Part shown: positions 1 through 64,000 of the stretch, piece by piece
Layout: the number at the start of each line of letters is the position of its first letter
How positions within the stretch are numbered: position 1 is the first letter of the stretch
Assembly (NCBI RefSeq): GCF_053078305.1
Contig: NZ_CP166875.1
Reading direction: 5' to 3' (one strand)
Length of the DNA stretch: 64,000 nt
DNA from: a plasmid
Position numbers and translations under genes: made by a program
The notes under the pieces: generated by a model
Told to the model about the DNA's origin: nothing
The model's input: only the letters and a program-made list of their open reading frames with translations
The model's database searches: none

Positions 1-582
1 AGTCACAAATTTTACATTATCTTGATGTGTTTTTTTCTCCTGTTTATTAGTCTCTTTAGGTGACAGGAGTATGGTTAGAATGCTAAATGCACCCATTACA
101 ATAAATATTACATTCCAGTTATAATAATCAAGTATTAATGCTCCGGCCAGAGGTGCTATTAATGGTATTATCGCACTTGTTGATGATATGTCAGAAAGTG
201 CTCTTTTTAGCTTTAGTGGTGGAAAAGACTCTTTAGCAATGGCTTTTGATATTACAGGTCCGGCACCTGCACCTATTGCCTGTAGAATTCTACCCAAAAG
301 AAGCATATTTAAATCATTGGCCATAAAACATACAATACTGCCAATAAGAAATATAATTAAGCATATAGTCATTACGCGTACTTTTCCGAAATAATCACCT
401 ATGGTTCCTGATATCAGTTGACTAAATGCAAATACAATAAGAAATCCACTAATACTTAGTTGAATTAATGAGTAGTCAGCATGAAATGCTTTCTGTAGTT
501 CTGGTAACGCAGGCACAATCATGTCAGTTGATAATGCCGATAATGATGCAGCAAGAACAAGGTAAATATATAGTTTTGTCAT
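1..582 (-). CDS. MFS-type transporter, N-terminal part (gene continues beyond window start)
   Basis: Uninterrupted reverse-strand frame from ATG at 580-582 (AGGGA Shine-Dalgarno upstream) to position 1; translation MTKLYIYLVLAASLSALSTDMIVPALPELQ... is strongly hydrophobic with several predicted TM helices, typical of major-facilitator transporters. Not in ORF track because no stop in window. Confidence 0.5.
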   Translation of the reverse strand, partial: MTKLYIYLVLAASLSALSTDMIVPALPELQKAFHADYSLIQLSISGFLIVFAFSQLISGTIGDYFGKVRVMTICLIIFLIGSIVCFMANDLNMLLLGRILQAIGAGAGPVISKAIAKESFPPLKLKRALSDISSTSAIIPLIAPLAGALILDYYNWNVIFIVMGAFSILTILLSPKETNKQEKKTHQDNVKFVT

Positions 583-979
583 AATTAATCCCTGATAAAA
601 ATATTCTTATTTATCATATTTAAAATGCTTACGCCATCGGTATGTTTTATATTTTGAGATAGCACTACGATAGTGTTTGAGTAGAAACTAATGGGTACTC
701 CCAGATGCATATTCAGGTTGATGGAAGGGGGTAAAAATCCCCGTGCTGAACCTTCCATCCGGAGGGAGGAAACTTATCATTTTAACCTGTTCGTCCGTCG
801 GAATAGTCGAAATCGATCGCGCATCGCTTTTGTGAATAGTTATGCAAGTACCTGAAAACGATTCTGACGCATTTTTTCGGTTTAGCCTGGGGTTTCCTTG
901 TCTTTTTGCGTTTTTGCGTCAGAACGCGTATGAGAGCGTTTCAGCGGTACGTACAATTAAGGGATTATGGTAAATCCCC

Positions 980-1408
980 TTACTGTCTGCCCTCGTATCC
1001 ATCGAGATAAACCGCAGAAATGGTGTCTGCCATTAGTTTCATTTTTTTCGGCGACGGCATATCGCTGTTTGTGTATTTTCTGCCAGCAAAGGTTGTTGTG
1101 CTCCGGAGTGAGTGAAAAAATTTTTCTGAGTGGAATTCTTTTATACGTTGCTGTGCCGTTTCTGCTGATACTCCGGCTGCTTTGTCTTTCACCCCCATAT
1201 CCCGGAACTGCTGAAAGAACGGGAGCATCATACGTATGGTGTCTGCTTTCTGGGTGTAGAAGTTAGGATCAAATCCATCATCTGAAGCATAAACATAATG
1301 CCGGGTATGTCGTTCCAGGCTGGTCTTTGGTGTGCATCCTGTAAGAACGATTGTTGCTGTTATCAGAGGTATCAGAAGCAGCCTGGCAACGGCAGATCTC
1401 ATAAACAT
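980..1408 (-). CDS. putative lipoprotein
   Basis: 142-aa ORF with N-terminal signal peptide and lipobox LTGC (MFMRSAVARLLLIPLITATIVLTGC). Confidence 0.4.
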   Translation of the reverse strand: MFMRSAVARLLLIPLITATIVLTGCTPKTSLERHTRHYVYASDDGFDPNFYTQKADTIRMMLPFFQQFRDMGVKDKAAGVSAETAQQRIKEFHSEKFFHSLRSTTTFAGRKYTNSDMPSPKKMKLMADTISAVYLDGYEGRQ

Positions 1409-1522
1409 CTCCTTGCGTTTTTAATCTTGATACTCAGGGAGTTATATTTCCGAAGAGTATCTCTTATCATACGTCGGTTTACCCCAATGTGATTTGATGG
1501 TCAATGAGTCAGGAATAATCCC

Positions 1523-1801
1523 GTGAAAAAATGTGTGCCAGTCCTGCTTTTTAGTGTTCTTTCTGCTTCGGTTGCCAGTCATGCGGACAGCAATGTTTTT
1601 CAACAAAAGGCCGAGAAGACAAAAAATGGCATTGTTGCGGATGTTAATGCCAGACAGAAAATGTTCAGTAACAGACTGAAGATACAACTTCAGATCGATG
1701 AGTTGAGGGCATCTCTGGCTGGCACCAGAGATGCCCAAAAAAGAGAGGATTTGCGTAAAAAACTGGAGTCTCTGGAGCGGCAAAAGAAATCCTTACGCTG
1801 A
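1523..1801 (+). CDS. small secreted protein, function unknown
   Basis: 92-aa ORF with N-terminal signal peptide (MKKCVPVLLFSVLSASVASHA) followed by a charged, coiled-coil-like C-terminus. Confidence 0.3.
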   Translation: MKKCVPVLLFSVLSASVASHADSNVFQQKAEKTKNGIVADVNARQKMFSNRLKIQLQIDELRASLAGTRDAQKREDLRKKLESLERQKKSLR

Positions 1802-2083
1802 TGGGGGCGTATTTTCCCCGGTTTCTTCCATAACCTTTTTACCGTTCAGATATTTACGGGCGAGGCGAATGCGTCTTGCCTGGTATACCGCCGAGTAAGC
1901 CTGGGTGGGATTCACACCGTTACTGATTTCACTGACCACATGGCGCTGATCAGCCAGTGTCAGCGTGTAAACCTGTTTCTGGATGAGGTCACGGGCTTTG
2001 TCATGCTCATATCCGGCAGCAACAAGGGTGTCGAGAAGTCGTTTGTCTGTTTTGTTCAGTTTATGGCGGGGTGATTTGCTCAC
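1793..2083 (-). CDS. hypothetical protein
   Basis: 96-aa ORF, basic and hydrophilic; no recognisable motif. Confidence 0.25.
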   Translation of the reverse strand: MSKSPRHKLNKTDKRLLDTLVAAGYEHDKARDLIQKQVYTLTLADQRHVVSEISNGVNPTQAYSAVYQARRIRLARKYLNGKKVMEETGENTPPSA

Positions 2084-2214
2084 ATCGTTCTCCGTTTTTC
2101 ATGATCCAACAGTTTTATATCTCATCCTGATTTGCTCCGGTGTTCTGTTTCGACGTTCTCAATGCCTGCCTCCCCATAGTGTGATCCTTATTGCAAAAAT
2201 GAAAATCCATGCTC

Positions 2215-2277
2215 TTGACATGGACAATGGTGAGTAGTAGGTTTTTCTGTACATAAAACCAGTGGTTATATGTACAG
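2215..2277 (+). promoter_or_regulatory. SOS-regulated colicin promoter with tandem LexA boxes
   Basis: Perfect -35 TTGACA at 2215-2220; sequence CTGTACATAAAACCAGTGGTTATATGTACAG (2247-2277) matches the paired overlapping LexA operators (CTGT-N8-ACAG) typical of colicin promoters; AAGAGG Shine-Dalgarno before ATG 2322. Confidence 0.55.
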
Positions 2278-2321
2278 TGTGTTGTTTTTAATTTATTGTT
2301 TTAATTATCAAAGAGGAATTT

Positions 2322-3818
2322 ATGGCTAAAGAACTAAGTGGATATGGCCCAACTGCTGGTGAGTCTATGGGGGGAACAGGGGCGAATCTGAATCAGCAAG
2401 GTGGAAATAATAATAGTAATAGTGGGGTTCACTGGGGTGGTGGTTCAGGCTCTGGTAATGGAGGTGGTGAACATGGAAGTCAGACGGGGTGGGGATGGAG
2501 TAAAACCAATAATCCGGATGTGCCGCCTTATGTTGATGATAATGGGCAGGTGCGCATTACCATTACAAATGGTCTGGTAAAAACGCCTGTATATGGAGTT
2601 CCTGAGGCTGGCGGAAATAGTGATGTTCAGGGGGGCTATATTCCTGAAAATCCTAATGATGAAGTTGCTCGTAAGTGGGATAAAAACAACTTACCGCGAG
2701 AGATTGATGTGAGTATCGATGGTTTTAAATATCGTGTAACGCTTAATGATAATGGTAGAGCTATCGGTATTCTTCGAACAGGTGTCCGTCCTTACGTAGG
2801 GAGTGAAAAAGCTAAGGCGGGTATTATGGAAAAAATCAATCATAAAACACCTGAGGAGATATATGAGGCGTTAGGTTTTAATAAAGATGAATCTCAGCGG
2901 CAGGAAAAAGCAAAACAACAGGCTGAAGATGCGTGGGATCGTTTGCCTCCTAATGTGAGAAAATTTGATGTTGATGTTGAACAGTTCCACTATTTAGTGG
3001 TGCTTGATGATTATGGTAATGTTTTATCTGTAACTAGAACAGCTGTTCGTCCTTATGTAGGGAGTGAAAAAGCTAAGGCTGGTATTATGGATAAAGTCGA
3101 CCATAAGACCCCGGAAGAGATATACGAGGCATTAGGATTTAATAATGAAGAGCCTCAACGACAGAATCAAGCTAAAAAAGCTGCTTATGATGTATTTTAT
3201 TCTTTCAGTATGAACCGTGACCGGATTCAGAGTGATGTGCTAAATAAAGCAGCTGAACTTATATCTGATATGGGTAACAAGATCGGTGATTATCTTGGTG
3301 AATCTTATAAGTCGTTAGCAAGAGAAATTGCTGATGATATCAAAAATTTCCAGGGGAAAACCATCCGTAGCTACGATGATGCAATGGAGTCATTAAATAA
3401 AATTTTGTCTAATCCTAGTTTTAAAGTTAACAGAGCAGACCGTGATGCACTGGTGAACGCCTGGCGAAGTCGTGATGCTCAGGATATAGCAAATAAACTG
3501 GGGAATATCAGTAAGGCTTTCAAAGCTGCCGATGTAATTATGAAGATTGAGAAGGTCAAGGAGAAAAGCATCGAGGGATATGAAACTGGAAACTGGGGGC
3601 CGCTGATGTTGGAGGTTGAGTCTTGGGTTCTCAGTGGTATGGCCGCAAGCGTTGCCATGACATTGCTTAGTGCTATAATTGGATCATTCACACTACCGGC
3701 GTTAGCATTAACTGCAATAAATATTGCAGGTATTATGGGAATTAGTTACCTTGCATCATATATTGATGCAAGTGTGGCTGAAAAAATAAATAATAAATTG
3801 GTTCATTTTACTCATTGA
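2322..3818 (+). CDS. csa: pore-forming colicin, colicin S4-like
   Basis: 498 aa. Gly-rich N-terminal translocation domain (GGTGANLNQQGGNNNSNSGVHWGGGSGSGNGGGEHGS), internally duplicated central segment (TGVRPYVGSEKAKAGIM.K..HKTPEEIYEALGFN occurs twice), C-terminal A-type pore domain with hydrophobic hairpin (GYETGNWGPLMLEVESWVLSGMAASVAMTLLSAIIGSF...). Length and duplicated receptor domain fit colicin S4 as recalled; not verified by search. Confidence 0.85.
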   Translation: MAKELSGYGPTAGESMGGTGANLNQQGGNNNSNSGVHWGGGSGSGNGGGEHGSQTGWGWSKTNNPDVPPYVDDNGQVRITITNGLVKTPVYGVPEAGGNSDVQGGYIPENPNDEVARKWDKNNLPREIDVSIDGFKYRVTLNDNGRAIGILRTGVRPYVGSEKAKAGIMEKINHKTPEEIYEALGFNKDESQRQEKAKQQAEDAWDRLPPNVRKFDVDVEQFHYLVVLDDYGNVLSVTRTAVRPYVGSEKAKAGIMDKVDHKTPEEIYEALGFNNEEPQRQNQAKKAAYDVFYSFSMNRDRIQSDVLNKAAELISDMGNKIGDYLGESYKSLAREIADDIKNFQGKTIRSYDDAMESLNKILSNPSFKVNRADRDALVNAWRSRDAQDIANKLGNISKAFKAADVIMKIEKVKEKSIEGYETGNWGPLMLEVESWVLSGMAASVAMTLLSAIIGSFTLPALALTAINIAGIMGISYLASYIDASVAEKINNKLVHFTH

Positions 3819-3840
3819 TAGAAAAAGAGAGGTGATCATA

Positions 3841-4374
3841 TCACTTCTCTTTAAACGACCTATAGGAACCAATACAAAACCAAAAATACAAATATGAGAA
3901 TATAAAAATAATGGAATGTAAGCTAATGTAAAAAAACGATAGGAGGATTATATTTACAGACATCAGTTTTAGCATTTTTGCAGAACTGGTTAGCTCCGTA
4001 TCAGCAAATAAAAAAGCATATATTAAGATAGCATAAAAAAAAGTGAAAAAAATATTTATTTTCAGTAGTTGCCATGGAGATTTATCATTTTTTAATCTAA
4101 GATTTTTACATGTGTTTAAAAATAAAAGAATGGCAGTGAAAGGAGCTGTTTTTACATACAGACTCAATGTTTTGCTAAATACTGGGGTGTTTTGTGAGTA
4201 TATGGCAGGTAGGTCATTTGCTCTCAATGCTATATAGTTTAATATATTGGATGTTGGATTGTGGATATATATAATGATTATTGAGAACATTGGGATTAGT
4301 GAAATTATAAGGAAGTAAAACATCTTTGTTGCTATTTTATTTCCTTTGTCTGTTTGGTGGTGTTTATTTATCAT
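3841..4374 (-). CDS. csi: colicin immunity protein (A-type, polytopic membrane)
   Basis: 177-aa ORF convergent with and immediately downstream of the colicin gene; four hydrophobic segments; size typical of A-type pore-colicin immunity proteins; AT-rich. Confidence 0.7.
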   Translation of the reverse strand: MINKHHQTDKGNKIATKMFYFLIISLIPMFSIIIIYIHNPTSNILNYIALRANDLPAIYSQNTPVFSKTLSLYVKTAPFTAILLFLNTCKNLRLKNDKSPWQLLKINIFFTFFYAILIYAFLFADTELTSSAKMLKLMSVNIILLSFFYISLHSIIFIFSYLYFWFCIGSYRSFKEK

Positions 4375-4425
4375 CTGTTTACCTGTAAATTTATTATATT
4401 AAAGATTTTGATGAATGGCTATGGT

Positions 4426-4716
4426 TTATTTTCTCTTTAGAGAGTAATATATGAAACTTGGCAATCCTACTGGGATTGCCATTAATAAATAGAACAATGC
4501 AGATAACTTGCATAAGTACCAGGGCTCTTTTTTTAACTTTGTATTTTCTTTGATATATCTAGATATGGTTAATTTAGAGTATGGATATAGCAATACATAT
4601 ATTGACGATATAAAGATAAATAACAAAGGAGTGTTATCAGTGTCGTTAAATATTAAAATAAGAATCCATGGTATAAGTGATTCAGGTAAATTATGTAGGT
4701 AGTATTTTAAATGCAT
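4426..4716 (-). CDS. small polytopic membrane protein, possible second (E1/K-type) colicin immunity protein
   Basis: 96-aa ORF with about three hydrophobic segments, same orientation as the immunity gene, lying between it and the lysis gene; size matches E1/K-type immunity proteins. Confidence 0.35.
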   Translation of the reverse strand: MHLKYYLHNLPESLIPWILILIFNDTDNTPLLFIFISSIYVLLYPYSKLTISRYIKENTKLKKEPWYLCKLSALFYLLMAIPVGLPSFIYYSLKRK

Positions 4717-4745
4717 AAGTATTTTTACTTTTGTCGGAAAGGGAT

Positions 4746-4877
4746 ATGAAAATAATAATTTTTCTAATTAAAATATTATTCTTGTCAGGATGTCAAGCAA
4801 ACTATATTCGTGATGTACAATGAGGAACCGTTGCGTCATCTTCGTCTTCTGAACTGACGGGGATCGCGGTTCAGTAG
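4746..4877 (+). pseudogene. csl: colicin lysis lipoprotein gene interrupted by in-frame TGA
   Basis: ATG 4746 encodes [25 protein letters not shown] (lipobox LSGC), then TGA at 4821-4823, then in the same frame [18 protein letters not shown] and TAG at 4875-4877. The stop sits where colicin lysis proteins have the first Gly of the conserved ...[12 protein letters not shown]... motif. Confidence 0.6.
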
Positions 4878-5076
4878 AAAAGATCAAAGGATCTCTTGAG
4901 ATGGGGTCCCAAGCCGGAAACCTGGATTTTTCCGCTGGATTTTTCCGCGACCAGTAACGGCGTGGGGTGTCACATAAATGACCGATTGAGTGACTGTCAC
5001 TGAAACAACGATTTCTACATCAGATTTCGTCACATAACCCGTCACCTATTGGGGTCAGTTTGGATATAGAGAATTA

Positions 5077-5114
5077 GGGGGCTGGCGCTCAGTGGAACGA
5101 AAACTCACGTTAAG
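5077..5114. repeat. Tn3-family 38-bp terminal inverted repeat
   Basis: GGGGGCTGGCGCTCAGTGGAACGAAAACTCACGTTAAG, near-identical to the Tn3 terminal IR as recalled (about 36/38). Confidence 0.6.
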
Positions 5115-5468
5115 CAATGTTTTCTTCCTCCGATGCCTCTTTTTGCCCTTTAGTCACCAGTTCTGCCAGCGTGAAGGAATATGGCCGAGCATATTGATGT
5201 GTCCGTGGCAAAGTGGTGAGAGGCGTGCGATATCTTCATCATTCACGATTTCCCCCTGTGCCCTGAAATGGTCCAGGGCAGCCTGCATATAAATAGTGTT
5301 CCATAATACGACGGCGTTAGTCACCAGCCCCAGTGCGCCCAGTTGATCTTCTTGACCATCGGTATATCGCTTTCTTATCTCACCTTTCTGACCGTGACAG
5401 ATAGCTCTGGCAACGGCATGGCGACTTTCTCCCCGGTTAAGTTGGGTCAGGATGCGCCAGCGGTAACG
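5110..5468 (-). pseudogene. tnpA: Tn3-family transposase, 3'-terminal fragment (truncated and frameshifted)
   Basis: Reverse-strand translation gives ...RYRWRILTQLNRGESRHAVARAICHGQKGEIRKRYTDGQEDQLGALGLVTNAVVLWNTIYMQAALDH...LSPLCHGHINMLGH, then after a 1-nt frameshift ...YSFTLAELVTKG...EENIA-stop ending inside the IR. Only about 119 codons remain. Confidence 0.55.
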
Positions 5469-5492
5469 GTGATTTCATATTGAAGATAACTG

Positions 5493-5513
5493 TTGTACAA
5501 TTTAATTGTACAA
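5493..5513 (+). promoter_or_regulatory. palindromic operator / promoter upstream of phd-doc
   Basis: Inverted repeat TTGTACAAT..ATTGTACAA containing a TACAAT -10-like hexamer, about 20 bp upstream of the phd start. Confidence 0.4.
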
Positions 5514-5530
5514 CTCAAAGAGGAAGCACT

Positions 5531-5755
5531 ATGTTTACATGTAACTATAGCCATGCTCGCGATAACCTGGCCTCGTTGCTCGAGCTGGCGGTTGATGAAA
5601 ATCAGCCTGTTGAGATTCAGCGCCGTAAAGGTGGCGCGGCTGTACTGGTTGATAAAGACGCTTTTGAACGATACCGTAAAGCGGCTCTTGATGCTGAGTT
5701 TGCTGAGATCATGCAAAGTCATGGGACGGCCTATACGGAGCTTTCTAAGCGATGA
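5531..5755 (+). CDS. phd: Phd/YefM-family antitoxin
   Basis: ATG 5531 with AAAGAGGAAG Shine-Dalgarno; small acidic protein MFTCNYSHARDNLASLLELAVDENQPVEIQRRKGGAAVLV...; stop overlaps the doc start (ATGA at 5752-5755). Confidence 0.75.
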   Translation: MFTCNYSHARDNLASLLELAVDENQPVEIQRRKGGAAVLVDKDAFERYRKAALDAEFAEIMQSHGTAYTELSKR

Positions 5756-6138
5756 AATTCGTTAGTTCACAGGAAATGATTGAGTTTCATGACCGCTTGA
5801 TTTCGCGTGATGGTGGCGTGGCGGGTATGCCAGAACCCGGTCGCGCTGACGCGATCATTCATCGTGTTTTGAACATGTATCATTATGAAGGTGTGACAGA
5901 TATTATGGATCTGGCTGCCGTGTATTTAGTTGCTATTGCTCGTGGTCACATTTTCAACGATGCAAATAAGCGAACAGCCTTGTTTGTTGCACAGGTTTTT
6001 TTAAAACGGAATGGTATACATATTATTAGTTCGCGTATTTCGTTTGATGAAATGCAAATTATCGCTTTGAATGCTGCAACAGGAGAATATAACTGGAAGA
6101 TGGTTTCTGACCATCTTAAAGCCATTATTTTAAATTAG
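5752..6138 (+). CDS. doc: Doc (death-on-curing) toxin, Fic/Doc family
   Basis: 128 aa with the Fic/Doc motif HIFNDANKRTA; translationally coupled to phd. Confidence 0.85.
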   Translation: MKFVSSQEMIEFHDRLISRDGGVAGMPEPGRADAIIHRVLNMYHYEGVTDIMDLAAVYLVAIARGHIFNDANKRTALFVAQVFLKRNGIHIISSRISFDEMQIIALNAATGEYNWKMVSDHLKAIILN

Positions 6139-6709
6139 ATATAGATATCCAATCAGCAGCATTTTACAATCTACTGAGCAATGTAAAAATCATATATCTT
6201 TTTGCTATATAATTTCTGGCGTATGTGCTCAATTCAGACCTGACACTTTTCCGCTTCCTCGCCCACTCGCTCACTACGTTCGGTCGCTGGGGCTGCGGCG
6301 AGCGTTTGTAAGTTTTCTCCAATACTGACGACGTGCTTCCTAGGACAATGAGTCTCTCAGAATCGGTTTCTCGAAGTGACGAGCGATCAGAATGGAGACA
6401 AATAAATTCGGGAAACGAACCTTCACGGTAAGTTTTGTCACATTTATCATCCCTAAACATGAGAATTATCACCAAAACTAACCACCCAACAAACAGCAGC
6501 GCCGGGAGCAGCATTATAAAATCATGTACAGTGTTGCGTAACGACATGATAAGTTCTCAATATGCTCTTTACCAGATTATACCAGTGATACTTTAACGCA
6601 CCATCATTAATGCTAATGTATGCATACATTAGCATTAACATGCTGACAGCAACAAGCGGCGGATTTACGTCTGGATAACGTAAATGATTGCGGTATACAG
6701 GCCAGGCGG

Positions 6710-7558
6710 TCAGATTTTCAGCCGTGCCTGTTCCTGCAGCAGTTCCAGATGATATGTAGCAATAGCGTTTACCACCCCTGCCGTCATCCGTGCGTCGGCG
6801 ATCGCTGAGTGTGCCTGCCCTTCCCAGGTCAGTCCGGCCTGGCTGGCAGCACAGGCCAGTGAAATCGTGCCATAGCGGTTGGTGGCCCCATAATATCCTG
6901 CAGCCAGCTCCATCGCACAATATACCGTCAGTTCTTCCAGCCAGTCAGCCGGATCGCTATGTGCGGCAGCAGTCTGTTTCAGAATGCGGATATCGAACCG
7001 GGCATTAAAGATAATTACTGGTCGGTCCCCGATTGCATGCCGCAGTTGCCGCGCCACATCTGTCCATGATGGTGCGCCGCAGAGTGCCTGCTCACTGATA
7101 CCATGCACGGCGGCGGCCTGCGCCCCGATGGCGACCGTGGGCTTCAGCCTGGTTTCAAACACCACCTGACCGGCCGCATCGGTCAGGCCGATTTCCAGGG
7201 CTTCCGAGGTATTATCCAGTCCTGTCGTTTCAGTATCCAGAAAGAGTGGTGCCAGACTCAGCCAGTCATATGCCTGCCGTGCCATCCGGCCACTGGTGCT
7301 GTTTAGTCGGGATAAAACGGAAAGCCGCTGGCCAGCCAGCTGTTGTTTACTCGTCAGAGGGCGTTTCTCACGCATCGGAACACAATCTGCAATTCGGTAT
7401 ACAGCGAACCTGCCACCATAAGTATTTTTATACCACTTAACCGGCTCAGCACCGGGGGCTGGCTTCATTCTGAATTCATCGCGCAGACGTCCTTTCGAGA
7501 AACACCTGTCTTCGGCAATCGCCTGCGCACGTCTGGTGACCAGCTCATCATTATTCAT
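6710..7558 (-). CDS. DEDDh 3'-5' exonuclease (DnaQ-like) with about 100-aa N-terminal extension
   Basis: 282 aa; Exo I motif FLDTETTGL, Exo II IIFNARFDIRIL, Exo III HSAIADARM; same strand and 45 bp downstream of the RelE/ParE-like toxin gene. Confidence 0.75.
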   Translation of the reverse strand: MNNDELVTRRAQAIAEDRCFSKGRLRDEFRMKPAPGAEPVKWYKNTYGGRFAVYRIADCVPMREKRPLTSKQQLAGQRLSVLSRLNSTSGRMARQAYDWLSLAPLFLDTETTGLDNTSEALEIGLTDAAGQVVFETRLKPTVAIGAQAAAVHGISEQALCGAPSWTDVARQLRHAIGDRPVIIFNARFDIRILKQTAAAHSDPADWLEELTVYCAMELAAGYYGATNRYGTISLACAASQAGLTWEGQAHSAIADARMTAGVVNAIATYHLELLQEQARLKI

Positions 7559-7603
7559 GGTTCTTGCATCTCCGTCAGACGTTTTTATATCCGGACAGCC
7601 CCT

Positions 7604-7885
7604 CTATGGCCACTTCTGTGCAGTATGCAATACTCGCAGGATATACACTTTTCCCCACTGGCTGTCGACCTCATAAACCAGAACAAAATGCGGGTGAATA
7701 ACCAGTTCCCGGGTACCTTCCACACGACCGTTGCGGCCTTTATACGGCTGCCCGGCCAGGCTGCTGGCTGAATAACCAATCCGTTCGTCCAGTTCAATGG
7801 CAGCCATCAGGTTCTGCTCCGCAATGTACTCACGAATGCGCTTCCTGTCCTGGCTGGCCAGCATGGTCCAGAATATCTCCATCAT
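7604..7885 (-). CDS. RelE/ParE-family toxin
   Basis: 93 aa; C-terminal ...HFVLVYEVDSQWGKVYILRVLHTAQ typical of the RelE/ParE fold; start overlaps the upstream antitoxin stop by 4 nt. Confidence 0.75.
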   Translation of the reverse strand: MMEIFWTMLASQDRKRIREYIAEQNLMAAIELDERIGYSASSLAGQPYKGRNGRVEGTRELVIHPHFVLVYEVDSQWGKVYILRVLHTAQKWP

Positions 7886-8151
7886 TTACCGGCAACCTTC
7901 CTGCTCATTTCATCCCGCCATGCTGCAGCAGAGGATTCGACCATGTCATGGGGAAGCACATCGCCGTGCTCGAGTTGCTGACGTCCTGCCGCAACCTGGT
8001 CACGGAACCAGGTATTATGCTGCCGTTCAACGGTCTGGCGCATAAAATCCCGGATTAACTGGGAGCCATTACGGTCCATGCTTTTTGCAGCGGCCATAAA
8101 AGCATCCTTCAGTTCAGCGTCGATTCTTAAACTCATATTAACCTGTGCCAT
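7882..8151 (-). CDS. RelB/ParD-family antitoxin (ribbon-helix-helix)
   Basis: 89 aa; N-terminal RHH signature MSLRIDAELKDAFMAAAKSMDRNGSQLIRDFM; first gene of the operon. Confidence 0.7.
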   Translation of the reverse strand: MAQVNMSLRIDAELKDAFMAAAKSMDRNGSQLIRDFMRQTVERQHNTWFRDQVAAGRQQLEHGDVLPHDMVESSAAAWRDEMSRKVAGK

Positions 8152-8874
8152 TTATCACCTCGTCATTACTACGTATATACACAGTATATAACGATTCAGA
8201 TATCGTCACCAGGATATGCCGCGCCAGCGGCATGGAAGGCGGCGCTCTGTTGTTTCATATGATACCGGAGTAAAACCGCCGAAGCCCGGCGTAAGCCGGT
8301 ACTGATTGATAGATTTCACCTTACCCACCCCCATCCCTGCCAGACCATACCCACTTTCAGCCATGAGAGAGCTTCTGTGCGCGGTCGGAGTGGTCCCGAC
8401 GAGGGTTTACCCGAAGTCGGGGCGTATCTCCGCGTTAGCGGGCCGTCAGGGCCGCTTACGAGCGTGTATTCAACACTTCCAGCGAGAAGACTGACAGCGA
8501 TGATGCTATTTAGTTACAACATTCATAATTAAAAGCGATGTTGTTCCCGCCCTTCGGGCGGGGGCGGCCTCGCTTTTCAGTTATGAGAGGTGAGCACGGT
8601 GCTGCGTTTGTGTGGTGTTTTTATTCCTGATGTCTTTTTGCTGTGGTTTCAGAACGGTGAGGTTCGGGGCCCGCGCGTTAGCGTGGGAGGTGCATATTTG
8701 CTTGTCCACAGGACAGGCACTGAATAGGTTTTCTTTTCAAATGGAAGTAATTAAGTAGTTTAAAGGAAATACAGTACTGGGGTTTAAAAGAAACATTGCA
8801 CCCTGTAACGCCTGCGGCTGGCGCTTTATAGCATTAACGGTTGTAATCTTACGGAGAAGTCCCTTGCAGTTAAA

Positions 8875-8883
8875 TGTGGATAA
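8875..8883. promoter_or_regulatory. DnaA box in putative oriR downstream of repA
   Basis: TGTGGATAA (complement of TTATCCACA) about 180 bp downstream of the repA stop, where RepA1-type replicons place their origin. Confidence 0.35.
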
Positions 8884-9058
8884 ACAGAATTCCCCGTCTG
8901 TGAGACGTGTTTTGCGTGAAAAACAGGGGGAGCAAGGCGAGCCGGAAGGCAGATGATGAGGCTGTTTTTTGTGTGCTGTGCTGCTTTTTTGTGCGTCGCC
9001 GGGCTTCAGACGTGCGGAAGCCTCCGGCGCAGGCCGGATTATTCAGATGAGGTCAAAC

Positions 9059-9931
9059 TCAGGGTGAGGCTGTGGCCAGCCGTGTGTAGTTGTTGTTCCG
9101 CGACATTATCATGCGTTCCTTCACGCGACGGTCGATTTCGCGCTTCACGGCCTCCAGGCTTCCCCGGAAACGCCCTTCCGCGATTTCACGTGTCAGCTGC
9201 CGTTTCACCAGGGTGACAATGTCCTGACGGGTCCTGCCTGCATCGCGGCGCGCACGGGCACGTTTCATGCCGTGGGACTTAAGCTCTGCCTGATAACTGC
9301 GGAAACGCTCGCGCACAAAACGCCAGGCTCTCGCTATCAGTTCATCCATACCCAGCGCATCCAGCCCCTGCTTTTTGCGCAGCTTGTTTTCCCATTCCAC
9401 GCGGCTGCGGCGTGCGGAAGCCACTGCCTCTTCTGAGATATCAAGTGAGTCAAACAGTGCCGGCGTGAACGTGATGTCGGTCGGGATGTTACAGCCAATT
9501 GTCGGGTCGTATTCCGTCTGGTAGGTTATCAGCCCCAGCTCAGACAGGAACTTCAGGGCACGGGTGGCACGGGTGATGGAGAGTTTCCCGGCCTCAGACT
9601 CCGTCGCCAGTCCGCACTCAATGGCCAGCGTGGTGATGGAGCACTGGACGCGGTTGGCCAGCGGATCGTAGTGGAAACACAGCCCCTGCAGCAGCGCATC
9701 AATCGCCCGGCGGCGCAGCACCGGCGGCATACGCCGGCGCAGGCCGCGCGAACGGGCATACGCCACATGCGCGGCAAAATCAAAACGGGAGGTGAAGCCC
9801 ACCGCCTTTTCCATCAGTTTTTCGCAGAACTTCAGCGTCCCGGCATCTTCACGGGGTGTGAAGACCGGATTCGGGTTCTTTACCTGACGGTATGTGCTTT
9901 CAGTAAATGAGGTCTGGTTCAGGGCCGCCAC
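9059..9931 (-). CDS. repA: RepA1-type replication initiator (IncFII / I-complex family)
   Basis: 290 aa; ...[99 protein letters not shown]... closely matches IncFII RepA1 as recalled; start codon uncertain (GTG in ORF track). Confidence 0.85.
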
Positions 9932-10130
9932 AAGCTGTCGCTTATGGCGGAAACAGAATGCCGTGCGTTAATGCACTGCGAAGGGTTGAATCTCTGGTAC
10001 GGTTTCATATATACTTATCCCGTATTCTGTGAGGCCCCCATTATCTTTCTCTGATTCCGCCAAGTTTCGTGGAAAGATGATGGGGGTTTTCCTTTATGGC
10101 CTTCTGAAACTTTTTTCAGCCTTCCGGCCC
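9932..10130 (-). promoter_or_regulatory. repA leader / antisense-RNA control region (inferred)
   Basis: Region upstream of repA on the coding strand; contains 5'-TTGGCG-3' on the repA mRNA strand (window 10057-10062), the loop hexanucleotide used in antisense-RNA control of I-complex/IncFII replicons. No copB/repA2 ORF upstream. Confidence 0.35.
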
Positions 10131-10633
10131 CGGCAAACTGCCGTCGTTTCTGCCATACATCCTGAATGCCTTATGGCGCATTCTGCCGTTTTCTGGCTTT
10201 CCGGACCGCGAGGATCCCAAAAGCCACTGAATAACGATCCGCAATATACCCCTTTTCCACCGCTTTGAAAAGCCGACACGATTTCTCTGATTTACCAGGC
10301 CTCTCATTAACCACCTAAAAAACGTCGTTTTTTTGAACTATGTCAAAAAAATAGACAATTCCACAAACGATCTTTTATGCTGTGTTTTTCATCATTTTTA
10401 GTAGAAGAGATCGCCTAAAATTTTTAAACGATCTAATCCTCCAGACACCGCACACAAATCAGCATAATATGCTGCTTTATCAAATATAACGATCTATTTA
10501 ACTGCTTATCTTCACTCTTGCCACAGATACATCCTTATGTAATATATTTGCCAGCCATTAATCCTGTTTGCAGGAGTTGTCGGTTTTCGCCCGCCTCGAA
10601 ACCGTCCACAAGGCTTACAAGAGTGCGTAAATC

Positions 10634-11275
10634 ATGTGCCTGTCAGAACTGCAGGCCGGGCTGAACGAGGGTCAGCCGCTGTTTCCGACACATGCTTTAT
10701 GTATTCGCCGTTCACAACAACATCGAAGCCCCTCTGCGGGGATCGATTTTCGCGGAGCGTTCCGGATTTTGAATATCAGTGAATTACATCAACGCAACTG
10801 GTATCTGGCTCAGTACATCCCTGCCGGCAAAAACCGCGAACATCTCTTTTCCTGGCTTTCCGAACAACACGTCCTTCCCTGGACACCCCTGATACTGAAA
10901 AAGGTCCGCCGCACGGATAAAGTCTGTGGTTACCGTCGACATATACACGCCGTGTTTCCCGGTTACTTTTTCCTGAAAGCAGACCCCGAACGCCACAGCT
11001 TCACTCACCTTCGCCGTCACAGTGCCTTTCTGGACTTCGTGAAAATGGCCGGTGAAATCAAAACCGTCAGGGAGGATATCGTTCAGTCTTTGATGAAAGT
11101 GTACCCGGATCCTGCGCTCAATCCGGCAGCCAGGGAGGAGCTGGATGCTGCCTCCACCCTCTGGCTGACAAAAGCGCGTTACCAGTACCTCCTCCGGCTT
11201 GATGCACAGCCTCTGCCGGAGTCGAGGATCGCCCTGCTCCTGCACCTGGTATCTGATGACGGAGCGTTGACATGA
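10634..11275 (+). CDS. NusG/RfaH-like (NGN domain) protein, possible transcription antiterminator
   Basis: Segment NWYLAQY...LPWTPLILKKVRRTDKVCGYRRHIHAVFPGYFFLKADPE...FLDFVKMAG parallels the RfaH/NusG NGN domain (FPNYLFVEFDPE); no clear KOW domain; start uncertain. Confidence 0.45.
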   Translation: MCLSELQAGLNEGQPLFPTHALCIRRSQQHRSPSAGIDFRGAFRILNISELHQRNWYLAQYIPAGKNREHLFSWLSEQHVLPWTPLILKKVRRTDKVCGYRRHIHAVFPGYFFLKADPERHSFTHLRRHSAFLDFVKMAGEIKTVREDIVQSLMKVYPDPALNPAAREELDAASTLWLTKARYQYLLRLDAQPLPESRIALLLHLVSDDGALT

Positions 11276-11415
11276 AAATTGCTGTCTTAATTTGACGACT
11301 TTTCCCGGCCTTTATGGCCGGGATTTTTTTCCCTTCTGTTTCCACAATGCCCGGCACCGGTGACACCTGAGGGTGTACGGAGAGCGGCTGTCGGGCATTT
11401 TTTCAGGACGCCTTT

Positions 11416-12081
11416 ATGACCATTCTATCCCAGGAAAACCCTGTCATTCTGTTACTGGAGAATATGCTCGAAGCACTCTCCACCGCCCCGGACAACATAA
11501 ACAACGAACGGCGTCGCCGGCGTTACCTGCTGAACTGGCTTGACACTGCCCGTCAGATGCGCGAGTTCAGAGGAATGGCTGAAGAGTTCACTACCCTGCG
11601 AAAACTGCTGGCCACCAATTCAGACATACCGGTAGCAAACACCCTGAAATCACTGCTGGAAAGTGGCAATAACGCAGCATTATACGACCTGTACCGCTTC
11701 CGCTCGGCTCTTTCCGCGTGCAGAAGTCTGGGATGGCAGATTGGCACGTGCGCATGGAACGACCAGCTGCTGAGTGAGACACTTTCCCGTGCGCAAACAG
11801 GTAAACGTCATATCCTGCAGCTGAACAGTACCAGAGACACCTTTTCCACCACGGGCAGAATGCTCAGACCGGTGGCATTTTCATTAATTCATCCGGCATC
11901 CCTCGAATCTTCAGAAGTGGAAGAGATATTCCGGGATGAAGGTTTTATACTCGCGCACGGACGCGAATGCAGCCTGAACGGCAGCGGCAGAAACATGCTG
12001 TCACGCATTCTTCATGTGGGGCATTCAGGTTTACCGAAAGCCGAATGGGGCATAGATCACAGCAATCACCTGTTACACTGA
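11416..12081 (+). CDS. hypothetical protein
   Basis: 221-aa ORF, no recognisable motif. Confidence 0.3.
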   Translation: MTILSQENPVILLLENMLEALSTAPDNINNERRRRRYLLNWLDTARQMREFRGMAEEFTTLRKLLATNSDIPVANTLKSLLESGNNAALYDLYRFRSALSACRSLGWQIGTCAWNDQLLSETLSRAQTGKRHILQLNSTRDTFSTTGRMLRPVAFSLIHPASLESSEVEEIFRDEGFILAHGRECSLNGSGRNMLSRILHVGHSGLPKAEWGIDHSNHLLH

Positions 12082-12347
12082 AATACCGGGACAGCCACAA
12101 CGGCAGCCACTCTCCGCTGACTTTTTTTCGCAAATCGCGGTTTGCTGATGTGGATGTCCCATTTTTTATTATCCGTCCTCTCCGGTTGTCATAAAGCGCA
12201 TTCCGGCGTGAGGCTTCTGTTGTTATCATCCCCTCCTGCAGACATCCCCTTGTCTTCTGATGACTGACGATATGCTTCTTCTGACAATTAAAGAAGCGGA
12301 AGCTTCACGCCATAATGTTGTTTGACTGACCTGCCACAGGAGGAAAA

Positions 12348-12968
12348 ATGACACTGACGTTACTTACCGCGTATAACGCACCCTATCTGGCAGCCCTGAC
12401 TTTTGTTCTGCTTACTGGTATCGCTGAACTTATCGCCCTGCTCTGCGGACACTCCCTCTCTTCAGCTATGGATACACCTGATTTACCGGAGGGGCTGACA
12501 GGAGAGGCGCTGGACTGGCTGAACATCGGACGGATCCCCCTGCTGATCGTCCTCTGTATACTGGCAGGTTTTTTTGGTATATCCGGCATTCTCCTGCAGG
12601 GTCTTATTATTCATCTGCTGCAGGCTCCTGCCCCGAACATTCTCCTTGCACCACTTTGCCTGCTGCTGACATGTCCTCTCGTACACCGCACCGGCAGACT
12701 GATTGCCCCCTGGTTACCCCGTGATGAAACAACGGCGCTCACCGAGGAGGCATTCATCGGGTGTATGGCCACCATCACCGGTTATCACGCAGTGGCGGGT
12801 TCCCCCTGTGAAGGTCGCTTCACAGACCGCTTTGGGCAGGTTCATTACCTGTTGCTGGAGCCGGAGGCCGGGAAAGAATTCAGACGAGGAGACAAAGTGA
12901 TTATTGTCTGCCGTCTTTCCGGTTCCCGCTGGCTGGGCGAACTGAATCCCTGGCCGGATGTTCTTTAA
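12348..12968 (+). CDS. yqiJ: NfeD-like membrane protein (YqiJ-like)
   Basis: 206 aa; N-terminal TM helices plus C-terminal soluble domain (...GQVHYLLLEPEAGKEFRRGDKVIIVCRLSGSRWLGEL); upstream of an SPFH/flotillin gene as in the yqiJ-yqiK pair. Confidence 0.55.
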   Translation: MTLTLLTAYNAPYLAALTFVLLTGIAELIALLCGHSLSSAMDTPDLPEGLTGEALDWLNIGRIPLLIVLCILAGFFGISGILLQGLIIHLLQAPAPNILLAPLCLLLTCPLVHRTGRLIAPWLPRDETTALTEEAFIGCMATITGYHAVAGSPCEGRFTDRFGQVHYLLLEPEAGKEFRRGDKVIIVCRLSGSRWLGELNPWPDVL

Positions 12969-12971
12969 TCC

Positions 12972-12979
12972 CGACATAT
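12972..12979. repeat. 8-bp target-site duplication (left) of IS66 element
   Basis: CGACATAT immediately left of the IS terminus; identical copy at 15513-15520. Confidence 0.7.
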
Positions 12980-13009
12980 GTAAGCGTCAACGGAGCACCG
13001 TATTGACGC

Positions 13010-14623
13010 TTATTTATTGGTGAGTACTACGTTCCATGGCAGGAGTTCATCAACTCGGTTGGAAGGCCATTCTGGCAGTACGCTCAGGATATGGCGCAGA
13101 TACGCTTCCGGATCGATACCGTTCAGACGGCAGGTGCCGATCAGCCCGTACAACAGTGCTCCACGCTCGCCGCCGTGATCGCTGCCAAAGAACATAAAGT
13201 TTTTCTTTCCGAGACAGACTGCACGAAGCGCTCTTTCCGCAGCATTATTATCCGCCTCCGCCAGACCGTCATCACTGTAATAACAGAGGGCATCCCACTG
13301 ATTCAGTACATAGCTGAACGCTTCGCCCAGTCTGGATTTTTTCGACAGCGTACCATTCTTCTCCACCATCCATTCATGCAGTGACGTCAGTAACACTTTG
13401 CTTCGCTGCTGCCTGACGGCAAGACGCTCTGACTCCGGTAATCCCCGTATTTCATCCTCGATGGCGTACAGTTCACTGATTCGCTTCAGGGCTTCTTCTG
13501 CCGTCGCACTTTTGCTGCTGATGTATACATCGTGGATTTTTCGCCGGGCATGGGCCCAGCACGCAACTTCTGTCAGTGCACCACCTTCACGTTCTGCACT
13601 GAACAGCCGATCGTAACCGCTGAACGCATCCGCCTGCAGGATACCCCGGAAGGGACGAAGGTGTTGTACCGGATGTTTTCCCTGCCTGTCTGGTGAGTAG
13701 GCGAACCAGACCGCCGGTGGCTCTGATGAGCCCGCATTCCGGTCATCCCGGACATACGTCCAGATGCGTCCTGTTTTTGCCTTTTTTCTGCCCGCTGCCA
13801 GCACTTTTACTGGTGTGTCGTCAGTGTGAACCTTGCGGGTGTTCATCACGTAACGGTACAGGGTATCATTCAGCAGAGTCATTAACTGACAACATGCGTC
13901 AACCCAGTTGGAGAGTAATGCCCGGCTCAGTTCGATGCCCTGGCGGGCAAAGATTTCACTCTGACGATACAGTGGCAGGTGTTCGCAGTATTTTCCCGTT
14001 AACACGCGGGCAAGTAATCCGGAGCCCGCGATGCCGCGCTCTATCGGGCGGGACGGCGCTGGCGCTTCAACTATACAGTCACATTTTGTACAGGCTTTTT
14101 TTACCCGAACAGTGCGGATCACTTTCAGGGCGCTACTCACCAGTTCCAGCTGCTCAGCACTGACTTCCCCCAGATAATCCAGCTCACTGCCACACTCCGG
14201 GCAACAACTTTCTTCAGGCTCCAGACGGTGTATTTCACGGGGAAGATGTGCCGGTAACGGACGACGATGACGTGACTGTCGCAACTGGCGGGGAACCTGC
14301 GGGTCATCCTCACGCCCACTGTAACGATCGCTTTCCTGTTCGCGTTGTTTCAGTTGGGCCTCAGCCTGTTCAACCTCACGCTGCAGTTTTTCAGAACGGG
14401 TACCGAACAACATCCGGCGCAGTTTTTCTATCTGGGCCCTCAGATGTTCTATTTCCCGCTCCTCCTCTTCGATCTTTTCCTCGGCACGTGCCAGTGCAGA
14501 GCGCAGGAAGGCCTCCGTCTCTTCAACCAGACTCAGTTGCTGATCTTTCTGACGGAGGGCTTCAGCCTGCTCAGAGAGCAGCCTTTCCAGCTCAGTGATA
14601 CGAATGAGGTATTTCCGACTCAT
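13010..14623 (-). CDS. tnpC: IS66-family transposase (TnpC)
   Basis: 537 aa with N-terminal coiled-coil / leucine zipper, Cys-rich zinc-finger (CCPECGSELDY...CTKCDC) and a long catalytic region typical of IS66 transposases. Confidence 0.9.
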   Translation of the reverse strand: MSRKYLIRITELERLLSEQAEALRQKDQQLSLVEETEAFLRSALARAEEKIEEEEREIEHLRAQIEKLRRMLFGTRSEKLQREVEQAEAQLKQREQESDRYSGREDDPQVPRQLRQSRHRRPLPAHLPREIHRLEPEESCCPECGSELDYLGEVSAEQLELVSSALKVIRTVRVKKACTKCDCIVEAPAPSRPIERGIAGSGLLARVLTGKYCEHLPLYRQSEIFARQGIELSRALLSNWVDACCQLMTLLNDTLYRYVMNTRKVHTDDTPVKVLAAGRKKAKTGRIWTYVRDDRNAGSSEPPAVWFAYSPDRQGKHPVQHLRPFRGILQADAFSGYDRLFSAEREGGALTEVACWAHARRKIHDVYISSKSATAEEALKRISELYAIEDEIRGLPESERLAVRQQRSKVLLTSLHEWMVEKNGTLSKKSRLGEAFSYVLNQWDALCYYSDDGLAEADNNAAERALRAVCLGKKNFMFFGSDHGGERGALLYGLIGTCRLNGIDPEAYLRHILSVLPEWPSNRVDELLPWNVVLTNK

Positions 14624-14653
14624 GACCGTTTTTATAATCCGGCCATGACATTT

Positions 14654-15004
14654 TTACAACATTGTCAGTGCATTAAGGCGGGATGTTTTGGGCTGACGCC
14701 AGTCCAGTTTATCGAGGAGCATTGCCAGCTGCGAGCGGGTAATGGATACCTTACCGTCACGCACCGCAGGCCAGATAAACTGGCCTTCCTCCAGACGTTT
14801 GGTGAACAGGCACAGACCATCAGCATCAGCCCACAGAATTTTAATCGTGTCACCCCGTCGGCCGCGAAAGATAAACAGGTGACCGGAGAAGGGGTTCTCA
14901 TCCAGCACATGTTGTACCTGTTCTCCCAGACCGTTGAAGGATTTACGCATATCAGTAACGCCGGCAACCAGCCAGATTCGAGTGCCTGATGGGAGCGAGA
15001 TCAT
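14654..15004 (-). CDS. tnpB: IS66 Orf2 (TnpB) accessory protein
   Basis: 116 aa, MISLPSGTRIWLVAGVTDMRKSFNGLGEQV..., the conserved IS66 Orf2. Confidence 0.85.
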   Translation of the reverse strand: MISLPSGTRIWLVAGVTDMRKSFNGLGEQVQHVLDENPFSGHLFIFRGRRGDTIKILWADADGLCLFTKRLEEGQFIWPAVRDGKVSITRSQLAMLLDKLDWRQPKTSRLNALTML

Positions 15005-15426
15005 CGTCCCCTCCCGGTCAGTTCACGGATCAACACCGTGAGCAGCTCTGGTGAAGGATTTTCCAGCGTCATGTTACCGTGGCGGAACTCAACTTTACAG
15101 GAACTGGCACTGACTGTGCTTTGTGAAGGAGTGGATAAAAGCGGAGTAAGAGCCGCCACAGGCTCTTTCTGCTCATCAGGCGTTATCTCAACAGGTAATA
15201 ATTCAACGCCAGCGCCAGAAGAGGTTGTTACCGGAAGACGCCGCGATATACGCCCTTCGTTCTGCCAGAGCCTGAGCCATTTGAACAGGAGGTTATCATT
15301 GATATCGTGTTCCCGGGCAATACGGGCAACAGAGGCTCCTGGTTGTGAAGCCAGTTTAACCATTTGAAGTTTAAACTCATTTGAAAATGATCTGCGGGGT
15401 TCTGAGGATAATATTTTCTGTTCCAT
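15001..15426 (-). CDS. tnpA: IS66 Orf1 (TnpA) HTH protein
   Basis: 141 aa with HTH (FSNEFKLQMVKLASQPGASVARIAREHDINDNLLFKWLR); stop overlaps the Orf2 start. Confidence 0.8.
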   Translation of the reverse strand: MEQKILSSEPRRSFSNEFKLQMVKLASQPGASVARIAREHDINDNLLFKWLRLWQNEGRISRRLPVTTSSGAGVELLPVEITPDEQKEPVAALTPLLSTPSQSTVSASSCKVEFRHGNMTLENPSPELLTVLIRELTGRGR

Positions 15427-15512
15427 AACAGGTGTCCACTAGTTGAAAAGGTGGGCACCTACGTTACCAATACTGGCTTAATGGCTACATACGGCGGTCA
15501 GTTTACGCTTAC

Positions 15513-15520
15513 CGACATAT
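15513..15520. repeat. 8-bp target-site duplication (right) of IS66 element
   Basis: CGACATAT, identical to 12972-12979. Confidence 0.7.
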
Positions 15521-15535
15521 ACAGAGGTTCTCACT

Positions 15536-17230
15536 ATGTTTAATCTTCCGGGATGGTTGTTTACCGTTATTTCGCTGGTCCTCACCCTGTTCGTTATCGG
15601 GCTGATATTTGCCCGCCTGTACCGTCGGGCATCGGCAGAGCAGGCCTTTGTCCGCACAGGTCTGGGAGGCCAAAAAGTGGTAATGAGTGGCGGTGCAATT
15701 GTTATGCCCATTTTTCACGAAACAATTCCCGTCAACATGAACACCCTGAAGCTGGAAGTCAGTCGTGCAGCGGCTGAAAGTCTCATTACCCGCGACCGCA
15801 TGCGTGTTGATGTTGCCGTTGCCTTTTTTCTTCGGGTAAAACCATCAGCCGAAGGAATATCCACTGCAGCCCAGACGCTGGGACAACGCACGCTCACACC
15901 TGAAGATCTGCGTAGTCTGGTCGAGGATAAATTTGTTGATGCCCTGCGGGCCACGGCGGCCAGAATGAGCATGCAGGATTTACAGGATGCCCGCGAGAAC
16001 TTTGTTCAGGGTGTGCAGAACACCGTTGCGGAAGACTTATCCAAAAACGGTCTGGAGCTTGAAAGTGTGTCGCTGACAAGTTTCAACCAGACTGCACGGG
16101 AACATTTTAATCCTGACAATGCCTTTGATGCTGAAGGCCTGACCCTTCTGACCCAGGAAACAGAACGTCGTCGCCGCGAACGTAACGAAGTTGAGCAGGA
16201 TGTTGAAGTGGCCATCAGGGAAAAAAACCGGGATGCACTCTCCCGACGTCTGGAGATTGAACAGCAGGAAGCCTTCATGACTCTGGAGCAACAACAACGG
16301 GTAAAAACCCGTACGGCAGAGCAGAGTGCCAGTATTGCTGCTATTGAAGCTGAACGACGTCGTGAAGCAGAATCCGCGAGAATTCTGGCTGAACGTAAGA
16401 TAGAGGAAGCCGAAATCGAACGACAGCAGATAGTGCGTACCCGCCAGGTCGAAGCCGAACGGGAAGTGGCCATACGGGAAATTGAGCAACAGCAGGCAAC
16501 CGAAATCGCCAGCCAGGCCAGAGCCATTGCCGTGGCTGCAAAATCGGAAGAGCAGTCACAGGCAGAAGCCCGGGCAAGTAAAGCACTGGCTGAAGCCGTA
16601 CAGGCCCAGCAGGATGTGGAAACCACCCGCCAGACTGCGGAGGCCGACCGTACCAAACAGGTTGCCCTGATTGCTGCTGCTCAGGAAGCTGAAACGAAAG
16701 CGGTTGAACTGACGGTTCGCGCACAGGCTGAAAAAGAAGCAGCCGAACTCCAGGCAGCAGCAATTATTGAACTGGCGGAGGCCACCCGTCAGAAAGGTCT
16801 GGCAGAAGCAGAAGCACAGCGCGCACTGAACGATGCCATTAACGTGCTTTCGGATGAGCAGACCAGCCTCCGCTTCCGTCTTGCCCTGCTGGATGCATTA
16901 CCTGCCGTCATAGAGAAGTCCACAGAACCAATGAAATCCATTGACGGCATTAAAATCATTCAGGTGGATGGCCTGAATGGCGGTGTTACCCGTGGTAAAA
17001 CAGCAACAACCGACATAAGTGGCGGAAATCTCGCTGAACAGGCGGTAACCGCCGCTCTGGCTTACCGTACACAGGCTCCGCTCATCGACTCCCTGCTGAA
17101 GGAGGTGGGGTTATCCGGTGAAGGACTTACAGCCCTGACACGTCCACTGGTCATGCCAGCCCCGGAAAAGGTCCCGGATGTCAGCGAACCGGTAACCGCT
17201 CCGGATAACTCAGAACCACAACAGGTTTAA
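15536..17230 (+). CDS. yqiK: flotillin-like SPFH/band-7 protein (YqiK-like)
   Basis: 564 aa; N-terminal TM anchor, SPFH domain, then long Ala/Glu/Gln-rich coiled-coil (AEAERRREAESARILAERKIEEAEIERQQIV...); AGAGG Shine-Dalgarno before ATG 15536. Confidence 0.75.
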   Translation: MFNLPGWLFTVISLVLTLFVIGLIFARLYRRASAEQAFVRTGLGGQKVVMSGGAIVMPIFHETIPVNMNTLKLEVSRAAAESLITRDRMRVDVAVAFFLRVKPSAEGISTAAQTLGQRTLTPEDLRSLVEDKFVDALRATAARMSMQDLQDARENFVQGVQNTVAEDLSKNGLELESVSLTSFNQTAREHFNPDNAFDAEGLTLLTQETERRRRERNEVEQDVEVAIREKNRDALSRRLEIEQQEAFMTLEQQQRVKTRTAEQSASIAAIEAERRREAESARILAERKIEEAEIERQQIVRTRQVEAEREVAIREIEQQQATEIASQARAIAVAAKSEEQSQAEARASKALAEAVQAQQDVETTRQTAEADRTKQVALIAAAQEAETKAVELTVRAQAEKEAAELQAAAIIELAEATRQKGLAEAEAQRALNDAINVLSDEQTSLRFRLALLDALPAVIEKSTEPMKSIDGIKIIQVDGLNGGVTRGKTATTDISGGNLAEQAVTAALAYRTQAPLIDSLLKEVGLSGEGLTALTRPLVMPAPEKVPDVSEPVTAPDNSEPQQV

Positions 17231-17235
17231 TCCCC

Positions 17236-17553
17236 GTGCCGGAATTTTTCCGGCATCTTTTTCACAAAGAATGCCCTCACGGGATATTCTGGTTTAAAAG
17301 AGGATTGAAAATGTCCGCAGAAAAATTCAGAGTTGTCATATACACCAATACATGTGAAAAGAAAGTCAGTTATATTCCTGCAACAGAAGATATAAACATC
17401 GCTATAATGCCATTTCAGACGGCAGACAATGGCTTAATTATTGTGTGTCAGAACTCCCGTATAATACGACGCAAAGAGCGTATACCCGGAAGCAGCTGTG
17501 AATGGAAAGATGTGACATTAGCACTAAAATCCAGAAACCGCGTTCAGTTATAG
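17236..17553 (+). CDS. hypothetical protein
   Basis: 105-aa ORF between yqiK and the pil operon; start may be the internal Met (MSAEKF...). Confidence 0.25.
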   Translation: MPEFFRHLFHKECPHGIFWFKRGLKMSAEKFRVVIYTNTCEKKVSYIPATEDINIAIMPFQTADNGLIIVCQNSRIIRRKERIPGSSCEWKDVTLALKSRNRVQL

Positions 17554-17648
17554 CCTGACAGCCTGCTTTTTATCCCTCAGAAAAGGGGGATAAAAATTAA
17601 ATATTTCACAACCGAGATATTTTTCAGGAATGCAGATTATTTTATGTT

Positions 17649-18005
17649 ATGACCAACAGAGAAACAGGCATGAGAACAATCACAACGCGTGAACAATTAT
17701 TAATTAATGGGAGAGTCCACGAAAGAATCGCCACACATATAGTTACAGGAGCTCATGGGTATGAAACGCTTTGCACAAATGGCTATAACGTCAGATACAA
17801 CAAGGCGCAGCAACTGGTTGAAAGCTGCGAAAAAATAGCTGAAGGCAAACTACCTGTTACCTGTCCTGTCTGTTTCGCCATATGGCAGGATGTACACAGG
17901 TTCACCCACGTTGACTTTGACACACAATCGGGGAAAAGTGATTTTATTGATACCTGCCATTCGGAGATCATAACCGGAAATGTTTCAATAACAGGCAAGA
18001 AATAA
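17649..18005 (+). CDS. hypothetical Cys-rich protein
   Basis: 118-aa ORF (CPVCF...C..E) directly upstream of pilL. Confidence 0.25.
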   Translation: MTNRETGMRTITTREQLLINGRVHERIATHIVTGAHGYETLCTNGYNVRYNKAQQLVESCEKIAEGKLPVTCPVCFAIWQDVHRFTHVDFDTQSGKSDFIDTCHSEIITGNVSITGKK

Positions 18006-18161
18006 AATAATGCTCCAGTTCTGAAATGCAATTCACTCTTATAATCCCCCCACGAACATGAACGTTCATTATCAATAACCCGATGAAATGATATTCATCT
18101 GAAGGCCAGTTACCCGCCACCTGTCTTATACCGTAACCCGTAATATACCGGATTTTATTCT

Positions 18162-19232
18162 ATGCAAAAAAAATCACTTACACTCCTTCTGCCGTCATTA
18201 CTCAGCGGCTGTACGGCATTTAATGCCACGCCTGTTCCTGACACCACACCTCCGGCTCTGGTGTTCGTCGACGGACAAATTCGCGAAAGCGCTGCCATTA
18301 TCGCCCATACGCAAAAACGTCTGCTTCCGCCACCGGTGACCCGCCCTGTGACGCCGCCCCGCCCGACAACAACAGCGACGCCCACAACCGCAGTCAGCAG
18401 CCAGAGTACCGCACTGCCTCCCCGCCCGCTCCTTCAGGCCACACAGCTGCCCGCACTGGTTATGACCGGTAAACCCGGTCAGTCATCCGTCGTTTATTTA
18501 CGTGAGGCACGTCAGCGCTCCGTCAGTGACTGGATACGCCAGTTGCTGCCACCCGGCTGGCAGTTCCGGCAACAGAACGCTGCCATACCGGCACTGAACA
18601 AACGCCTCCCCGTCTGGTCCGTTAATGACCAGTGGCACCGGGCACTGAATACTCTGCTGACCGGGCAGCAACTGTACGGACATATGGACTGGAACAGGAA
18701 AATACTGACTGTCACGACCACTGCAGCACCGCCTGTTGACCTCACGGCACCGCAGGGTTCACAGAAAACAGCGGACACACCACGTAATCCGTTCAGGAGC
18801 ACAACCGGAACAGCGGCAGACCAGGCACAGGTACCACCTGCCGTCAGCGCTTCCCGGGTTCAGAGCACAACAGGGACATCCGGTACATCTGCGCCCCGCA
18901 CAACCACGCCAGCCCCAGTGGTCACGAAACCGGTAGCGCCACCACCACAGAAGGTCACACCGCCACGGCAGTGGAAAATGGAAAAAGGGACCACGCTGAA
19001 GGACGGACTGGCCCGCTGGACGTCGTCCGAAAAATGCCCCCACGGCACCTGGACGCTGCGCTGGGAAACGCCCGTTAACTACAGTATCGATGCCCCTCTG
19101 GTTTTCACCGGCAGTTTCCGCCAGGCGCTGGAACAGCTCTTCGCACTCTACACCCCGGTGGAAAAACCGCTGTATGCCCGGACCAGCACTGCACAATGTC
19201 TGCTGCGGGTGACAGATCGTCCACAGGAATAA
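18162..19232 (+). CDS. pilL: thin-pilus lipoprotein PilL
   Basis: 356 aa; signal peptide plus lipobox LLSGC; Pro/Thr-rich linkers; first gene of a pilL-pilV order matching the R64 thin-pilus operon as recalled. Confidence 0.7.
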   Translation: MQKKSLTLLLPSLLSGCTAFNATPVPDTTPPALVFVDGQIRESAAIIAHTQKRLLPPPVTRPVTPPRPTTTATPTTAVSSQSTALPPRPLLQATQLPALVMTGKPGQSSVVYLREARQRSVSDWIRQLLPPGWQFRQQNAAIPALNKRLPVWSVNDQWHRALNTLLTGQQLYGHMDWNRKILTVTTTAAPPVDLTAPQGSQKTADTPRNPFRSTTGTAADQAQVPPAVSASRVQSTTGTSGTSAPRTTTPAPVVTKPVAPPPQKVTPPRQWKMEKGTTLKDGLARWTSSEKCPHGTWTLRWETPVNYSIDAPLVFTGSFRQALEQLFALYTPVEKPLYARTSTAQCLLRVTDRPQE

Positions 19233-19236
19233 CCTT

Positions 19237-19674
19237 ATGGGCTGGTTCATCGTGTTCATCATGGTCATCACGACCACAGGCAATTTCTGGTTCACCAGTC
19301 AGCTCTCCCGCAGCGAACACCGTCATCAGGCCGCAGAAAACACACAACAGGCAGCAACGTTCATTCGTTATATGAACGCCATCAATGATTACCTGCATCA
19401 GCATCCGGAACGACGGACAGCCGGAGGGCGGCTGACATCCGCTCAGCTCGGGATTCCCGGGACGGATACCGTCAGTCATATCATCAGCCAGCAACGTGTT
19501 TTTGTCTGGGCTACAGAAACCCCGGGCCTGATGGCCGCGCTCAGGGAACAGAGTAATGACTCTGCTCTGCTCGGCAGGGTGGAAAACGGCCGACTGCTGG
19601 ACACAGCCGGCAGAGCGCTTTCCGTCACACTTCCGTCAGTGATCCCCGATCACGTCATCCTCTGGATGAATTAG
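19237..19674 (+). CDS. pilM: thin-pilus biogenesis protein PilM
   Basis: 145 aa with N-terminal TM anchor; position in operon. Confidence 0.55.
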   Translation: MGWFIVFIMVITTTGNFWFTSQLSRSEHRHQAAENTQQAATFIRYMNAINDYLHQHPERRTAGGRLTSAQLGIPGTDTVSHIISQQRVFVWATETPGLMAALREQSNDSALLGRVENGRLLDTAGRALSVTLPSVIPDHVILWMN

Positions 19675-19704
19675 TCACGAATCTGAATAAATCACGGATC
19701 TCCC

Positions 19705-21324
19705 ATGAATAAAAAAATTCTTGCCATTATGATTGCCGCCGCTCTGTTACAGGGCTGTGCCAGTTACAGACAGCTTGAGAGCACAAGAAAGGAAGCCGTT
19801 GCGGAACAACAACGGGCACGGGAAATGATGTCTGATCTGCGAACCCGGACGCCGGTTGTTAAGGAATCCTCACGACAATGGATCAATCCCCGTCCGGTCA
19901 TGGATAAAAACACCGGCAAAACCGTTCCCGGTTGTCCCATTGTCATTCATACCCGTCAGAGCATCACCCTTCAGCAGGTGGTTCAGCGGATCACGGAAAG
20001 CTGCCATATTCCGGTACGGATCACACCTGATGTACTGACATACCTGAATACATCCACAACCGGCAGCACACAACAAATCCAGGGCGCATTACCCCCACCG
20101 GATGCGAGCGGCATGGTTCCCCTTGCCGCCATTGGCGCATCTGACACGCCACCATCCCGTCTGCCGGGAAATACCGCAGCACTGTCTGAACTGAATGCCT
20201 CCGGCCTGACGACCCTGCTGAATGCGGTCTCCTCCCGTCTCGGTATATCCTGGCGCTATGACGGCTCGCATATCATCTTCTATTATCTCGAGACACAGAC
20301 CTTCCCCATCACCTATATGGACAGTCAGGTGGCCTATAACGCCACTGTGGTCAGCGGCACCATGTCCTCAAACGGCTCATCAGGAGGCAGTGCATCAGAT
20401 GCCATTTCCGGTGATGCCAGCAATACCCAGACCACCACCGTGGATATGAAGTCTGCGCTGTATCAGGATGTGAAAAATGCGGTCACATCAATGCTGACCC
20501 CGGGTATCGGACGCATGTTCATGTCCACGGGCTTTATCACCGTCACAGATAATCCACAGGTTCTGGAAACGGTCCGGGCATTCATTGAAAAACGCAATGA
20601 AGAGATGAAACGTCAGGTGGTGCTGAATGTGGAAATTCTGAGTATCCGGAAAACCCGCAATGAGCAGGCCGGTATCGACTGGAACGCAGTCTTCAGCGAC
20701 AGAACGCTGGGACTGAGTCTCGGCAGCACATTCACCAGTGCAGCCAGTGATGCCATCACAGGTGGTGTTTCCATTGTGGACGGTAAACTCACCGGTTCAA
20801 AAGCCTTCCTGAAAGCATTGTCTTCCCAGGGGGATGTCAGTGTGGTGACCCAGAACTCTGCCGTCACCAAAAACCTGACGCCGGTGCCAATGCAGATCGC
20901 CAATCAGCAAAGTTACATCGAGAGTGTGACGACGGATACCACAGCCAATGTCGGCTCATCCACCTCTCTGAATGCGGCCACCATCACCACCGGTTTTAAC
21001 ATGACCCTTCTGCCGTTCATTCTCCCGGACTCACAGACACTGCAGTTGCTCTATTCCATGAGTCTCTCCGACAAACCGGTTATTGAGAATTATGAGAGCG
21101 GTGGAAGTAAAGCCCAGCTGCCGAATGTGGATCTGAAAACCATCAATCAGACCGTGGATCTGAAATCCGGGCAGACGGTCATTATCAGTGGCTTCCAGCA
21201 GTCAGGACGTCGCAGCGGAAAACAGGGTGTAGGTACGCCGGGATTCTTCGGTCTTGGCGGTGGGATCAACAGTGAAAACGACGACACCATTCTCGTGGTG
21301 CTGATCACGCCCAATATCATCTGA
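19705..21324 (+). CDS. pilN: type IVb pilus secretin lipoprotein PilN
   Basis: 539 aa; lipoprotein signal (LLQGCAS); C-terminal secretin-like region ending ...GTPGFFGLGGGINSENDDTILVVLITPNII. Confidence 0.8.
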   Translation: MNKKILAIMIAAALLQGCASYRQLESTRKEAVAEQQRAREMMSDLRTRTPVVKESSRQWINPRPVMDKNTGKTVPGCPIVIHTRQSITLQQVVQRITESCHIPVRITPDVLTYLNTSTTGSTQQIQGALPPPDASGMVPLAAIGASDTPPSRLPGNTAALSELNASGLTTLLNAVSSRLGISWRYDGSHIIFYYLETQTFPITYMDSQVAYNATVVSGTMSSNGSSGGSASDAISGDASNTQTTTVDMKSALYQDVKNAVTSMLTPGIGRMFMSTGFITVTDNPQVLETVRAFIEKRNEEMKRQVVLNVEILSIRKTRNEQAGIDWNAVFSDRTLGLSLGSTFTSAASDAITGGVSIVDGKLTGSKAFLKALSSQGDVSVVTQNSAVTKNLTPVPMQIANQQSYIESVTTDTTANVGSSTSLNAATITTGFNMTLLPFILPDSQTLQLLYSMSLSDKPVIENYESGGSKAQLPNVDLKTINQTVDLKSGQTVIISGFQQSGRRSGKQGVGTPGFFGLGGGINSENDDTILVVLITPNII

Positions 21325-21344
21325 TTTGCACAAGGAGGACGATC

Positions 21345-22640
21345 GTGACGGATATTTCACCGACAGGGCGGCAGGTGTTTCCGCTGACGGCAGGGCGCAA
21401 TGTGTTTCTGGCCGGTCTGGAATGGAAAACACTGCCCTCACAGTACCGGCATGCCCGCGACTTTGCCCGGGCACAGAAAGCCGACCTTTTCCTGGCCTGT
21501 CAGTATCTCAGTAATGAAGATGCCGATACCCACACCATGGTAGCCACTGTCAGTCGCCGCATACTGCCCGGAAAACCCCGTCAGTGCTTCTCCCTCGCCC
21601 TGCTGATCCTGCCACTGCTTGAACATGGCGGCTATGCCATCACGGAACTGACGTTACCCGGAGAAACACCGCGCTATAGCTTTGTTTCCGTTGTCGACGG
21701 TGTTCTCGTCAGTGACCTGGTGGGAAGCGGGGAAGAGGTTCGGGAAGCCCGGGATACCTTTCTTTCCATCAACACCGAACCAACTCAGGGCTGGATACAC
21801 TATGCACCGGCGGCATTTTCAGCAGGCGATCAGAATCAGCACCTGCCGCTGGCCTCCCTGACTGGCTCTGGTAAACATCCGGCTGCCGCACGCCTGAATC
21901 CGGTATCCCGGGGACCGCAGTTCATCACTGTCTCTCTGATCATCGCCCTTCTCGGCACTGCATGGTACGGCTGGCAGTATTATGAACGCTGGCAGACAGA
22001 AAAAGCCGCGCAGGCAGCGGTTGCCCGACAGGCCACAGAGGAACGAATCACTCCCCCCTGGCCCGGACTCCCTGAAACAGACGCGTTCATCCGGGGATGT
22101 GCTGATATATGGACTTCACTGCCACTGTCTGCTGCCGGATGGCGTTATTCGCTGGCAGAATGCTCGACTGACGGTGGCAGCGGCAATCTTCGCGCATCGT
22201 ACACCAATACTGCGGGCGCGACAGTGACTGACTTCATCCGGCGCATCAGTGATATGACAGACAGCCGACCGTTTATTGTGATGCCGGAAGGAAAGACCGG
22301 CGGCATTGGCCTGCCGGTCACCTTCCGGCTGTCTGAAAACGCCGTCACAGTTGATGCACTACCGGAAACCGCTGTCCTGCAGGAACGACTGACCTCGCTG
22401 GCTCAGTCAATGCAACTGAAACTGGACTGGCAGGAAGTTAATAACAGCCTCACTGATGAGAACGGACAGATCATTCAGCCCCCATGGAAAGAGTATGACC
22501 TTCAGATGCAGACCACACTCCCTGCACACCATCTGGCTGAACGCCTGAAAGAGCCTTCTGTCCGTTTTATCTCTGTCACACGGCAACTGGAGAACGGTCG
22601 TTTCCACTATCAATTTACAGGTAAATATTATGCCCGATAA
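21345..22640 (+). CDS. pilO: thin-pilus biogenesis protein PilO
   Basis: 431 aa with one internal TM segment; position in operon. Confidence 0.55.
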   Translation: MTDISPTGRQVFPLTAGRNVFLAGLEWKTLPSQYRHARDFARAQKADLFLACQYLSNEDADTHTMVATVSRRILPGKPRQCFSLALLILPLLEHGGYAITELTLPGETPRYSFVSVVDGVLVSDLVGSGEEVREARDTFLSINTEPTQGWIHYAPAAFSAGDQNQHLPLASLTGSGKHPAAARLNPVSRGPQFITVSLIIALLGTAWYGWQYYERWQTEKAAQAAVARQATEERITPPWPGLPETDAFIRGCADIWTSLPLSAAGWRYSLAECSTDGGSGNLRASYTNTAGATVTDFIRRISDMTDSRPFIVMPEGKTGGIGLPVTFRLSENAVTVDALPETAVLQERLTSLAQSMQLKLDWQEVNNSLTDENGQIIQPPWKEYDLQMQTTLPAHHLAERLKEPSVRFISVTRQLENGRFHYQFTGKYYAR

Positions 22641-23082
22641 AGCCAAAACCCTTCTGTTTTCAGTCCTGCTGTTACCGGCCACGGCAATGGCCACAACCGG
22701 AAATGCAGAGCAACAGAACACACAGCAAATAAGGATTGAACAGATACAGGAAGAGACAGCCCTGTATGAAGCTATGCTGGCGAGAGAGAAGATCCGCCAT
22801 GAACTGCGAACACTTGAGCAGGGCGTTCCCGCAGAGGCCGGACGTCAGCAGGAAAGCATTTCCGCAGTTACAACAAATGTACAGGCATTACCATCCCCCC
22901 GCCTGACAGCAATATTCGGTGTTCATCCTCAGCTGACTGCCCGGATAGAACTTCCGGGGGGAAGCATCTCCGATGTGAAGGCGGGCCAGAACATCCCCGG
23001 AACCACTTATCACGTGGAAAAAATCACGCCGGACAGTGTGGTGCTGGAACAGTCTGGCACCAGAAAAACCCTGCGACCATGA
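22630..23082 (+). CDS. pilP: thin-pilus biogenesis protein PilP
   Basis: 150 aa with signal peptide; start overlaps pilO stop. Confidence 0.5.
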   Translation: MPDKAKTLLFSVLLLPATAMATTGNAEQQNTQQIRIEQIQEETALYEAMLAREKIRHELRTLEQGVPAEAGRQQESISAVTTNVQALPSPRLTAIFGVHPQLTARIELPGGSISDVKAGQNIPGTTYHVEKITPDSVVLEQSGTRKTLRP

Positions 23083-23166
23083 GACCGGCCGCCGTAACTG
23101 GCGGCTGTCAAAAATAAAAGGATGAAAGACATATTTTCCGGGCACCGCTGCCCGTAAGGAGGCTTT

Positions 23167-24675
23167 ATGCTGGATCCAGCAGACCTGCCGCCGGATGACA
23201 TTCTGGATTATGTGGCCATCGACACCGATAACGCCGGACAACTGCGGATCAGGGTTGTTGAGGGAAAAAAACATCTGCGTGCCGTCCAGGAATATCTGAC
23301 CCGCCTTCGCGCACGCTATCAGGGGCGTGTGGGAGACTTTGAGTTCACCACGCTGGATGTGATAGCCCGCCTCAGACAGGACGCCACAACGACAGGCGAT
23401 GAAAACGCTATTAACCCGATACAGCAGAAAATGCTCGGCTATATCCGCCATTCTGCCTCCCTTGGTGCCTCCGACCTTCATATGACGCCAGGGCGGGACA
23501 ACACAGACTTCACCTATGTGGAAGCCCGGGTTCATGGCGAACTGGAAGTGCTCGATATCCTCCGGAAAGAAGAAGGTCTGGAATTACTGGGGGCTACCTA
23601 TTCCGGCATGACGGATGTCATCAAGGGCACACAATTTGATCCCGGGGTTCCACAGGACGCACGTCTCTCTGAACAGTACCTGAAACTGGCTGGCCTGTTT
23701 GGCGCACGCTACTCCCACTACCCCTGCGTGGGAGGCCTCTATGCTGTTCTCCGTCTGATCAAGGATGACAGCCAGCAAATCCCGACCTTCAGTATGCTGG
23801 GTTATCACCCGGATCAGGAGTGCACCCTGCGCCGTATCCTGCAACGCCCTGAAGGCATTATCACCCTCTCTGGCCCCACCGGCTCGGGAAAATCCACCAC
23901 GCTGAGAACCGCCTCTGCGGCATACCTTGAACAATACGGCTTCAACAACACCGGCGGTATTCTTCTGCCACGGCGCAGGTTGTTCACGATTGAATCCCCG
24001 CCGGAAGGCCGTATCCCCGGAGCAATTCAGACAGCCGTTATGGATACCACCCGGGGCTGGGTGGACTCCATCAAGTCAGCACTGCGTCTTGATCCTGACA
24101 GCATCCTGAACGGTGAAATCCGCGATCACGATTCCGCCATTACGGCAATAAAAGCCGCCATGACCGGGCATCTGATGCTGACCACCATCCATGCGAACGA
24201 CCCGATTAACATCCTCGAACGCCTTGAGATGGAGGGTGTTCAGGCCAGGATGATTGCAGACCCGCAGTTGTTCATCGGACTGCTCAGTCAGCGTCTGGTT
24301 CAGCTGATATGTCCCCACTGTCGTCATCCATGGAATGACGTAGCATCCAGTCGTACAAAGGATGAGCGACATCTGGTGGAAACCTTCTGTAATGCTGATG
24401 CGGTATATCTGAGAAACCATGAAGGCTGTCCACACTGCTGGCGTGGTGTCACAGGGCGTACAGTGATTGCAGAAGTCATCTCTCCTGACGCCAGATTTTT
24501 TCAGTTATACCGGGAAAAAGGCCGTATCGAAGCCAAAACCTACTGGCACAGGGAACTGGGCGGAATGACGCGTAATCAGCATCTGCTGGGAAAAATCAAC
24601 AGCGGACTGGTTGACCCTCTGGCGGCCCATTACATCTCTCCCATTGATGAGGACAGCTATACGCTGCTGCGCTGA
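23167..24675 (+). CDS. pilQ: type IV pilus assembly ATPase PilQ (GspE/PilB family)
   Basis: 502 aa; Walker A GPTGSGKST, Asp box and Cys-x-x-Cys tetracysteine motif (CPHCRH...CPHC). Confidence 0.85.
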   Translation: MLDPADLPPDDILDYVAIDTDNAGQLRIRVVEGKKHLRAVQEYLTRLRARYQGRVGDFEFTTLDVIARLRQDATTTGDENAINPIQQKMLGYIRHSASLGASDLHMTPGRDNTDFTYVEARVHGELEVLDILRKEEGLELLGATYSGMTDVIKGTQFDPGVPQDARLSEQYLKLAGLFGARYSHYPCVGGLYAVLRLIKDDSQQIPTFSMLGYHPDQECTLRRILQRPEGIITLSGPTGSGKSTTLRTASAAYLEQYGFNNTGGILLPRRRLFTIESPPEGRIPGAIQTAVMDTTRGWVDSIKSALRLDPDSILNGEIRDHDSAITAIKAAMTGHLMLTTIHANDPINILERLEMEGVQARMIADPQLFIGLLSQRLVQLICPHCRHPWNDVASSRTKDERHLVETFCNADAVYLRNHEGCPHCWRGVTGRTVIAEVISPDARFFQLYREKGRIEAKTYWHRELGGMTRNQHLLGKINSGLVDPLAAHYISPIDEDSYTLLR

Positions 24676-24676
24676 T

Positions 24677-25777
24677 ATGAAATTTCTGGAAAAACTCAAC
24701 AGTACTGAACTGGATCTGTCTGCCCTGAACAGCTGGACAGCCAGAAAAACCTTCGGTCTTAAGCGTGCCGAGTTCTATGAGTCCCTCGGCGGAATGATAC
24801 GTGACGGAACGCCGTCACTGCGCGCCCTGGAGTTTATCTGTAATGTCGAAACTGACTTTGGCACCCGAAAAGGAACATCCGGCATGTACTTTCTGGCCAG
24901 AGAATGTATTGCCTCCCTGAAAGCCAGCGGTATGCTGTCGGGGGCCCTGCCCACATGGGTTCCCCCGGAAGAAGCGGCACTGATCAGGAACGGTGAAGAA
25001 CGCGGGAACATCGCCGAAGCCCTGTTCCAGGTCGCAAAAACCATGAAAGCACGGCGGGAAATGGTGAGCAGTCTCATCACACTCTGTCTTTATCCCCTTC
25101 TGCTGCTTTCACTCTGTGTGGAGAATATGTACAACGCACATACCCGCCTCATCCCCATTGTCAGCGCTTTTGCACCGGAGGAGAAATGGTCATTCCAGAT
25201 GAAAGTCCTTGCAGCCATGTCAGAGCTTGTCATCGGCTATGGTCTGTGGATCAGTGGTGCCATCATCACGCTTGTCATCATCATCCGCTTCTCACTCAGT
25301 CGCTATACCGGCCCGGGACGCAGGCTTCTTGACAAACTGCCACCATGGTCGCTCTATCAGACTTTTCATGGTGTGAATTATCTGTTCAGCATATCGTCAA
25401 TGCTGCAGATAAATATTCCGCTTTCACAGGCGCTGCTCAGAATTGAAAAAAGTGCAGAGCATAATAAATGGTTAAAGGAGAGAATTCAGGCAATAAGAAA
25501 AAATGTATTATCCGGTCAGAATCTGGCCACCGCCATGCGCAATTCTGACTATGATTTTCCTTCAAAAATATGCATCAATAAACTTCTCTTAAATTCTGAA
25601 AGGGAAGACAGCGTATCTGCAATGAATACCTATGCCGGACAGTGGCTGGAAGATGCAAAAAATAGCGTCAGAAAAAGTGGATTAATTATCACCGGTATTT
25701 CAGGAGGTTTTGTATTCTTTTTTATTCTTAACATGATTAGCGCGATATACAGTATCAGCGATATGCTCAAGCAATAA
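24677..25777 (+). CDS. pilR: type IV pilus inner-membrane platform protein PilR (GspF/PilC family)
   Basis: About 366 aa from ATG 24677 (just after the pilQ stop); polytopic membrane protein; the ORF-track start at 24611 overlaps pilQ. Confidence 0.75.
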   Translation: MKFLEKLNSTELDLSALNSWTARKTFGLKRAEFYESLGGMIRDGTPSLRALEFICNVETDFGTRKGTSGMYFLARECIASLKASGMLSGALPTWVPPEEAALIRNGEERGNIAEALFQVAKTMKARREMVSSLITLCLYPLLLLSLCVENMYNAHTRLIPIVSAFAPEEKWSFQMKVLAAMSELVIGYGLWISGAIITLVIIIRFSLSRYTGPGRRLLDKLPPWSLYQTFHGVNYLFSISSMLQINIPLSQALLRIEKSAEHNKWLKERIQAIRKNVLSGQNLATAMRNSDYDFPSKICINKLLLNSEREDSVSAMNTYAGQWLEDAKNSVRKSGLIITGISGGFVFFFILNMISAIYSISDMLKQ

Positions 25778-25850
25778 TACCTGCCGTCACACTAAAACGC
25801 CCTTCAATATACTTTCATTAACGTAATAACCATTAATACAGGAGTCATAT

Positions 25851-26387
25851 ATGAACTTCAGAGCACGTCTGTCTTCTTATTTTTCTTTAAAAAAAGATAA
25901 AGAAGATGATAAAGGTTTAACATTATTAGAAATTGCCGGCGCAATGATTATCATCGCAATAGTTGTCGCGCTCGCGATGAGCCAGATGTCCAGCACAATG
26001 GCCTCCAGTGACAACCAGCGCGAACTGAAAAACCTGCAGACAATTGCAACCAAAATGAAGCAATACAAGTTCCAGGGAAGATATACCGGAACGGATTATA
26101 TCAAAACCCTGACGGAAAGCGGTGCATTGCCTGCTGATATGATTGCAGGAGGCAACAAAGCCAAAAACGCATGGGGTGGTGATGTCACGATTGCTGCCAC
26201 AGCAGACAAATATGGCTACATTATCACCAGTAATAATGTTCCTAAAACAAACTGTGTTGAGCTGATTAACAGCCTGCGCAGTTCGTCCATATTTACCAAA
26301 ATTATGAACACAGCCCCGAACACGGTGGATCCCGTTACCGTCTGCAGTAGCGATAAAAACAATATCAAGCTGGAAACCAACAGCTAA
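25851..26387 (+). CDS. pilS: type IVb prepilin PilS (major thin-pilus subunit)
   Basis: 178 aa; long basic leader ending ...DDKG followed by LTLLEIAGAMIIIAIVVALA with Glu at +5. Confidence 0.8.
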   Translation: MNFRARLSSYFSLKKDKEDDKGLTLLEIAGAMIIIAIVVALAMSQMSSTMASSDNQRELKNLQTIATKMKQYKFQGRYTGTDYIKTLTESGALPADMIAGGNKAKNAWGGDVTIAATADKYGYIITSNNVPKTNCVELINSLRSSSIFTKIMNTAPNTVDPVTVCSSDKNNIKLETNS

Positions 26388-26440
26388 TGCCCTGCCACAC
26401 AGCACTCCCTCCGGGGTGCTGTTTCCCGGAGCACATAATC

Positions 26441-26914
26441 ATGAAATGGTTTTATCTCTCATCTCTTTTCTTATTCTGTCTCCCGGCGACTGCCGCCGTA
26501 AACAGTAACACACTGGATAGCTGCTTTATTCAGGCAGGAAAACGTTACTCCATCGATCCCGGACTACTGAAAGTAATTGCCCGTAAAGAAAGCAGCCTGA
26601 ATCCCCGGGCCATCAATCATAACAGAAATGCCAGCGGAAAAATTATCAGCACAGATTATGGCCTGATGCAGATTAATTCCACACATATTCCCGGACTGAA
26701 AAGAATGGGAATTATCCGAAGTGAAAATGAACTGCTCAGTAATGTTTGCCTGAATATACAGACAGGTGCATGGATCCTTGCCCGGCATTTTCAGCAGTGT
26801 GGTGTGAACTGGGAGTGTCTCGGTAGCTACAACGCCGGATTTAATAAAAATAACACTCACCGCAGAATGAAATATGCCCGGCTGATTTATGCCGCATATA
26901 TGCAGGGACGTTAA
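26441..26914 (+). CDS. pilT: lytic transglycosylase PilT (SLT domain)
   Basis: Signal peptide then SLT motifs ...RKESSLNPRAIN...DYGLMQINSTHI; start taken at ATG 26441. Confidence 0.8.
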   Translation: MKWFYLSSLFLFCLPATAAVNSNTLDSCFIQAGKRYSIDPGLLKVIARKESSLNPRAINHNRNASGKIISTDYGLMQINSTHIPGLKRMGIIRSENELLSNVCLNIQTGAWILARHFQQCGVNWECLGSYNAGFNKNNTHRRMKYARLIYAAYMQGR

Positions 26915-26932
26915 TAACGGAGAATACGAGCC

Positions 26933-27568
26933 ATGTTCCTCATCATCTTACTCGTGATCTCCGCTACGCTGACCATACAGTTACTTGCCATCAGAGTGGC
27001 CGGACATTATCTCATGCAGGTGCATACCCTCCGGCTTCCACGTCACCTCTCCCTGCTCTGTGTTGTTCTGGCACTCACCGCCACCATTACGCACATCATC
27101 CGGGGGACAGACATTACCGGACTTTGCTTTCTGTTGCTGATGGCAGGCTGCATGACACTGATGACACTAACTGACGCAACCTCCTGCCGTCTTCCCCGTC
27201 CCTTCACCCTCACATTCCTGATGCTGGGTGTGGCGTTTCGTTTATGGCAGGGCGATGCTGCTATTGCGCTTGCCTGTGCTCTGTTCTGGTTTCTCCTGTT
27301 ATATCTCCTGAGGCGCTACACCTCATACCGCAAGGGAGTGGAGACGCTGGGACTGGGGGACGTGTTTCTGATTGCAGGTGTGGCCATGTGGTCATCTGCC
27401 AACAGCACTCCGTGGATCATCGGTATTGCCGCCACCGGCACCATGGTCTGTATGTCGCTGTTCCCGCGCAGTAATACAGGGGCCGCTATCCCATTTGGTC
27501 CGTTTATCTGTGCATCACTGTACATTTTCACTTTTTTTCCTGGTGCCATTTTTCACACCGGAGGGTAA
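26933..27568 (+). CDS. pilU: prepilin peptidase PilU (A24 family)
   Basis: 211-aa polytopic protein with GLGDVFL and PFGP motifs. Confidence 0.8.
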   Translation: MFLIILLVISATLTIQLLAIRVAGHYLMQVHTLRLPRHLSLLCVVLALTATITHIIRGTDITGLCFLLLMAGCMTLMTLTDATSCRLPRPFTLTFLMLGVAFRLWQGDAAIALACALFWFLLLYLLRRYTSYRKGVETLGLGDVFLIAGVAMWSSANSTPWIIGIAATGTMVCMSLFPRSNTGAAIPFGPFICASLYIFTFFPGAIFHTGG

Positions 27569-27572
27569 CACC

Positions 27573-28937
27573 ATGCAAAAAGACGACGATAAAGGTTTTG
27601 TTCTGTTTGAAATTCTGGCCGGACTGATTGTGATCGGTATCGCCACACCAATGATTTATTCAGAAATTGAAAACTGGCTGAATGAGCAGCTTTACCAGAG
27701 TGCTGCATATCATGCAGATGCCTACAATACCGCAGCCAGAAACTATATTGCCGACAACAATGCCCGTCTGCATAGCGGCAGCCTTCCGGCAAATTTCACG
27801 GCTGATGATCTGATTCGTCAGGGATATCTGAAACAGGGGTTTAACCATTCTCCGTTTGGTCAGAGTTATATCACCGGTATCCGCCGTAACCAGACCACCG
27901 GGCGTCTGGAAGCCCTGACCTGCTCAACTGGAGGGCAGACAATCAAAGAAGAAGGGCTGCGTAGTGTGGCGGGTCAGTTGCCGGGGCTGGGTGGATTTAT
28001 CAGCAAAAACGGAACGGCAACAGGCGCATTCGGAGCCTGGACAGATAAACCGGGAGACTACGGACTTACCTGTTCGACAGGTCACATCGCCGTCGTCATG
28101 AGCGGTGATGACCTGCAGGAAAGTGACCGTCTCTACCGTTTTCAGGTAGCAGGTCGTCCTGAACTGAATCAGATGCATACTGCAATAAATATGGGCGGGA
28201 ATAACATAAACAACACCGGCAATATCAATGGTCAGAGTGCCACACTGAAAGGTGATATTACGAGTGAAGACGGCTGGCTAATCACCAGAAACAATAAGGG
28301 ATGGATGAATATCACACATGGTGGTGGATTCACCATGACGGACAGCCAGTGGATACGCGCGGTTAATGGCAAAGGCATCACAACCACCGGGGAAATCAAA
28401 GGGGGGAAAGTCAGTGGTGGTACAGTCCGGTCTGACGGTCGTCTTTCAACCGGGGAGTATTTACAGCTTGATAAAACAGCTACGGCAGGCACAAAGTGTT
28501 CACCGGACGGACTTGTAGGCCGCACCAGTACAGGGGCCATACTTTCGTGCCAATCCGGTATGTGGGCAGGTTTTGAATCCTACCCTGTCGGAAGCCCTAT
28601 ACCGTGGCCATCAGCCACCCCTCCACAAGGCTACCTGGTGATGAACGGGCAGTCATTTTCATGTTCCCGGTATCCTCAGCTTGCCCGTGCTTATCCCGGG
28701 TGTAAGCTGCCGGATTTGCGCGGTGTTTTTATCCGTGGCTGGGACAACGGACGTGGGCTGGATGGAGATCGGAACAGACATCTCCTGAGTTATCAGGCCG
28801 ATCAATCCGGTGTCTATCATGAGCGTGGGGGATGGCTGAAAGGGCATCACAGCGGTATGCCTTACTGGGCCCAGGGAAGCACAACGGAAATGCGCCCCAA
28901 AAACATTGCCTTTAACTACATCGTCAAAGCAAGCTGA
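27573..28937 (+). CDS. pilV: minor pilin / adhesin PilV (shufflon-variable C-terminus)
   Basis: ATG 27573 with GGAGGG Shine-Dalgarno; prepilin-like leader MQKDDDKG followed by FVLFEILAGLIVIGIA; constant region ends at the 19-bp sfx repeat at 28547-28565. Confidence 0.8.
   Translation: MQKDDDKGFVLFEILAGLIVIGIATPMIYSEIENWLNEQLYQSAAYHADAYNTAARNYIADNNARLHSGSLPANFTADDLIRQGYLKQGFNHSPFGQSYITGIRRNQTTGRLEALTCSTGGQTIKEEGLRSVAGQLPGLGGFISKNGTATGAFGAWTDKPGDYGLTCSTGHIAVVMSGDDLQESDRLYRFQVAGRPELNQMHTAINMGGNNINNTGNINGQSATLKGDITSEDGWLITRNNKGWMNITHGGGFTMTDSQWIRAVNGKGITTTGEIKGGKVSGGTVRSDGRLSTGEYLQLDKTATAGTKCSPDGLVGRTSTGAILSCQSGMWAGFESYPVGSPIPWPSATPPQGYLVMNGQSFSCSRYPQLARAYPGCKLPDLRGVFIRGWDNGRGLDGDRNRHLLSYQADQSGVYHERGGWLKGHHSGMPYWAQGSTTEMRPKNIAFNYIVKAS
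28547..28565 (+). repeat. shufflon 19-bp recombination site (sfx) inside pilV
   Basis: GTGCCAATCCGGTATGTGG; inverted copies at 29183-29201 and 29471-29489. Confidence 0.8.
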
Positions 28938-28942
28938 TGCAT

Positions 28943-29182
28943 TTAAGGCGTATTAACTTTTAACTTACAGCAACGTATTTTGACCCAGACCATGCTTCCC
29001 GAATACCCCGGTTTACCTCTGTACGCTCTGAATCCTGCCGCACCATAGCCTGCTTTGCCGTCACAGACGGCAAAGCCGTTTGAGCCACTACCCCAGTTCG
29101 CATAAACCGGTTTTCTGGAGTCTTCTTCTGCGTCATAACAGGCCGAATAATCAAAAACCAGTGCATCGCTGATATTATTCTT
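28943..29182 (-). other. alternative pilV C-terminal coding segment (shufflon segment, currently inverted)
   Basis: Reading the reverse strand from sfx 29183-29201 in the pilV codon phase gives an open frame CQSGVWKNNISDALVFDYSACYDAEEDSRKPVYANWGSGSNGFAVCDGKAGYGAAGF... ending at TAA (28943-28945). Confidence 0.5.
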
Positions 29183-29201
29183 CCAGACACCGGATTGGCA
29201 C
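29183..29201 (-). repeat. shufflon 19-bp recombination site (sfx)
   Basis: Reverse complement GTGCCAATCCGGTGTCTGG; inverted relative to 28547-28565. Confidence 0.8.
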
Positions 29202-29224
29202 GCTGGCTACTGCCTGACGCTTAA

Positions 29225-29470
29225 TTAAATACCGGCCCCAGGTATATTGAGACACGTAACAGATATCGTTCCACCTGACTCATAATTACCCCACGCATAA
29301 TTATTGACATACCAGACATTATTTTTATCGGAATAAACCTGCTGAAAACCACCGAAAGGAGAACCATTAAGATACGTCCATGCACAATATGCATGGACAC
29401 CAAGTCTGAAATTACGAATATTTTTTCCGATGTTATAGGTCTGCGTTGTGAATTTAATTTCAGTTGACCG
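29225..29470 (-). other. second alternative pilV C-terminal coding segment (shufflon)
   Basis: Reverse-strand frame in phase with sfx 29471-29489 encodes [91 protein letters not shown]. Confidence 0.5.
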
Positions 29471-29489
29471 CCAGACACCGGATTGGCAC
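29471..29489 (-). repeat. shufflon 19-bp recombination site (sfx) adjacent to rci
   Basis: Reverse complement GTGCCAATCCGGTGTCTGG, identical to the copy at 29183-29201. Confidence 0.8.
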
Positions 29490-29551
29490 GAAAGTATTGC
29501 ATTTCTGTATCCAGCCTCCTACCTTCCCCGTTTTTATCGTGGAAGGCAGAT

Positions 29552-30721
29552 ATGTTTCAAAAAAACAAAACTCGCAAAATGTCCCTCAGCCGGGCACTGG
29601 ACAAATACCTGAAGACTGTTTCCGTCCATAAAAAAGGTCATCTGCAGGAGTTTTATCGCGTCAATGTGATTAAACGTCACCCTATGGCCGATCGCTATAT
29701 GGATGAAATCACTACCATTGATATCGCCAGTTACCGGGATCAGCGTTTAGCTCAAATTAACCCACGAACAGGGCGTCAAATCACCGGAAATACCGTCCGT
29801 CTTGAACTTGCCCTTTTATCATCATTATTCAATATCGCCCGTGTGGAATGGGGAACATGCCGTATGAATCCTGTTGAACTGGTCCGAAAACCGAAAATCA
29901 GTAATGGCCGCGACCGCCGACTGACTTCTGGTGAAGAACGCCGCCTTTCCCGCTATTTCAGGGACAAAAATCCGCAGCTCTACGTTATCTTCCATCTGGC
30001 TCTGGAAACAGCAATGCGCCAGGGAGAAATTCTCTCATTACGCTGGGAACACCTCGATTTGCAGCACGGCGTGGCGCATCTTCCTGAAACGAAAAATGGC
30101 TCACCACGCGATGTCCCACTCTCCCGGAAAGCACGTAACTACCTGCAAATTCTGCCACAACAGATAAACGGCAATGTGTTCAGTTACACCTCGTCCGGTT
30201 TCAAAAGCGCCTGGCGTACCACTCTTCTGGATCTGAAAATAGAAAATCTGCATTTTCACGATCTCCGCCATGAGGCCATCAGCCGTTTGTTCGAGCTCGG
30301 CACACTGAACGTTATGGAGATTGCAGCCATTTCCGGTCACCGCTCCCTGAACATGTTGAAACGGTACACACATCTCCGGGCATATCACCTGGTCAGTAAA
30401 CTCGATGCAAGGCGTAAACAGACCAGCAAAATTTCCCCTTATTTTGTTCCCTACCCTGCAACTGTCAGAAACAGAAACGGAGTGTTCATTGTGACACTGC
30501 ACGATTTCGACCTTGAAAGCCGTGCTGAAACCCGGGAACTGGCAATATCTCACGCCAGCGTATTGTTGCTGCGCGCACTGGCCCAGGCTGCTCAGCGGGG
30601 TGAACGCGTCCCCACACCAGGCGAGCTACCCGCAAACATTGATGAACGGGTCATGATTTGTCCGTTAACAAACAGCCAGTTCATGACAAAAGCGAACAGT
30701 ATTTTCATATCCTCCTCCTGA
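29552..30721 (+). CDS. rci: shufflon-specific tyrosine recombinase Rci
   Basis: Tyrosine-recombinase motifs (...[20 protein letters not shown]..., [17 protein letters not shown], ...LKRYTHL); located just past the last sfx repeat; start taken at ATG 29552 (GGAAGG Shine-Dalgarno). Confidence 0.85.
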
Positions 30722-30732
30722 ACAAATAATTT

Positions 30733-31053
30733 TTGTTCAAAATTAACGCTATGAGACCCTTTATGAAACACTTATCCTCCCGTGCAGCCACTGCGGATAA
30801 TAATCGTATCGTAACAATTGAAGACGTTTACACAATCGCATTCTCGCAACCAATTCACACCGAATCAGCGTTGGGGCAAAGGTGGATGTTGATCCATACT
30901 GGTGAATATGAAAGTGCCAGCGATGCAAAACGCTTCCTTGATACGCTCGTCACCGGGCACTGTGCTTGCATGGTAACACCATCACCTGTTCTGGATCATG
31001 ACACCTGGCTGCGTATCCGCCTGCTGATGGGCGAGATAAGGGATGCCAAATAA
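30733..31053 (+). CDS. hypothetical protein (traE position of I-type transfer region)
   Basis: 106-aa ORF directly after rci. Confidence 0.3.
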   Translation: MFKINAMRPFMKHLSSRAATADNNRIVTIEDVYTIAFSQPIHTESALGQRWMLIHTGEYESASDAKRFLDTLVTGHCACMVTPSPVLDHDTWLRIRLLMGEIRDAK

Positions 31054-31144
31054 ACATTCATGGCCCCAACACATAAAAATAACGCCGGGGACTCTGGCAG
31101 AGGTACCATTCTTTTTACATAGAGCCAATATATAAACAACTTTT

Positions 31145-31465
31145 CTATGATAATATCTTTATCATGTTATAAATAATTGCCCCCTCAGCAGAAAGGGCCC
31201 AAATAGAAAAAGCAAAAATCCTTATAAAAATATTCTTTACAAGCGTTCCTATATACAAACAAACTATATAAACCAGCCAGAACAGAATGACTGCAAAAGA
31301 AACACACACGGCCCCCATAAAAATAAATGTCATCGAATCCCATGGTTTCACCAGTACAACCGGAACCATGGCTGCCAGAACAATAAGAGCAGCATTACCC
31401 AACAGCGTCTCTCGAATAATATCCCTTATAATCTCCAGTTTTTCTTTATGCTGTTTAATTTTCAT
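31145..31465 (-). CDS. small polytopic membrane protein, opposite strand
   Basis: 106-aa AT-rich ORF with three hydrophobic segments, antisense to the transfer operon. Confidence 0.3.
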   Translation of the reverse strand: MKIKQHKEKLEIIRDIIRETLLGNAALIVLAAMVPVVLVKPWDSMTFIFMGAVCVSFAVILFWLVYIVCLYIGTLVKNIFIRIFAFSIWALSAEGAIIYNMIKILS

Positions 31466-31724
31466 ACGAACCTCGTTGATTTCATCCCGAAAAGGAAAAG
31501 ATTATATAACGAAATACTTTCAATCTCCTGACTCCGTCTGCTCTGCAGCATAATGCCAGACCAGCGGCATGCTAAATCACGTCCTGTCCGAATCCTTTTC
31601 ATTCACGCTTAAAACAGAGTTAAAAGCACTCTTGAAACACACTCGATCATAACGATCGAAATAACTCGTTTCCGTTCAGTAAACACGCTCTTTAGACTTA
31701 ACATATGAACCGCACGGAGGTGAA

Positions 31725-32546
31725 ATGAAACCCAACAGCACAGGCATTGCTGCCCGCATGATGCTCTCCATTGACAGGGCCCGGATTAGCGAAGCTCTGC
31801 TCAATAACCGCCAGTTGCAGTCCACTCCCCTGCAGATCCGTTATCCGCAGGGCGTCAGAGAAGCACTCGGAATAATGAGCGAGCAACTCTCCCTTTCTGT
31901 ATCCGACCTGACGCGTATCCTGGTCGAAGATGCATTAACTGAAATGTTTCTCCCGGCTGAAAACATCGTTCACCGTCTTATCTGCCGGACAGAACACATC
32001 ATGCAGGCACATGATGTCTGCGTAACAACGATGACAACGTTACTGGCTCCCTGGAATATCCGTCCTGCCGTTTTCCGTGACCCGGACAAACTCGCAGATT
32101 ATCTGACAGGAGAGATTCTGACGGCTCTGGCTGACTGGTTTTATCTCAACCCGGAATGGCTGAACGGCAGGGTACGTTATCCTTTAAGCCGTGCCGGTGA
32201 GTGGCCAGCAACACAGGATGCGTTCTGCCAGCTTATTTCAGCCAGCGATAATGTGGATATTATTCTCTGGCACAGTTTTCCTTTTGCCGGTGTTCATTCA
32301 CAGGAATATTGCGGTGTACTGTTCCGCAAGAAAAAAGAAATTAATAAAGCCATCATTTATCCTGTACTTTCTTTATCACCTGTAAGAATGAATAAGGAAA
32401 AAGAAAACTGGTTTCACACTGCCCGCAATTTATATGCAAAGACATCCGTCCGGACCGTAACGCTTCGTCCGGCACAGGCAGAATATCTGATGACAGGAAA
32501 AATATTACCTGCTGAGTTATTCAGTATACCGTTATTACCCTGGTAA
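31725..32546 (+). CDS. conjugal transfer protein, function unknown
   Basis: 273-aa ORF in the tra gene array. Confidence 0.35.
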   Translation: MKPNSTGIAARMMLSIDRARISEALLNNRQLQSTPLQIRYPQGVREALGIMSEQLSLSVSDLTRILVEDALTEMFLPAENIVHRLICRTEHIMQAHDVCVTTMTTLLAPWNIRPAVFRDPDKLADYLTGEILTALADWFYLNPEWLNGRVRYPLSRAGEWPATQDAFCQLISASDNVDIILWHSFPFAGVHSQEYCGVLFRKKKEINKAIIYPVLSLSPVRMNKEKENWFHTARNLYAKTSVRTVTLRPAQAEYLMTGKILPAELFSIPLLPW

Positions 32547-32635
32547 TAACGCAGAGAAAAAACCAATAAATTTTTAATGGCACAGTCGTGTCATACCGTT
32601 GCTGTACCCAAAACACCTCAAACCAGGAAACTGAA

Positions 32636-33838
32636 ATGATGATGAATATGCACATTACCCGAACTCTCATCGCATCTGCTGTTTTATTTTCCTTTAATTC
32701 AACAGCCGCAACTTCATATTTTGAAGCCCGCAATGATGCAATGGGGGGAACCGGGGTAGCCTCCTCTCACTACGGTGTGGCACCTCTGGCAAACCCGGCC
32801 CTGCTGACAAAAGCCGGTCCGGAAGATGACTTCAGTCTTCTGCTTCCGTCCGTTGGTGGGCAATTGTCCGATCCGGGTAATATCAGTGACAACGCAGACA
32901 AAATCAGTGATGACTGGAAAGCCTTTGATCGTGCCATCGACAGTCAGAGCAACGTGTCGCAGACTGCTGCACGTCTGAAGACGCGACTTCAGGACTTCCG
33001 TCACACACATGCTGACGCACAGGTGGGAACATCTGCTGTGGCGACTCTTCCCGGTGACACCCTCGCTGCCGCTCTGATGCTGAAAAGCTACGGTACGATC
33101 AGTGTCGACGGTAAAGTCAGTGATGCCGACCTGAACTATCTGGAAAGCATTGCAAACAGTAACGGTCAGGATGTGGATAAAGACAGACTGACCTCTCAGG
33201 CTTTTGCCCGTGCCGCACTGGTCACCGATGTGGGTATTGCTCTGGCTACTGAACTGGAAACGGCCGGACAAAAGTGGTCTCTGGGCTTCACACCAAAATT
33301 CCAGCGTGTTGACCTGTTTAACTACAACGTGCTGGTTAAAAATTACGACAGCAGCGCTTTCAAAGGCGACCGTTACCACAACACCAGAAACGGCATTAAC
33401 GCTGATATCGGGGCCAGCATGGACCTGGATGACAACTGGACACTGGGTCTGGTCGCACAGAACCTGCTCCCCCGCAGTATTGAGACAAAGGAAGTGAACG
33501 GTGTCACAGAAACTTTCAGGATCCGCCCGCAGGTGACTGCCGGTGTCTCCTGGCACAACGACATGTTCACTACAGCACTGGATGTTGACCTGACCCCGGC
33601 CAGTGGCTTCACATCAGACAGTAAACGTCAGTTTGCTGCCATTGGTGCTGAATTTAATGCCTGGAAATGGGCACAGTTACGTGCAGGCTACCGCCAGAAT
33701 CTGGCCAGCAATGATGGCAGTGCGTTCACCGCCGGGCTGGGTATCTCACCATTTGATGTCGTCCATATTGATGTGGCGGGTATAGCAGGCACAGACAACA
33801 ACTACGGTGCCGTTGCACAACTGCAGTTCACATTCTGA
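32636..33838 (+). CDS. outer-membrane beta-barrel-like transfer protein
   Basis: Start at ATG 32636 (AGGAAA Shine-Dalgarno); signal peptide; C-terminus ...AVAQLQFTF ends in Phe with alternating hydrophobic pattern typical of outer-membrane barrels. Confidence 0.45.
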   Translation: MMMNMHITRTLIASAVLFSFNSTAATSYFEARNDAMGGTGVASSHYGVAPLANPALLTKAGPEDDFSLLLPSVGGQLSDPGNISDNADKISDDWKAFDRAIDSQSNVSQTAARLKTRLQDFRHTHADAQVGTSAVATLPGDTLAAALMLKSYGTISVDGKVSDADLNYLESIANSNGQDVDKDRLTSQAFARAALVTDVGIALATELETAGQKWSLGFTPKFQRVDLFNYNVLVKNYDSSAFKGDRYHNTRNGINADIGASMDLDDNWTLGLVAQNLLPRSIETKEVNGVTETFRIRPQVTAGVSWHNDMFTTALDVDLTPASGFTSDSKRQFAAIGAEFNAWKWAQLRAGYRQNLASNDGSAFTAGLGISPFDVVHIDVAGIAGTDNNYGAVAQLQFTF

Positions 33839-34196
33839 TCATCTCTGCCCCGGTACTGACCGGGGTATCCAGACCTGCATCCTCGCGTTTTCCGACCATC
33901 AAACGACACAGCCAGACCTGTAGTGCTGCCTCTGATCTGGCTGTTATCTGACATATCATTTTCGCATGAGGAAATGCATGTTTAACAAAAATAAAACGCA
34001 TATCGAAAACAAAGCCTTTATGGTGGAACCGTTCCGGGATCCGACAGCTAACGAATGTAATGTCGTGATAGCAAACGATATTTGTATCCGGGTAGCACTG
34101 TCTCCCTCTGAGGTGCTCCAGCCATTCAGCAAAAACACGAACCAGTAAATCCTCCCCACAACGCTTTCTTCTTTCACTGCTCAGGAAAAATACACC

Positions 34197-34649
34197 ATGA
34201 ACCGTATGATACCTGCGGGATGTCTCGCCGTACTCTGCCTGAACGGCTGCCATCTCCCCCCGGATAATACAGCTCCGACCAGAAAGTATGGTGCTGCCTC
34301 TGATGTCGCCGTCGCCCGGCATGCGCAGTATCAGCTATGGGGGCAGGGAATTTACTCTGCAGCCCTTCCGGAGCGTCAGTCCGGCGGCAGTCTGAAGGCT
34401 CACAGCGACCGTGTTTCCTTTGACTGGGAAGGCGATGCCCTGGAATTGCTCAACGAACTGGCCCGTCTGCGCGGCCAGCAGTTCAGCTACAGCGGCGTCC
34501 GTCTCCCCTTACCCGTCTCACTGCACGTCCGCGACATGACCTTTGCTGATGTCCTTCGTATCACTGAAGCCCAGACTGCCTGGCGGGCAACACTCTCGCA
34601 GTCAGCCGGGCGTTTACATCTGTCTTTTATGACGCCGGAGAAAAAATGA
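34197..34649 (+). CDS. traH: small transfer lipoprotein (DotD/TraH-like by size and position)
   Basis: 150 aa, signal peptide plus lipobox LNGC; the name is by analogy with R64 gene order only. Confidence 0.45.
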   Translation: MNRMIPAGCLAVLCLNGCHLPPDNTAPTRKYGAASDVAVARHAQYQLWGQGIYSAALPERQSGGSLKAHSDRVSFDWEGDALELLNELARLRGQQFSYSGVRLPLPVSLHVRDMTFADVLRITEAQTAWRATLSQSAGRLHLSFMTPEKK

Positions 34650-35482
34650 AAACACACCTGTGTCTCCTGCTGTCTGCTCTCCTGCTTACAGGCTGTGCCG
34701 GACAGCATCACCGTTCTTCTGCCGTCATGACAGAAAACGCACCGCCCCCGGATATCCGTGCATGGCTGACGCCCTCCGGAAACCAGGATGATGGTATTTC
34801 AGATACCCGTCGTCAGATGCTCACGGATGCCGGCAGAACGCTGGGATTCCGTGGTGGAAAAGCACAGCGCTCATGGGAACTGATTCAGGCACTGAATGCC
34901 CGGGAAAGTACCCTGAATGCCCTGTATGATTTCCGGCCTCTCATCAGCAAGGAAGGCTGGCTGCCTCCTGTTATCGATGAAGCGCAGGATGTTGCACACA
35001 TCAGACCGGACCAGATAAGAACAGCCTCCCGTGTCTGGACCATCCTCCGCCCGGAACGCTTTGTCAGTAATCCACCTGGATGGCGTGACTGGCTGCTGAA
35101 AGGACTCTCAACCACCGCCACACCAGGCACTGAAGGCCGGGTTGTGCCGGAAGACCGGGCACAACGCAGACTATGGGAAAACGCCTTACGTCAGGGATGG
35201 CAGGAAGGGCGCCTCAACGCAGATCTCACACTGGAAGCTAATCAGAAGCGCCTGACCCGTGATTACCGGGGCATGATGCTTTACGCCCTTCTGTGGCGTC
35301 AGGGCATGATCACACGTCCAGATGTCACAGAGCAGATGCAGACGGTTACCGGCAACGGGCAAAAACTCATCACTGGCGATCGCGTCCGCCGCCTGAAAAC
35401 ACATGCTGAATTTACGCTGCAGAAATCGCGCTGGCGCCCTCTTGTCAGCACCGAAGGAGAGAAAAATGATATCACCAGATGA
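34646..35482 (+). CDS. traI: transfer lipoprotein (DotC/TraI-like by size and position)
   Basis: 278 aa, lipobox LLTGC; start overlaps previous stop. Confidence 0.45.
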   Translation: MKTHLCLLLSALLLTGCAGQHHRSSAVMTENAPPPDIRAWLTPSGNQDDGISDTRRQMLTDAGRTLGFRGGKAQRSWELIQALNARESTLNALYDFRPLISKEGWLPPVIDEAQDVAHIRPDQIRTASRVWTILRPERFVSNPPGWRDWLLKGLSTTATPGTEGRVVPEDRAQRRLWENALRQGWQEGRLNADLTLEANQKRLTRDYRGMMLYALLWRQGMITRPDVTEQMQTVTGNGQKLITGDRVRRLKTHAEFTLQKSRWRPLVSTEGEKNDITR

Positions 35483-36614
35483 CTTCGGTACCTTCCCCTT
35501 CTCCCGTTTTACGGCAGAAGAGTTTCGCCATTTTTTTGCCTGGTGTGCCCGCCACCGCGTCAGTGATATTGATCTGACCGGCGGTTCACCGGTATCCGTC
35601 AGTCGCTTTGGACGGCGGGTTCGCTCATCCGTAAATCCCCTTCCGTCTTCCATCATGATGGCACTGAGTGATGAGCTGTTTGGGCGGGAGGTTCTTCCCC
35701 GGGTTCTGTCAGGTCATCCCGTGGATCGTACCATTCAGGTCAGCGGAGATGCCTCCGGCCGCTATGGCCTGCAGCGAGGTCAGCGTGTTCGCCTGCGCTG
35801 CCACCTGATACAGGGAACATCGGCAACAGAAGAAAAAGCCATTTCCGTCACCATGCGGGTGATCCCGTCAGATATTCCGGACATCCTCACTATGAATATT
35901 GAACCGGATCTGCTGGATGCCATGCTCAGAAAAACCGGCCTGGGCTTCATCTGCGGAGAAACCGGCTCCGGGAAATCCACACTGGCGGCGGCACTGTATC
36001 GCCACATTCTGAAAAATTTCCCCGATCGCAAAATAGTGACCTATGAAGATCCGGTGGAATACATTCTGGGCGGAGAGAATGACCTTCTGCCTCCCCATCA
36101 GGCCGAAATCGGGCGCGATGTGGAAAGTTTTGCTGCAGGACTTCGCTCTGCCGTTCGCCGTAATCCGGACATCATTGGTATCGGTGAAATCAGGGATTAT
36201 GAAACAGCAGATGCCGCAGTCCAGGCGGGTAATACCGGACACTTTTGTATCGGCACCATGCACACAAAATCACCCGGAGAAACCTTTGCCCGCCTGCTGG
36301 GATTGTTTCCTCCTGAAATCAGGGATTCGATGGCTGCAGCCACGCTTTCCCTCGTACAGTTCATTCTGGTGCAGGTACTGGTCAGAACAAATGACGGCGG
36401 CAGGCAGGCTGTCCGGGAATACATCGTCATAACTGACGAACTGCGCAATACGCTCTCCGGACAATCCCATGCAACATGGGGACATTACATTGACGAAATC
36501 ATTCGTCAGGAAAAACGGCGGATAAGGGATCAGGTTCTGACCATGTATCAGAACGACCGCATTGAGAAATCAGAAGCAGCGCTCTTCATCCCGGCCGGAG
36601 AGTTCCCCCGATGA
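35466..36614 (+). CDS. traJ: T4SS secretion ATPase (VirB11/DotB/TraJ family)
   Basis: Walker A GETGSGKST, Asp box IGEIRDYETA and His box ...GHFCIGTMHT; start at ATG 35466 with GGAGA Shine-Dalgarno, overlapping the preceding gene. Confidence 0.85.
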   Translation: MISPDDFGTFPFSRFTAEEFRHFFAWCARHRVSDIDLTGGSPVSVSRFGRRVRSSVNPLPSSIMMALSDELFGREVLPRVLSGHPVDRTIQVSGDASGRYGLQRGQRVRLRCHLIQGTSATEEKAISVTMRVIPSDIPDILTMNIEPDLLDAMLRKTGLGFICGETGSGKSTLAAALYRHILKNFPDRKIVTYEDPVEYILGGENDLLPPHQAEIGRDVESFAAGLRSAVRRNPDIIGIGEIRDYETADAAVQAGNTGHFCIGTMHTKSPGETFARLLGLFPPEIRDSMAAATLSLVQFILVQVLVRTNDGGRQAVREYIVITDELRNTLSGQSHATWGHYIDEIIRQEKRRIRDQVLTMYQNDRIEKSEAALFIPAGEFPR

Positions 36615-36901
36615 AACGCGAAGGCTTCTGGCGGGATGTAACACCACCGCTCAACATTTATGGTGTCCCCCTGCCGTTTACCATGATTTACCTGCTGTTG
36701 TTTCCGTATCCGTCAAAAACGACATTCTGGGTGTGCAGCGGCATTCTGCTGTTTTTTATGCTCCTGGGATATTCCGGCTGGACAGTCCGCACCCTCTGTA
36801 TACGTCTGTACAGCCTGCTTCAGGGTAAGCAGGCATCGGGACGTCCCTGGTGGTACCGACACCGCACAGAATTACCCCGTGAATGGCACGGACCAGAATA
36901 G
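36611..36901 (+). CDS. small integral-membrane transfer protein (TraK position)
   Basis: 96 aa with two hydrophobic segments; start overlaps the traJ stop. Confidence 0.4.
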   Translation: MKREGFWRDVTPPLNIYGVPLPFTMIYLLLFPYPSKTTFWVCSGILLFFMLLGYSGWTVRTLCIRLYSLLQGKQASGRPWWYRHRTELPREWHGPE

Positions 36902-36964
36902 CCCTCTTTTGTCCATCATCCCGGCGTATCACAACGCCCTCATATTTAATCCCCGGAGAACGAC

Positions 36965-39900
36965 ATGAAGTCCAGATATCGTACCTGGCTTGCTGTCCCG
37001 CCTGAGGAGACAGAAGCCGTAAAAAATGCAGTCCCCCCGTTAAATGGCCGCAAAGCTGTCGCATGGGATCCAGAAAAAAAACTCTGGTATGCCCGGGCGG
37101 GTACCGAACTTTCACTGCTGGAGCGCTGGTTACCCCGGCCGCAGGAACTGTCGATGGATGCCGGCGATCCGGTCACCGAATTTGCTCAGGTCCTGGAAAA
37201 CGCCGGACTGGTTATTCAGGGATTGCCACAGATGGATGGCGCCATACACAGAGTCGCCACCCGGGATGACAAAAAAGGGGCCAAAAGTGGCGCATACAAG
37301 GCCTATCTTGATGGGCGCCCCGCCGGCTGGTACCGCGACTACCGGAGCGCCGATGACAGTCCCACAAACTGGGTATTTTCCGGCGGAGAACAACACGATC
37401 CTCTGGCCAGACTGCATCTGCGGGCATTCGCTCAGCAACAGCGCGATGATAACGCACGTAAACTGCAGCAACAGTACAACAAACAGGCCCGGTATGCCCG
37501 CTCCTATATTAACCAGTTACCACAGGCAACAGAGCATGAATACCTGACCCGAAAAGGGATCCTTGCCGCACCGGGCGTCCGTCTGAATAACAAGAATGAA
37601 CTCGTCATCCCTTTCAGTAACAGCCGGGGAGAAATACGTTCATACCAGCGTATTCCTGTCACCGGCGGGAAGGATGCCCGCATTCTGAAAGACTCAGAGA
37701 AAACCGGTAACTGGTTCACCTTCGGAACCCCGGAAAATGGCCGTCCCCTGTTATTTGCGGAAGGTTACGCAACTGCAGCCTCCCTGCACGAAGCCACCGG
37801 CCTTCCGGTTCTGATGACAGTTGATGCCGGCAATATGATTGACGTGGCAGAAAATGCCCGCCAAATCTGGACTGACAGCCCCTTTGTCTTCTGTGCCGAC
37901 AACGACCATCAACGGAAAATTAACAAAGGTGTTTCAAGTGCCCAAAAAGCTGCCGCAAGCACGCATGGCGAAGTCATTATTCCGGCCTTTACGGAGGCGG
38001 AAAAAGCACAGGGACTGACCGATTTCAATGACCTGGACGCCAGCAGGGGACGAGACGCCTTTCAGCGAGCCATGAACGCACAGTTAGAATATATCGGTAT
38101 CCCCACGCCCAACAATGACACTACTGACCGCCGTGAAGCTATCGTGATCGGCAACCTGATATTCACACCGGTAAAAGATGAGAAGCCACAAGTGTACCCT
38201 GAAAACAGACAGAGCACAGCCCCTGAACCGGCAGTGTCGGAACAGAATCATCCTTATGACATCCCTGCAGAAGAGACAGACAATCAGGCATATGAAGATG
38301 ACTATGCAGCATATGCATCCCTGCAGTCGGTAACTGCAGGGACAGCCTCCCCGAATGAACCGCAGGTGAATGCTGTTTCTGCCATTGACAGCAACGCAAA
38401 GAATACCTCTGCCGCCACCACTGACGACCGAAATGTATTAGCACAAGAACCCAATGCTGACGCCACAGTTACGACCACGGCTCACGACACCGGCACAGCA
38501 GAAACAGATTCACCTTCTGAACCTGCAGAGATTCAGCCAGTGCAGCAGGCCAGTCCTGAACCATCGGCTAAAGATAAACCACAGGAGAACGTAGTGTCTG
38601 CTACTGATAATGACGCAGAGAACACCTCTTCCGCCACCACTGCCCTCCGGAGTTACGACACACCGGAAACATCCGTCTCCGACGCAACCGGGACACAGCA
38701 CACCGCCACAACGCAACCTGAAGAACCACAGCAGGTCTCCATGGGCAGCGCTGACGACTGGAGCGCATTTGCGGAAGACCTCAATGCTGATGCTCCGGGG
38801 AATGCCACTGTTCACAGCACCGACAACGCGGAGACAAAGACACTTTCTGAACCTGCCGGGATGCAGCCTGTTCAACAGGCAACCCCTGAACCAACGGAAG
38901 AAAATAAACCTCAGGAAGAGGGCGTTATGTCTGCCACTGATACAGGTGAAGAGAGTGCCGCTGCCGCTATCGATGACGACCTGGACACAGTTGCGGAAGA
39001 CCTCAATGCTGATGTTACTGTGATGACCACAGCTCACCACACCGATACAGCAGAAACAGCCTCACCTTCTGAACCTGCAGAAATTCAGCCCGTACAGCAG
39101 GCAACCCCTGAACCAACGGCAGAAGATAAACCGAAGGAAGAGCGTCCAGTGTCTGCCACTGAGACCAGCACAGCGAATGAAACAGCCCGCCCTGAAACAG
39201 CATCGCTTTTCAGCCGCCTGCGCCGTTTTCTGACCGGTGGAAAATCACGTACCGCCGAACCTCCCGTTATTCAGGAGAACAAGCTTACGGAGGCCGAAAC
39301 TGCGACAGAGGCCGCAGCACCACCGTCACCACCTGAAACCAGCCCGGAAGACACATCGTCAGCAGAACCGGACACGATTATCTTTGCGCCCCGCCGGCCC
39401 AACAGTCCGCAGCGGCACAACCTGGACGAGATTATTAAAAATCTTACATACGATGAGTTACCCGACAATACTGCGCTCTGCCGCGTCGACGGCGAACCGG
39501 CATTCCTGGATAAACTCAACCGTCTGGAAATGGTGGATGGTGCCAGCACTGATGACAAAAAGGTCCTGGCTGCCCTTGCTGTGGCCACCAACTTCTATGG
39601 CGGCGTTATCGAGCTGACCGGCAGTGATGCCTTTAAACAAAAAGCCATGCAGCTGATTGTCGAATATGACATCAAGGTTCGCATGAAACTCCCGGTCCAG
39701 AGGGCTGCGCTGGAAAAACTCCGCCAGGAGAAAGGGATGGCGCATGATGCCATCGTCACCCACAGACCCACGCCGGAACTCAACCGCCTGTCACCGGAAG
39801 AGACAACAATGGCACAACCGGCCCCCCCTGTGTCACCGAAAGCAGAAACAGAGCAAACTGCAGGCAGTACGGCTGAAACACCGCATCCGGAAGCGCCGGT

Positions 39901-40981
39901 CACGGCAAAAGCTGAAGCCCCCCGGGCCGGCACACCGGAACAACCAGCCGCCCCGTCATCGTCAGCAGGAAACGTCGCTGTCAGTGCACAGCCACAGCAA
40001 CCCGACACACCGGAGGAAGAGCCCCCCGGCAAACTCAGACCCGGTGAAAGTGTGACTGCCGTCCTGACAAACTACGGAGAAAAAGAGTATGCGCCCGGAA
40101 AAGGGCGCTGCTTTTTTGTGGAGCTCACCAACCGCAGTGGCAAACGGGAATACTGGGGAAACGGCCTGGAAGAACTGGTCAAAAACCACCAGAAAGGCAA
40201 CCCCGTCACACTGACGCTGCAGGCGAGAGAAACATTCCGGCTGTCCGGTGAAACACGGGATCGTATCCGTAATATCTGGGCCATGACTCCTGTCAGTAAC
40301 GGCATTACCGTCGATAATGACCATCCTCATGCTGGTCAGCATATCCTGGATTTTCCGATGGCAACATTCAGCCAGGTGATGTTACAGATGCAACAACACT
40401 GGCCACAGATAATGCAGGAAGTTCGCTCCCCCAAAAATCCTCCCAATAATCTGTACATTGGTGAAGACAGGCAACCTGCATCAGCACCTCAGGATCAATC
40501 AATGCGACTCCCCCTCGCTGGTAATGCCCCCAATGAACTGATACCAGCCATCGCCTCTGCCGATAAGGACAATCGTCAGTTGAATCTTCTGCTGGTCCAC
40601 AGCGCAGATGATCATCTGCAGGGCGTGGTCCGCCTGAACGGCACCCTTTACCCGGCACTGGCCACCCCGTCAGCTGACAACCGTCAGCTGGTCATCAATG
40701 CCCTGACGGATAACGGTCTGCAGTTTGCCGGTTACGGTGAAGCTGTTAACCATGATGAGAATAATCATCAGCGTCCGTCCCCACAAATAATGCAGTTTCA
40801 CCTGAAGCAACAGGACTCCCCGTTGTTTGCCGCCATCCACAAACCGGAAGAGCAACCGGACAAGCTTTTCCGCTCTCTGGGTTTTGAGCAGACCTGGAAA
40901 GAGTGGTCTGACAGCCAAAAGGCGGAGGACAGGCAGGAAAAAACTCTGCAACAGGCACAATCCCACAGCCCCGGCCGATGA
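36965..40981 (+). CDS. sog: conjugative DNA primase, Sog-like (TOPRIM domain plus long repetitive acidic linker)
   Basis: 1338 aa; N-terminal TOPRIM signature (LLFAEGYATAASLHE...VDAGNM...FCADNDH...GLTDFNDL); central Pro/Glu/Thr-rich region with about 80-bp imperfect tandem repeats encoding SPSEPAEIQPVQQA.PEP....KP. Confidence 0.8.
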   Translation: MKSRYRTWLAVPPEETEAVKNAVPPLNGRKAVAWDPEKKLWYARAGTELSLLERWLPRPQELSMDAGDPVTEFAQVLENAGLVIQGLPQMDGAIHRVATRDDKKGAKSGAYKAYLDGRPAGWYRDYRSADDSPTNWVFSGGEQHDPLARLHLRAFAQQQRDDNARKLQQQYNKQARYARSYINQLPQATEHEYLTRKGILAAPGVRLNNKNELVIPFSNSRGEIRSYQRIPVTGGKDARILKDSEKTGNWFTFGTPENGRPLLFAEGYATAASLHEATGLPVLMTVDAGNMIDVAENARQIWTDSPFVFCADNDHQRKINKGVSSAQKAAASTHGEVIIPAFTEAEKAQGLTDFNDLDASRGRDAFQRAMNAQLEYIGIPTPNNDTTDRREAIVIGNLIFTPVKDEKPQVYPENRQSTAPEPAVSEQNHPYDIPAEETDNQAYEDDYAAYASLQSVTAGTASPNEPQVNAVSAIDSNAKNTSAATTDDRNVLAQEPNADATVTTTAHDTGTAETDSPSEPAEIQPVQQASPEPSAKDKPQENVVSATDNDAENTSSATTALRSYDTPETSVSDATGTQHTATTQPEEPQQVSMGSADDWSAFAEDLNADAPGNATVHSTDNAETKTLSEPAGMQPVQQATPEPTEENKPQEEGVMSATDTGEESAAAAIDDDLDTVAEDLNADVTVMTTAHHTDTAETASPSEPAEIQPVQQATPEPTAEDKPKEERPVSATETSTANETARPETASLFSRLRRFLTGGKSRTAEPPVIQENKLTEAETATEAAAPPSPPETSPEDTSSAEPDTIIFAPRRPNSPQRHNLDEIIKNLTYDELPDNTALCRVDGEPAFLDKLNRLEMVDGASTDDKKVLAALAVATNFYGGVIELTGSDAFKQKAMQLIVEYDIKVRMKLPVQRAALEKLRQEKGMAHDAIVTHRPTPELNRLSPEETTMAQPAPPVSPKAETEQTAGSTAETPHPEAPVTAKAEAPRAGTPEQPAAPSSSAGNVAVSAQPQQPDTPEEEPPGKLRPGESVTAVLTNYGEKEYAPGKGRCFFVELTNRSGKREYWGNGLEELVKNHQKGNPVTLTLQARETFRLSGETRDRIRNIWAMTPVSNGITVDNDHPHAGQHILDFPMATFSQVMLQMQQHWPQIMQEVRSPKNPPNNLYIGEDRQPASAPQDQSMRLPLAGNAPNELIPAIASADKDNRQLNLLLVHSADDHLQGVVRLNGTLYPALATPSADNRQLVINALTDNGLQFAGYGEAVNHDENNHQRPSPQIMQFHLKQQDSPLFAAIHKPEEQPDKLFRSLGFEQTWKEWSDSQKAEDRQEKTLQQAQSHSPGR

Positions 40982-40997
40982 GCCGGTAAGGACGACC

Positions 40998-41348
40998 ATG
41001 AACATGAAAAAAACGCTGCTGGTCATACTGACCGGCATCACCCTGGCATCACCGGTGGCAGGTGCCGCCACCTGCCGGGCGGGGGCCGCTGCCGAAGCCG
41101 GCAGCAAAGCAGCCTGGGAGCGGGCGCGCACAGCCAGCCAGGCATGGTCACAGCGAGAAAACGACGTCGCCTCCTCCCTGCAGTCCTGCCTGTCCCGCAT
41201 TAAGGACGTCAGCATCACTCTTCCGCAATTCCCCAGTCTGGACAAAATCCTTCGCGATCTGGAAAACCAGGTCTGTGATGCCGTCGTGGATCGGGTGAAT
41301 GAACATCTGCCGGGGAATATCGACCCCTGGAAAGACTATAACCTCTGA
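40998..41348 (+). CDS. secreted transfer protein (TraL position)
   Basis: Start at ATG 40998 (AAGGA Shine-Dalgarno); signal peptide MNMKKTLLVILTGITLASPVAGAA; the ORF-track N-terminus overlaps the sog 3' end. Confidence 0.4.
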   Translation: MNMKKTLLVILTGITLASPVAGAATCRAGAAAEAGSKAAWERARTASQAWSQRENDVASSLQSCLSRIKDVSITLPQFPSLDKILRDLENQVCDAVVDRVNEHLPGNIDPWKDYNL

Positions 41349-41359
41349 ACAGGAGCCCC

Positions 41360-42055
41360 ATGAGCGAAGCACACCCCACATCCCCTGTCTCTCCGGAAAC
41401 AGATAACAGCGGAGATATTTATAAACAAACGCTCAGTACCATTGCACAGTCAGAACAACGGGCCGCACTGGTTCCCGGACTTGTCAGGGCCTTGCTGTGT
41501 AGCAGCGCAGCTCTCGTCATCAGTCTGACCGGCAATATCATACAGTACTGGCATAACAGCAACGTAACGCGTGAATACTTTGCCACCGACAATGGCCGGC
41601 TGGTCCGCCTGGCCCCCACCAGTCAGCCAGCCTGGAGTCAGAGCGACGTCATGACGTTTGGCAGCATGACGCTGAGCGAAGCTTTTAATCTGGATTTTGT
41701 CCACTACAGGAAACAAATCACGACACTGGCCCCCCGCTTTTCCGAAGCCGGTTTTGCCGGCTATGTGAATGCTCTTCAGGCCTCCAACATTCTGGACACC
41801 ATTAAAAAGGAGAAATTTAACCTCACGGCCACCATCGGGGCCGGCACGCTGGTGAATCAGGGCCAGATGGAAAACGGCATCTGGTTCTGGAAATTCCAGT
41901 ATCCGGTCAGGATGCGTCTGGTCGGTCAGAGCAGCACCCGCCCCGAGCAGGCCTTCACCTTTGAAATCACTGTCCGGCGCGTTGACCCACGAATCAAACC
42001 CGGCGGCATGGAAATCAGCCAGATGGTTTCCCGTAACGCCGCATCAGGAACCTGA
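41360..42055 (+). CDS. membrane-anchored transfer protein (TraM position; IcmL/DotI-like)
   Basis: 231 aa with one N-terminal TM helix. Confidence 0.4.
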   Translation: MSEAHPTSPVSPETDNSGDIYKQTLSTIAQSEQRAALVPGLVRALLCSSAALVISLTGNIIQYWHNSNVTREYFATDNGRLVRLAPTSQPAWSQSDVMTFGSMTLSEAFNLDFVHYRKQITTLAPRFSEAGFAGYVNALQASNILDTIKKEKFNLTATIGAGTLVNQGQMENGIWFWKFQYPVRMRLVGQSSTRPEQAFTFEITVRRVDPRIKPGGMEISQMVSRNAASGT

Positions 42056-42065
42056 GACTCATATC

Positions 42066-43040
42066 ATGCAAATACATCATCTTCTTGGCGCACTGCTTAT
42101 TGTGTGCGGCACTGTCACGGCTGCAGATAACCCGAGCTGGCAGAACGCACGAACCCCACAGGCTGGCGGAAAGACAGGACAGGCTCCCGGGAACGCCCCC
42201 GCAGGCGGCCCCCCGCCTGCCACACAACTCACAGGCCCCCTGCCGCCACCTGCCTCTCCCCTTGTTCAGGAAGCCGCATCACTGGATTCCCCCCTGAATG
42301 CAGGTGAAATTCGGGAACTGCGGGGACGAATGGCCGATAACGAACGGGCCATCAGCGCACCTGTCACCAGTGTGGTGCCCCGTATCAGCTCCCTCACAGT
42401 AAATCTGTCACCCGGGGCCAGTCTGCCGCTTGTCCGAACCGCACTGCATAACGTCAGCGTGGTAACGTTCACGGACATCAACGGCTCCCCGTGGCCTCAG
42501 TCGGATCCGCCTTATAACGCGGCACCCGGTCACTTTGATGTGCAGTTCAACGGCAATATGGTCTCCGTCACTCCCCTGCGCGCCTGGGCTGCAGGGAATG
42601 TAACGGTCTACCTCAAAGGACTGTCTGTACCGGTCATTCTGAATATCACCAGTGGTGAAACCGACACCAATACCCTGAGTCAGGAGATCGACAGCCGTCT
42701 GGATCTGCGCATTCCCCGTCAGGGACCTGTCAGTCCTGTGGTAGCCGTACCATCAGAGAAGATTGCCCTGCATGATGCCACCCTGCAGGCCTTTCTGGAC
42801 GGTGTTCCTCCCGATGATCCCACCGTGCGTCGGCTGAAATTCTCCGGAAATGTTCCGGACACCACCATCTGGCAGCACGGCGATGATCTGCTCGTGCGAT
42901 CGCGGGCCATGCTGCGGGATGAATTTGAACAGACGCTGGCATCTGCTGACGGTACGCGTCTGTGGAAACTGCCGGTGACTCCCTTACTCACCTTCTCCGT
43001 GAATGGTCAGTCCATTCACGTCACCCCTGAACTGGAGTAA
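42066..43040 (+). CDS. secreted transfer protein (TraN position)
   Basis: Start at ATG 42066; signal peptide MQIHHLLGALLIVCGTVTAA, then a Pro/Gly-rich linker. Confidence 0.45.
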   Translation: MQIHHLLGALLIVCGTVTAADNPSWQNARTPQAGGKTGQAPGNAPAGGPPPATQLTGPLPPPASPLVQEAASLDSPLNAGEIRELRGRMADNERAISAPVTSVVPRISSLTVNLSPGASLPLVRTALHNVSVVTFTDINGSPWPQSDPPYNAAPGHFDVQFNGNMVSVTPLRAWAAGNVTVYLKGLSVPVILNITSGETDTNTLSQEIDSRLDLRIPRQGPVSPVVAVPSEKIALHDATLQAFLDGVPPDDPTVRRLKFSGNVPDTTIWQHGDDLLVRSRAMLRDEFEQTLASADGTRLWKLPVTPLLTFSVNGQSIHVTPELE

Positions 43041-43043
43041 ATC

Positions 43044-44375
43044 ATGAGCGCAGAACAGGACACAGCCGCAAAGTCCGGCAAAAAACTGTCAGCCCTGCTG
43101 GTTCTCGGGGGCGTGATTATCATCGGGGGCGGATACCTGCTGCTCACCTGGCTTTCCCCCGAAAACAGCGCATCGCTCTCGTCAGTCAATATCAACAGCA
43201 CGACAACAGGCAGCGGGCGGACCGTGGTGGAGTCACAGCACTACCGGGATTTACTGCGTGCTGACAATGAGCGCGGGGCCGCAGAAGCATTACGTAATAA
43301 CCAGACGTTCATCGCCAGTCTGCCCAGGGGACTGGATACTGATCACGGAAAGAATCAAAGTAGGGATACTCAGCCTGCTGACCAGGCCGAGGGTTCTGGT
43401 CAACCATCAACGCCCCCTCAGGCAGATCAAACAGCCCGGGAAAAACAGCGGGAAGCGTTACAAAAACTGCTTGCCCGCATCAACACACAGCATCCTGACG
43501 CCCGCCCCCCGGTAGTGGCGGCTGCAATGTGGGGTACCACTGGTGCTCCCGGGATAAGCTCACACGCCTCACCACCCGGTACCGGCACATCACCACAACC
43601 ACGTCTGCAGGAGGCCAGTCTGGCAACCCCGGCAGCTCGTACAGGGATACAGCTGATACCGGCACTGACCCGCGTACCTGCCTTCATTGATACGGAAGTG
43701 GACTCTGACAATGCTGTCTCCCGCGTGGTGGCCTCCGTACCTGCCGGCCCATGGGCCGGGGCAGTCCTCTACAGCCAGGACGCCAGACTCGCCGGCAAGG
43801 GAATGGATATCCACTTTGACCGGATGATGTGGCGGGGCATGTTTCTGAAAGTCAATGCATATGCCCTGAATGAACATACCGGCATGTCATCCGTGGCCAG
43901 CGACGTGAACCACCGCTGGTTTAAGCATATCGTTCTGCCGTCTGTGCTCGGTGGGGTGGGCAGTGTCGGAAGTCTTTACAAAGACGCCAACACACAGGTC
44001 ATTCAGGGAAACTACGGCAGCATTACCGGCAGGGTGGGAATGCCTGATGGCGAGGCGCTGGCTGGCGTCATTGCAGGCGGCATGGCCGAACGGGGCAGTC
44101 AGTTGCTGACCCGCCAGGCGGAGAGCGAACCTTACCGGCAGGTGACAGTGTCACGCGGAGAGGTTGTCTCCATTCTGTTTGTTGAGCCGGTCATGAGCAA
44201 CGATATCAGTCCCCCCTCCTCCGGCACTGCCCCTTCTGTGCCACCGCCCTCCGGACGCCCGCTCACCCAGGAAGAAGCAGAGCGTCAGGCGTCTGACAGG
44301 ATCCAGGCAGCTGTCATGCGTAAACAGAACGAAATGCGGCAACGTTACGGAATACAACAGGAAAGTCATCCATGA
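43044..44375 (+). CDS. traO: VirB10/DotG-like transfer protein (TraO position)
   Basis: 443 aa; N-terminal TM anchor, Pro/Gln-rich periplasmic linker, Gly-rich C-terminal domain; name by position. Confidence 0.45.
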   Translation: MSAEQDTAAKSGKKLSALLVLGGVIIIGGGYLLLTWLSPENSASLSSVNINSTTTGSGRTVVESQHYRDLLRADNERGAAEALRNNQTFIASLPRGLDTDHGKNQSRDTQPADQAEGSGQPSTPPQADQTAREKQREALQKLLARINTQHPDARPPVVAAAMWGTTGAPGISSHASPPGTGTSPQPRLQEASLATPAARTGIQLIPALTRVPAFIDTEVDSDNAVSRVVASVPAGPWAGAVLYSQDARLAGKGMDIHFDRMMWRGMFLKVNAYALNEHTGMSSVASDVNHRWFKHIVLPSVLGGVGSVGSLYKDANTQVIQGNYGSITGRVGMPDGEALAGVIAGGMAERGSQLLTRQAESEPYRQVTVSRGEVVSILFVEPVMSNDISPPSSGTAPSVPPPSGRPLTQEEAERQASDRIQAAVMRKQNEMRQRYGIQQESHP

Positions 44376-45085
44376 AAAACGAACATGAAGATCCCGGCAG
44401 TTTTGGCGAAACAACGACACCGGCATCCGGCAAATCCTTCCTGAAACGCCAGTATATGGGATACAGCCTGCCAGTCTGGGCCGGCTGTGTCCTCATCATC
44501 CTGGCCGCAGTCTGGTACAAGTTTCTGCGGACACCCTCAGAGCCCCCTGCAGATGCAGGCTTCGCTGTCACACCGCCCGCAGCCGAAAGCTGGGCAGAGC
44601 CCATGCCCATGACGGAGACCGGGAGCGGAAACACCATGTCCGCGCCTCCTGTCTCCCCACAGGCAGACATGCAGCAGCTTGCCCGTGACCTGAAAGCAGA
44701 GCTGGACAGGCGGGATGAGGAAATCCGACGTACCCTGACCATGCTGAAAGAGAGCATCACAACCCTTGGCGACACCATACGGAAAGATGAGGCCTGGGCA
44801 CAGGAAACCCGTCAGTTGCTTGATGAAACCCGTAAGCAGGTGCATGCCCTGCAGATGCAGGGACCACTGCAAATCCCGACCGGGAATAACGGCCAGTCAA
44901 CGAAAACCCCGCCTTCCCGCCTGCAGGGCATGCAAATCATGTCGGTGGAAAAAGGAATGGCCTGGATCCGCTGGCAGGGTAGCGCCTGGGCAGTACGGGA
45001 AGGTGACAGGCTGGGGAATATCACCATCACCCGGATTGAACCGTCCAGCCGCTCAGTCATCACCTCTGCCGGTACATTACGATGA
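44372..45085 (+). CDS. membrane-anchored transfer protein (TraP position)
   Basis: 237 aa, single TM segment, coiled-coil region; start overlaps previous stop. Confidence 0.4.
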   Translation: MKNEHEDPGSFGETTTPASGKSFLKRQYMGYSLPVWAGCVLIILAAVWYKFLRTPSEPPADAGFAVTPPAAESWAEPMPMTETGSGNTMSAPPVSPQADMQQLARDLKAELDRRDEEIRRTLTMLKESITTLGDTIRKDEAWAQETRQLLDETRKQVHALQMQGPLQIPTGNNGQSTKTPPSRLQGMQIMSVEKGMAWIRWQGSAWAVREGDRLGNITITRIEPSSRSVITSAGTLR

Positions 45086-45612
45086 TGAGCATTGATGCCC
45101 TGACAGCCATAGAGAACTTTGCCAGCGGTATATTCAGTGCAGGCATGGAGTTTCTCTTCACCTGGGGAGAGCTGCTGGGGATTATCGGCCTGATTGGTCA
45201 TCTGATGCGTGCCCGGGCTGAAGGGCGTCACAGTATGGGACCGGGAAAATTTATCGCCGGTATCGTCATCTGCGGCATGCTGGTCGCCCTGCCATCCTTC
45301 ATCAATGCCGGGGGTACCCAGATGGGATTCAGGGCAGATTCCTTCGGCCCTATCGCTTATGTACAACCAACCACCTTTGGTGCCGCTGCCGGTGCCGCCA
45401 ATGCCATGCTCTCACTGGTAAAACTGGCCGGAGTGGGGTTTGCCATGAACGGCATTTCCATCTGGCGTAAATCCCTGCTGGACGGGCATACCGCCCTGAG
45501 CAGCAGTGAGTCCATCAGCAAAGGAAACGTCAAGTTTGTTGCCGGCGTTCTGCTGGTTTTTATCGATCGCGTCATCGATGCCTCTCTGGCGAGTCTTGGT
45601 CTCGCCTTCTGA
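45082..45612 (+). CDS. integral-membrane transfer protein (TraQ position)
   Basis: 176 aa, several hydrophobic segments; overlapping start/stop. Confidence 0.4.
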   Translation: MMSIDALTAIENFASGIFSAGMEFLFTWGELLGIIGLIGHLMRARAEGRHSMGPGKFIAGIVICGMLVALPSFINAGGTQMGFRADSFGPIAYVQPTTFGAAAGAANAMLSLVKLAGVGFAMNGISIWRKSLLDGHTALSSSESISKGNVKFVAGVLLVFIDRVIDASLASLGLAF

Positions 45613-45658
45613 TCCACATCCTTTTTCAGTAATTCAGTCTGTTAGTTAAGGAGACTAT

Positions 45659-46057
45659 ATGTCACGATTCCGTGCCATGGCGGCGCGTCTGTGCGCTGCA
45701 TTTATTTATGTTCAGTTATGCCTGGTGGCCTGCCGTGATCGGCTGATACGCCTGTTACTTCTGCTTCCCGTGATACTGCTGCCCCACACAGCGATGGCAA
45801 ACACCCTATTCGATATGATCAAAACCGTTGGCGATGGTGCAAAAGGCTCCAGCAGTTCATTTGTGGCTATCGGTCAGGTTATTGGCCTGGTGCTCTTTAT
45901 CGGCGGCCTGCTTGGCCTCAAACAAATCGGTAAAAAACCCGGTGCCGGGCTGGCCTGCCTGCTGTCAATTCTGGTCGGCCTCTGCCTTGCCGTCGTACCG
46001 GAACTGATGGGTAGCGGACAGAAAACGCTCGGTCTTTCTCCGGTTTCAATCAGTTAA
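45659..46057 (+). CDS. small integral-membrane transfer protein (TraR position)
   Basis: 132 aa with hydrophobic segments. Confidence 0.4.
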   Translation: MSRFRAMAARLCAAFIYVQLCLVACRDRLIRLLLLLPVILLPHTAMANTLFDMIKTVGDGAKGSSSSFVAIGQVIGLVLFIGGLLGLKQIGKKPGAGLACLLSILVGLCLAVVPELMGSGQKTLGLSPVSIS

Positions 46058-46113
46058 TCCGCAAAGGCACCGGGAAACCGGTGCCGTCTTCACACAATGA
46101 GGAGGACCAGACC

Positions 46114-46365
46114 ATGTCCTGTGAGCTGCCCCCTTTCACCCTGCTCAGAACAGAGCACGGCAACGTGATTGCCCGCGACAACCGGGATAATCAGGAGTTT
46201 GTGTTTGCAGAATGTTATTCCACCGCCATCGCAGCACTGATTCTGGCTGCCGTCACCCTGTATACAGAGAGAAAAACGTATGAACAAAACACCGCCACTC
46301 ATCGCCCCGGTCCGGGAACGCTGGCTTTTCCCGCTCCCGCAACCGGACACGGTATTCAGCGGTGA
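46114..46365 (+). CDS. small membrane protein (TraS position)
   Basis: ATG 46114 with strong GGAGGA Shine-Dalgarno; one TM segment; its 3' end overlaps the next ORF by about 86 nt. Confidence 0.3.
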   Translation: MSCELPPFTLLRTEHGNVIARDNRDNQEFVFAECYSTAIAALILAAVTLYTERKTYEQNTATHRPGPGTLAFPAPATGHGIQR

Positions 46366-47098
46366 ATCCCTGCTGCCACCACCAGTGCTCTCAACACCCG
46401 GACGCTGTCCCTGCTGTCGCAGGACCGTCACTCACCGCTTCATTCTGGAGGATTCATGGCCATTACAGCAGATGGCTGACACCTGCCGGGATACGGTCGT
46501 CCTGCTGGAAAAAAACCTCACCCGGGTGATGCGCCTGAAAAAACATCCGGTACCGGAAAATGCTGACGAAAAAAAGAAACACACCCGAACCCTGCAGGAT
46601 GCGGAGCGGTCCCTGGCACAGGCCCGCCTGTCGGCCAGGCGACTGGCCCTGCGTCATGTGGAAAAGTCACAAATCGTCACAACAGATGCACTCAGCGAAA
46701 ATGAAAGTGAACTGCTGCAGCCGGAAGGCCCGCCCTTTCATCTCTGTGCCTTCTGCCACGCCTGGCACTGCCTGAACGGCTACGCTGCCGCACAGGGGGT
46801 GATGGTCTGGCTCCCTGATTTGCATCCGGCCTCGGTAGTTGCTCTCAATGCACGGGCACTGAAGGAAATTTTCAGCGATGAGCGTAAGCGAGTCAGACAG
46901 GGACGGGCCGTACTGAATGCCCTGGTACAGAACCGCCTGGCCGTTGAGGAGAAATTTCGCACCTGGCGTCCGGCGGATTTTGCTGATGCACTGCGCCGCT
47001 GGCCGCCGGCACAGCGTAAAACGTTGAGGGAGAAAATGGACGGGGTGGCGCTCATTCTGCTGCCGGATTCGTTTCCTGACAAAAAGTACGTCATGTGA
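46280..47098 (+). CDS. Cys-rich transfer protein (TraT position)
   Basis: 272 aa with CPCC and CAFCHAWHC cysteine clusters; start uncertain (could be ATG 46469). Confidence 0.4.
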   Translation: MNKTPPLIAPVRERWLFPLPQPDTVFSGESLLPPPVLSTPGRCPCCRRTVTHRFILEDSWPLQQMADTCRDTVVLLEKNLTRVMRLKKHPVPENADEKKKHTRTLQDAERSLAQARLSARRLALRHVEKSQIVTTDALSENESELLQPEGPPFHLCAFCHAWHCLNGYAAAQGVMVWLPDLHPASVVALNARALKEIFSDERKRVRQGRAVLNALVQNRLAVEEKFRTWRPADFADALRRWPPAQRKTLREKMDGVALILLPDSFPDKKYVM

Positions 47099-47156
47099 CA
47101 CACACCGGTACCGATGACATTCTGCCGGCACACATTCAACTTACAGAGGAACAAAA

Positions 47157-47516
47157 ATGGATACACACTCTGCCGGATATCAGTTCACTGCAGATTCATT
47201 CCGGCGTTTTATTATACGGACGCTGACTGACAATATTCCGCCTGACGGAGATGAAAAAGAAATTGCCCGGTTCATTCTCCGCCACCCGGCATTTAACGGC
47301 GGCTGGCTGCTCTTTCTGGCTGCAGAAATTCATGAAAGATCCCGTACCCATAAAAGCATCACCGTCACAGTGAGCGTCGATAACTATCTCTCATGGATGG
47401 ATATTGCCGTATCCGGTCTCCCGGAATTACCGGATATGCCCTTCTGTGATTTTTTCATTCGCCGCCAGCAGTTTATCTATCCGGGTGTGCCCCCGACAAA
47501 ATCAGGAGAAGAATGA
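47157..47516 (+). CDS. hypothetical protein
   Basis: 119-aa ORF in the tra array. Confidence 0.3.
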   Translation: MDTHSAGYQFTADSFRRFIIRTLTDNIPPDGDEKEIARFILRHPAFNGGWLLFLAAEIHERSRTHKSITVTVSVDNYLSWMDIAVSGLPELPDMPFCDFFIRRQQFIYPGVPPTKSGEE

Positions 47517-47896
47517 TGAAAATTCACCGCATATCCCCGGAGATGCTTATAACACTCATCCACGCACACCTGGCCGGAAAAACTGACAGTACCGCCAAAG
47601 AAGAGCACCGGCTACTCCGTCGTTTCCTGCGGGATGATGACGGCAGGCTGGCCGGCGTACTGCTGAATATTGCCGGAATACTTCAGTTCAACAGGGAATT
47701 AAGTGCGCGGCATAATTATCCGGCCACACCCCTGACTGAATTTTCATTAAGGAAACGGGGAAAACAACTTCATCTCTGTCTCTGCAGTCTCCGTTTCTTT
47801 TATATTCCTCCGGTATTTATACAAAACAAAAGAAGAAAATCTATTGTTGTACATCTTAATAAGATCACTTATAAACAAACCCATTCAATACGCTGA
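47513..47896 (+). CDS. hypothetical protein, 3' end replaced by AT-rich insertion
   Basis: 127-aa ORF whose first ~75 codons have normal GC while the 3' part runs into AT-rich DNA (from ~47740). Confidence 0.3.
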   Translation: MMKIHRISPEMLITLIHAHLAGKTDSTAKEEHRLLRRFLRDDDGRLAGVLLNIAGILQFNRELSARHNYPATPLTEFSLRKRGKQLHLCLCSLRFFYIPPVFIQNKRRKSIVVHLNKITYKQTHSIR

Positions 47897-48414
47897 CGAA
47901 GTGATTCATACTGATTATACTCATCTTTGCCTATATGTTTTTTAAGCGTATTAACAATATCATATTGAGGATGTCCTGAATTGTCAGTATACAGTGTTGT
48001 TGCAGGAAGGACTGCATAATCTGATATTTCACAACCTGTATACAGTTCTTTGTCAGTTCGGCAGGAATGGCAAAGAGAAAGACATGTATACAGGTCTGTG
48101 TTTTCTGCCTCCTCAGGAGATAACCACGACACATATTGCAAATCATCTGTATCAGGATAACAATTTTCTTCCTGAACCTGAACTCTGAAAATATAGAAAA
48201 ATAATTCATCTTTTGAAAGGCATGCTATTTTATTCCCCCAATGCACCGCATTATCAAGTTGATCCGATAAATAAATCCATCCTGGTGTCGTCTCTAACGA
48301 CCAGCATATAACAGAAGGAGCATCAGTTCTTATTTTCCCATCTTTTATTATTTGCAGACCTCTGCTCATTGTTGTCGCATGAAAAAGATTTAATATTTTA
48401 TTTTCAGCCTTCAC
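47869..48414 (-). CDS. opposite-strand protein in AT-rich cassette; possible ADP-ribosyltransferase-fold enzyme
   Basis: 181-aa ORF; N-terminal LFHATTMSRGLQIIKDGKI resembles the H-G/A-T motif region of Tpt1/KptA-type and ART-fold proteins (weak, from memory). Confidence 0.45.
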   Translation of the reverse strand: MKAENKILNLFHATTMSRGLQIIKDGKIRTDAPSVICWSLETTPGWIYLSDQLDNAVHWGNKIACLSKDELFFYIFRVQVQEENCYPDTDDLQYVSWLSPEEAENTDLYTCLSLCHSCRTDKELYTGCEISDYAVLPATTLYTDNSGHPQYDIVNTLKKHIGKDEYNQYESLRQRIEWVCL

Positions 48415-48483
48415 TCTATTTCCTCATTTCCCAAGAAACATATTAAAAACGGAAAACATTACACATAACCTGGAGGACAAATC

Positions 48484-48576
48484 ATGACTTTAAATTTCCC
48501 TGCCGGGGAAACTACACTATTCTCAGCAAAAAACATCCTGACAGCAATACTCACTCTGCACAACTTACACGCATAG
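48484..48576 (+). CDS. 30-codon small ORF with strong RBS upstream of the traU-like gene
   Basis: GGAGGA Shine-Dalgarno 8 nt before ATG 48484; MTLNFPAGETTLFSAKNILTAILTLHNLHA-stop; not in ORF track (<60 aa). Confidence 0.2.
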   Translation: MTLNFPAGETTLFSAKNILTAILTLHNLHA

Positions 48577-48614
48577 CGTTCCCATTTGAATACAGTTGCA
48601 GCCCGCGATTTATT

Positions 48615-51600
48615 TTGTCTTCCGGAGCCACCTCTGCCATGAATATCAACCGCATTATTTTTGCCATTGAAGACTGTATCAGTACCCTGTCACGGTATTC
48701 CGTTTCCGCATTCTTCCCCGATTACTGTGATCTGCACACCGTCATCGGTCTGGACCAGCAGGACCGCGAACGCCGCCCCTGGCTGAAAGCCCCCTACATT
48801 GCCACCACAAAACAGGGGTATTACCTTTCCGTCTTTGAAATCAGCGGTGCCCTGAAAGAAATGGATGAAAACCCGGACCTGACAGCCCCCGGCACACTGG
48901 AATCACTGATTACAGCGCTGGCAGAGCGAATGAACACTGCCTATAAAAACACCGGTCACAAAATCAGTTTTGTTTTCGAACGCGATCCGGAGCGTGGAAG
49001 GGATGAAATCGAAGCCATGCTCTTACCCCAGCGAAAATCCATCGCACGCACGGGGATCCTGCTTCAGGACGTTCTGGATGAAAAAGTCACCACGCTCACC
49101 CCCTGGCTTGTCCGGGAACGCTGCTGGCTGACCGTCTGGAGCTCTGAAGAACTGCTGAGCCGGACCGATCGCAAGGACCACCAGACCCGTATCAGGAAAC
49201 TCGCTGAACACGCTCCGCCAGCCCGATTTGCGCAGGATCCATGGCGCTGGACACTTTCCGCACTCAAAATACGGCATGACGCCTTTCTGGACACGCTGGA
49301 GCAGGCCCTGACACATGATTCTGATGGTCTGCTGGTTCGCCTGATGGATATTCATGAAGTGGGACGGGAAATCCGCCGTCAACTGGAGCGCAACAGCACA
49401 CCTGCAGTATGGCAGCCTCATCTGCCTGAAGATGCCCGTCCTGCCGGCTGGCGACAGGGCGAGGATACCTCTGTATTCCACGCACCGTCGCTGAATCTGC
49501 AGTTATTCACCACACAGCCTGAAACACACGGCAGCCTGATAAAGGCCGGTGACCTCTGGCACGGTATGGTCGCCATTACCCTGCCACCCCAGAATCTGCG
49601 GACATTCAACCAGCTGGTCAGGGATGTGCCCCGCGCAATCCCCTGGCGTATCCGGATGGATCTGATGCCCGGCGGCATGAAGGCGCTTGGGGTCAAGAAA
49701 ACCCTGCTGACCTACAGCAGCTTTATTTCCCCTCTCCGGCCCATGTATGACTCGGTGATGATGCTGAATGACATCAACAAACATGATCCGGTCTGTATCA
49801 TGACCATTGTTGCCACCACATGGGGAAACAGCCGGGAAGTCTGTACCCGCAACCAGGCTCTCCTGAAATCTGCGCTGGAAGGCTGGGGAGTATGCGGCAC
49901 CACCACCACCTTCGGTGATCCGAGACGTGCCTGGGTGAACACGGTTCTGGCGGCCTCCCACGGTTCCGGTCCAGTCCCCCTTTACCCGCCCCTTTCACAC
50001 GCCCTTTCCCTGTTTCCCCTGAACAGGGCCGGCTCTGTCTGGCGGGGACAGGGAAATCTGATGATGCACACCGAAGACGGCTCTGCATGGGAGGTCGCGC
50101 TGGCATCGTCACAACAGAACAAGCACACGGAACTGACGCCCGGCGCACCCGGTCTGGGCAAATCGGTACTCATCAACGCACTGTCGGAGATCCAGATAGC
50201 CTCAGCCCAGAAGAACCTGCCTTTCATTGCCTATATCGACAAGGGATTCAGTGCACAGGGACTGGTACAGCTTATCCGTGACAGCCTGCCGGAGCAGAGA
50301 AAGGACGAAGCCGTGGGGATCATTCTGAGCAATGATCCGGAACACACCCGTAACCTGTTTGATGTGATGTACGGTGCTAAAAAACCCGCCACCCCGGAAA
50401 AGAACTTCATGGTATCTGTACTCTGCGCACTGTGCGTGGATACCGGCACCGGTCAGCCCTGTAATCCCGGTGACACCCGGCAAATCATAAGCAACCTGGT
50501 GGATCTGGCCTTCAGGGAGTATGGCGAAAACAACCCCAGACTGTACCGTGCAGGAACAGAGCCCCTTGTGGATCTCGCCCTGGAAGAGAGTGGCATCGCA
50601 GAACAACATGACGCTGGATGGTGGAATGCTGCCACCTGGTTTGAAATCAGGGACATGCTGCATATGGCTGGCAATATCCCCGCAGCCCAGCGGGCACACT
50701 ACCAGGCCATGCCCCTGCTGGCTGAAATGTCCGCCCTGCTGGGACAGCCATCCATCCGGGATGTGTTCGGCACAGTTCAGCGCGATAACTCAGCAGAATT
50801 GTTACTGGACTACATCCGCCGTGCCCTCGATCAGGGACACAGTGACTACCCGATGATGTCCGGCTGTACCCAGTTTATGCTCAGCCCCGACACCCGCGTC
50901 GTGGCCGTTGATCTGAACAATGTGGCCGGTGACAAGACACCTGCCGGGCGTCTGCGCACCGGCATCATGTACCTGCTGGCAGGACAAATCGCCGGAGGGG
51001 ATTTTGTCCTGCCGCAGTATCAGGAGGAAATACGGAAAAATCTCGACCCACGCTACCATGAGGTGATTTTCCGCCGCATTGAACAGCTTGATCAGGAGGT
51101 CAAGACCAAAGTCTATGACGAACTGCACAATGCAAAAGGGATCAATTTCATCTGGGAAGCCCTGGACACCCAGGAGCTGGAGCAGCGTAAGTTCGGGATA
51201 CGCACAGTGCTGAGCACCCAGCTATTGCAGGACTATCCACCGGCAGTTCTCAAATCCGCCAACACCCTCTGGTTGCTGCGTTACCGCCCTGACGAAATTC
51301 CGTTTCTGCGGGATAATTTTGGTGTCCCTGAAGTCACCCTGCGGCGCTTCCTGAAAATGCCGGAAGGGGCTGCACCGGATGGCAGCGGTGTCCCGGTACT
51401 GGCGGTGTTCCGTGTAAAAAACGGTACGCTGGCCCGGATCCTGAAATTCACTCTCGGTCCACTGGAGCTGTGGGCACTGAATTCCTCACCCAAAGACAGC
51501 GCCCTGAGACGTGCGCTGACGCAGGAGCTCGGGTCACTGCGGGCACGCCAGATCCTGGCAGAAAACTTTCCCCGTGGTTCAGCCACCTCACTGATAGAAC

Positions 51601-51683
51601 ACCGCGCCCGTACACATGACAGTGAAAACGTCATCCATGATCTGGCTGCGGAACTCATCCGTAAGCAGGGATATCACCTCTGA
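48615..51683 (+). CDS. traU: large T4SS ATPase (TraU / DotO-IcmB-like)
   Basis: 1022 aa; Walker A-like TPGAPGLGKSVLINAL; size and position match TraU of I-type systems. Confidence 0.75.
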   Translation: MSSGATSAMNINRIIFAIEDCISTLSRYSVSAFFPDYCDLHTVIGLDQQDRERRPWLKAPYIATTKQGYYLSVFEISGALKEMDENPDLTAPGTLESLITALAERMNTAYKNTGHKISFVFERDPERGRDEIEAMLLPQRKSIARTGILLQDVLDEKVTTLTPWLVRERCWLTVWSSEELLSRTDRKDHQTRIRKLAEHAPPARFAQDPWRWTLSALKIRHDAFLDTLEQALTHDSDGLLVRLMDIHEVGREIRRQLERNSTPAVWQPHLPEDARPAGWRQGEDTSVFHAPSLNLQLFTTQPETHGSLIKAGDLWHGMVAITLPPQNLRTFNQLVRDVPRAIPWRIRMDLMPGGMKALGVKKTLLTYSSFISPLRPMYDSVMMLNDINKHDPVCIMTIVATTWGNSREVCTRNQALLKSALEGWGVCGTTTTFGDPRRAWVNTVLAASHGSGPVPLYPPLSHALSLFPLNRAGSVWRGQGNLMMHTEDGSAWEVALASSQQNKHTELTPGAPGLGKSVLINALSEIQIASAQKNLPFIAYIDKGFSAQGLVQLIRDSLPEQRKDEAVGIILSNDPEHTRNLFDVMYGAKKPATPEKNFMVSVLCALCVDTGTGQPCNPGDTRQIISNLVDLAFREYGENNPRLYRAGTEPLVDLALEESGIAEQHDAGWWNAATWFEIRDMLHMAGNIPAAQRAHYQAMPLLAEMSALLGQPSIRDVFGTVQRDNSAELLLDYIRRALDQGHSDYPMMSGCTQFMLSPDTRVVAVDLNNVAGDKTPAGRLRTGIMYLLAGQIAGGDFVLPQYQEEIRKNLDPRYHEVIFRRIEQLDQEVKTKVYDELHNAKGINFIWEALDTQELEQRKFGIRTVLSTQLLQDYPPAVLKSANTLWLLRYRPDEIPFLRDNFGVPEVTLRRFLKMPEGAAPDGSGVPVLAVFRVKNGTLARILKFTLGPLELWALNSSPKDSALRRALTQELGSLRARQILAENFPRGSATSLIEHRARTHDSENVIHDLAAELIRKQGYHL

Positions 51684-52300
51684 TGTACAGCATACACATC
51701 ACTCCCCGCTGCCGGCGTCCTGCACGGGGACAGGTCTTCCTGAAAACGCTGCGCGTGGACGGTGACAGTTTCAGCTTCACCCTGCCGTCCGCCTGCTTCA
51801 CGCTGCGTCCCTCCCCCAATCCCCGGGTCATTTTCGCCAGTGACAGACGGGCTGACGGGGAAATGAGTGGCGTTCGCCTGGCTCTGCCCGGAGAGACAGG
51901 CACGCTGATAACAACGGCCACCTGGCAGGTCAACGTGCCGGAGCGGCCTCCTTTTGATATACAGCATGTCATTCACTGGCTCCTGCCCTCGCCTCTCACG
52001 GCGCTGATGTCCGACAACACCTGGCTGTGGCCGGATAGCCCCGGCACACCGGCACTGACGGCGGGAGACTGGCCGGTAATGGAAACCGATACCCCGACGC
52101 TGAAACGCGTGAAGCGTCGTACCTTCACGCTCATCGATAACCGCAACCGTCAGGGATGGATCACCCGTCGCTTCCAGTGCTTCCCGCTGGCTCCGCTGCC
52201 GGAATCACACAGTCACCGCGTACCAGACATCCTGTATCCCCTGAAAACGGAGAAAAAAGAATGCAAAGACAACCAGCAACCACACTGCTTGCACTCCTGA
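51683..52300 (+). CDS. transfer protein (TraV position)
   Basis: 205-aa ORF; 3' end overlaps the next gene. Confidence 0.4.
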   Translation: MYSIHITPRCRRPARGQVFLKTLRVDGDSFSFTLPSACFTLRPSPNPRVIFASDRRADGEMSGVRLALPGETGTLITTATWQVNVPERPPFDIQHVIHWLLPSPLTALMSDNTWLWPDSPGTPALTAGDWPVMETDTPTLKRVKRRTFTLIDNRNRQGWITRRFQCFPLAPLPESHSHRVPDILYPLKTEKKECKDNQQPHCLHS

Positions 52301-53466
52301 TAGGCTGTACGGTTATCCCGTCCACCCACGCCTATCCTGTGACCGTAGTGGCCAGCCAGCCTGTCACCACACAAATCATGCCGGAGCTGGCCGCCATTCA
52401 GGGCGTGATGGCAGAGATGGTCCGTATGCAGACAGCCACCGGCACAGCCATCAACCAGAGTTCAGAGAAGCTGGCCTCTGTCATCGCACAGGATGGGCAG
52501 GCCACCCGTCAGCAGATGATATTCAGTAATGAAACCCGCCGGCTTGAGGAAGCCCGGAAGAGCTTCAGCGTGCCGGACTCCATCTGCAGTGAATCCGCCT
52601 CCGGAGTTGCAGCTGAAAGTCGCCGTGCAGCAGCGTCTGCGGCTGCACGTCTGAGTCAGGGAGGAGGCGTCAGCAGTAAACCCATCCGTGAACGTCTCTC
52701 CCGGGCAGCAGACTCACCAACCCGCGAGGCATATGACAGTGCAGGCATTCATGCCGGTTACTGCACGGAAGCTGAATATGCCCGCTTTGGCGGAACCGAT
52801 GTCTGCCCTGCCGTGGGCGAGCTGCCGGGCGGAGACAGCCAGGTGCGATCGCTCTATCAGGGTGCAGGCACAGCAGATAGCCCTGCCGCCCTCACCTGGG
52901 ATCAGAAACAGATTGATGCTGCCACGGCTTACATGAAAAACACCGCCAGACCGTCAGCGGGTCGTGCCCCGGGGAAAGGTGAAGTGGGAACACAGACCGG
53001 GCGCACGTATGTGGGCCTGCAGAATGAATACAACGGCATCATCGATGCCGCTTCTCATCCGCAACTGTCACTGATAGCTGACAGCACCCCTAATGAGGCC
53101 ACCCGTGGAGCGCTGACTGAAGCCCTGCAGTCACCATCCGCTGCGGCATATTTTGACCGGACCGCATCATCAGAGGCCCGCACCCGTGGTCACATGAGCC
53201 AGCGGGAGTTTGAGGCCTTTGAAGCCGGCAGACGCTATGCAAACACCGACTGGCAGCAGGATCTGCAGGGCATGGAAGGCGATAACCTTCTCCGTGAACT
53301 GCTGCGCACTACCGCCCTGCTGAACTGGCAGATGAACGACCTGAAAGAGCAGATACGCCAGGGTAATGTTATCGCCGGGCAGCAGCTGGCACTGGCGGCA
53401 CGACAGTATTACGGACAGCGTCTCGGTGAACTGTCACAGGCCATGAGCCAGGGGAGCGTAAGATGA
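52261..53466 (+). CDS. transfer lipoprotein (TraW position)
   Basis: Start at ATG 52261; signal peptide plus lipobox LLIGC (MQRQPATTLLALLIGC). Confidence 0.45.
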   Translation: MQRQPATTLLALLIGCTVIPSTHAYPVTVVASQPVTTQIMPELAAIQGVMAEMVRMQTATGTAINQSSEKLASVIAQDGQATRQQMIFSNETRRLEEARKSFSVPDSICSESASGVAAESRRAAASAAARLSQGGGVSSKPIRERLSRAADSPTREAYDSAGIHAGYCTEAEYARFGGTDVCPAVGELPGGDSQVRSLYQGAGTADSPAALTWDQKQIDAATAYMKNTARPSAGRAPGKGEVGTQTGRTYVGLQNEYNGIIDAASHPQLSLIADSTPNEATRGALTEALQSPSAAAYFDRTASSEARTRGHMSQREFEAFEAGRRYANTDWQQDLQGMEGDNLLRELLRTTALLNWQMNDLKEQIRQGNVIAGQQLALAARQYYGQRLGELSQAMSQGSVR

Positions 53467-54032
53467 AAGACGACAACAGCACCGACAAAAAAAAACCGGC
53501 CCCCCGTCTCCGCCGCATCGGTGACATCGGGATAAACCTGTTCGCACCACTGGCAGAAACCCGGTGGATGCTGCGCAGCTGCCACCATATGCTGGGCCAG
53601 CATAAAACGCGCCTGAAGCGCCTCATGCCCGACCGGCAACCGGAGAGTCCGGTCTGTATGACCTGGGAAGAAGCCGTCAGGGCCAGCGGCCTTACGGTCA
53701 ACGAACTGGATCGGCGTCTGCGACGTCGCAGGATGTTCTGGCGGACAGGATTCTGGCTGATGATGATACCGGTACTTCTGCTGTGCGGCATGGCCCTTGC
53801 TGCCACAGCGCTTCCGGCCATCACCCTGATACGTATACTGGCCTGCCTGTTACTGATGAGTGCCATTGCAGCACTGTGTGCCTCAAAAACCCTGATTGTG
53901 TCATACCGCCTCTGGCAACTGAATGAACGGCGGGTCAGCGAGGACGAACAGGGCACCTTCCCCGATTACCTGCAGGCCCGGCACGGCTGGAAACAGGCCA
54001 CATGGCTGGCCATTACCCACCGGCAGTACTGA
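53463..54032 (+). CDS. integral-membrane transfer protein (TraX position)
   Basis: 189 aa with two long hydrophobic segments; overlapping start/stop. Confidence 0.4.
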   Translation: MKDDNSTDKKKPAPRLRRIGDIGINLFAPLAETRWMLRSCHHMLGQHKTRLKRLMPDRQPESPVCMTWEEAVRASGLTVNELDRRLRRRRMFWRTGFWLMMIPVLLLCGMALAATALPAITLIRILACLLLMSAIAALCASKTLIVSYRLWQLNERRVSEDEQGTFPDYLQARHGWKQATWLAITHRQY

Positions 54033-54104
54033 CCGTCCGGTCTGCAATTCCTTTTCCTCATTCCGGAGGCTGATGCCCTGCATCCCTTCGGTTCCGGAGT
54101 TATC

Positions 54105-56270
54105 GTGAAAATCATACCCAGAGCACTGAGTGCGGGTCTGGCGCTGGCTGCCGTACCTGCACAGGCATTCGTCACCTATCAGGACATTGTGAGCGCCGCC
54201 ACCAATCCGGATGACCTGTCGCGCCAGGCACTGGTCACCATTTTTGGCGACGTGGTCACAAATCCCCTGACAGCCAGCAGCAACACCATTATCGGCAACC
54301 TGTTCATGGTGTTTAACGCAATTATCGCCATTATGGGGATAGTCTGGTTCCTGTTTATTGGAATCCGCCATGTTGTCCGCACCGGCCACCAGGGCAATGT
54401 CTTTAACAACGGGCGGGACGTCGTCGGAATGCTCAGTATTGTGAGCGGTTTTATGATGATTGTGCCCACCGCTTCCGGCTGGAGCCTGGCACAACTGGTC
54501 ATGCTCTGGGGCGCATCCATCATGGGCATTGGTTCCGCCAATATCATGGTTCAGACGGCTGCAGAAAACATCGCTGAAGGCTATTCAATGACCGTACAGC
54601 CAGTTCATGTCTCCACCCGCACGGCAGCACGGGGAATACTGGAGATGGCGCTGTGCAAACACGCCATGAATGCAGGCCTCGATGACTTTAACCGTACTGC
54701 CCGTTCATCAACGCCCCCCATGAGCGAATCCTCACGGACAGAGAACGGCAGGTATACCATCACCGTTTCAAATGGCAGTGCCACCTGCGGTAGTGTGAGT
54801 CTCTCCGTAAAAGGGAATGGCAGCAACAACCAGTCCGCACTGGACTATTTTTTCAATCCCTTCATTGAAACGGAGTATCAGGGTGTCCTGACGGCACAAC
54901 GCTCCGCCATGGATACCATGCTCCGTGACCTGGACAGCGCAGCACAGGAATTTGTGTCAGCGTACCGGACCCGACGCGACACGGGTAACGGCAACCTGCC
55001 GGATATTGAAAGCCGTATTCAGAAGGCTGCCAACAGGTATGAAGAAACGGTGCAGAAGGCGTTGCCAACAGATAACGCAGAAACTGAGCGCAGGGAGCAG
55101 CTGAAATCCTACCTGACCACCTACGGCTGGGTTGCCCTGGGGGCCTGGTACCAGACCTTTGCCACTGCCAACCAGCGACTGGCAGAACTGGCCGACCGTG
55201 CCCCCACTGTGAGTGGAGTTTCATCGCAGGGCGAAGCAGGGGATACTGAATTCCTGAAGGAAGTAAAAGGAGCTTACCAGGCACAGTTGCAAAACTCACC
55301 ATATACACCTGCACTGGGAACAGCCACCTCCGCCAGTGAATACCAGGCATCTAATACACAGAATCCTCAATCAGCCCTGTTAGAGTTCATAGGGCCAGGG
55401 TTAACTCGATTTTCAAATAAAGTAGCAACCATACATTCAGGAACAGGAACAACGAGTCAGCAGGCAAATCCTCTGCTGAAAATGAAGGACATTGGTGATT
55501 ACACCATGGTCACAACCGAAACCATCTGGGCGGGTTATACCACTGTCAGGGTGCTTTCAACTGCCGGCAGCAACTCCGTTTTTGGCCGACTGGTCAATGC
55601 CGTCAGCGGCTTATCTGATGCCGCAAAGGCTTTTCTGGAAGCCTCCGCACCACCACTCTACTTCCTGCTGTTTTTGCTGTTCTGTGCCGGTTTTTCGTTG
55701 TCCATTTACCTGCCGTTTATCCCGTTTATCTTCTGGATGACCGGCATCGGCAACTGGATAGTCAGCGTACTGATTGGATGCGCCGCCGGCCCCCTGTGGG
55801 CCGCAACCCACCTGGGAACAAGTCAGGACAGAGGAAGTCGGGCCGCTTACGGTTACATCTACCTGATAGACAGCATGATCAGGCCTCTGTTGATGGTGTT
55901 CGGGTTCTTTTTTGCATCGGTCGCCATCGTGGCTGGCGGCACCATACTGAATGCTCTGTACGCTGCAGCACTAATGAATGTCCAGATAAATTCTGTGACG
56001 GGCGTGTTCAGCATGGCGGGATTTTTGATGATTTATGCCCGCGCCTGTACCACACTGGTTGCGGGCGTTTTTGCACTTCAGGCTTATCTGCCAGACCATG
56101 TGATTAATTTTCTGGGCGGACGTGATGGCGTTAATATGCTGGGGAATATGGTTTCTTCCGTCAAAGATATTATTGCCGGCGGAAACACCAATATACGCAG
56201 AACACCTGGCGTTCGTGAAGATAAACTGAAAAATATTAATAGAGATGATAAGGACGGAATAAAACAATAG
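54105..56270 (+). CDS. traY: large polytopic inner-membrane transfer protein (TraY / DotA-like)
   Basis: 721 aa, GTG start, signal peptide, several hydrophobic blocks; size and position match TraY. Confidence 0.6.
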   Translation: MKIIPRALSAGLALAAVPAQAFVTYQDIVSAATNPDDLSRQALVTIFGDVVTNPLTASSNTIIGNLFMVFNAIIAIMGIVWFLFIGIRHVVRTGHQGNVFNNGRDVVGMLSIVSGFMMIVPTASGWSLAQLVMLWGASIMGIGSANIMVQTAAENIAEGYSMTVQPVHVSTRTAARGILEMALCKHAMNAGLDDFNRTARSSTPPMSESSRTENGRYTITVSNGSATCGSVSLSVKGNGSNNQSALDYFFNPFIETEYQGVLTAQRSAMDTMLRDLDSAAQEFVSAYRTRRDTGNGNLPDIESRIQKAANRYEETVQKALPTDNAETERREQLKSYLTTYGWVALGAWYQTFATANQRLAELADRAPTVSGVSSQGEAGDTEFLKEVKGAYQAQLQNSPYTPALGTATSASEYQASNTQNPQSALLEFIGPGLTRFSNKVATIHSGTGTTSQQANPLLKMKDIGDYTMVTTETIWAGYTTVRVLSTAGSNSVFGRLVNAVSGLSDAAKAFLEASAPPLYFLLFLLFCAGFSLSIYLPFIPFIFWMTGIGNWIVSVLIGCAAGPLWAATHLGTSQDRGSRAAYGYIYLIDSMIRPLLMVFGFFFASVAIVAGGTILNALYAAALMNVQINSVTGVFSMAGFLMIYARACTTLVAGVFALQAYLPDHVINFLGGRDGVNMLGNMVSSVKDIIAGGNTNIRRTPGVREDKLKNINRDDKDGIKQ

Positions 56271-56340
56271 AGTACAAAACAGTATTGCCATATTCACCTG
56301 AAGAGTTTAAAATATATTCAGGTGAATATGGAGGTTTATT

Positions 56341-56991
56341 ATGAACAAAACGAAAAGCAGATATCCTTCCTGGTGGGCATATTACCACTTGGCCCGCAAC
56401 GCTTATTTCTTATTAGGAATACCGTGTTTACTTTTATACTCAGCCGCTTATACATCAGATTTATTAGATGATAATCTAAGACATTCAACAAGCCTTTTTA
56501 TTTTGGCATATGGATGTTATTTTCTTCTTTTTATTCCCCCACTCTGGCTATATCTGAGAACTAAGGCAAAGAAAAAGAAAATCCTACAGGTTGTTAAGAA
56601 GATAAAAGAAAGCAGTCCCTTTGCGCCGACCAGCGATTACGAGCAACTGTCATTCTCGAAGAGTTGCTATTTCGGGATCGACATTAAAAACGGCACCATG
56701 CTGTATGTGCGCATTTACCCAAACAATGTCATGGATGTGATTGGTCTGGATATTCACAACTTCACCCGAACAGTTGCTGAAGACGGCAAGCTGGAAATCC
56801 ACACCACCTATGTGAGTCTGCCGATGATCCCTCTTGAAATCTCCGGCATCTCAGCAAGGACGCTGGCCAACACCATGCACACCATGGCTGCACGTGGATA
56901 TGAGTACAAGGAACGTTTCCCACAGATGATCCGGTATCGGGTTAAAGAGTGGGAAAAAGTTGCCGGTGTTCCTGTTGCAGAAGTATTTTGA
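56341..56991 (+). CDS. excA: entry-exclusion protein ExcA-like
   Basis: 216 aa with N-terminal TM helices, directly after the traY-like gene as in IncI plasmids; 5' half AT-rich. Confidence 0.5.
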   Translation: MNKTKSRYPSWWAYYHLARNAYFLLGIPCLLLYSAAYTSDLLDDNLRHSTSLFILAYGCYFLLFIPPLWLYLRTKAKKKKILQVVKKIKESSPFAPTSDYEQLSFSKSCYFGIDIKNGTMLYVRIYPNNVMDVIGLDIHNFTRTVAEDGKLEIHTTYVSLPMIPLEISGISARTLANTMHTMAARGYEYKERFPQMIRYRVKEWEKVAGVPVAEVF

Positions 56992-57023
56992 GGTAGCTAT
57001 CAACTGTTAGACGATAATCCGTC

Positions 57024-57056
57024 AGCCGGTTTTCTCTGAACCGGCTTTTTCTTTTC
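57024..57056 (+). terminator. rho-independent terminator after the transfer operon
   Basis: Perfect 8-bp stem AGCCGGTT / AACCGGCT with 7-nt loop followed by TTTTTCTTTT. Confidence 0.5.
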
Positions 57057-57176
57057 AGGCAGAATGCCTGTCTGCCGTCTATCTCAGGACGCCGCATGGA
57101 GTCTCTATGTTTTCCCCACAAATTCTTAGCACTGTCTTGCCCACTGTAGACAAAATCAATACAATTCTGCATATCA

Positions 57177-57195
57177 GTTATCTATAAAAGATAAC
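57177..57195. promoter_or_regulatory. palindromic operator-like site upstream of the 527-aa gene
   Basis: GTTATCT-ATAAA-AGATAAC, perfect 7-bp inverted repeat about 70 bp upstream of ATG 57265 in AT-rich DNA. Confidence 0.35.
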
Positions 57196-57264
57196 AATAT
57201 CATTATAAATAATTATCATATCCACACACTCAAGGCAGTACCTAGAAAACATAAAGATAAAATC

Positions 57265-58848
57265 ATGTCTACCCGCAGCAATTTTCCAGCACGACATGGT
57301 ACTCCATGGAATACTGAAGAGTTACAGCGTCTTCTCGTATCCATAGCGGAGGGCGTCTCGCTAAAAAAACTTACTCAAACACATCAACGATCGTCCGGGG
57401 GAATACGTGGAGCAATCAAACGCCTGCTTCCTTCTGAGTTTCTTGAGTTCAACGATATAAACACGGTGAATGATCTCAGCAATTACTTCAACAAGATTCC
57501 TCGCCAAGAACACAATAGTATCATCAATAATTTAATATCATTGAGCACTGCAAAAACAATTGCTCATGATAAAGTTGAAATACAAAAGAATAGTTTTAAA
57601 CAAAATACCCCACTCCCCCTCTGCCAACCCAATACAGATTTTAAAGATTATATAGCCGATGAACATGATGTCATTATGCTAATTCATTCTGCTATCGAAA
57701 GTTTATCTAATAAACGACATCAATATATTCTTCTAATGCGACTCGGCACAGATGATTCACCTCATTCTCTGGCAGATATTGCCGTCAAATTAGGAATTTC
57801 CCGTGAAAGGGTAAGACAACTTCAGGAACGAGCCCTTGGCTTACTAGCTGCTAAATCTCGCTATGAAGGGACACCTGGAGCTTGCCTTAAAGCCCTTATT
57901 AACTCAATAGGTAATTCACCATATGATATAGCAGTATGGATTTATCGTATTGTTCATCGGGATTTCGTTACATCCTCTGACTTAGCCGCCAAATTCATTA
58001 TTTTTACCGCAGGCATTCCTAAAGCAAGACGAGATGAAATAAAAAGTTCGCTCTCATTAATATCACAATTACAAAAGCAGAGGTTACGTGAACGAAGAGC
58101 AGAATTAGCACACGCTCGCGCTCAGGAAAGAGCCCGAATCAAGAAAGAAAGAGTTGAGTTCATATTCAGTAAATGGCTAGACAATACACATTGGCCAAAA
58201 TATATCGCACCTCCTCCCCCCGTAGAACAGCTATGTTCACAGAGAGCGGTTAATGATACTGACATATCTGGATTCTTTTACTCTCAAAAATTAGGTCGTA
58301 CAGTCCAGTACGAATCAGGGCTTGAGTTTAAAATAATGAATCTATTAGAATGTTGCGATCAGGTTCTTTTCTATCAAGAACAACCATTTTCTATTCCATA
58401 TTGTTTTAAAAACAAATCAAAAAAATACTATCCAGATTTACTCATTGCGACAGTTGATGGTCGGTGCCTACTTATGGAAGTGAAGCCAACAGACCGAATG
58501 ACCTTGAGTCTCACGAGAATAAAAAGTAATGCAGGTCGCAAATGGGCACATACTCGAGGATGGGGATGGTTGGTCATTAGTGATAGGTTCTCGTTACGTC
58601 AGCTGGAAGAACATGCCATCTCAACAAACACATGGAAACTTATAGAGGCTGAACTGAAAACATCAAGGATTTTAGCATGGCGTGAAATGATGGAGTTACG
58701 TACACGATACGAGATTCATCGTTTAGATCTTATTGCATATATCATTCAGTCTGGTGCTGAAGTGGATAACTTTTATCGAATTACCCCGAAAATATCTAAT
58801 AATACATCTAACCAGAGACAACTAAATGAGAGCGACTGTCATAATTGA
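57265..58848 (+). CDS. multidomain protein: N-terminal HTH, sigma-70 region-4-like HTH, C-terminal PD-(D/E)xK nuclease-like domain
   Basis: 527 aa, AT-rich. Residues ~10-50 HTH-like (WNTEELQRLLVSIAEGVSLKKL); ~150-210 sigma region-4 pattern (HQYILLMRLGTDDSPHSLADIAVKLGISRERVRQLQERALGLL); C-terminus has E...PD-x13-E-x-K (GLEFKI...YYPDLLIATVDGRCLLMEVKP). Confidence 0.6.
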   Translation: MSTRSNFPARHGTPWNTEELQRLLVSIAEGVSLKKLTQTHQRSSGGIRGAIKRLLPSEFLEFNDINTVNDLSNYFNKIPRQEHNSIINNLISLSTAKTIAHDKVEIQKNSFKQNTPLPLCQPNTDFKDYIADEHDVIMLIHSAIESLSNKRHQYILLMRLGTDDSPHSLADIAVKLGISRERVRQLQERALGLLAAKSRYEGTPGACLKALINSIGNSPYDIAVWIYRIVHRDFVTSSDLAAKFIIFTAGIPKARRDEIKSSLSLISQLQKQRLRERRAELAHARAQERARIKKERVEFIFSKWLDNTHWPKYIAPPPPVEQLCSQRAVNDTDISGFFYSQKLGRTVQYESGLEFKIMNLLECCDQVLFYQEQPFSIPYCFKNKSKKYYPDLLIATVDGRCLLMEVKPTDRMTLSLTRIKSNAGRKWAHTRGWGWLVISDRFSLRQLEEHAISTNTWKLIEAELKTSRILAWREMMELRTRYEIHRLDLIAYIIQSGAEVDNFYRITPKISNNTSNQRQLNESDCHN

Positions 58849-59467
58849 TGACGCACAGGACGGAAAAAATAATAGCTGCCGGACAGCAGCAACCAGCAGT
58901 CGTCCGGTAAAAAAGACAAACAAGGCGCATTGAGGTCAGCCTTCGCAACAATCCGGCGGCAGATTCTCTACCGCCGTGTTGCCCGTTAACGTTTAACTTC
59001 GTAGGCTAACGTTGCCACAAGCACCGTATTTCCCTGCTCGATACGAAATCCGCAAAGCGAATCCCTCACCATCCAGACAAAACACAGTATCGTCACACAG
59101 ACGACGATTAACATCATTAAAAACGTTCGTTGTGGCATCGCAGCCCCTCCATTGCCTTTCGGCCGTCATCGGGCTACTATAATGTTGTTGAGGCATTACA
59201 GTGGGCCCTGGGTTGATTGATAAAAAAATCGCCTGGGGCTTTCTGCTACATGCCGTCCACAAAACGCTTTCGGCATACAGCCTCAAGCGCCCGCCGCTAT
59301 TCTAATCGTTTTCCAGTCCGCCACAATCCTTTTCATGCCACCACGTATTTTGTGTCAGGGACAGAAATAAAGCCGGAAAGTGACTACGTGTGCACACATC
59401 TGTTTTCCGGGCTGCAGGCATCGTGTTATTTTCTGAAATGCAAAATAATAAAAAACAAGGACACATC

Positions 59468-59710
59468 ATGAAGGATGAAATACACAGTACCAGCATTAAC
59501 CCGGATGTTGTTGAGCAGTTTCTGGCCCTTATGAACACACATTGTAAATCCTCAGAAGAGGCACTCGCCATGCTGAGTACGCTTTGTTACAACCTGATGA
59601 TGACATGCGGTATCCATTCCATGGACAGCCAGATGCTCAATGGGCATGGGATATCCATGCAACTTCAGGGGATTGATATTGCCGAAAGGCCAGGCAAGAA
59701 TATTCACTAA
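59468..59710 (+). CDS. small hypothetical protein
   Basis: 80 aa from ATG 59468 (AAGGA Shine-Dalgarno); first of four consecutive small same-strand ORFs. Confidence 0.3.
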   Translation: MKDEIHSTSINPDVVEQFLALMNTHCKSSEEALAMLSTLCYNLMMTCGIHSMDSQMLNGHGISMQLQGIDIAERPGKNIH

Positions 59711-60009
59711 CCTGAACAGGGTCTGAAAACGCTGATTTTTCAGCGTCTCTGCAGGCTAAAACTGATGATGTAATGACAACAAAATTTCTGCGTTTGTACC
59801 CCACCGATGAAAAAGACAAAAACTCACACCGGGCTTCTCATCATTAAAGATAAAACCCGACGTGTCAGCCTCTACGAAACGCCAACGGCATGGTGTATCA
59901 GGGGGCAGGAGTGCTACAGCAAAAGTACAGGACGCCGCTGTGGCAGCCACGACAGTCTGAGCAGACTGCGCCTGGACAGCATTAAGCCTGTTGAATGAGT
60001 GGTGGCACC

Positions 60010-60378
60010 ATGAAAGATAACAACACAACCTCCACCCCAGAAGCCTGGAAAATGCGTTTTCTGGCCAACGGGACATCCGGCACATGGTTTTACACTGACG
60101 ACATTGCAGTCACTGACGCGTGGCTTCGCGCGCACCCGGATGATGTGGAGGTTATCCCTCTCTGCCGGATACAGCCCCGCCAGCATTCCCATGAACAACA
60201 TATTGAAGAACTCCGCGCAGCCCTGGCCCGGATGCTCCATATGCATCATATGATGCTGGAAACCACACATTACCGGGAAAATATCACCGATGCCCGTTGT
60301 ATCCGTGAAATGCATGAAGCGCCATTACAGGCGCTCAATATTCTGTCCAGATACCCGCATAAAAAGGACGAGGTGTGA
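60010..60378 (+). CDS. small hypothetical protein
   Basis: 122 aa from ATG 60010 (GGTGG Shine-Dalgarno); His-rich (HMHHMMLETTH). Confidence 0.3.
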   Translation: MKDNNTTSTPEAWKMRFLANGTSGTWFYTDDIAVTDAWLRAHPDDVEVIPLCRIQPRQHSHEQHIEELRAALARMLHMHHMMLETTHYRENITDARCIREMHEAPLQALNILSRYPHKKDEV

Positions 60379-60381
60379 CGC

Positions 60382-60597
60382 ATGTGGCTACTGATTTTCT
60401 GGCTTTCATCGCCCTTTAATGTCTCTTCCGGTGATGCCCGTCAGCCCACACTGGCGGTGCACAGCCAGGCCTTTCATACCGAACGGGCCTGCCGCGATGC
60501 ATTGCGCGCCATTAAAAAGGAGAATGTTGGCGAATTTTCTCTGCGGGGCGTTTGTGTTTCTGACGGAAATACGAAGGAGGAGGCTGAGAGCTCATGA
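60382..60597 (+). CDS. small hypothetical protein with N-terminal hydrophobic segment
   Basis: 71 aa; begins 4 nt after the previous stop; MWLLIFWLSSPF hydrophobic N-terminus. Confidence 0.3.
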   Translation: MWLLIFWLSSPFNVSSGDARQPTLAVHSQAFHTERACRDALRAIKKENVGEFSLRGVCVSDGNTKEEAESS

Positions 60598-60845
60598 CGG
60601 ATATTACTGACAGACATACACTTCGCCGTATGTCCTGGTCGGAACTCATCACGGCAGGACAGGAAGCAGAATTTCAGCATGATTACGAGCGTGCCAGAAT
60701 AGTGTGGTCATTCGCCTTACATGTTGCAACAACCACGATTAACAAAAATCTGGCCATAGCTCATATTCGACGCTGCGATACTTTGTTGCATAAATCAAAG
60801 GCTGTACCCGGAAACAACCCGTGTGGTTCCGGTCAGCGAGTCTGA
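60594..60845 (+). CDS. small hypothetical protein
   Basis: 83 aa; ATGA overlap with the previous gene. Confidence 0.3.
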   Translation: MTDITDRHTLRRMSWSELITAGQEAEFQHDYERARIVWSFALHVATTTINKNLAIAHIRRCDTLLHKSKAVPGNNPCGSGQRV

Positions 60846-61475
60846 GACCTCAACATCCCGGGTGATGATTGTCATTCCGGACTGACGCAGCCGCTGCACA
60901 TCTGCGGCAATACGTTGAATACCAAGCCAGAACAGACCATCCAGCGCGGTGACAATTAACCCGCTTTCCAGCGCCAGTTTCAGCCGTGCTGTCGGGGCTT
61001 TAACCTGCCCGGCTATATCAGTGAAACAACGCGTCGTCATGCCATAGCTGTCCGCCCGCCGTATTCGCGTCGCAAGACTGTAACTGAAGCTATCCGGCAC
61101 GCCGGATAAGTCATTCTGCAGACTGTATACACATCCCCGCTGCCGCTCATTGAATACAACTTTTTTCTGGCTGAGCTGCCATTCCCGCCGCACGCTGTCA
61201 ATCATCTGCGGTGTCCGGGTTAACAGCAGACGAAACGGCAGTTCAAAACTGGTCACATAATCAACATTAAGTAAGGCAATCCGCAGCCGCTCCCTGGCTC
61301 CTGCTCCGGTATCACGGCATTCACGCATGACATCTTCCCACTGGCGCATCAGTCGCGGTGACTCATTCCTGGCCCTGAACTGATATTTCTCAATCTGATA
61401 ATCAATATGTTCCTGCATACCGTCACCGGATATCTGTTGCCGTATCATCACGGATATCAGCGTACTGGAATTCAT
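60795..61475 (-). CDS. hypothetical protein
   Basis: 226-aa ORF convergent with the small-gene array; no recognisable motif. Confidence 0.35.
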   Translation of the reverse strand: MNSSTLISVMIRQQISGDGMQEHIDYQIEKYQFRARNESPRLMRQWEDVMRECRDTGAGARERLRIALLNVDYVTSFELPFRLLLTRTPQMIDSVRREWQLSQKKVVFNERQRGCVYSLQNDLSGVPDSFSYSLATRIRRADSYGMTTRCFTDIAGQVKAPTARLKLALESGLIVTALDGLFWLGIQRIAADVQRLRQSGMTIITRDVEVSDSLTGTTRVVSGYSL

Positions 61476-61577
61476 GCCCTGCGTGAAGTATCACACTGCC
61501 AAAAAAAACACACCTGAACGTTATTATTTCGCAATATTAATTGCACCTGTTTTCATAAATAAAAAGGAGACGATGAA

Positions 61578-62045
61578 ATGATAAAATATATCTTTTCACT
61601 CACCATTATTTTTTCCGCTTCTCTCTGTGCTGCACAGATTCAGGGGCACGTCATCCGCGTTCTTGATGGTGATACGCTGGAAATATTACAGGACAAAAAG
61701 CCTGTCAGGGTCCGTCTGGCTAATATTGATGCACCGGAAAAGAAACAGCCCTTTGGACGCTGGTCAGCCACTCAGCTGAAGGACCTGGTGGCCGGAAAGC
61801 CCGTAACCGTGCAATACGCGCAGACAGACAGGTATGGCCGTATTCTCGGCCGGGTCTATACCGCTGACGGCACAGAAGCAAATCGCTGGCAGGTCCGTAA
61901 CGGCGCTGCCTGGGTGTACCCGGACTACAATAATGACTATACTCTCCCGCCGCTCCAGCGTGATGCCCGCGCCCTGAAGCGGGGATTATGGGCAGATAAA
62001 AATCCGGTACCACCATGGACCTGGAGAAAACAGAATAAGAAATAA
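61578..62045 (+). CDS. nuc: secreted staphylococcal-nuclease-like (SNase) endonuclease
   Basis: 155 aa; signal peptide, then SNase pattern ...VIRVLDGDTLEI...VRVRLANIDAPE...YGRILGRVY... Confidence 0.75.
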   Translation: MIKYIFSLTIIFSASLCAAQIQGHVIRVLDGDTLEILQDKKPVRVRLANIDAPEKKQPFGRWSATQLKDLVAGKPVTVQYAQTDRYGRILGRVYTADGTEANRWQVRNGAAWVYPDYNNDYTLPPLQRDARALKRGLWADKNPVPPWTWRKQNKK

Positions 62046-62195
62046 TTATTTGCTGATATGAAGAAAAAAACCATTTCAAAGAAAATAAATGGCAAAAATA
62101 CAGCATGGAAAAAAATTGCCATTTTTACCGCCGCGTTATTTTTAATATTTGCTGTCTGCTGGTCGTAATAAGCAGAATAACAGAAAGGTGTAAAA

Positions 62196-62372
62196 ATGAA
62201 CCTGGTTGATGCATTTGTCACTAAAGTGATATCCGGACCGTATGAAGAATACGGAAAATGGTGGGTGGATGTAGAATATATTTCCTGGGGAGTTCCGGGT
62301 AAAAGCCGGCTCATGTTTGACTCACGGGAACAGGCACAGGAAGTGCAGGAAGGTTTTCGATTTTTAACCTGA
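62196..62372 (+). CDS. small hydrophilic protein (58 aa), part of repeated module
   Basis: ATG 62196 with AAAGGTG Shine-Dalgarno; MNLVDAFVTKVISGPYEEYGKWWVDVEYISWGVPGKSRLMFDSREQAQEVQEGFRFLT; followed by hairpin GGGCAGAAGGCGGTGACCCTCTGCCC; a truncated paralog lies at 62958-63062. Confidence 0.3.
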   Translation: MNLVDAFVTKVISGPYEEYGKWWVDVEYISWGVPGKSRLMFDSREQAQEVQEGFRFLT

Positions 62373-62434
62373 GCATATTTTGTTAAAGGGCAGAAGGCGG
62401 TGACCCTCTGCCCTTAAGTACGTTTCCGGGATTA

Positions 62435-62530
62435 TCAGTCAACCAGTTCCCGGATCAGTTCCAGGAGAGCTATCACTGCGTTAGCCACAGCAACAACCGC
62501 CCTGAGAACGATGATTAACAGGTTAATCAT
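62435..62530 (-). CDS. 31-aa hydrophobic peptide, type I toxin-like (TisB/ZorO-like), copy 1
   Basis: Reverse-strand ATG (62528-62530) preceded by GGAG Shine-Dalgarno; MINLLIIVLRAVVAVANAVIALLELIRELVD; near-identical copy at 63119-63214. Confidence 0.45.
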   Translation of the reverse strand: MINLLIIVLRAVVAVANAVIALLELIRELVD

Positions 62531-62755
62531 CCGCTTCTCCATCAATGGAGAAAGAACACCGTGGTTTGCCCTTACATTGCCTGTCGCCACGTTTTCTATA
62601 GTGTCAGTTATAGACAGTTCTTCTCCGGCCAGAGCACCAAAACCAGCACCACCTGATGTTTTGGCCAGGACTTGCAACCTGTTCATCCCGGTGAACGATA
62701 TGCCGGAAAGAACGTGCCTCAAAGCTGACACACCGAGTATATACTTATACTGTGC

Positions 62756-62784
62756 TTGCAGAAATATTATTTCAGCCGTATTAT
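62756..62784 (+). promoter_or_regulatory. sigma-70-like promoter for a short plus-strand transcript upstream (on the coding strand) of toxin copy 1
   Basis: TTGCAG -35 (62756-62761), 17-bp spacer, TATTAT -10 (62779-62784); about 90 nt downstream is an A-run / hairpin / T-run element (62844-62877). Confidence 0.35.
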
Positions 62785-62957
62785 TTCATAGTCAGTTATA
62801 GGCAGTTATCTTCCGGTCAGGGCTACCAACTTCGATCCGGAATCGCAAAAAAACCGGCCTCACCAGTCGGTTTTTTTGCGTCTGTACCTCCTCCCCGGAC
62901 AGCAGTTCTCTCACTCCCGTTGAATATTTCCTGTTGAATTTTACGAAAATACGGCAA

Positions 62958-63062
62958 ATGGGAGATATCGAATATATTTCCTTGGGTGTAGTCGGTAAAA
63001 ACCAGCTCATGTTTGACTCACAGAAACAGGCTCTGGAAGTACAGAAAGTAATCTGTCCGTAG
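62958..63062 (+). CDS. truncated paralog of the 58-aa small protein (34 aa)
   Basis: MGDIEYISLGVVGKNQLMFDSQKQALEVQKVICP, similar to residues 25-55 of the 62196 ORF; weak RBS, possibly degenerate. Confidence 0.2.
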   Translation: MGDIEYISLGVVGKNQLMFDSQKQALEVQKVICP

Positions 63063-63118
63063 ATTATTAAAGGGCAGAGGGCGGTGACCCTCTGCCCTTA
63101 AGTACGTTTCCGGGATTA

Positions 63119-63214
63119 TCAGTCAACCAGTTCCCGGATCAGTTCCAGGAGAGCTATCACTGCGTTAGCCACAGCAACAACCGCCCTGAGAACGATGATT
63201 AACAGGTTAATCAT
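63119..63214 (-). CDS. 31-aa hydrophobic peptide, type I toxin-like, copy 2
   Basis: Same peptide as 62435-62530 (MINLLIIVLRAVVAVANAVIALLELIRELVD); flanking about 150 bp also duplicated. Confidence 0.45.
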   Translation of the reverse strand: MINLLIIVLRAVVAVANAVIALLELIRELVD

Positions 63215-63748
63215 CCGTTTCTCCATCAATGGAGGAAATCACTGTTGTTTACTCTTACATTGCCTGTCACAACAGCTCTTTCATTGTTAGCTGAAAAGAG
63301 ACTTCCTCCGGCCAGAGCACCAGACGCAGCACCACCTGTTTGTCCGGCCAGGTCTTTGAATAGCACAGATCCATAGTCCCGATGGATTGATGCGAAGGTA
63401 AGTCTCCAGACAAGGCTAACTTGCTGATTATACTTGTTTCAGGCGATATCGCTACTCCCGGAACAATAGACTGTAACGAACAGATTGCGATCAGGTGAAT
63501 ATAACGATATTCTGGTAACGTTAGTTGAAAAGAGACTTCCCCCGGGCCAGAGCCACCCACTCTCCCTGGGATCGCAAAAAAGCCGGCCTCACCAGTCGGC
63601 TTTTTTGTGCCTGTCTCTCACCACCTTCTGCTGTTCCTGTGAAAATGCCCTGCTGAATTCAGCCCTGCCCGGTCATTACCGGCGATTGTTCGCATTAATT
63701 CCACTCAGCCTCATCCCGAAATTTATCTATTTATCGATGGAGGAATCC

Positions 63749-64000
63749 TCGTGTCTTACCAACACTCCCCCACAACAGAAGACCCGATGAACATATGGTA
63801 TATCGTTGGCACCATATGTCTGCTCTTTGCGCTTCTCATCTGGCTCTTTTTACCCGACATCGTCTTTGCCACCTGCCTGATCCTGCACACAATGTGGGGG
63901 ATGACTGACTGGGGGCCTTTTCACCATTTTGCCGCCCCCCGTTACAACCTGCTGGCCATCACTGCTAACAACGCGGCAACCATCACTTTCGGCCAGTGGC
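63749..64000 (+). CDS. membrane protein, N-terminal part (continues beyond window end)
   Basis: Open frame from GTG 63749 (GGAGGA Shine-Dalgarno) or ATG 63787 to the window end; MNIWYIVGTICLLFALLIWLFLPDIVFATCLILHTMWGM... hydrophobic. Confidence 0.3.

Follow-up and report, generated by a model that had tools for sequence, protein, structure and literature searches.

Why does base composition fall so sharply inside the transfer operon of an I-type plasmid, and what does the gene that lies there encode? The window examined here is a stretch of 64,000 nucleotides of plasmid DNA (contig NZ_CP166875.1). As the original prediction held, GC content drops just ahead of a traU-like gene, to 0.365 over positions 47740-48610 compared with 0.547 (46000-47700) and 0.569 (48700-51700) in the flanks, and equally low values are reached by only 3.3% of 700-bp windows across the 64 kb. 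The 181-aa gene that was predicted on the opposite strand is also present, as a minus-strand ORF at 47869-48414. These features had been taken for an AT-rich cassette inserted into the operon. We favor a different reading, to which we assign a probability of roughly 0.6, wherein an old accessory module of three genes (orf119, then orf127, then the convergent orf181) forms part of the backbone of many MPF_I plasmids, and the AT-rich DNA is its last gene, whose product has an ADP-ribosyltransferase (ART) fold. The features of the locus are as follows.

47157..47516, plus strand: orf119, the first small partner gene, in the orientation of the tra operon; product acidic (pI 5.5); CP057348 and NC_025145 both list it as a CDS.
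47516..47896, plus strand: orf127, the second small partner gene; product basic (pI 10.8), with a 3' tail that is AT-rich yet native.
47869..47896, no strand assigned: the 3' ends of orf127 and orf181, which converge and share 28 nt (from the ORF list).
47869..48414, minus strand: orf181, 181 aa, predicted ART fold, GTG start, GC 0.36, pI 4.8 (WP_001369268, A0A075MAE3).
48415..48638, no strand assigned: the intergenic region from which orf181 and traU diverge, with no Rfam match and not alignable with other lineages.
48484..48576, plus strand: a 30-codon ORF with a GGAGGA Shine-Dalgarno site and no sign of being a gene.
48639..51683, plus strand: traU, from the ORF list and annotation, immediately downstream on the operon strand.

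Judged by its sequence, orf181 is a real gene, with a GTG start codon preceded by a GAGGA Shine-Dalgarno site and a dN/dS of 0.16-0.22. The 30-codon ORF that had been reported with its GGAGGA site is indeed there, but it has no counterpart in other lineages. A tblastn search with this ORF found no match in any related locus, and the corresponding space is just 63-87 bp in other lineages, with no room for it in L007, L010 and L011. The ORF upstream of orf181 (47513/47516-47896) does run into the AT-rich DNA as described, but its 3' end was not replaced. At the protein level, five other lineages conserve the C-terminal tail of orf127, as do plasmids without orf181, and therefore the AT-rich tail is not a replacement.

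The trio adjoins traU in lineages L007, L010, L011 and L014, and L006 also carries it; orf119 homologs are syntenic in all five. Low GC is kept in other lineages as well (0.385 and 0.412, versus 0.58-0.63 in the flanks), and trio identities track tra-gene identities in four of the five lineages, with L006 as the exception. The 3' ends of orf127 and orf181 overlap by 28 nt in L006 and 19 nt in L007 (ORF lists) and by 6-9 nt in L010, L011 and L014 (called-gene coordinates), and a convergent 3' overlap of 23 nt occurs in L024. At least five further diverged MPF_I lineages thus share the gene, both upstream partners and the low GC in syntenic position, and because of this synteny the idea of an inserted cassette is largely refuted.

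Plasmids that lack orf181 bear deletion scars, which likewise speaks against an insertion. The module is wholly or partly deleted from IncI1/R64-type, IncI-gamma/K1 and some IncK2 plasmids, and three features of the window define these alleles.

47897..48635, no strand assigned: the segment swapped in orf181-less alleles (L002, L003, L004 and L005), which share about 150 bp upstream of traU instead (three-way alignment).
47271..47284, plus strand: direct repeat 1 (TTCATTCTCCGCCA) inside orf119, one endpoint of the IncI1 deletion.
47454..47467, plus strand: direct repeat 2 (TTCATTCGCCGCCA) inside orf119, the other endpoint of the IncI1 deletion.

IncI1 plasmids retain a decayed orf119 remnant (E 1e-17) that was deleted between the two 14-nt direct repeats. 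The repeat has just two matches in the 64 kb, where zero are expected by chance, and the IncI1 locus L003 carries a single copy that joins both flanks. Other alleles have lost different parts of the module: allele B keeps the partners and lacks the ART gene, and L004 retains orf127 alone. A search of the replacement sequence of about 150 bp in the deletion alleles gave no significant match to a remnant of orf181. The IncI1 plasmid pESBL transfers even though it is without the module, and its transfer needs traU (PMC4288162); L003 is also without orf181.

The AlphaFold2 model of orf181 (pLDDT 95.4, pTM 0.90) displays the split beta-sheet of the ART fold, and in a Foldseek search of the PDB all top matches are ART toxins. 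The NAD-binding and catalytic triad of such proteins (H-Y-[EDQ] or R-S-E) is found in the orf181 family at these codons.

48379..48381, minus strand: His12, located where strand beta-1 ends and part of the motif FHATT, for which the family consensus reads LYHGT; conserved as His in 122 of 126 members.
48271..48273, minus strand: Tyr48, in a G-W-I-Y-L-S motif; Tyr in 126 of 128 members.
48151..48153, minus strand: Asp88, the candidate catalytic acid, in a P-D-x-D-[ED] motif; Asp in 128 of 128 members.

The ART-like H-x-T motif seen in the original prediction is borne out, since LFHATT corresponds to the His-Gly/Ala-Thr NAD-binding motif of the ART fold, and in alignments with Tpt1 structures the His12 motif falls on their HGT motif. 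A second acid, Asp90, is kept in 120 of 128 members. Some family members also match ART profiles in Pfam: PARP in three of the 128 at E<=1e-3 and seven at E<=0.1, and, at the latter threshold, DUF3990 in one and ART-PolyVal in three. The prediction fared unevenly: the genes prove to be backbone, with similar order and low GC elsewhere, and the ART-fold match was found. Searches with orf181 itself returned nothing from Pfam even at E<=10, nothing directly from NCBIfam, PADLOC or PDB sequences, and from PHROG only a weak match to PHROG 13493, a group of unknown function. Its pI is 4.79 (family median 5.35), and inspection of the sequence by eye revealed neither a signal peptide nor a membrane segment. 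Taken together, the model and alignments indicate that orf181 is a small acidic ART-fold protein from an undescribed family that keeps the His-Tyr-Asp triad (H12/Y48/D88), as in Arr, the ADP-ribosyltransferase that modifies rifampin (Arr-ms, Arr-2). We found no description in the literature for the orf181 accession, DUF3990 or ARTs in I-type plasmids.

Apart from the fold, the HGT motif and the triad that they have in common, none of the tested hallmarks of DarT, Tpt1 or Arr is present in orf181. Tpt1/KptA proteins (PF01885) have an N-terminal winged-helix RNA lobe, which carries a catalytic Arg-His-Arg-Arg tetrad. This lobe is absent from orf181, so that the two-lobe architecture is lacking; just 83 residues align, and the profile E values of 0.28-2.9 are not significant. 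Unlike the R-S-E toxin ARTs (cholera toxin/LT A1, pertussis S1, PltA and TreX), orf181 has His rather than Arg on beta-1, has no secretion signal, B-subunit or Rhs carrier, and shares only 9-16% identity. The nearest Pfam neighbor of the wider family is DUF3990 (PF13151), a member of the ART clan that is also found at Rhs toxin tips. Several structural neighbors in AFDB bear this name at TM 0.79-0.81, and the size is similar (170-180 aa), whereas the DUF3990 model itself matches one of 128 members (E 7.8e-4), with orf181 and the other 127 falling below it. Because DUF3990 is itself without known function, the comparison is silent on mechanism.

The orf181 protein would bind NAD+ and pass ADP-ribose to a target. 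Given the strong acidity of the protein, a nucleic acid (DNA or RNA) is a less likely target than a protein or small molecule. Transcription of orf181 probably starts from its own promoter, opposite to the direction of the tra operon, and operon transcription toward traU would run antisense across it. Such read-through would couple orf181 expression inversely to tra expression. We infer this convergent-transcription logic, because no promoter was identified confidently. The region 48415..48638 must hold the orf181 promoter or 5' UTR along with the traU ribosome-binding site; a promoter scan of this region gave weak promoter-like matches only, and promoter and terminator scans together yielded nothing informative. 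Comparison of the lineages revealed no upstream motif in common, and no Rfam elements lie within 46000-50000.

Sitting in the operon orientation, orf119 and orf127 would be co-transcribed with the operon, and they are likely partners of orf181, acting as a neutralizer or a specificity factor. It is synteny and charge that suggest this relationship. Comparison of the two families by hhalign (alignments A5 versus A6; probability 88.8%, E 2.5e-6), along with an identical predicted order of secondary structures, indicates that orf119 and orf127 are remote paralogs, and the orf127 family is consistently basic. No match to orf119 was found in Pfam or PDB sequences. The partner gene occurs in six MPF_I lineages and in Rahnella, where a plasmid carries a single orf119-like gene (hhalign probability 93.4%) convergent with an ART homolog inside a pil operon. 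This Rahnella gene occupies the pilM slot, and the identity of orf119 with PilM was ruled out (hhalign probability 0.17%). An AlphaFold2 model of the fused trio (pTM 0.61) has well-folded partner domains and hints at some inter-subunit packing, although the touching subunits are left unspecified (no PAE or contacts).

The pairing raises the question of whether the module is a toxin-antitoxin or addiction system, wherein orf181 is a growth-arresting ART toxin and orf127, orf119 or both serve as antitoxin, for plasmid stabilization or abortive infection. We regard this as unlikely. The ART gene and its partner converge in two different operon contexts, their charges are complementary (-11 versus +14), and the weak GTG start of orf181 is common to three lineages. 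Allele B, with partners and no ART, displays the order of loss expected of such pairs, and many structural neighbors of orf181 are toxins (TreX, DarT, ParT and MbcT). However, homologs on a Pantoea plasmid and in Firmicutes prophages stand alone with no conserved partner gene, and L004 holds orf127 only. The partners also carry no recognizable macro, NADAR, ARH or other Pfam domain, and the toxin and its putative antitoxin are not co-transcribed.

Where a catalytic Glu is usual, the family has Asp, which could, by analogy with IcmQ, signify a non-transferase activity or a role limited to binding. By this account orf181 is a non-catalytic ART-fold protein, either an NAD-sensing regulator or a structural accessory of type IVB-like secretion comparable to Legionella IcmQ. 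We consider this improbable, since the triad is near-invariant among the 128 members, including prophage members without a secretion system, the gene runs opposite to those for the machinery, and IncI1 plasmids do without the module.

The same Asp recalls Arr-ms, which uses H19, Y49 and the catalytic D84 (PMC6092378) where orf181 has H12, Y48 and D88. An Arr-like enzyme would ADP-ribosylate and thereby inactivate an antibiotic or xenobiotic, making orf181 a resistance gene, but this is a decidedly poor prospect. Neither orf181 nor any family member matches Pfam Arr (PF12120), and the Arr motifs of the rifamycin site, SN[YF] and DPN[VL] (PMC6092378), are missing, with PDTDD in their stead. Moreover, orf181 is longer by about 40 C-terminal residues, which include an invariant Trp178. 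Its family occurs with conserved partner genes in conjugation operons and in prophage accessory slots, which is untypical of Arr, whose genes reside in integron cassettes.

The automatic UniProt name of the protein, DUF4433, points to a DarT-like enzyme that would mark DNA or RNA, such as phage or incoming-plasmid ssDNA, with ADP-ribose. Little credence can be given to this assignment. The Pfam DarT model (DUF4433, PF14487) matches 0 of 128 members, and the invariant acid of the family is Asp88, whereas DarT1 and DarT2 require the catalytic Glu residues E152 and E160, respectively (PMC11543638). DarT proteins are basic, whereas the pI of 4.79 of orf181 argues, albeit indirectly, against nucleic-acid binding. 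No DarG macrodomain or NADAR antitoxin lies beside orf181; its downstream gene is traU, and its partners belong to an unrelated family of small proteins encoded convergently.

Finally, a recent foreign AT-rich insertion between the traT-side genes and traU, which overwrote the end of the preceding ORF and carried in a defense or anti-defense cargo gene, has become very hard to credit: the trough is sharp, the gene is missing from close IncK2 and IncI1 relatives, and the L006 trio lies in a different slot with 60-72% identity to the window versus 40-54% for the L006 tra genes, but against this stand the shared placement of the low-GC gene, the native orf127 tail, the deletion remnants, a search for repeats flanking the AT-rich segment that found none, and the uniformity of the carriers. 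The position and closeness of the L006 trio do indicate that the module has been exchanged at least once. The segment 47897..48635, which bears most of orf181, occurs at >=99% identity on 74 plasmids of PLSDB and, among 5,426 complete E. coli genomes, in 77. A junction-spanning query matched the same 74 plasmids, whose flanks are identical, and each of the 77 genomes has one copy, which is never chromosomal. The carriers are I-complex plasmids typed as IncK2/Z (B/O/K/Z group).

Returning to the backbone module, its role can be approached through its relatives and its absences. Distant ART relatives reside in Firmicutes prophages between the tail genes and the lysis genes, and a tblastn search with a prophage family member found no match among 50,697 sequenced phages. 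Because conjugation is normal without the module and distant relatives occupy prophage accessory slots, its role should lie beyond DNA transfer itself. Most likely it would serve in conflicts between mobile elements and their hosts or contribute to plasmid fitness. A defense or anti-defense function, as originally suggested, may still apply, but it gains no support from PADLOC, which returned no significant match for orf181, orf119, orf127 or eight family members. The transfer genes of I-type plasmids lie outside the leading region, which is the usual home of anti-defense genes.

A bolder proposal is that the ART and its small partners constitute an unrecognized conflict or regulatory module that is wired into conjugation operons and switches its activity with the mating state. 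We give this low odds. The partners would be co-transcribed with tra and pil genes and the ART gene is antisense to them, so that ADP-ribosylation would follow the mating state. If the module does switch with mating, it could shield piliated donors from pilus-specific phages, or it could act on recipients after delivery by Dot/Icm-like type IV secretion.

The absence of orf181 from the IncI1 plasmids examined (L003 and pESBL), which represent the best-studied I-type group, may explain why our literature searches turned up no mention of it. Public records annotate orf181 only as a hypothetical protein. The locus is also a clean case in which low GC is a lasting trait of a backbone gene and not the mark of a recent insertion. 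An uncharacterized ART family, nested antisense in transfer and pilus operons together with a conserved partner family, and with relatives in prophages, offers a cheap and concrete target for experiments.

The trio of orf119, orf127 and orf181, the last encoding a 181-aa protein with an ADP-ribosyltransferase (ART) fold, is arranged ahead of traU as follows.

47157-47516, plus strand: orf119, a small upstream gene (from the ORF list)
47513/47516-47896, plus strand: orf127, a small upstream gene (from the ORF list)
47869-48414, minus strand: orf181, 181 aa, with a GTG start preceded by GAGGA (from the ORF list and sequence)
48484-48576: a 30-codon ORF with GGAGGA 5' of its start
48639: start of traU

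The orf127 and orf181 genes converge and overlap by 28 nt. Matches to the window are plasmids typed as IncK2/Z with I-type mating-pair formation (MPF_I). Plasmid pL2-87 (NC_025145) is 100% identical to the window across 46000-50000, and all three genes are annotated there as hypothetical proteins. The predicted drop in GC content is real, with a value of 0.365 for 47740-48610 (0.376 for 47897-48630) versus 0.547 (46000-47700) and 0.569 (48700-51700) in the flanks. Only 3.3% of 700-bp segments across the whole 64 kb are equally low. Further low-GC islands (700-bp segments below 0.42) are located at 1-6750, 17150-18250, 25200-26400, 30650-31800 and 55850-59000, with the lowest value (0.277) near 4000.

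The original prediction held that this AT-rich DNA is a cassette inserted into the transfer operon. Closely related plasmids carry several alleles of the traT-traU interval. The window type (allele A) has all three genes, whereas IncK2 locus L002 (allele B) has orf119 and orf127 without orf181, IncI1 locus L003 (allele C) lacks all three, and IncI-gamma/K1 locus L004 (fourth allele) has orf127 only. In L005 (fifth allele), an ISEcp1-blaCMY-2 insertion truncates orf119. Alleles without orf181 have a common stretch of ~150 bp in place of window positions 47897 to ~48635, which by itself looks like insertion or replacement. The interval is a rearrangement hot spot, because an ISEcp1-blaCMY-2-blc-sugE unit has inserted at the traT/orf119 spot in some IncK2 plasmids (L005, NZ_MT725450, 1-3269, corresponding to window ~46280-47250).

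Synteny of the trio extends to five other MPF_I lineages that are much more diverged. Two are represented by plasmids, from Salmonella diarizonae (L007) and from E. coli (L006), and three are metagenomic (L009/10, L011-13 and L014-16). In all five, the orf181 homolog is antisense and has a 6-28 nt overlap with the end of the orf127 homolog, and in four it directly adjoins traU. The antisense position and convergent overlap are stable, and orf181 is co-inherited with one or two partner genes. Except in L006, identity of the 181-aa protein to that of the window tracks the backbone genes: TraU and the 181-aa protein are 74% and 54% identical in L007, 63% and 41% in L010, 61% and 46% in L011, and 47% and 41% in L014. 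In L006 the trio is 60-72% identical, versus 54% for TraU and 40% for TraQ, and lies between traR and a PLD-nuclease gene; therefore, at least one exchange of the whole trio has taken place. In L006, the module is separated from traU by the PLD-family nuclease gene and by a C-terminal fragment resembling traT. A RefSeq minus-strand 144-aa ORF in this region (NZ_CP055049, 4175-6943) covers the plus-strand orf119 homolog detected by tblastn, and is probably a mis-annotation.

Low GC is a conserved trait of the orf181 gene, whose homologs have values of 0.385 (L006) and 0.412 (L007) versus 0.58-0.63 in neighbouring genes; values for orf119 and orf127 fall in between (0.44-0.46). The orf181 segment occurs in 74 PLSDB plasmids with identical flanking context. 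Of 5,426 complete E. coli genomes, 77 carry it, and in these it is always a single copy and never on the chromosome. A search for repeats flanking the segment found none. The gene-less IncI1 plasmid L003 carries a scar: the first 43 orf119 codons (73% identity, E 1e-17) are fused to the last orf119 codons exactly at a single copy of the 14-nt sequence TTCATTCNCCGCCA. The window has two copies of this sequence, at 47271 and 47454 and nowhere else, where none is expected by chance. Such a junction is the hallmark of DNA lost between direct repeats.

Synteny, scaled identities, conserved GC, scars, shared context and the lack of flanking repeats together indicate that the module is an old backbone resident. 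It has therefore been lost repeatedly rather than having recently arrived, and recent insertion is essentially excluded. Likewise, the 3' end of orf127 was thought to have been replaced, but every lineage, as well as allele B, conserves the C-terminal tail of its protein (consensus FFxxPPxF..KN..GK.I..HLH). The 30-codon ORF is present with its GGAGGA but is unsupported as a gene, as the related loci contain no homolog; in L007, L010 and L011 the corresponding gap between genes spans only 63-87 bp.

A dN/dS of 0.16-0.22 between lineages shows that orf181 is a real gene under purifying selection. Its GTG start is kept in three lineages (window 48414, L006 5492, L007 6001) and is ATG in three others, and the shared GTG may reflect selection for low translation. 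Directly 5' of the L007 start, at 5975-6000, GTTAATAGTTAACAGTTAACAG repeats with GTTAAC palindromes could be an operator; none were seen in other lineages. A 21-nt inverted repeat within the orf181 coding sequence (48034-48054/48075-48095; 86% complementary, 20-nt loop) matches the position of a repeated LYT(C/G) peptide motif.

Pfam, NCBIfam, PADLOC and PDB sequences gave no matches when searched directly with orf181. Searching 1.84 billion cluster representatives with a profile recovered 172 relatives (E<=1e-3), nearly all stand-alone proteins of 165-195 aa and all unnamed in source records. An alignment of 128 sequences yields the signature L-[YF]-H-[GA]-T ... T-T-x-G-[YFW]-[VI]-Y-L-[TS] ... 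A-x-x-[YFW]-[GA]-N ... L-x-P-D-x-D-E ... S-x-R ... W. Conserved positions include His12 (122/126 members), Tyr48 (126/128), Asp88 (128/128) and Asp90 (120/128). Every top Foldseek match is an ART. Values in the orf181 comparison list are 8.6 for TreX, 8.5 for LT-A, 7.9 for DarT1 (133 residues aligned) and PltA, 7.7 for KptA, 7.0 for Arr (18% identity), 6.8 for CC0527, 5-7 for PARPs and 4.8 for IcmQ. Individual family members are matched by Pfam PARP (three at E<=1e-3, best 8.7e-7), DUF3990 (one) and ART-PolyVal (three at E<=0.1). The family profile also places its LYHGT motif on the HGT of two Tpt1 structures, although not significantly (E 0.28 and 2.9). Thus, orf181 has an ART fold in which the H-Y-D triad is invariant, and the earlier ART guess was correct for the fold and NAD-binding motif.

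The partner orf119 is acidic and orf127 is basic (pI 8.9-10.9 across lineages), and neither has a match in Pfam or PDB sequences. They are remote paralogs of each other, as judged by hhalign (probability 88.8%, E 2.5e-6), and have the same order of predicted secondary structures. The orf119 family is restricted to Enterobacterales, where records from named sources are labelled plasmids. In a Rahnella sikkimica plasmid, an ART homolog with ~35% local identity to the orf181 protein is paired with one orf119-like gene (hhalign probability 93.4%, E 2.5e-7). This convergent, overlapping pair is flanked by pilL and pilN inside the operon for a type IV pilus. Thus, a convergent partner-ART unit is found again, in antisense orientation, in a second operon related to conjugation. 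PilM was considered as an identity for orf119 and rejected. Distant ART relatives (~20-35% identity to the orf181 protein) are stand-alone; one adjoins parA on a Pantoea plasmid, and several reside in Firmicutes prophages, in the classic slot for accessory genes that separates the tail or baseplate genes from the holin/endolysin cassette. An AlphaFold2 model of the linker-fused trio (pTM 0.61) folds all three domains and hints at some inter-subunit packing, in which the subunits in contact are not distinguishable.

Competing explanations for the module are a toxin-antitoxin pair, an Arr-like resistance enzyme, a DarT-like nucleic-acid modifier or a non-catalytic NAD-binding protein resembling IcmQ. 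The His-Tyr-Asp triad at 12/48/88 parallels H19/Y49/D84 of Arr-ms, where D84 is catalytic (PMC6092378). Arr membership is rejected because the Arr profile match and substrate-site motifs are absent. A DarT-like activity is implied by UniProt A0A075MAE3, identical to orf181 and auto-named 'DUF4433 domain-containing protein' (RefSeq: hypothetical). However, Pfam DarT matches neither orf181 nor any of 128 relatives, and the catalytic Glu and a macrodomain or NADAR neighbour are lacking; DarT membership is rejected. The strong acidity of the protein (pI 4.79, net charge -11; family median pI 5.35) argues against a DNA or RNA substrate. Tpt1 is rejected because the N-terminal RNA lobe is absent. 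The protein lies at the edge of DUF3990, itself uncharacterised.

The orf181 protein would use NAD+ to ADP-ribosylate a protein or small molecule. Because the essential traU gene follows on the strand of the operon, tra transcription would have to pass through orf181 in the antisense direction or else begin within the AT-rich DNA. In either case, ART expression should be inversely coupled to tra transcription, while orf119 and orf127 would be produced together with tra proteins and might modulate or direct the enzyme. The module is dispensable for conjugation, since IncI1 plasmids lack it and pESBL transfers with traT directly adjoining traU (PMC4288162). PADLOC gave no matches for the module, whose biological role most likely concerns conflict or fitness.

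Transfer genes of I-type plasmids lie outside the leading region, the usual cluster site of anti-defence genes. The fold is of a known kind, as is the predicted chemistry. No model of the family exists in Pfam, NCBIfam or PADLOC, and literature searches found no paper. The orf181 proteins are an undescribed family, with a partner family of their own and an unusual, conserved antisense site in transfer and pilus operons.

Follow-up and report, generated by a model that had tools for sequence, protein, structure and literature searches.

What does a gene that joins two helix-turn-helix (HTH) modules to a PD-(D/E)xK nuclease domain do on a plasmid, and does it belong to the plasmid backbone? We analysed this question in the window, a stretch of 64,000 nucleotides of plasmid contig NZ_CP166875.1, in which an original prediction had proposed such a protein of 527 amino acids. 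The open reading frame is present and its product contains the PD-x13-ExK motif. The start proposed for the locus, 57177, is the first base of an upstream palindrome and not that of the coding sequence, which begins at 57265.

57265..58848, plus strand: coding sequence of the HTH-HTH-nuclease protein (ATG start, 527 aa)
57080..58921, unstranded: AT-rich accessory single-gene cassette of 1.84 kb, delimited by comparison with p550

In p550, an IncK2/Z sister plasmid with the same excA and hok flanks, homology with the window ends around 57079 and restarts around 58918-58922, and an unrelated filler of approximately 160 bp replaces the cassette. The GC content across the gene is 0.38-0.42, whereas traY and the tra genes upstream have 0.55-0.62. 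Among plasmid records that share the flanks, 286 of 1866 (approximately 15%) carry the gene, and it is missing from both p550 and pND12_96; pL2-87 has it, and the copy on p92-9000 bears an in-frame deletion. An I-complex backbone gene is thereby ruled out, and the gene is not a named backbone gene of IncI-type plasmids either. It is accessory cargo in an intergenic hot spot between excA and hok/pnd of I-complex (IncK2/Z, IncI-gamma/K1) plasmids, and the earlier description of acquired cargo more AT-rich than the tra genes is borne out.

The following signals surround the gene.

57024..57055, plus strand: intrinsic terminator of excA with a 9-bp stem, a 5-nt loop and a T-run (hairpin 57024-57046)
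57137..57219, plus strand: two weak sigma-70 promoter-like matches from a sequence scan
57177..57195, unstranded: perfect 7-N5-7 palindrome GTTATCTATAAAAGATAAC, which occurs once in the window
58873..58895, minus strand: hairpin and T-run in cassette-specific DNA, terminator-like for a convergent hok/pnd transcript

The gene does follow a terminator, as had been noted; it lies 3' of excA, in DNA common to plasmids without the 527-aa gene. The promoter-like matches (TTGCCC-17-TACAAT at 57137-57165 and ATAACA-17-TATCAT at 57191-57219) are no more numerous than in shuffles. The palindrome could be an operator and is as perfect as had been claimed, but when the upstream region of 185 bp is shuffled, an equal or better perfect inverted repeat arises in 10.7% of cases, and GTTATCT-N5-AGATAAC was not found upstream of homologs. 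We therefore dropped it as evidence for an operator. The neighbouring excA is likewise AT-rich (GC 0.38-0.40).

The protein consists of a DNA-binding half and a nuclease half.

58252..58584, plus strand: TnsA-fold PD-(D/E)xK nuclease core, residues 330-440 (Pfam, Foldseek and motif conservation)
58594..58764, plus strand: helical domain 3' of the nuclease core, residues 444-500 (AF2 model)

Pfam Tn7_TnsA-like_N matches residues 365-439 (E 1.7e-11). The motif comprises P390-D391 ('cca gat' at 58432-58437) and L-M-E405-V-K407 (58471-58485), and the catalytic codons are those of E354 (58324-58326), D391 (58435-58437), E405 (58477-58479) and K407 (58483-58485). These four residues are 99-100% conserved among 77 homologs with identities down to 22%. 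In the AF2 model of the protein (pLDDT 91.8), the best structural match of the nuclease part found by Foldseek is Tn7 TnsA, the endonuclease subunit of the heteromeric Tn7 transposase (PDB 1f1z, 1t0f), so that a nuclease fold was recovered where a different fold had been considered as the outcome that would speak against the prediction. The C-terminal ~200 residues align with TnsA over 222-234 Foldseek columns, which would take in the helical domain at residues 444-500. The domain order had been called the reverse of that of TnsA; the HTH modules are indeed N-terminal, but the wording is imprecise, because the TnsA-like part is preceded by additions rather than rearranged. PHROGs gave a match to phrog_218 ('head closure', T4 gp4 TnsA-like nuclease; E 1.2e-11) and to no named family. 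The T4 gp4 'head completion' nucleases share the TnsA-like nuclease domain (PMC7824862), but they are small, lack HTH modules, associate with the virion and come from structural operons of phages.

The resemblance to TnsA raises the possibility that the gene is an orphan or decaying tnsA left by a Tn7-like transposon. The Pfam match, the structural match and a weak sequence similarity to CAST TnsA (E 3.5e-4) are what such a remnant would give. The score against the NCBIfam TnsA-like model NF033179 is, however, 46.8 bits against a cut-off of 110, and no NCBIfam family exceeds its cut-off for the 527-aa protein. Neither TnsB (DDE) nor TnsC (AAA+) is encoded within 8-10 kb of the gene on the plasmid, or within 10 kb in any homolog context. 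Unlike Tn7 TnsA, the plasmid protein is encoded without TnsB, TnsC, TnsD or transposon ends, and has at its N-terminus approximately 330 extra residues, with a long helix as well as the two HTH modules. The fusion of sigma region 4 to the nuclease is kept from Proteobacteria to Actinobacteria, and dN/dS values of 0.10-0.32 indicate purifying selection on the protein; the family thus stands in its own right and is not a remnant. The missing TnsB and TnsC, the NF033179 score and the conserved fusion effectively refute the orphan explanation, which we regard as very improbable.

The N-terminal half comprises three elements.

57292..57435, plus strand: N-terminal tri-helical HTH resembling Myb/SANT and the GcrA DNA-binding domain, residues ~10-57 (fold match)
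57661..57855, plus strand: sigma-70 region-4 HTH, residues 133-197 (Pfam, profile search and alignment)
58021..58182, plus strand: single 54-residue helix, residues 253-306 (AF2 model)

The first module has a fold match only, with no sequence match in Pfam or the PDB. It is present in the clade of ~40-60% identity and missing from many relatives of 370-390 aa. The second module had been described as sigma-70 region-4-like, and Pfam Sigma70_r4 agrees (residues 149-192, E 2.2e-8); a family profile matches region 4 of primary sigma factors in the PDB with E ~1e-20. Residues R151, R159, T168, L169, R180, E181, R182, R184 and Q185 are 81-100% conserved in 77 sequences, and align with R554, R562, T572, L573, R584, E585, R586, R588 and Q589 of E. 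coli sigma-70. We take R554, R562, T572 and L573 of sigma-70 to be contacts to the -35 hexamer; the residues that contact this hexamer were reportedly described by Campbell et al. in 2002 (PDB 1KU7). By alignment, then, the module appears to keep the positions with which a primary sigma factor contacts the -35 element and the DNA backbone. Like region 4 of group 1 sigma-70 factors, it retains the recognition helix, (I/V)(S/T)RER(V/I)RQ. The 54-residue helix may serve for dimerisation or as a spacer.

The protein is nevertheless unlike sigma-70 in that it has no regions 1-3, and for this reason it cannot act as a sigma factor. Nor does it keep the basic activator-contact patch (RALGLLAA versus KALRKLRH in E. 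coli sigma-70). Pfam Sigma70_r2 gave no match, and the absence of region 2 rules out a sigma factor identity. The NCBIfam sigma models match over their last ~50-110 positions only, with scores far under the cut-offs. A weak NCBIfam match (residues 103-201) is to MzaA of the MZA anti-phage system, which is similar in having a sigma-70-type HTH in a defence context; the match reaches 27 bits where the cut-off is 800, MzaA comes from a multi-gene system, and the remainder of the protein is unrelated.

We speculate that region 4 may be an integrated mimic of host sigma domain 4, which would dock the nuclease on the beta-flap of RNA polymerase or bait phage anti-sigma factors (T4 AsiA-type, G1 gp67-type), such that takeover of transcription by a phage would lead to DNA cleavage. 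If so, conjugative plasmids would carry an immune sensor of the 'integrated decoy' type made of one protein, but we consider this a long shot. The best sigma matches in the PDB are from Thermotoga, Streptomyces, Mycobacterium and Bacillus and not E. coli RpoD, and sigma factors from other phyla are as close to the HTH as RpoD is. This lack of host-specific likeness counts weakly against mimicry.

Is the gene mobile by itself? A unit of 1.83-1.97 kb is common to Pectobacterium, Salmonella and Providencia at ~89% nucleotide identity in unrelated contexts. The gene, which appears to encode a stand-alone DNA endonuclease, travels as a cassette that contains no other gene and brings its upstream region along. 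Such a cassette could hold a nuclease gene that is selfish or toxic, in the manner of a homing endonuclease or an addiction gene, and that persists by its own spread or retention and not by protecting its host. The compact unit with its own upstream region, its sharp borders and unrelated contexts, the copies that are lone insertions between housekeeping genes, the patchy occurrence across species and the frequent disruption of plasmid copies (by deletion, IS1 insertion or frameshift) would all suit a selfish gene. Homing, however, needs a conserved target, and in all contexts examined the cassette has unrelated flanks. No terminal inverted repeats of at least 14 nt (with up to 2 mismatches) were found at the ends of the cassette in the window or of those in Pectobacterium, Salmonella and Providencia, and no target-site duplication was found for the window cassette (57080-58921). 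Furthermore, no known autonomous transposase has this fold (PMC10400941), no antitoxin-like partner is visible, and in E. coli plasmids the gene occupies one site in one excA lineage, which looks vertical rather than invasive. We consider a selfish nuclease unlikely, and a free-standing homing endonuclease was rejected, given unrelated flanks in Pectobacterium, Salmonella, Providencia and the E. coli plasmids. The frequent truncations are as compatible with a selfish gene that is dispensable or toxic as with a costly defence gene.

We surveyed ~20 homolog contexts, among them distant loci from actinobacteria and Anaerolineae. No gene recurs across them as a partner, in line with the claim of a stand-alone gene. 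One homolog lies in an integrase island with GajA/GajB (Gabija) upstream and McrBC downstream. Others are found beside an LmuB-like SMC protein, SIR2_2 and GmrSD; beside BREX BrxA/B/C/PglX; with an HNH phosphorothioate-restriction-like gene and a tyrosine recombinase; and near an OLD-TOPRIM ATPase (OLD nuclease). On an F-like plasmid, KAP NTPase and GIY-YIG genes are nearby. Known defence genes occur within 10 kb in ~6 of ~20 independent contexts, a raw count from a small sample. In approximately one third of the contexts the homolog is inserted alone amid housekeeping genes, and no defence gene lies less than 10 kb away. The support for the defence or anti-mobile-element role put forward in the original prediction is circumstantial.

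The same contexts bear on the idea that the protein serves mobile elements as a DNA-transaction or regulatory factor: a helper of site-specific nicking or recombination, or a repressor on promoter-like DNA, with a nuclease for element maintenance and not for conflict. Two sequence-reading HTH modules, one with -35-type contacts, would be apt for this task. Homologs also occur in integrase islands and on three plasmids, unrelated to one another, that are conjugative or carry partition functions, and the F-like plasmid copy adjoins traM, RadC and an antirestriction gene. Against this, related plasmids manage without the gene, and no particular site or partner gene goes with it consistently. All four catalytic residues are invariant, which a pure repressor would not need, and many homologs are chromosomal, outside any recognisable element. 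An element factor does not seem a likely answer. The more specific proposal of a 'regulator-nuclease of plasmid establishment' finds no support: homologs are mostly non-plasmid. The transfer order of IncI plasmids presumably places the 527-aa gene far from the leading region.

By neighbourhood association, the likeliest role is that of a defence or anti-mobile-element nuclease, which we regard as an even call, and the gene is a credible candidate single-gene defence system. The reading draws on the homologs that adjoin Gabija with McrBC, BREX, LmuB-like/SIR2/GmrSD and the OLD nuclease. We hypothesize that the HTH modules would dock the protein, probably dimerised by way of its 54-residue helix, on duplex DNA, and that the nuclease core would cut the docked DNA in a Mg2+-dependent manner. 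Cutting would defend the carrier cell against phages or competing mobile elements, and with the cell its plasmid. To spare its own cell, the nuclease might depend on DNA modification in a type-IV-like way, be tightly repressed and activated on infection, or act by abortive infection. Against a defence role, an HTH with -35-type contacts would meet numerous sites in the DNA of the host itself, and no partner that could confer immunity (methyltransferase, antitoxin) is visible. The neighbours of the gene are just excA, hok/sok and small ORFs; a type II restriction-modification system was discarded because no methyltransferase adjoins the gene, and no cognate DNA methyltransferase or other partner is kept across homolog loci.

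Among solitary type IV (modification-dependent) restriction nucleases such as Mrr, McrBC and GmrSD, Mrr and GmrSD are single genes without a methyltransferase that combine a DNA-reader domain with a nuclease. The plasmid protein shares this organisation, and its homologs adjoin McrBC, GmrSD and the gene resembling HNH phosphorothioate-dependent restriction, but no homology to the reader or nuclease domains of Mrr, McrBC or GmrSD was detected. Modification dependence of the 527-aa nuclease would be pure conjecture. A precedent for defence is provided by E. coli Rpn proteins, horizontally spread solo PD-(D/E)xK nucleases that were long annotated as transposase-like and are toxic and antiphage (PMC10400941). 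The plasmid protein is likewise a solo nuclease but belongs to a different PD-(D/E)xK family; Rpn is under intragenic antitoxin control. The family is missing from PADLOC v2 (PADLOC-DB v2.0.0), where the sole match, to SspB (E 5.6e-4, 17 bits, residues 170-250), is not significant.

The gene had been described as unrecognised. Full-text literature searches found no functional study of the family, but it has a domain name in RefSeq: the near-identical 528-aa WP_000004560 is a 'TnsA endonuclease N-terminal domain-containing protein'. The sole literature mention is of a mycobacterial homolog, in M. abscessus, in a passing note on prophage insertion (PMC9934374). If the defence reading is true, the protein would represent a new defence architecture, in which a DNA-reading domain of housekeeping sigma factors is fused to a TnsA-fold nuclease, and misleading names such as 'TnsA endonuclease domain protein' and 'sigma factor-like', which point to a piece of a transposon or to a transcription factor, would be corrected. 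The family has 442 representatives at E<=1e-10 (50%-identity clusters), so that a role found for one member would annotate many genomes; in a genome scan with a 19-sequence alignment, the matches after the first ~10 loci were mostly genuine sigma factors. Should the protein restrict phages or DNA that enters the cell, a plasmid gene would be among the factors that shape phage susceptibility and gene flow in clinical Enterobacteriaceae. The gene is present in 208-268 of 5426 complete E. coli genomes (about 4-5%), plasmid-borne every time, and also on many Shigella sonnei plasmids.

The open reading frame (ORF) starts with ATG and, as the original prediction stated, encodes 527 residues and follows a terminator. 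The features of the region are listed below in window coordinates.

56341-56991, +, excA, upstream neighbour of the ORF
57024-57046, intrinsic terminator, 3' of excA
57080-58921, window-specific segment (1.84 kb), defined by comparison with p550
57177-57195, palindrome GTTATCT-N5-AGATAAC, occurring once in the window
57265-58848, +, ORF of the HTH-HTH-nuclease protein
58873-58895, -, terminator-like hairpin for the hok transcript, inside cassette-specific DNA
58986-59138, -, hok-type (pnd/hok-sok, type I toxin-antitoxin) toxin ORF, 50-aa Hok family, convergent and directly downstream of the ORF
59136-59292, sok antisense RNA of the toxin (Rfam RF01794, 124.7 bits)
58986-59292, -, type I toxin-antitoxin system (hok ORF and sok RNA)

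The gene is cargo and not backbone. A megablast search of 72,556 plasmids with 56990-59000 returned 1866 records sharing the flanks, with just 286 of them covering 80% or more of the query. The site is empty in p550, a sister IncK2/Z plasmid that shares its excA allele and hok gene with the window. These results bear out the proposed acquisition and show that this is not a named backbone gene. Homology of p550 to the window ends at ~57079 and restarts at ~58918-58922, with ~160 bp of unrelated filler between, and the window-specific segment is therefore 57080-58921, comprising one gene and its own upstream region. The excA-hok site is a cargo hot spot, because another I-complex plasmid holds a HEAT-repeat ORF and an IS66 element there. 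Of 5426 complete E. coli genomes, 268 contain the segment (208 of them 80% or more of it), and every copy is plasmid-borne, none chromosomal. In the Shigella sonnei plasmid NZ_CP022458, the corresponding near-identical region is annotated in the order traW-traX-DotA/TraY-excA-gene-hok...thermonuclease...trbABC.

The ORF is, as predicted, poorer in GC than the tra genes (0.38-0.42 against 0.55-0.62); excA on the flank is AT-rich as well. The palindrome also exists as described, but not as a notable element: when the 185 bp upstream of the ORF were shuffled, 10.7% of the shuffles contained a perfect inverted repeat of equal or better quality, and a search upstream of homologs did not find it. 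It therefore carries no weight as evidence. The strongest promoter-like match of the region (ATGACA-16-TATAAT, 11/12) lies antisense within the gene, at 57647-57674 (-), and may reflect chance in AT-rich DNA or an antisense regulator. Further along the window are an AgrB antisense RNA (62792-62879, +; RF02891, 47.7 bits) and, at ~62435-63010, two DinQ-like DqlB type I toxin genes annotated in the matching plasmid record.

Broken copies of the gene are common on plasmids. Shigella dysenteriae p92-9000 (L017) has lost 1365 bp from within the gene, in frame, at a CATGG microhomology (junction at L017 ~2499-2504, removing the equivalent of window 57311-58675), and keeps the upstream region and a remnant of 72 codons. 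One copy is interrupted by an IS1 insertion, some are split or lack annotation, and STEC plasmids carry 5' fragments of only the first ~100 codons.

Pfam detects Sigma70_r4 at residues 149-192 (E 2.2e-8), where a sigma region-4-like HTH had been anticipated, and Tn7_TnsA-like_N at residues 365-439 (E 1.7e-11). All NCBIfam matches are sub-threshold (the TnsA-like model scores 46.8 bits, with its cut-off at 110), including many sigma models covered over their last ~50-110 positions alone. An AlphaFold2 model built from 77 homologs (mean pLDDT 91.8) has the following organization.

Helices 17-28, 33-40 and 44-54, three-helix module
To ~109, extra helices running into a low-confidence stretch (pLDDT <50 at 105-116; blocks 101-120 average 44-48)
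133-197, sigma-4-like four-helix domain
204-248, helical bundle
253-306, single 54-residue helix
~330-440, alpha/beta nuclease core
444-496, C-terminal helical domain

The PD-(D/E)xK residues proposed earlier are upheld: E354, E405 and K407 do not vary among the 77 sequences, which reach down to 22% identity, P390 and D391 are conserved at 99%, and K342, S351, E372, Q373, Y388 and K420 of the nuclease domain are likewise invariant. One CAST TnsA aligns across the same motifs (E 3.5e-4). A role as a Tn7 part was rejected, as TnsB and TnsC are absent within 10 kb in each of the roughly 20 contexts examined and the score falls below the TnsA-like family cut-off.

Within the sigma-4 domain, conservation in the same alignment is highest at R151 (95%), R159 (100%), G161, T168, L169, R180 (81%), E181, R182 and R184 (97% each) and Q185 (99%). 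By hand alignment to the E. coli sigma-70 C-terminus, we take these to be R554, R562, G564, T572, L573, R584, E585, R586, R588 and Q589, respectively. In the structure of Campbell and colleagues from 2002 (PDB 1KU7), these residues reportedly touch the -35 hexamer, backbone included. Searched with the family profile, primary-sigma region 4 matches at E ~1e-20, and we infer that the module would bind duplex DNA the way sigma region 4 does. Alternatively, it might mimic the host sigma, docking on RNA polymerase or baiting phage anti-sigma proteins; we consider this improbable, with the conserved positions facing DNA and the domain being no nearer to E. coli RpoD than to sigma factors of other phyla. 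The protein is not itself a sigma factor, since region 2 is absent. Conservation says that both predicted activities, nuclease and sigma-4, would matter; dN/dS among cassette homologs is 0.10-0.32.

Searching 1.84 billion cluster representatives exhaustively with HMMER yielded 442 proteins at E<=1e-10, 57 of them at E<=1e-30. Because many relatives have 370-390 residues and start at the sigma-4 domain, the core architecture is sigma-4, helices and TnsA-like nuclease, the Myb-like domain being a clade-specific addition. Full-length relatives (40-60% identity) occur in Pectobacterium, Dickeya, Salmonella, Providencia, Buttiauxella, Mangrovibacter, Xanthomonas, Yersinia, Serratia and Pantoea, and remoter ones in actinomycetes, Anaerolineae and a Mycobacterium abscessus prophage insertion. 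In Mycobacterium phage prophiT36-1 (L015), gene 94 is a 30%-identical homolog within a 22.5-kb duplicated insertion, which also has a helicase, an AAA ATPase and three consecutive tyrosine-integrase-like genes.

No homolog comparison revealed a conserved neighbouring gene. A 1.83-1.97-kb unit with ~89% nucleotide identity, extending beyond the gene by ~130-165 bp on its upstream side and ~60-240 bp on its downstream side, is common to Pectobacterium, Salmonella and Providencia in three unrelated settings. We rejected a homing endonuclease, as flanks are unrelated between the occurrences compared and no terminal repeats were found at the cassette borders searched. Five settings adjoin known defence genes. 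In a P4-type integrase island, a homolog is flanked by Gabija (GajA 892 bits, GajB 765 bits) on one side and McrBC on the other; others lie beside an LmuB-like SMC protein, SIR2_2 and GmrSD; ~3 kb from a brxA-brxB-brxC-pglX cluster of BREX; beside a tyrosine recombinase and an HNH gene of phosphorothioate-restriction-like type; and near an OLD-TOPRIM ATPase. Settings on mobile elements include ssrA-linked integrase islands and a Providencia plasmid with CHAT and resolvase genes. Several further copies are lone insertions amid transporters and regulators. On an F-like plasmid (L100:8997-9749, 18219-20444), a 43%-identical homolog (P0027 cluster), near traM, adjoins LEM-3-type GIY-YIG nuclease, antirestriction, RadC and KAP NTPase genes, and is a second, independent plasmid acquisition.

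RefSeq names the protein by its domains only, PADLOC v2 gives it no meaningful match, and full-text literature searches found no functional study of the family. We regard it as a candidate defence factor encoded by a single gene, an HTH-nuclease whose fusion to sigma-4 is unusual. The reading with most support is a predicted stand-alone, HTH-guided DNA endonuclease serving in defence or inter-element conflict; we put its chances at about even, because the defence reading draws on association and on analogy with the Rpn nucleases (PMC10400941). A putative modification-dependent (type-IV-like) mode of sparing self DNA is attractive, given the neighbouring McrBC, GmrSD and phosphorothioate-dependent HNH genes and the GcrA-like reader fold.

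In the Pectobacterium island (L004), a 26-nt direct repeat (TGCATTAATTATTGGGGAACAGGTCA at L004:9860-9885, TGTATTAATCAATGGAGAGCAGGTCA at L004:11846-11871) brackets the gene cassette, so that the next cassette, before McrBC, opens with the same leader. That cassette has three mostly unannotated genes (734, 643 and 327 aa), the third weakly ZorA-like. Two other loci (L008 and L013) have a similar leader around 9838-9890. The repeat may be a common promoter or a recombination site for shuffling island cassettes.

Follow-up and report, generated by a model that had tools for sequence, protein, structure and literature searches.

Anti-activators of the ANR type, i.e. Aar of EAEC 042, Cnr of ETEC and Rnr of Citrobacter rodentium, are small, all-helical proteins of three helices (<10 kDa) encoded by solitary genes, which are found on plasmids and in varied contexts. 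They accompany a cognate AraC/XylS virulence regulator, by which they are activated, and bind directly AraC-family proteins and/or H-NS. The ANR consensus contains seven highly conserved residues, i.e. A10, E14, A22, W26, A29, W43 and R47, and mutation of W45 abolishes the activity of Aar (PMC4983702). Accessory genes of temperate phages, i.e. the ea, exo-xis and nin genes, are arranged in short, overlapping same-strand strings of ORFs of 60-120 aa. Genes of the ECs1377 family lie beside Hha, DUF7828 or DUF4222 genes or upstream of a type VI secretion system (T6SS) cluster; the literature on ECs1377, as well as on the label "neurotensin receptor R8", consists of incidental mentions only. The functional study of plasmid pCT (IncK, blaCTX-M-14) neither inactivated nor discussed the ORFs described here (PMC4083329). 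We compare these systems with an array of small genes at positions 59468-61475 of a 64-kb window, i.e. the whole stretch of 64,000 nucleotides that was analysed.

An array of genuine genes in a pCT-like plasmid

The window represents a pCT-like IncK resistance plasmid. The recombineering primers for pCT_066 and pndACB match it exactly, and the parB recombination primer of pCT, as printed in PMC4083329, was seen by eye within the nuc gene of the window; the presence of all three implies that the array is the counterpart of the unnamed genes that pCT carries between pndACB (pCT_065) and pCT_057. Judged from the gene order excA, array, nuc, trbABC and relaxase gene (nikB), the array lies on the same side of oriT as trbABC/nikB, bounded by excA and trbABC-nikB, which by analogy to the IncI1 plasmid R64 would be the last-entering side and not the leading region. 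The original prediction was right in positioning the array between a nuclease-domain gene and nuc, an interval in which hok/sok (58986-59292) also resides together with the array. The region is a cargo hot-spot with many nucleases and toxins, hok/sok and DinQ-like type I toxins being present. The array genes are currently labelled either "hypothetical" or with junk names such as "FlgM", "neurotensin receptor R8" and "P-loop NTPase".

The array comprises five small same-strand ORFs (ORF1-ORF5) and the convergent ORF6. All four same-strand ORFs predicted originally are real, whereas a fifth, ORF2 (63 aa, 59807-59998), which is conserved to the same degree as the rest, had been overlooked. We show ORF1-ORF6 being genuine protein-coding genes under long-term purifying selection. 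For all six, dN/dS is 0.05-0.18 in comparison to copies of 54-88% identity, and each ORF has an excess of third-position changes; since the comparison spans two cassette lineages whose synonymous divergence is saturated (dS 1.2-2.4), these values indicate long-term purifying selection on every ORF. The coding signal, the absence of which had been named beforehand as refuting, is present in both measures.

Searches with all six ORFs revealed in Pfam HTH_39 on ORF6 alone, in PADLOC no match and no match to toxin or antitoxin families. Rfam gave no match within 59468-61475, the PDB sequence search with ORF1, ORF2 and ORF4 and with profiles of ORF3, ORF5 and ORF6 returned nothing meaningful, and a consensus scan for promoters and terminators yielded signals at or below chance level. 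The window-type array is matched in 1142 of 5426 complete E. coli genomes, ST131 (beside iha/sat) among them; it is present in 496 plasmids, and about 810 copies are chromosomal, adjoining iha/sat. A divergent paralogous cassette, located directly downstream of SPATE autotransporter genes, matches a further 651, mostly STEC and other virulence plasmids in which it adjoins SPATE toxins.

ORF1 stays with hok/sok

ORF1 (59468..59710, + strand, 80 aa) has a good Shine-Dalgarno (SD) sequence, AAGGA, 8 nt upstream and is followed by 96 nt before ORF2 starts. It always adjoins hok/sok and is separable from ORF2-ORF5: in the related plasmids L011 and L024, ORF1 is found beside hok and the counterparts ORF2'-ORF5' follow nuc. 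The operon-like, coupled unit proposed originally thus applies to ORF2-ORF5 and does not include ORF1. The dN/dS of ORF1 is 0.17-0.18 (versus copies 71% identical), and no family match was found in Pfam, NCBIfam, PHROG, PADLOC or PDB. A hairpin 3' of ORF1 (59729-59746) was considered as terminator and rejected, having no T-run and not being conserved in the ST131 copy.

ORF2-ORF5 form a translationally coupled, mobile cassette

ORF2-ORF5 (63, 122, 71 and 83 aa) constitute a conserved and translationally coupled unit. The stop codon of ORF2 and an upstream ATG of ORF3 share an ATGA at 59995-59998, ORF3 and ORF4 are separated by a 3-nt gap (the stop ending at 60378, the start at 60382), and ORF4 and ORF5 again share an ATGA at 60594-60597, coordinates and junctions being correct as given originally for the latter two. 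SD motifs precede ORF3, ORF4 (GAGGTG) and ORF5 (AAGGAGG, strong), and ORF2 has no obvious SD in the window copy.

We show ORF2-ORF5 to be mobile as a unit, moving between plasmids and pathogenicity islands. Their order is unchanged in every variant locus, and order and coupling are retained on plasmids with different neighbours, the block being conserved in several contexts. The sequence upstream is non-homologous between the two cassette types, marking the start of ORF2 as the module boundary. In islands, the cassette is flanked by IS remnants. Some chromosomal copies, e.g. in the cadBA-linked SPATE island, have decayed ORF2 and ORF4 genes, and certain database entries carry deletions that fuse ORF3 to ORF5; the cassette is thus dispensable in some settings.

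Comparison with temperate phages supports a relationship to their accessory genes for several members. ORF2 (59807..59998, + strand; PGAP WP_000751583.1), the first gene of the cassette, is a full-length, significant match to phrog_1226 (E 7.1e-17, positions 1-63 of 67), and tblastn detected homologs of 51-53% identity in E. coli phage Flotzy and Yersinia phage vB_YpM_39, located in each case within the early region; the dN/dS of ORF2 is 0.07-0.13. An identity of ORF2 as DUF4222, the gene of which adjoins the ECs1377 homolog in one locus (L004), was ruled out as there is no similarity. ORF4 (60382..60597, + strand, 71 aa) is the most conserved member of the set (dN/dS 0.05-0.08) and a significant full-length match to phrog_3766 (E 2.5e-11, positions 2-64 of 66); in Klebsiella phage 2b LV-2017, tblastn revealed an unannotated ORF being 41% identical to ORF4, which lies in the nin region between "EaD" and "Eaa". 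ORF2 and ORF4 are members of families (PHROG 1226 and PHROG 3766) of the temperate-phage ea, exo-xis and nin genes.

ORF3 (60010..60378, + strand, 122 aa; 127 aa with the alternative start at 59995; dN/dS 0.12-0.18) consists of an N-terminal half restricted to E. coli and a C-terminal, widespread, unnamed helical domain of about 50 aa with the motif L.AAL.RML.MH.LMM.K.NHgaSFYDAeCIREMNEAPlQA. An exhaustive profile search retrieved 70 matches to this domain, being C-terminal in proteins of 60-220 aa, some of which have PHROG N-termini; it is thus found repeatedly as the terminal part of proteins of phage type. ORF3 itself had no match in Pfam, NCBIfam or PDB, NCBIfam and PHROG scans of ten remote relatives of the domain gave no named family, and the AlphaFold model, based on a five-sequence alignment, was unusable (pLDDT 47). 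The label "P-loop NTPase", carried by one homolog, was ruled out for ORF3, which has neither a Walker motif nor a family match. No functional annotation was found for ORF1-ORF4. The cassette resembles phage accessory genes in its short string of overlapping small ORFs; it differs in being carried by a conjugative plasmid and by pathogenicity islands, and ORF2-ORF5 do not occur together in the three phage loci compared (L017, L018 and L025).

ORF5 is related to the ANR/Aar anti-activators

Judged from profile comparisons, ORF5 (60594..60845, + strand, 83 aa), the start of which overlaps the stop of ORF4, is remotely homologous to the ANR/Aar anti-activators, with residues ~15-61 forming a divergent ANR/Aar-like core. 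The score against the NCBIfam model ANR_neg_reg (NF033650) is 20.6 bits (E 3e-4) for ORF5 and 28.3 and 28.2 bits (E 1e-6) for the ORF5' paralogs, all below the curated cut-off of 32, the matches spanning model positions 4-52 of 54. Aligning the ORF5 family (17 sequences) by hhalign with a profile of ten ANR proteins, i.e. Aar and nine PGAP-named ones, resulted in a probability of 94% (E 1.5e-7) over 54 colinear columns; against Aar alone the match is weak (probability 17%), significance being reached only with the ten-sequence profile. The alignment is gapless and colinear for ~47-54 residues, and in predicted helices 1-2 both families agree at the aromatic, A, E, D, A, W and A positions; also shared is a C-terminal Cys, which is part of F-C in the ORF5 paralogs. 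Together with the PHROG memberships of ORF2 and ORF4, this corrects the earlier view that none of the ORFs carries a recognisable motif.

Of the seven residues of the ANR signature, ORF5 keeps five (G/A22, E26, A34, W38 and A41 in ORF5 numbering). The remaining two, located in helix 3, are replaced: W43 by a Leu, invariant in the ORF5 family, and R47 by His in ORF5 and Lys in the paralogs. In Aar numbering these are W45 and R49, both invariant in the ten-sequence ANR alignment. ORF5 with its 83 aa fits the small size of ANR proteins, and the paralogs of 103-107 aa exceed it by an extra basic tail of ~40 aa that ANR proteins do not have. In ORF5 this tail is replaced by the C-terminal ~20 aa, the coding sequence of which lies antisense to the ORF6 3' end. 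In contrast to the solitary ANR genes, ORF5 closes a coupled cassette of four genes, and searching the 64-kb window by tblastn, at limited sensitivity, with AggR and the AraC protein of the paralogous, SPATE-linked cassette L015 detected no AraC/XylS gene that could encode a cognate activator near ORF5. In L015, an AraC-family gene lies upstream of the adjoining SPATE gene.

ORF6 and nuc form a divergent pair

The reverse-strand gene was originally described as an unannotatable 226-aa gene converging on the array. This ORF is present (60795-61475, start at 61475) and converges on ORF5, their 3' ends overlapping by 51 nt. Both homologs and the upstream alignment, however, agree on M20 at 61418 as the most likely start, which would result in a protein of 207 aa (60795..61418, - strand). 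It can also be annotated: ORF6 is a predicted DNA-binding protein of the ECs1377 family, scoring 299.6 bits against NCBIfam NF052300 (cut-off 190) over profile positions 2-190 of 190, and Pfam HTH_39 matches residues 165-226 (E 2.8e-5). The AF2 model has two tandem winged-helix domains (pLDDT 91.8), its fold matches that of the ECs1377 relatives in AFDB, and a fold search yielded generic winged-helix matches only. We show ORF6 belonging to the ECs1377 family as a protein with tandem winged helices; it is a full-length member with ~65% identity to chromosomal homologs of Citrobacter, Kosakonia, Enterobacter, Rahnella and Serratia. It has 686 homologs across Enterobacterales and a dN/dS of 0.08-0.16. 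In an E. coli island the neighbour of such a homolog is Hha, and in Kosakonia a homolog lies immediately upstream of the T6SS cluster, positions that are typical of regulators.

On these plasmids the constant divergent partner of ORF6 is nuc (61578..62045, + strand), a thermonuclease-family gene corresponding to the "parB-like nuclease" pCT_057; the pair is retained in the window and in L011, L014 and L024, and divergent pairing of an ECs1377 gene with a thermonuclease gene is confined, among the loci compared, to the examined plasmids of IncK/B/O/Z type. Both genes share a control region of 159 bp (61419..61577), in which alignment of four plasmid variants reveals a conserved AT-rich AATATTAA block at 61533-61540 within GCAATATTAATTGC. 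We propose this region as putative ORF6 operator and promoter region; a consensus scan detected no sigma-70 promoter in 61419-61577.

Discussion

Our best explanation, proposed tentatively and with a little less than even confidence, is that the array is phage-derived regulatory or host-modulating cargo and not a defence, anti-defence or toxin-antitoxin system. It would represent a module of cargo genes that occupies the excA-trbA hot-spot of a pCT-like IncK plasmid and is composed of three separable pieces, i.e. ORF1 as a small gene travelling with hok/sok, ORF2-ORF3-ORF4-ORF5 as a translationally coupled phage-type accessory cassette, and the ORF6-nuc divergent pair. ORF5, having no DNA-binding domain of its own, would act in an ANR-like manner by binding another transcription regulator, either an AraC/XylS-type activator or H-NS/Hha, and thereby damp or re-tune expression of host, plasmid or island genes. 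ORF2-ORF4, we purely infer, may be co-translated partners or further small host modulators as in the ea/nin regions of phages, and ORF6 may bind the 159-bp region it has in common with nuc to regulate itself and nuc.

The array could instead be a hitchhiking remnant, its genes having been functional in an ancestral phage or plasmid, being useless here and being frequent by IS-mediated carriage with iha, sat, espP and other SPATE genes. The IS remnants, the decay of ORF2 and ORF4 in the cadBA-linked island, the ORF3-ORF5 fusion and deletion variants and the loss of the native C-terminal tail of ORF5 at the ORF6 junction all fit this explanation, as does the finding that inactivation of pCT genes nearby caused no phenotype (PMC4083329). 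Purifying selection over the long divergence of two cassette lineages, acting on every ORF, and the order and coupling kept despite different plasmid neighbours speak against it, and we consider it rather unlikely. The multi-component system of unknown type suggested originally finds nothing in its support. A defence or toxin-antitoxin system made up of ORF2-ORF5 with ORF6 as regulator would agree with a tight small-gene operon beside a winged-helix regulator in a region that carries hok/sok and DinQ-like type I toxins; we regard it as highly improbable, given that none of the ORFs matches PADLOC, that ORF1-ORF5 have no enzymatic, NTPase, nuclease or membrane-toxin domain, and that ORF6 and the cassette are not neighbours in related plasmids, showing that they do not form an obligate unit.

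Many small phage early proteins inhibit host defences, and in temperate phages anti-defence genes are frequent in two accessory regions, early-left and nin, which is where homologs of ORF2 and ORF4 reside. Some or all of ORF1-ORF5 might therefore be small inhibitors of restriction, CRISPR or other defences of the recipient, in line with the establishment or anti-defence set proposed originally; these proteins, being acidic or helical and of small size, are unannotated and under selection, and the hot-spot is rich in nucleases and toxins. Against this, NCBIfam and Pfam searches of the array ORFs detected no named anti-restriction or SOS-inhibition family and no homologs of ArdA, KlcA, PsiB, Ssb-type or other anti-defence proteins, and the position between excA and trbABC-nikB is on the side that is expected to enter last. 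Moreover, the cassette also moves outside the context of plasmid transfer, being retained in chromosomal islands beside iha/sat and beside SPATE genes, where conjugative entry is irrelevant, and the sole gene with interpretable homology, ORF5, indicates transcription control. We judge an anti-defence function as unlikely, though conceivable for ORF1-ORF4.

A further, decidedly speculative idea is that ORF2-ORF5 are a dedicated regulatory companion of mobile E. coli virulence genes (SPATE, iha/sat), in which the ANR-like ORF5 and ORF2-ORF4 tune their expression or relieve or impose H-NS/Hha silencing of newly acquired DNA. If true, this would add to the ANR anti-activator system a new branch made up of several proteins, which, having lost the canonical helix-3 Trp/Arg pair, would probably bind a different partner.

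The locus does not represent a novel type of system. The cassette is common yet poorly annotated, and the assignments of ORF5 as ANR-like and of ORF6 as winged-helix protein correct misleading names. These two identities offer a concrete route to understanding the influence of successful resistance and virulence plasmids on gene expression in the host.

Gene content and coding signal

The array (59468-61475) consists of six genuine genes: ORF1-ORF5 on the forward strand and the converging ORF6 on the reverse strand. The ORF listing and the sequence confirm the coordinates given by the original prediction for ORF1 (59468-59710, 80 aa), ORF3 (60010-60378, 122 aa), ORF4 (60382-60597, 71 aa), ORF5 (60594-60845, 83 aa) and the 226-aa reverse ORF (60795-61475), as well as its junctions, i.e. 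the 3-nt gap between ORF3 and ORF4 and the ATGA overlap joining ORF4 and ORF5. The four same-strand ORFs it counted exist, but a fifth, ORF2 (59807-59998, 63 aa), was overlooked. Its stop codon, 11 nt short of the ORF3 start, shares an ATGA with an alternative ORF3 start at 59995 (127 aa). SD-like motifs precede ORF1 (AAGGA), ORF3 (GGTGG), ORF4 (GAGGTG) and ORF5 (AAGGAGG), and ORF2 has none in the window copy. For ORF6 we assign the conserved start to Met20 (61418; 207 aa), because homologs of other genera start there and the similarity in plasmid DNA alignments ends upstream of it. In RefSeq, ORF1-ORF4 and the reverse gene are listed on identical plasmids either as hypothetical proteins or as "helix-turn-helix" proteins. 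An Rfam search gave no match within the array.

That these ORFs are conserved coding genes is borne out by comparing each with divergent copies found elsewhere (Nei-Gojobori): dN/dS is 0.17-0.18 for ORF1, 0.07-0.13 for ORF2, 0.12-0.18 for ORF3, 0.05-0.08 for ORF4, ~0.15 for ORF5, 0.08-0.16 for ORF6 and 0.12 for the thermonuclease-family gene nuc, the changes lying mostly in third positions and synonymous divergence being near saturation. The ORFs thus withstand the refutation check set by the original prediction.

Distribution and architecture

In PLSDB, 496 plasmids match the 2.3-kb region, 356 of them across 80% or more of its extent; 480 of the 496 are conjugative and nearly all come from E. 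coli or Shigella. It is also found in 1142 of 5426 complete E. coli genomes, at 810 chromosomal places. The ST131 chromosomal copy holds ORF1-ORF5 and a truncated ORF6 remnant, with iha on one side and, on the other, IS remnants that extend towards sat.

A further, divergent lineage (primed names; protein identity ~72% for ORF2', 59-70% for ORF3', ~85% for ORF4' and ~56% for ORF5') came to light when ORF3 and ORF5 were used as queries; it matches 651 of the 5426 genomes. The order ORF2-3-4-5 is invariant across both lineages. In other IncB/O/K/Z-type plasmids the second-lineage cassette is placed after nuc, as in L011 with the order hok, ORF1', phosphoethanolamine transferase, DUF2569 gene, ORF6', nuc', ORF2'-ORF5', dqlB, trbA. 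The 511-aa EptA-like transferase and the DUF2569 gene (L011 3822-6012; L024 777-2967) fill the slot between ORF1' and ORF6' which ORF2-ORF5 occupy in the window; plasmids with this transferase there include those of STEC O111:H8.

STEC plasmids (L014, L024) carry a SPATE autotransporter gene between nuc' and ORF2', and in islands (L015, L019-L022) the SPATE gene and the cassette move as a pair, in one case with an AraC-family gene upstream. Some chromosomal copies are in decay: in L019-L022 ORF2 is truncated and ORF4 frameshifted. ORF3-ORF5 fusion deletions also exist. On these plasmids and chromosomes, ORF2'-ORF5' start ~300-500 bp 3' of the SPATE (Peptidase_S6) genes; pO157-type plasmids retain just the first 50-275 bp of this flank.

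Distribution and architecture of the plasmid and island copies therefore identify ORF2-ORF5 as the conserved unit, ORF1 going with hok/sok and ORF6 with nuc. The module boundary is set at the ORF2 start since the DNA upstream is unrelated between lineages. At the other end, the 103-107-aa ORF5 paralogs end in a basic tail (…HHHLYEKKKTKEG) which is swapped out in the window copy, where the strand opposite the 3' end of ORF6 encodes the last ~20 residues, so the convergent ORF5/ORF6 overlap is a rearrangement junction.

Protein families

The earlier view that no small ORF carries a recognisable motif is wrong for ORF2, ORF4 and ORF5. ORF1 gave no match of any kind. ORF2 falls in phrog_1226 (E 7e-17) and ORF4 in phrog_3766 (E 2.5e-11), both uncharacterised phage families. 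The early regions of E. coli phage Flotzy and of a Yersinia phage encode ORF2 homologs, and the nin region of a Klebsiella phage contains, flanked by "EaD" and "Eaa", an ORF without annotation that is homologous to ORF4. ORF3 is E. coli-restricted in a word-based search, and exhaustive profile searching shows its C-terminal ~50 residues to be a widespread unnamed domain ending proteins of 60-220 aa, some with PHROG N-termini. The name "P-loop NTPase family protein" of an ORF3 homolog (WP_029391948.1) has no family match behind it.

Of the small genes, ORF5 alone offers a functional lead, scoring 20.6 bits against NCBIfam ANR_neg_reg; its paralogs score 28.3 bits (E 1e-6, model positions 4-52 of 54), and both values fall below the cut-off of 32 bits. 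A profile-profile comparison of 17 ORF5-family sequences with ten ANR sequences, i.e. Aar of EAEC 042 pAA and nine PGAP-named proteins from E. coli, Yersinia, Vibrio and Salmonella plasmids, gave a probability of 94% (E 1.5e-7) over 54 colinear columns. Set against the ANR signature residues (PMC4983702), ORF5 retains the aromatic, A, E, A, W and A positions in helices 1-2 as well as the terminal Cys. Leu replaces the helix-3 Trp, and His or Lys the Arg; both positions are invariant in the ten ANR sequences, and the Trp is reported to be needed for Aar function (PMC4983702). Judged by its sub-cut-off scores, the profile match and these replacements, ORF5 is, at sequence level, a remote ANR homolog rather than a certified member. 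The ORF5-family names "flagellar biosynthesis protein FlgM" and "neurotensin receptor R8" lack any family match and are misleading. No AraC/XylS gene was found by tblastn in the 64-kb window.

The reverse gene, formerly considered unannotatable, is a full-length match to the ECs1377 family (NF052300, 299.6 bits; cut-off 190) with a C-terminal Pfam HTH_39 winged helix. Its 686 homologs are mostly chromosomal and ~65% identical (Citrobacter, Kosakonia, Enterobacter, Rahnella, Serratia), one being from an Erwinia phage. In a CP4-like E. coli island (L004, 7473-11197) ECs1377 homologs share a block with Hha, two DUF7828/Zn-ribbon genes and a DUF4222 gene, and in Kosakonia (L008-L010, 10001-10648) they lie immediately upstream of a complete T6SS cluster, positions consistent with a transcription regulator and suggesting a family of island-borne regulators. 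ORF6 is divergent from nuc in all plasmids of this set, and their intergenic region contains a conserved AATATTAA block.

Plasmid setting

Published pCT recombineering primers match the window exactly at 57348-57387 (pCT_066) and 59198-59237 (pndACB), and the pCT_057 "parB-like nuclease" primer (PMC4083329) is visible by eye within nuc (61578-62045, forward), so that the array is the stretch of unnamed genes separating pndACB from pCT_057 on a pCT-like IncK plasmid. Its ORFs were outside the scope of the functional-genomics study of pCT (PMC4083329). Genes in this part of the plasmid run traY, excA, a 527-aa gene, hok/sok, array, nuc, DinQ-like type I toxins, trbABC, relaxase.

The 527-aa "nuclease-domain protein" (57265-58848, forward) is pCT_066 by its primer match, annotated on pCT as "putative sigma factor" and "unusual putative sigma-70 factor" (PMC4083329); it has a sigma-70 region-4-like HTH at residues ~130-200 and a TnsA-like endonuclease domain at ~330-440. 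Knocking it out produced no phenotype (PMC4083329), and it is missing in otherwise identical plasmids, e.g. L001. With pCT_057, the counterpart of nuc, inactivated, the plasmid lost in competition to wild-type pCT, with no growth or stability defect detected (PMC4083329). Directly upstream of ORF1 lies a hok/pndA toxin gene with sok (58986-59292, reverse; sok RNA 59136-59292, full-length Rfam match, 124.7 bits), and ORF1 homologs adjoin hok in all plasmid variants seen. Downstream of the array, an imperfect tandem duplication of ~684 bp (62268-62673/62964-63356, 72-95% identity) holds in both copies a p58-like small ORF (62196-62372; degraded at 62934-63062), a DinQ-like type I toxin (dqlB in RefSeq) and an AgrB antisense RNA (Rfam; 62792-62879, 47.7 bits; 63521-63608, 38.5 bits).

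Discussion

The data fit an accessory cassette of phage origin that sits in a cargo hot-spot of the plasmid. The establishment or anti-defence set originally proposed, possible for ORF1-ORF4, is supported neither by homology nor by position. The locus sits on that side of oriT where trbABC/nikB lie and which, judging from IncI1 plasmids, would enter last. A defence or toxin-antitoxin system likewise finds no support; PADLOC gave no match for any ORF. A hitchhiking remnant would account for the chromosomal spread and the decay there, but it does not account for the long-term purifying selection.

Based on distribution and architecture, the likeliest reason for the association with SPATE genes and iha is that IS-mediated moves took plasmid backbone DNA with them, and the SPATE 3' flank could mark the route by which espP-like genes left an IncI-complex backbone.

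As a summary, the array is a real, common, conserved and uncharacterised accessory module, partly annotatable. ORF5, the only interpretable cassette member, may point to protein-protein control of transcription regulators, and the putative winged-helix regulator ORF6, paired with nuc, adjoins the cassette. The novelty is modest and would lie chiefly in a divergent ANR-like branch within a four-gene cassette, for which this mechanism is proposed.

Follow-up and report, generated by a model that had tools for sequence, protein, structure and literature searches.

[quoted passage not shown] The plasmid dqlB/agrB systems of pOXA-48 and IncX3 were shown in 2025 to be post-segregational killing (PSK) modules (PMC12365149, PMC12317039). 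In pOXA-48, DqlB is toxic and is rescued by its agrB; a 4-nt mismatch abolishes the rescue, a compensatory change restores it, and when the plasmid is cured, agrB by itself is enough to prevent killing (PMC12365149). The IncX3 agrB-dqlB stabilises a test plasmid (PMC12317039). Neutralisation of the toxin in vivo has been demonstrated for the agrB RNAs of pOXA-48, pOXA-484 and K-12. According to the pOXA-48 study, 83% of IncB/O/K/Z and 67% of IncI1 plasmids carry dqlB (PMC12365149).

Two further groups of systems are similar in design. In tisB-istR1 and zorO-orzO, as in dqlB/agrB, a small hydrophobic inner-membrane type I toxin is preceded by a long, structured and processed 5′ UTR, to which a divergent, trans-pairing sRNA binds well upstream of the SD; however, they have no sequence-family relationship to dqlB/agrB. 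The hok/sok (pnd) systems of R1 and IncI plasmids are likewise plasmid PSK modules in which the full-length mRNA is inert until it has been processed, but Sok is a true cis-antisense RNA, hok is coupled translationally to mok, and processing occurs at the 3′ end, whereas DqlB/AgrB employs a non-overlapping sRNA and 5′ processing.

We analysed a window of 64,000 nt, the whole stretch of plasmid DNA under study (contig NZ_CP166875.1), and are confident that the region between nuc and trbA of this IncI1-complex (IncK2/Z-type) conjugative plasmid consists of two adjacent DqlB/AgrB type I TA modules (Table 1). The finding is real but ordinary, as the family, the antitoxin RNA, the mechanism and the addiction role have all been published and RefSeq already lists the ORFs under the name dqlB. 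The novelty implied by the first-pass annotation therefore does not hold, the family having been described in 2016 and validated in 2025; its value is as a check, in that a type I TA module and its sRNA were correctly picked out from the sequence alone.

Table 1. Features of the tandem dqlB/agr region (positions in the window)
Feature	Coordinates	Strand	Remarks
ORF58 (58-aa conserved hypothetical gene)	62196–62372	+	Annotated WP_001054907.1; convergent neighbour of dqlB1; context, outside the TA module
dqlB1 Rho-independent terminator	62387–62415	−	GC-rich hairpin (inverted repeat); aligns with K-12 dinQ terminator hairpin
dqlB copy 1 (dqlB1)	62435–62530	−	31-aa DinQ-like type I toxin; NF041473 match, RefSeq annotation
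dqlB1 5′ UTR (~199 nt)	62531–62729	−	Putative start, placed by homology to dinQ +1
AgrB-1 target site, contains "element 2"	62604–62639	−	In dqlB1 5′ UTR, 73 nt upstream of ATG; predicted duplex with agr1 5′ end
Predicted dqlB1 −10 box	62736–62741	−	TATACT; conserved alignment column
agr1 promoter	62756–62784	+	−35 TTGCAG (62756–62761), 17-nt spacer, −10 TATTAT (62779–62784); RNA starts 7 nt further
AgrB-type sRNA 1 (agr1), specificity "type 1"	62792–62879	+	Rfam RF02891 (AgrB)
Truncated ORF58 remnant	62934–63062	+	Carried along with unit 2; homology over 62964–63048
dqlB2 terminator hairpin	63070–63099	−	Homologous to dinQ terminator hairpin
dqlB copy 2 (dqlB2)	63119–63214	−	Nucleotide-identical to copy 1
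dqlB2 5′ UTR (~206 nt), with SD hairpin	63215–63420	−	Putative start, placed by homology
AgrB-2 target site	63287–63322	−	In dqlB2 5′ UTR, 72 nt upstream of ATG; predicted duplex with agr2 5′ end
Predicted dqlB2 −10 box	63427–63432	−	TATAAT; from alignment
agr2 promoter	63485–63513	+	−35 TTGCGA (63485–63490), 17-nt spacer, −10 TATTCT (63508–63513)
AgrB-type sRNA 2 (agr2), specificity "type 2"	63521–63608	+	Rfam AgrB, just below gathering threshold

The repeated toxin gene

The two minus-strand ORFs, whose coordinates the first-pass annotation had right, encode the same 31-aa peptide (MINLLIIVLRAVVAVANAVIALLELIRELVD; 100% identity), and their 96-nt coding sequences differ at 0 positions, so that the copies are identical and not merely near-identical, as had been stated. 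The GGAG ribosome-binding sites reported for each copy are present 6 nt 5′ of the ATG (62537–62540 and 63221–63224, minus strand). The peptide, a single hydrophobic helix with an acidic C-terminus (GRAVY 1.89), matches over its full length (residues 1–31 on profile positions 1–31) the NCBIfam model NF041473, "DinQ-like type I toxin DqlB", with 63.7 bits against an equivalog cutoff of 35, which bears out the proposal of a type I toxin by the profile search against such families that had been suggested. In contrast, the match to DinQ proper (NF041472) stays below the equivalog cutoff (22.2 bits vs 30) and aligns residues 18–29 only, and the NCBIfam search returned nothing besides DqlB and DinQ at E ≤ 1, with no TisB or ZorO model among the matches. 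RefSeq annotates exactly these ORFs as dqlB (×2) in IncI1-complex (IncK2/Z) plasmids that are 100% identical over 2 kb. The statement that the peptide is not hok, pnd, srnB, ldr, ibs or tisB is thus correct, the peptide being DqlB; its description as an unrecognised, TisB/ZorO-like toxin is not, since NCBIfam and RefSeq both give DqlB and the sRNA is a member of AgrB (RF02891). On these matches we take the repeated 31-codon gene to be dqlB, already named and belonging to a family experimentally validated as a plasmid addiction toxin, and not a new toxin. Membership in the TisB, ZorO or Hok families was rejected: there is no peptide family match, the Rfam OrzO-P model covers the terminator hairpin only (30.8 bits vs a threshold of 60), and the sok match lies elsewhere. 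That match belongs to a pnd/sok copy 3 kb away in the same window (59136–59292).

Hairpins abound in this region, which belongs to a conjugative plasmid, and one might suppose, as the first-pass annotation itself allowed, that the ORF arose by chance in a structured repeat of DNA or RNA, for instance a single-strand promoter. To this reading we assign a vanishingly small probability, and as far as computation allows it is already refuted, by the equivalog-level match of the peptide, by the experimental toxicity of related peptides (PMC12317039, PMC12365149), and by AgrB being the only Rfam family that matches the dqlB locus. Moreover, the peptide is conserved, with mostly synonymous change, among plasmids whose DNA is only 75–85% identical; across 10 homologues we counted 368 synonymous and 186 non-synonymous codon differences, which points to purifying selection on the coding sequence throughout the family.

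The near-identical block that contains the gene had been put at ~150 bp; the duplication is confirmed, but the block measures 189 nt (62365–62553 vs 63049–63237, 95% identity) and sits inside a longer, diverged tandem unit of ~690 nt, with 81% identity between 62268–62352 and 62964–63048, 72% between 62557–62673 and 63240–63356, and 87% between 62839–62890 and 63568–63619. Of the two convergent plus-strand ORFs noted earlier, the one beside copy 1 is the conserved ORF58 and the one beside copy 2 proves to be a truncated remnant. ORF58 differs from its homologues by 20 synonymous versus 8–10 non-synonymous codons, has no NCBIfam match and is also found upstream of single-copy dqlB in IncI1 plasmids (L003, L004); it looks like a real conserved gene. 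The terminator hairpin between it and dqlB1 is bidirectional and common to both genes.

AgrB-type RNAs and the toxin 5′ UTR

The plus-strand promoter TTGCAG-17-TATTAT followed by a hairpin and T-run, reported for copy 1, is where it was described (hairpin and T-run at 62847–62879), and the transcript proposed as an RNA antitoxin (~62791–62880) coincides with a full-length match (1–84) to Rfam RF02891 (47.7 bits, gathering threshold 40; E = 5.9e-6). The annotation stopped short of a second sRNA gene with its own promoter (63485–63608), beyond the interval it covered. The score of agr2, 38.5 bits, is 1.5 under the gathering threshold (full length, E = 6.5e-4), whereas its type-2 homologues reach 51.7 (L006) and 55.3 (L004) bits; its stem shows GC↔AU covariation, and promoter, terminator and cognate target are all in place. 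The TTGC and TA..T columns of both agr promoters are conserved with those of K-12 agrA and agrB. Since a generic promoter and terminator scan, which gave no more matches than in shuffled sequence, missed both the agr and the dqlB promoters, the promoter calls rest on homology to K-12.

The 5′ segment of each sRNA is complementary to the 5′ UTR of the adjacent toxin gene: a stretch of ~33 nt at the start of agr1 repeats the antisense of the UTR (62603–62635 vs 62791–62823). Duplexes computed between the 5′ 40–42 nt of each sRNA and the UTR (RNAduplex on full-length RNAs over-extends and is uninformative) reach −54.4 kcal/mol with 35 pairs for unit 1 (shuffles −20.5 ± 4.1) and −59.6 kcal/mol with 38 pairs for unit 2 (shuffles −24.8 ± 4.0); the same calculation gives −61.6 kcal/mol for K-12 agrB:dinQ. 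In a set of 11 sRNA/target pairs taken from diverse plasmids, 96.3% of the cells in the 22-bp variable part are paired, with compensatory changes in 15 of the 22 pairs, as against 43–50% in slid controls and with none of 500 shuffles reaching the observed value, although this covariation could partly reflect gene conversion and not selection on pairing, since the target and the 5′ end of the sRNA are themselves duplicates of each other. The predicted starts of the toxin mRNA (62729) and of the sRNA (62792) diverge, with 62 nt between them, and since the predicted transcripts do not overlap, the cis-antisense arrangement considered in the first-pass annotation is rejected. The modelled duplexes indicate antitoxins that pair in trans, by their 5′ ~35 nt, with the ~200-nt UTR of the toxin, 72–73 nt upstream of the ATG.

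The 5′ UTRs of both units, only ~72% identical to each other, are homologous to that of dinQ by alignment. The predicted −10 boxes fall in a TATAAT/TATACT/TATGAT column conserved across 13 dql/dinQ loci, 6–7 nt upstream of a conserved GTYAGC start; their −35 boxes are weak, and they escaped the generic promoter scan. The same register puts the K-12 dinQ SD at nt 184, matching the published value (PMC5066626). The SD of dqlB1 is shut inside a hairpin (62537–62553), and full-length MFE folds of unit 1, unit 2 and K-12 all show a 5′ lock stem together with a closed SD hairpin, the element 1:2 duplexes being −22.4, −20.3 and −23.4 kcal/mol, respectively. In silico truncation at the +44 equivalent opens the SD of unit 2 only, and not that of unit 1 or of K-12 dinQ, where opening has been shown experimentally; MFE folding is thus not decisive on activation. 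A column-based test of element 2:3 pairing is unfeasible, as element 3 aligns with 1-nt register shifts, and a pairing matrix for the two elements is only indicative, its per-sequence element 3 windows being cut inconsistently.

For this plasmid's own alleles, we infer transcript ends, processing, toxicity and PSK from two homologous sources, namely dinQ/agrB and the dqlB/agrB systems validated on plasmids. A stable dqlB mRNA with a ~200-nt 5′ UTR would be transcribed from the minus strand, and its 5′ lock, in which element 1 pairs with element 2, would leave the GGAG shut in the small hairpin, making the primary transcript translationally inert. Processing at the 5′ end would release element 2, which could then bind element 3, the anti-SD strand, and thereby open the SD. 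The divergent ~88-nt sRNA would use its 5′ ~35 nt to bind the part of the UTR that holds element 2, re-closing the SD hairpin and creating an RNase III substrate, and toxin synthesis would be blocked for as long as the cell keeps the plasmid. Upon plasmid loss the labile sRNA would decay and the 31-aa hydrophobic helix would be produced, insert in the inner membrane and kill or arrest the cell, amounting to PSK.

DNA homology to K-12 dinQ-agrA-agrB extends along the whole locus, including the terminator, the LELIR-motif peptide, the SD hairpin, elements 1–4, the agr target and the −10 box, as well as the agr promoter, structure and terminator, and both loci have two agr genes in tandem. The K-12 locus, however, is chromosomal, its DinQ has 27 aa and a GTG start, unlike the 31-aa DqlB with its ATG, and its single toxin is accompanied by two sRNAs, of which agrA is inactive, whereas here there are two toxin–sRNA pairs. 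The homology to LexA-regulated dinQ could also be taken to mean that dqlB is an SOS-inducible stress or persistence toxin and not a plasmid addiction module. A weak LexA-like site (heterology index 11.64) has been predicted 119 nt upstream of dqlB in the IncI1 plasmid pTF2 (PMC12211044), and its CTG-N10-CAG element recurs here, at 62653 and 63336. These two are the only matches to the pattern between 62000 and 64000, and both lie within the transcribed 5′ UTRs (about +62 to +85), not over a promoter; the LexA box of the K-12 dinQ promoter (TACTGTATGATTATCCAG) has no CTG-N10-CAG match at its position in either unit. LexA control was rejected on this search. With DqlB unchanged in the pTF2 proteome (PMC12211044) and plasmid dqlB/agrB acting as a PSK module in two plasmid systems (PMC12317039, PMC12365149), we regard SOS control as very improbable.

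Specificity types and toxin loss

The toxins of pOXA-48 (IncL) and pOXA-484 (IncX3) belong to the same family, NF041473, in the same plasmid-borne context; DqlB here shares 25 of its 31 residues with that of pOXA-48 and 24 of 31 with an IncX3 allele (L007). The layout, with a divergent AgrB-type sRNA and ~35-nt complementarity to the toxin 5′ UTR, is also the same, and the pOXA-48 sRNA is so diverged that Rfam AgrB does not detect it at E ≤ 1 (L010). What differs is that here two complete modules stand in tandem, with identical toxins and different sRNA and target sequences. The juxtaposition of differing specificity types beside identical coding sequences, and the existence of sibling plasmids with toxin 2 deleted, are modestly new. 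At least six sRNA/target specificity types occur among the 12 modules compared, and the tandem pairs among these modules always combine different types.

Cognate duplexes are predicted at −54 and −60 kcal/mol and cross pairs at −35 and −37, from which it would appear that each unit is a specificity pair of its own, its sRNA matching no UTR but that of the same unit, and that the two provide independent locks on the same toxin. The alternative is a simple redundant duplication, in which cross-reaction of the sRNAs, through the CCGG.CAGAGC that forms the conserved 3′ half of the pairing region, makes the locus effectively one TA system in double dose. It would account for the identity of the coding sequences and for the 3′ ~14 nt of the pairing region being conserved in all modules, and the cross duplexes do retain −35 to −37 kcal/mol, with 15–16 of 22 variable-part positions paired. 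These are nevertheless weaker than K-12 agrA:dinQ (−46.1 kcal/mol), and yet agrA does not repress dinQ (PMC5066626); while four mismatched nucleotides suffice to abolish pOXA-48 agrB function (PMC12365149), there are 6–7 non-pairs in the 22-nt variable part here. Furthermore, the UTR/promoter/sRNA cassette of unit 1 matches a single-copy "type 1" plasmid (L003) and that of unit 2 matches "type 2" (L004, L006), which makes them two pre-existing alleles and not a recent duplicate made in place. Redundancy is therefore rather unlikely in our estimation. Toxin-coding segments appear homogenised and regulatory cassettes kept distinct. One tentative interpretation of the separate pairs, which we advance as a possibility, is that the tandem is a "double lock" of two orthogonal specificity types, found one at a time in competing I-complex plasmids, with the toxin segment homogenised by recombination. 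If this is true, the plasmid would not only kill when lost but would also be immune against addiction by a rival of either single type.

Loss of the second toxin gene raises the question of whether one or both modules are decaying relics without present function. About 100 related PLSDB plasmids have the unit-1 cassette without the dqlB2 region (at ≥95% identity, 256 records against ~146, counts that are approximate since repeated pieces are joined in BLAST "places"). In pSH262-2 a clean deletion of 420 bp has removed dqlB2, and the second toxin of an IncX1 plasmid (L012) has been cut to 27 aa and has a mutated SD. The second toxin is evidently dispensable, as the siblings without it show. But in both units here the ORF, the SD hairpin, the lock elements, the target, the promoters and the terminators are intact, the coding sequence is under purifying selection across the family, and the tandem form occurs at ≥95% identity in ~146 plasmids of several genera; decay is in our view improbable. 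Sibling plasmids with toxin 2 deleted keep an orphan sRNA, in a layout like that of K-12 agrA. No remnant toxin was found beside the orphan AgrB of L009. Toxin loss appears to be recurrent and to leave orphan AgrB RNAs behind. Should the double lock be real, derivatives such as pSH262-2 would retain agr2 as an orphan anti-addiction sRNA, and gain of a module followed by toxin loss would explain both K-12 agrA and the orphan AgrB in IncX4 plasmids. Side observations of this kind could interest students of plasmid competition and of the evolution of RNA antitoxin specificity.

Identity of the tandem locus

The peptide encoded by both minus-strand ORFs matches the NCBIfam model NF041473, "DinQ-like type I toxin DqlB", at 63.7 bits (curated cutoff 35), stays under the cutoff of the DinQ-proper model (22.2 vs 30 bits), and matches no other toxin model in the NCBIfam profile search. 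Megablast of 62000-64000 recovered 100%-identical plasmids of the IncI1 complex, typed IncK2/Z, MOBP and MPF_I, in which RefSeq calls precisely these ORFs dqlB (two copies), flanked by a thermonuclease gene and trbA. Rfam gives two AgrB matches on the plus strand, agr1 above the threshold and agr2 below it. The identity of the locus is carried by these three independent lines: NCBIfam, the RefSeq annotation of identical plasmids, and Rfam. The first-pass annotation had located both ORFs coding for the same peptide and the agr1 promoter, which the sequence confirms, and its core reading of a type I toxin with an RNA antitoxin was right; the short plus-strand transcript that it proposed coincides with agr1, while agr2, outside its interval, was missed.

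Features of unit 1 (dqlB1, agr1), unit 2 (dqlB2, agr2) and their neighbours
Feature	Coordinates	Strand	Details
dqlB1	62435-62530	-	encodes MINLLIIVLRAVVAVANAVIALLELIRELVD
dqlB2	63119-63214	-	encodes MINLLIIVLRAVVAVANAVIALLELIRELVD, as dqlB1
agr1	62792-62879	+	AgrB (RF02891), 47.7 bits, threshold 40
agr2	63521-63608	+	AgrB (RF02891), 38.5 bits, threshold 40
agr1 promoter	62756-61 (-35); 62779-84 (-10)	+	TTGCAG, 17-nt spacer, TATTAT
dqlB1 predicted +1	62729	-	by homology to dinQ +1; 5' UTR 199 nt
dqlB2 predicted +1	63420	-	by homology to dinQ +1; 5' UTR 206 nt
sRNA target, dqlB1 5' UTR	62604-62639	-	
sRNA target, dqlB2 5' UTR	63287-63322	-	
CTG-N10-CAG, dqlB1 5' UTR	62653-62668		conserved
CTG-N10-CAG, dqlB2 5' UTR	63336-63351		conserved
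98-aa dqlB extension, unit 1	62435-62731	-	in frame, GTG-initiated
WP_001346191.1	63267-63413	-	RefSeq 'hypothetical protein'
ORF58	62196-62372	+	58-aa hypothetical gene
ORF58 remnant	62934-63062	+	truncated
36-aa ORF	62058-62168	+	unannotated; MKKKTISKKINGKNTAWKKIAIFTAALFLIFAVCWS
sok match	59136-59292	-	124.7 bits, threshold 59 (Rfam)

The dql genes (dqlA, dqlB) were defined by Kristiansen et al. 2016 as dinQ homologues of enterobacterial chromosomes and plasmids that have dinQ 5' UTR elements in common and occur in more than one copy in some strains (PMC5066626). In 2025, a study of pOXA-48 demonstrated the toxicity of DqlB and its neutralisation by agrB via base pairing, with rescue lost upon a 4-nt mismatch and regained upon a compensatory change; the module causes killing on plasmid loss, and dqlB is found in 83.2% of IncB/O/K/Z and 67.4% of IncI1 plasmids (PMC12365149). 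Independent work on an agrB-dqlB locus of IncX3 showed that it is toxic, neutralises itself and stabilises a plasmid (PMC12317039). On the basis of this work, the locus belongs to an already known, named and validated system, the DqlB/AgrB family. Codon differences across the family are mostly synonymous (368 vs 186 non-synonymous), which rules out dqlB as a fortuitous ORF.

The 96-nt coding sequences of the two copies do not differ. They lie in a 189-nt block (62365-62553 vs 63049-63237, 95% identity) nested in a tandem unit of ~690 nt that has diverged unevenly along its length, with 81% identity in the 3' part of the convergent plus-strand ORF (62268-62352 vs 62964-63048), 72% upstream of the toxin ORF (62557-62673 vs 63240-63356) and 87% in the hairpin/T-run segment (62839-62890 vs 63568-63619). 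Both units are homologous at base level, over the entire architecture, to the gor-arsR intergenic region of E. coli K-12 (dinQ-agrAB), sharing the terminator hairpin, the LELIR-motif coding region, the Shine-Dalgarno (SD) hairpin CUCCAU..AUGGAG, the sRNA target, the -10 box, and the agr promoter, stem-loop and terminator.

Pairing in trans and the 5' UTR

Toxin transcription starts were placed in a register that puts the K-12 SD at published nt 184; the predicted -10 boxes (TATACT for dqlB1, TATAAT for dqlB2) occupy a position that is conserved in an alignment of 13 loci. The sRNA genes run in the opposite direction, from starts lying 62 nt beyond the toxin start in unit 1 and ~100 nt beyond it in unit 2, and overlap the predicted toxin mRNA in neither unit, so that the cis-antisense antitoxin initially envisaged gives way to pairing in trans. 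The 5' end of the sRNA is a copy of the UTR antisense (direct repeat 62603-62635 / 62791-62823 in unit 1) and, judging from the sequence, this copy and not transcript overlap is the source of pairing. Both targets lie 72–73 nt upstream of the ATG and contain a homologue of dinQ 'element 2'. Predicted cognate duplex energies are -54.4 kcal/mol (agr1:dqlB1) and -59.6 kcal/mol (agr2:dqlB2), with -61.6 kcal/mol for K-12 agrB:dinQ and about -20 to -25 kcal/mol for shuffled sRNAs. When 11 sRNAs from K-12 and diverse plasmids were concatenated with their cognate targets, 96.3% of cells paired at the 22 variable intermolecular positions vs 43–50% with partners slid, a signal to which homogenisation could add, the two segments being copies of one another. 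Compensatory changes were seen at 15 of these 22 pairs, and none of 500 shuffles matched the observed pairing.

Elements 1 and 2, the UTR segments whose mutual pairing forms the 'lock', can pair in both units (-22.4 and -20.3 kcal/mol; K-12, -23.4), and both full-length MFE folds combine the lock stem with a closed SD hairpin. These predicted folds match the published dinQ model, under which the primary dqlB transcript would be inert, 5' processing would open the SD, and AgrB binding would shut it again and trigger RNase III cleavage. In-silico truncation opened the SD in unit 2 only; since the K-12 SD also stayed shut, this test is not decisive.

The units differ from dinQ in that CTG-N10-CAG is absent from both dqlB promoters, its sole two matches in 62000-64000 sitting in the UTRs; SOS control thus appears unlikely, which fits an addiction role. 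For the IncI1 plasmid pTF2, a published study rated the same element, 119 nt upstream of dqlB, a weak LexA box; as the element here lies downstream of the predicted start, an RNA structural element is more likely. WP_001346191.1, wholly inside the dqlB2 5' UTR, is probably a spurious call. In unit 2 a stop upstream interrupts the frame, and the 98-aa extension of unit 1 is not conserved there.

Two specificity types

An energy matrix of 14 sRNAs against 13 toxin UTRs contains at least six specificity groups, unit 1 clustering with the sole module of the IncI1/B/O plasmid L003 and unit 2 with the sole modules of the IncI-gamma/K1 plasmids L004 and L006. By segment-wise identity, terminator and coding sequence follow plasmid lineage, being identical or nearly so inside one lineage (unit 1 = unit 2; L003 ~ L004), and the UTR/promoter/sRNA cassette follows specificity type, the types being common to several lineages. 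The different groups and mosaic identity contradict a recent in-place duplication; that the units are not such a duplicate, as read from these comparisons, is modestly new. The mosaic would imply cassette exchange, or else gene conversion limited to the coding part. Cross duplexes in the window (-37.3 and -35.4 kcal/mol, leaving 6–7 of the 22 variable positions unpaired) fall short of K-12 agrA:dinQ (-46.1 kcal/mol) in strength, and agrA does not repress dinQ in K-12 (PMC5066626); by this analogy, the two units are likely to be mutually orthogonal. We regard the tandem orthogonal-cassette reading as a minor lead.

Toxin loss and neighbouring genes

A comparable tandem is seen in an IncX1 plasmid (NZ_MW082014.1, 1557-2708), where dqlB and agr are each present twice and the two pairs differ in specificity type; the second toxin there, only 27 aa long and with a mutated SD (AGAG), appears to be decaying. 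In the sibling IncK2/Z plasmid pSH262-2 (NZ_MG299128.1, 1700-2040), a clean 420-bp deletion (window 62962-63381) with ATGG microhomology at its junction removed the ORF58 remnant, dqlB2 with its target and most of its UTR, and retained agr2, leaving one toxin and two AgrB RNAs, the layout of K-12 dinQ-agrA-agrB. At 95% identity or above, roughly 256 PLSDB records have the unit-1 cassette vs ~146 with the dqlB2 region, and ~100 plasmids appear to have this deletion or a similar form. In an IncX4 plasmid (NZ_CP038317.1), a single dqlB with its cognate agr is accompanied by an orphan AgrB-like gene (2602-2684) that has its own promoter and adjoins an unrelated gene. Together, these one-toxin/two-sRNA layouts and the orphan suggest that plasmids and chromosomes may repeatedly have gained a module and then lost its toxin.

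ORF58, consistently convergent with dqlB in IncI-complex plasmids, has a terminator hairpin in common with it; the gene matches no family, its 20 synonymous vs 8–10 non-synonymous differences place it under purifying selection, and unit 2 carries its remnant along. The product of the 36-aa ORF, which starts 13 nt past the nuclease gene, is basic at its N-terminus, has a hydrophobic tail and matches no NCBIfam model. Next to the strong sok match, RefSeq annotates a Hok/Gef-family gene; the match marks a second type I toxin-antitoxin locus, of pnd/hok type and unrelated to the dqlB modules, which lie 3 kb away.
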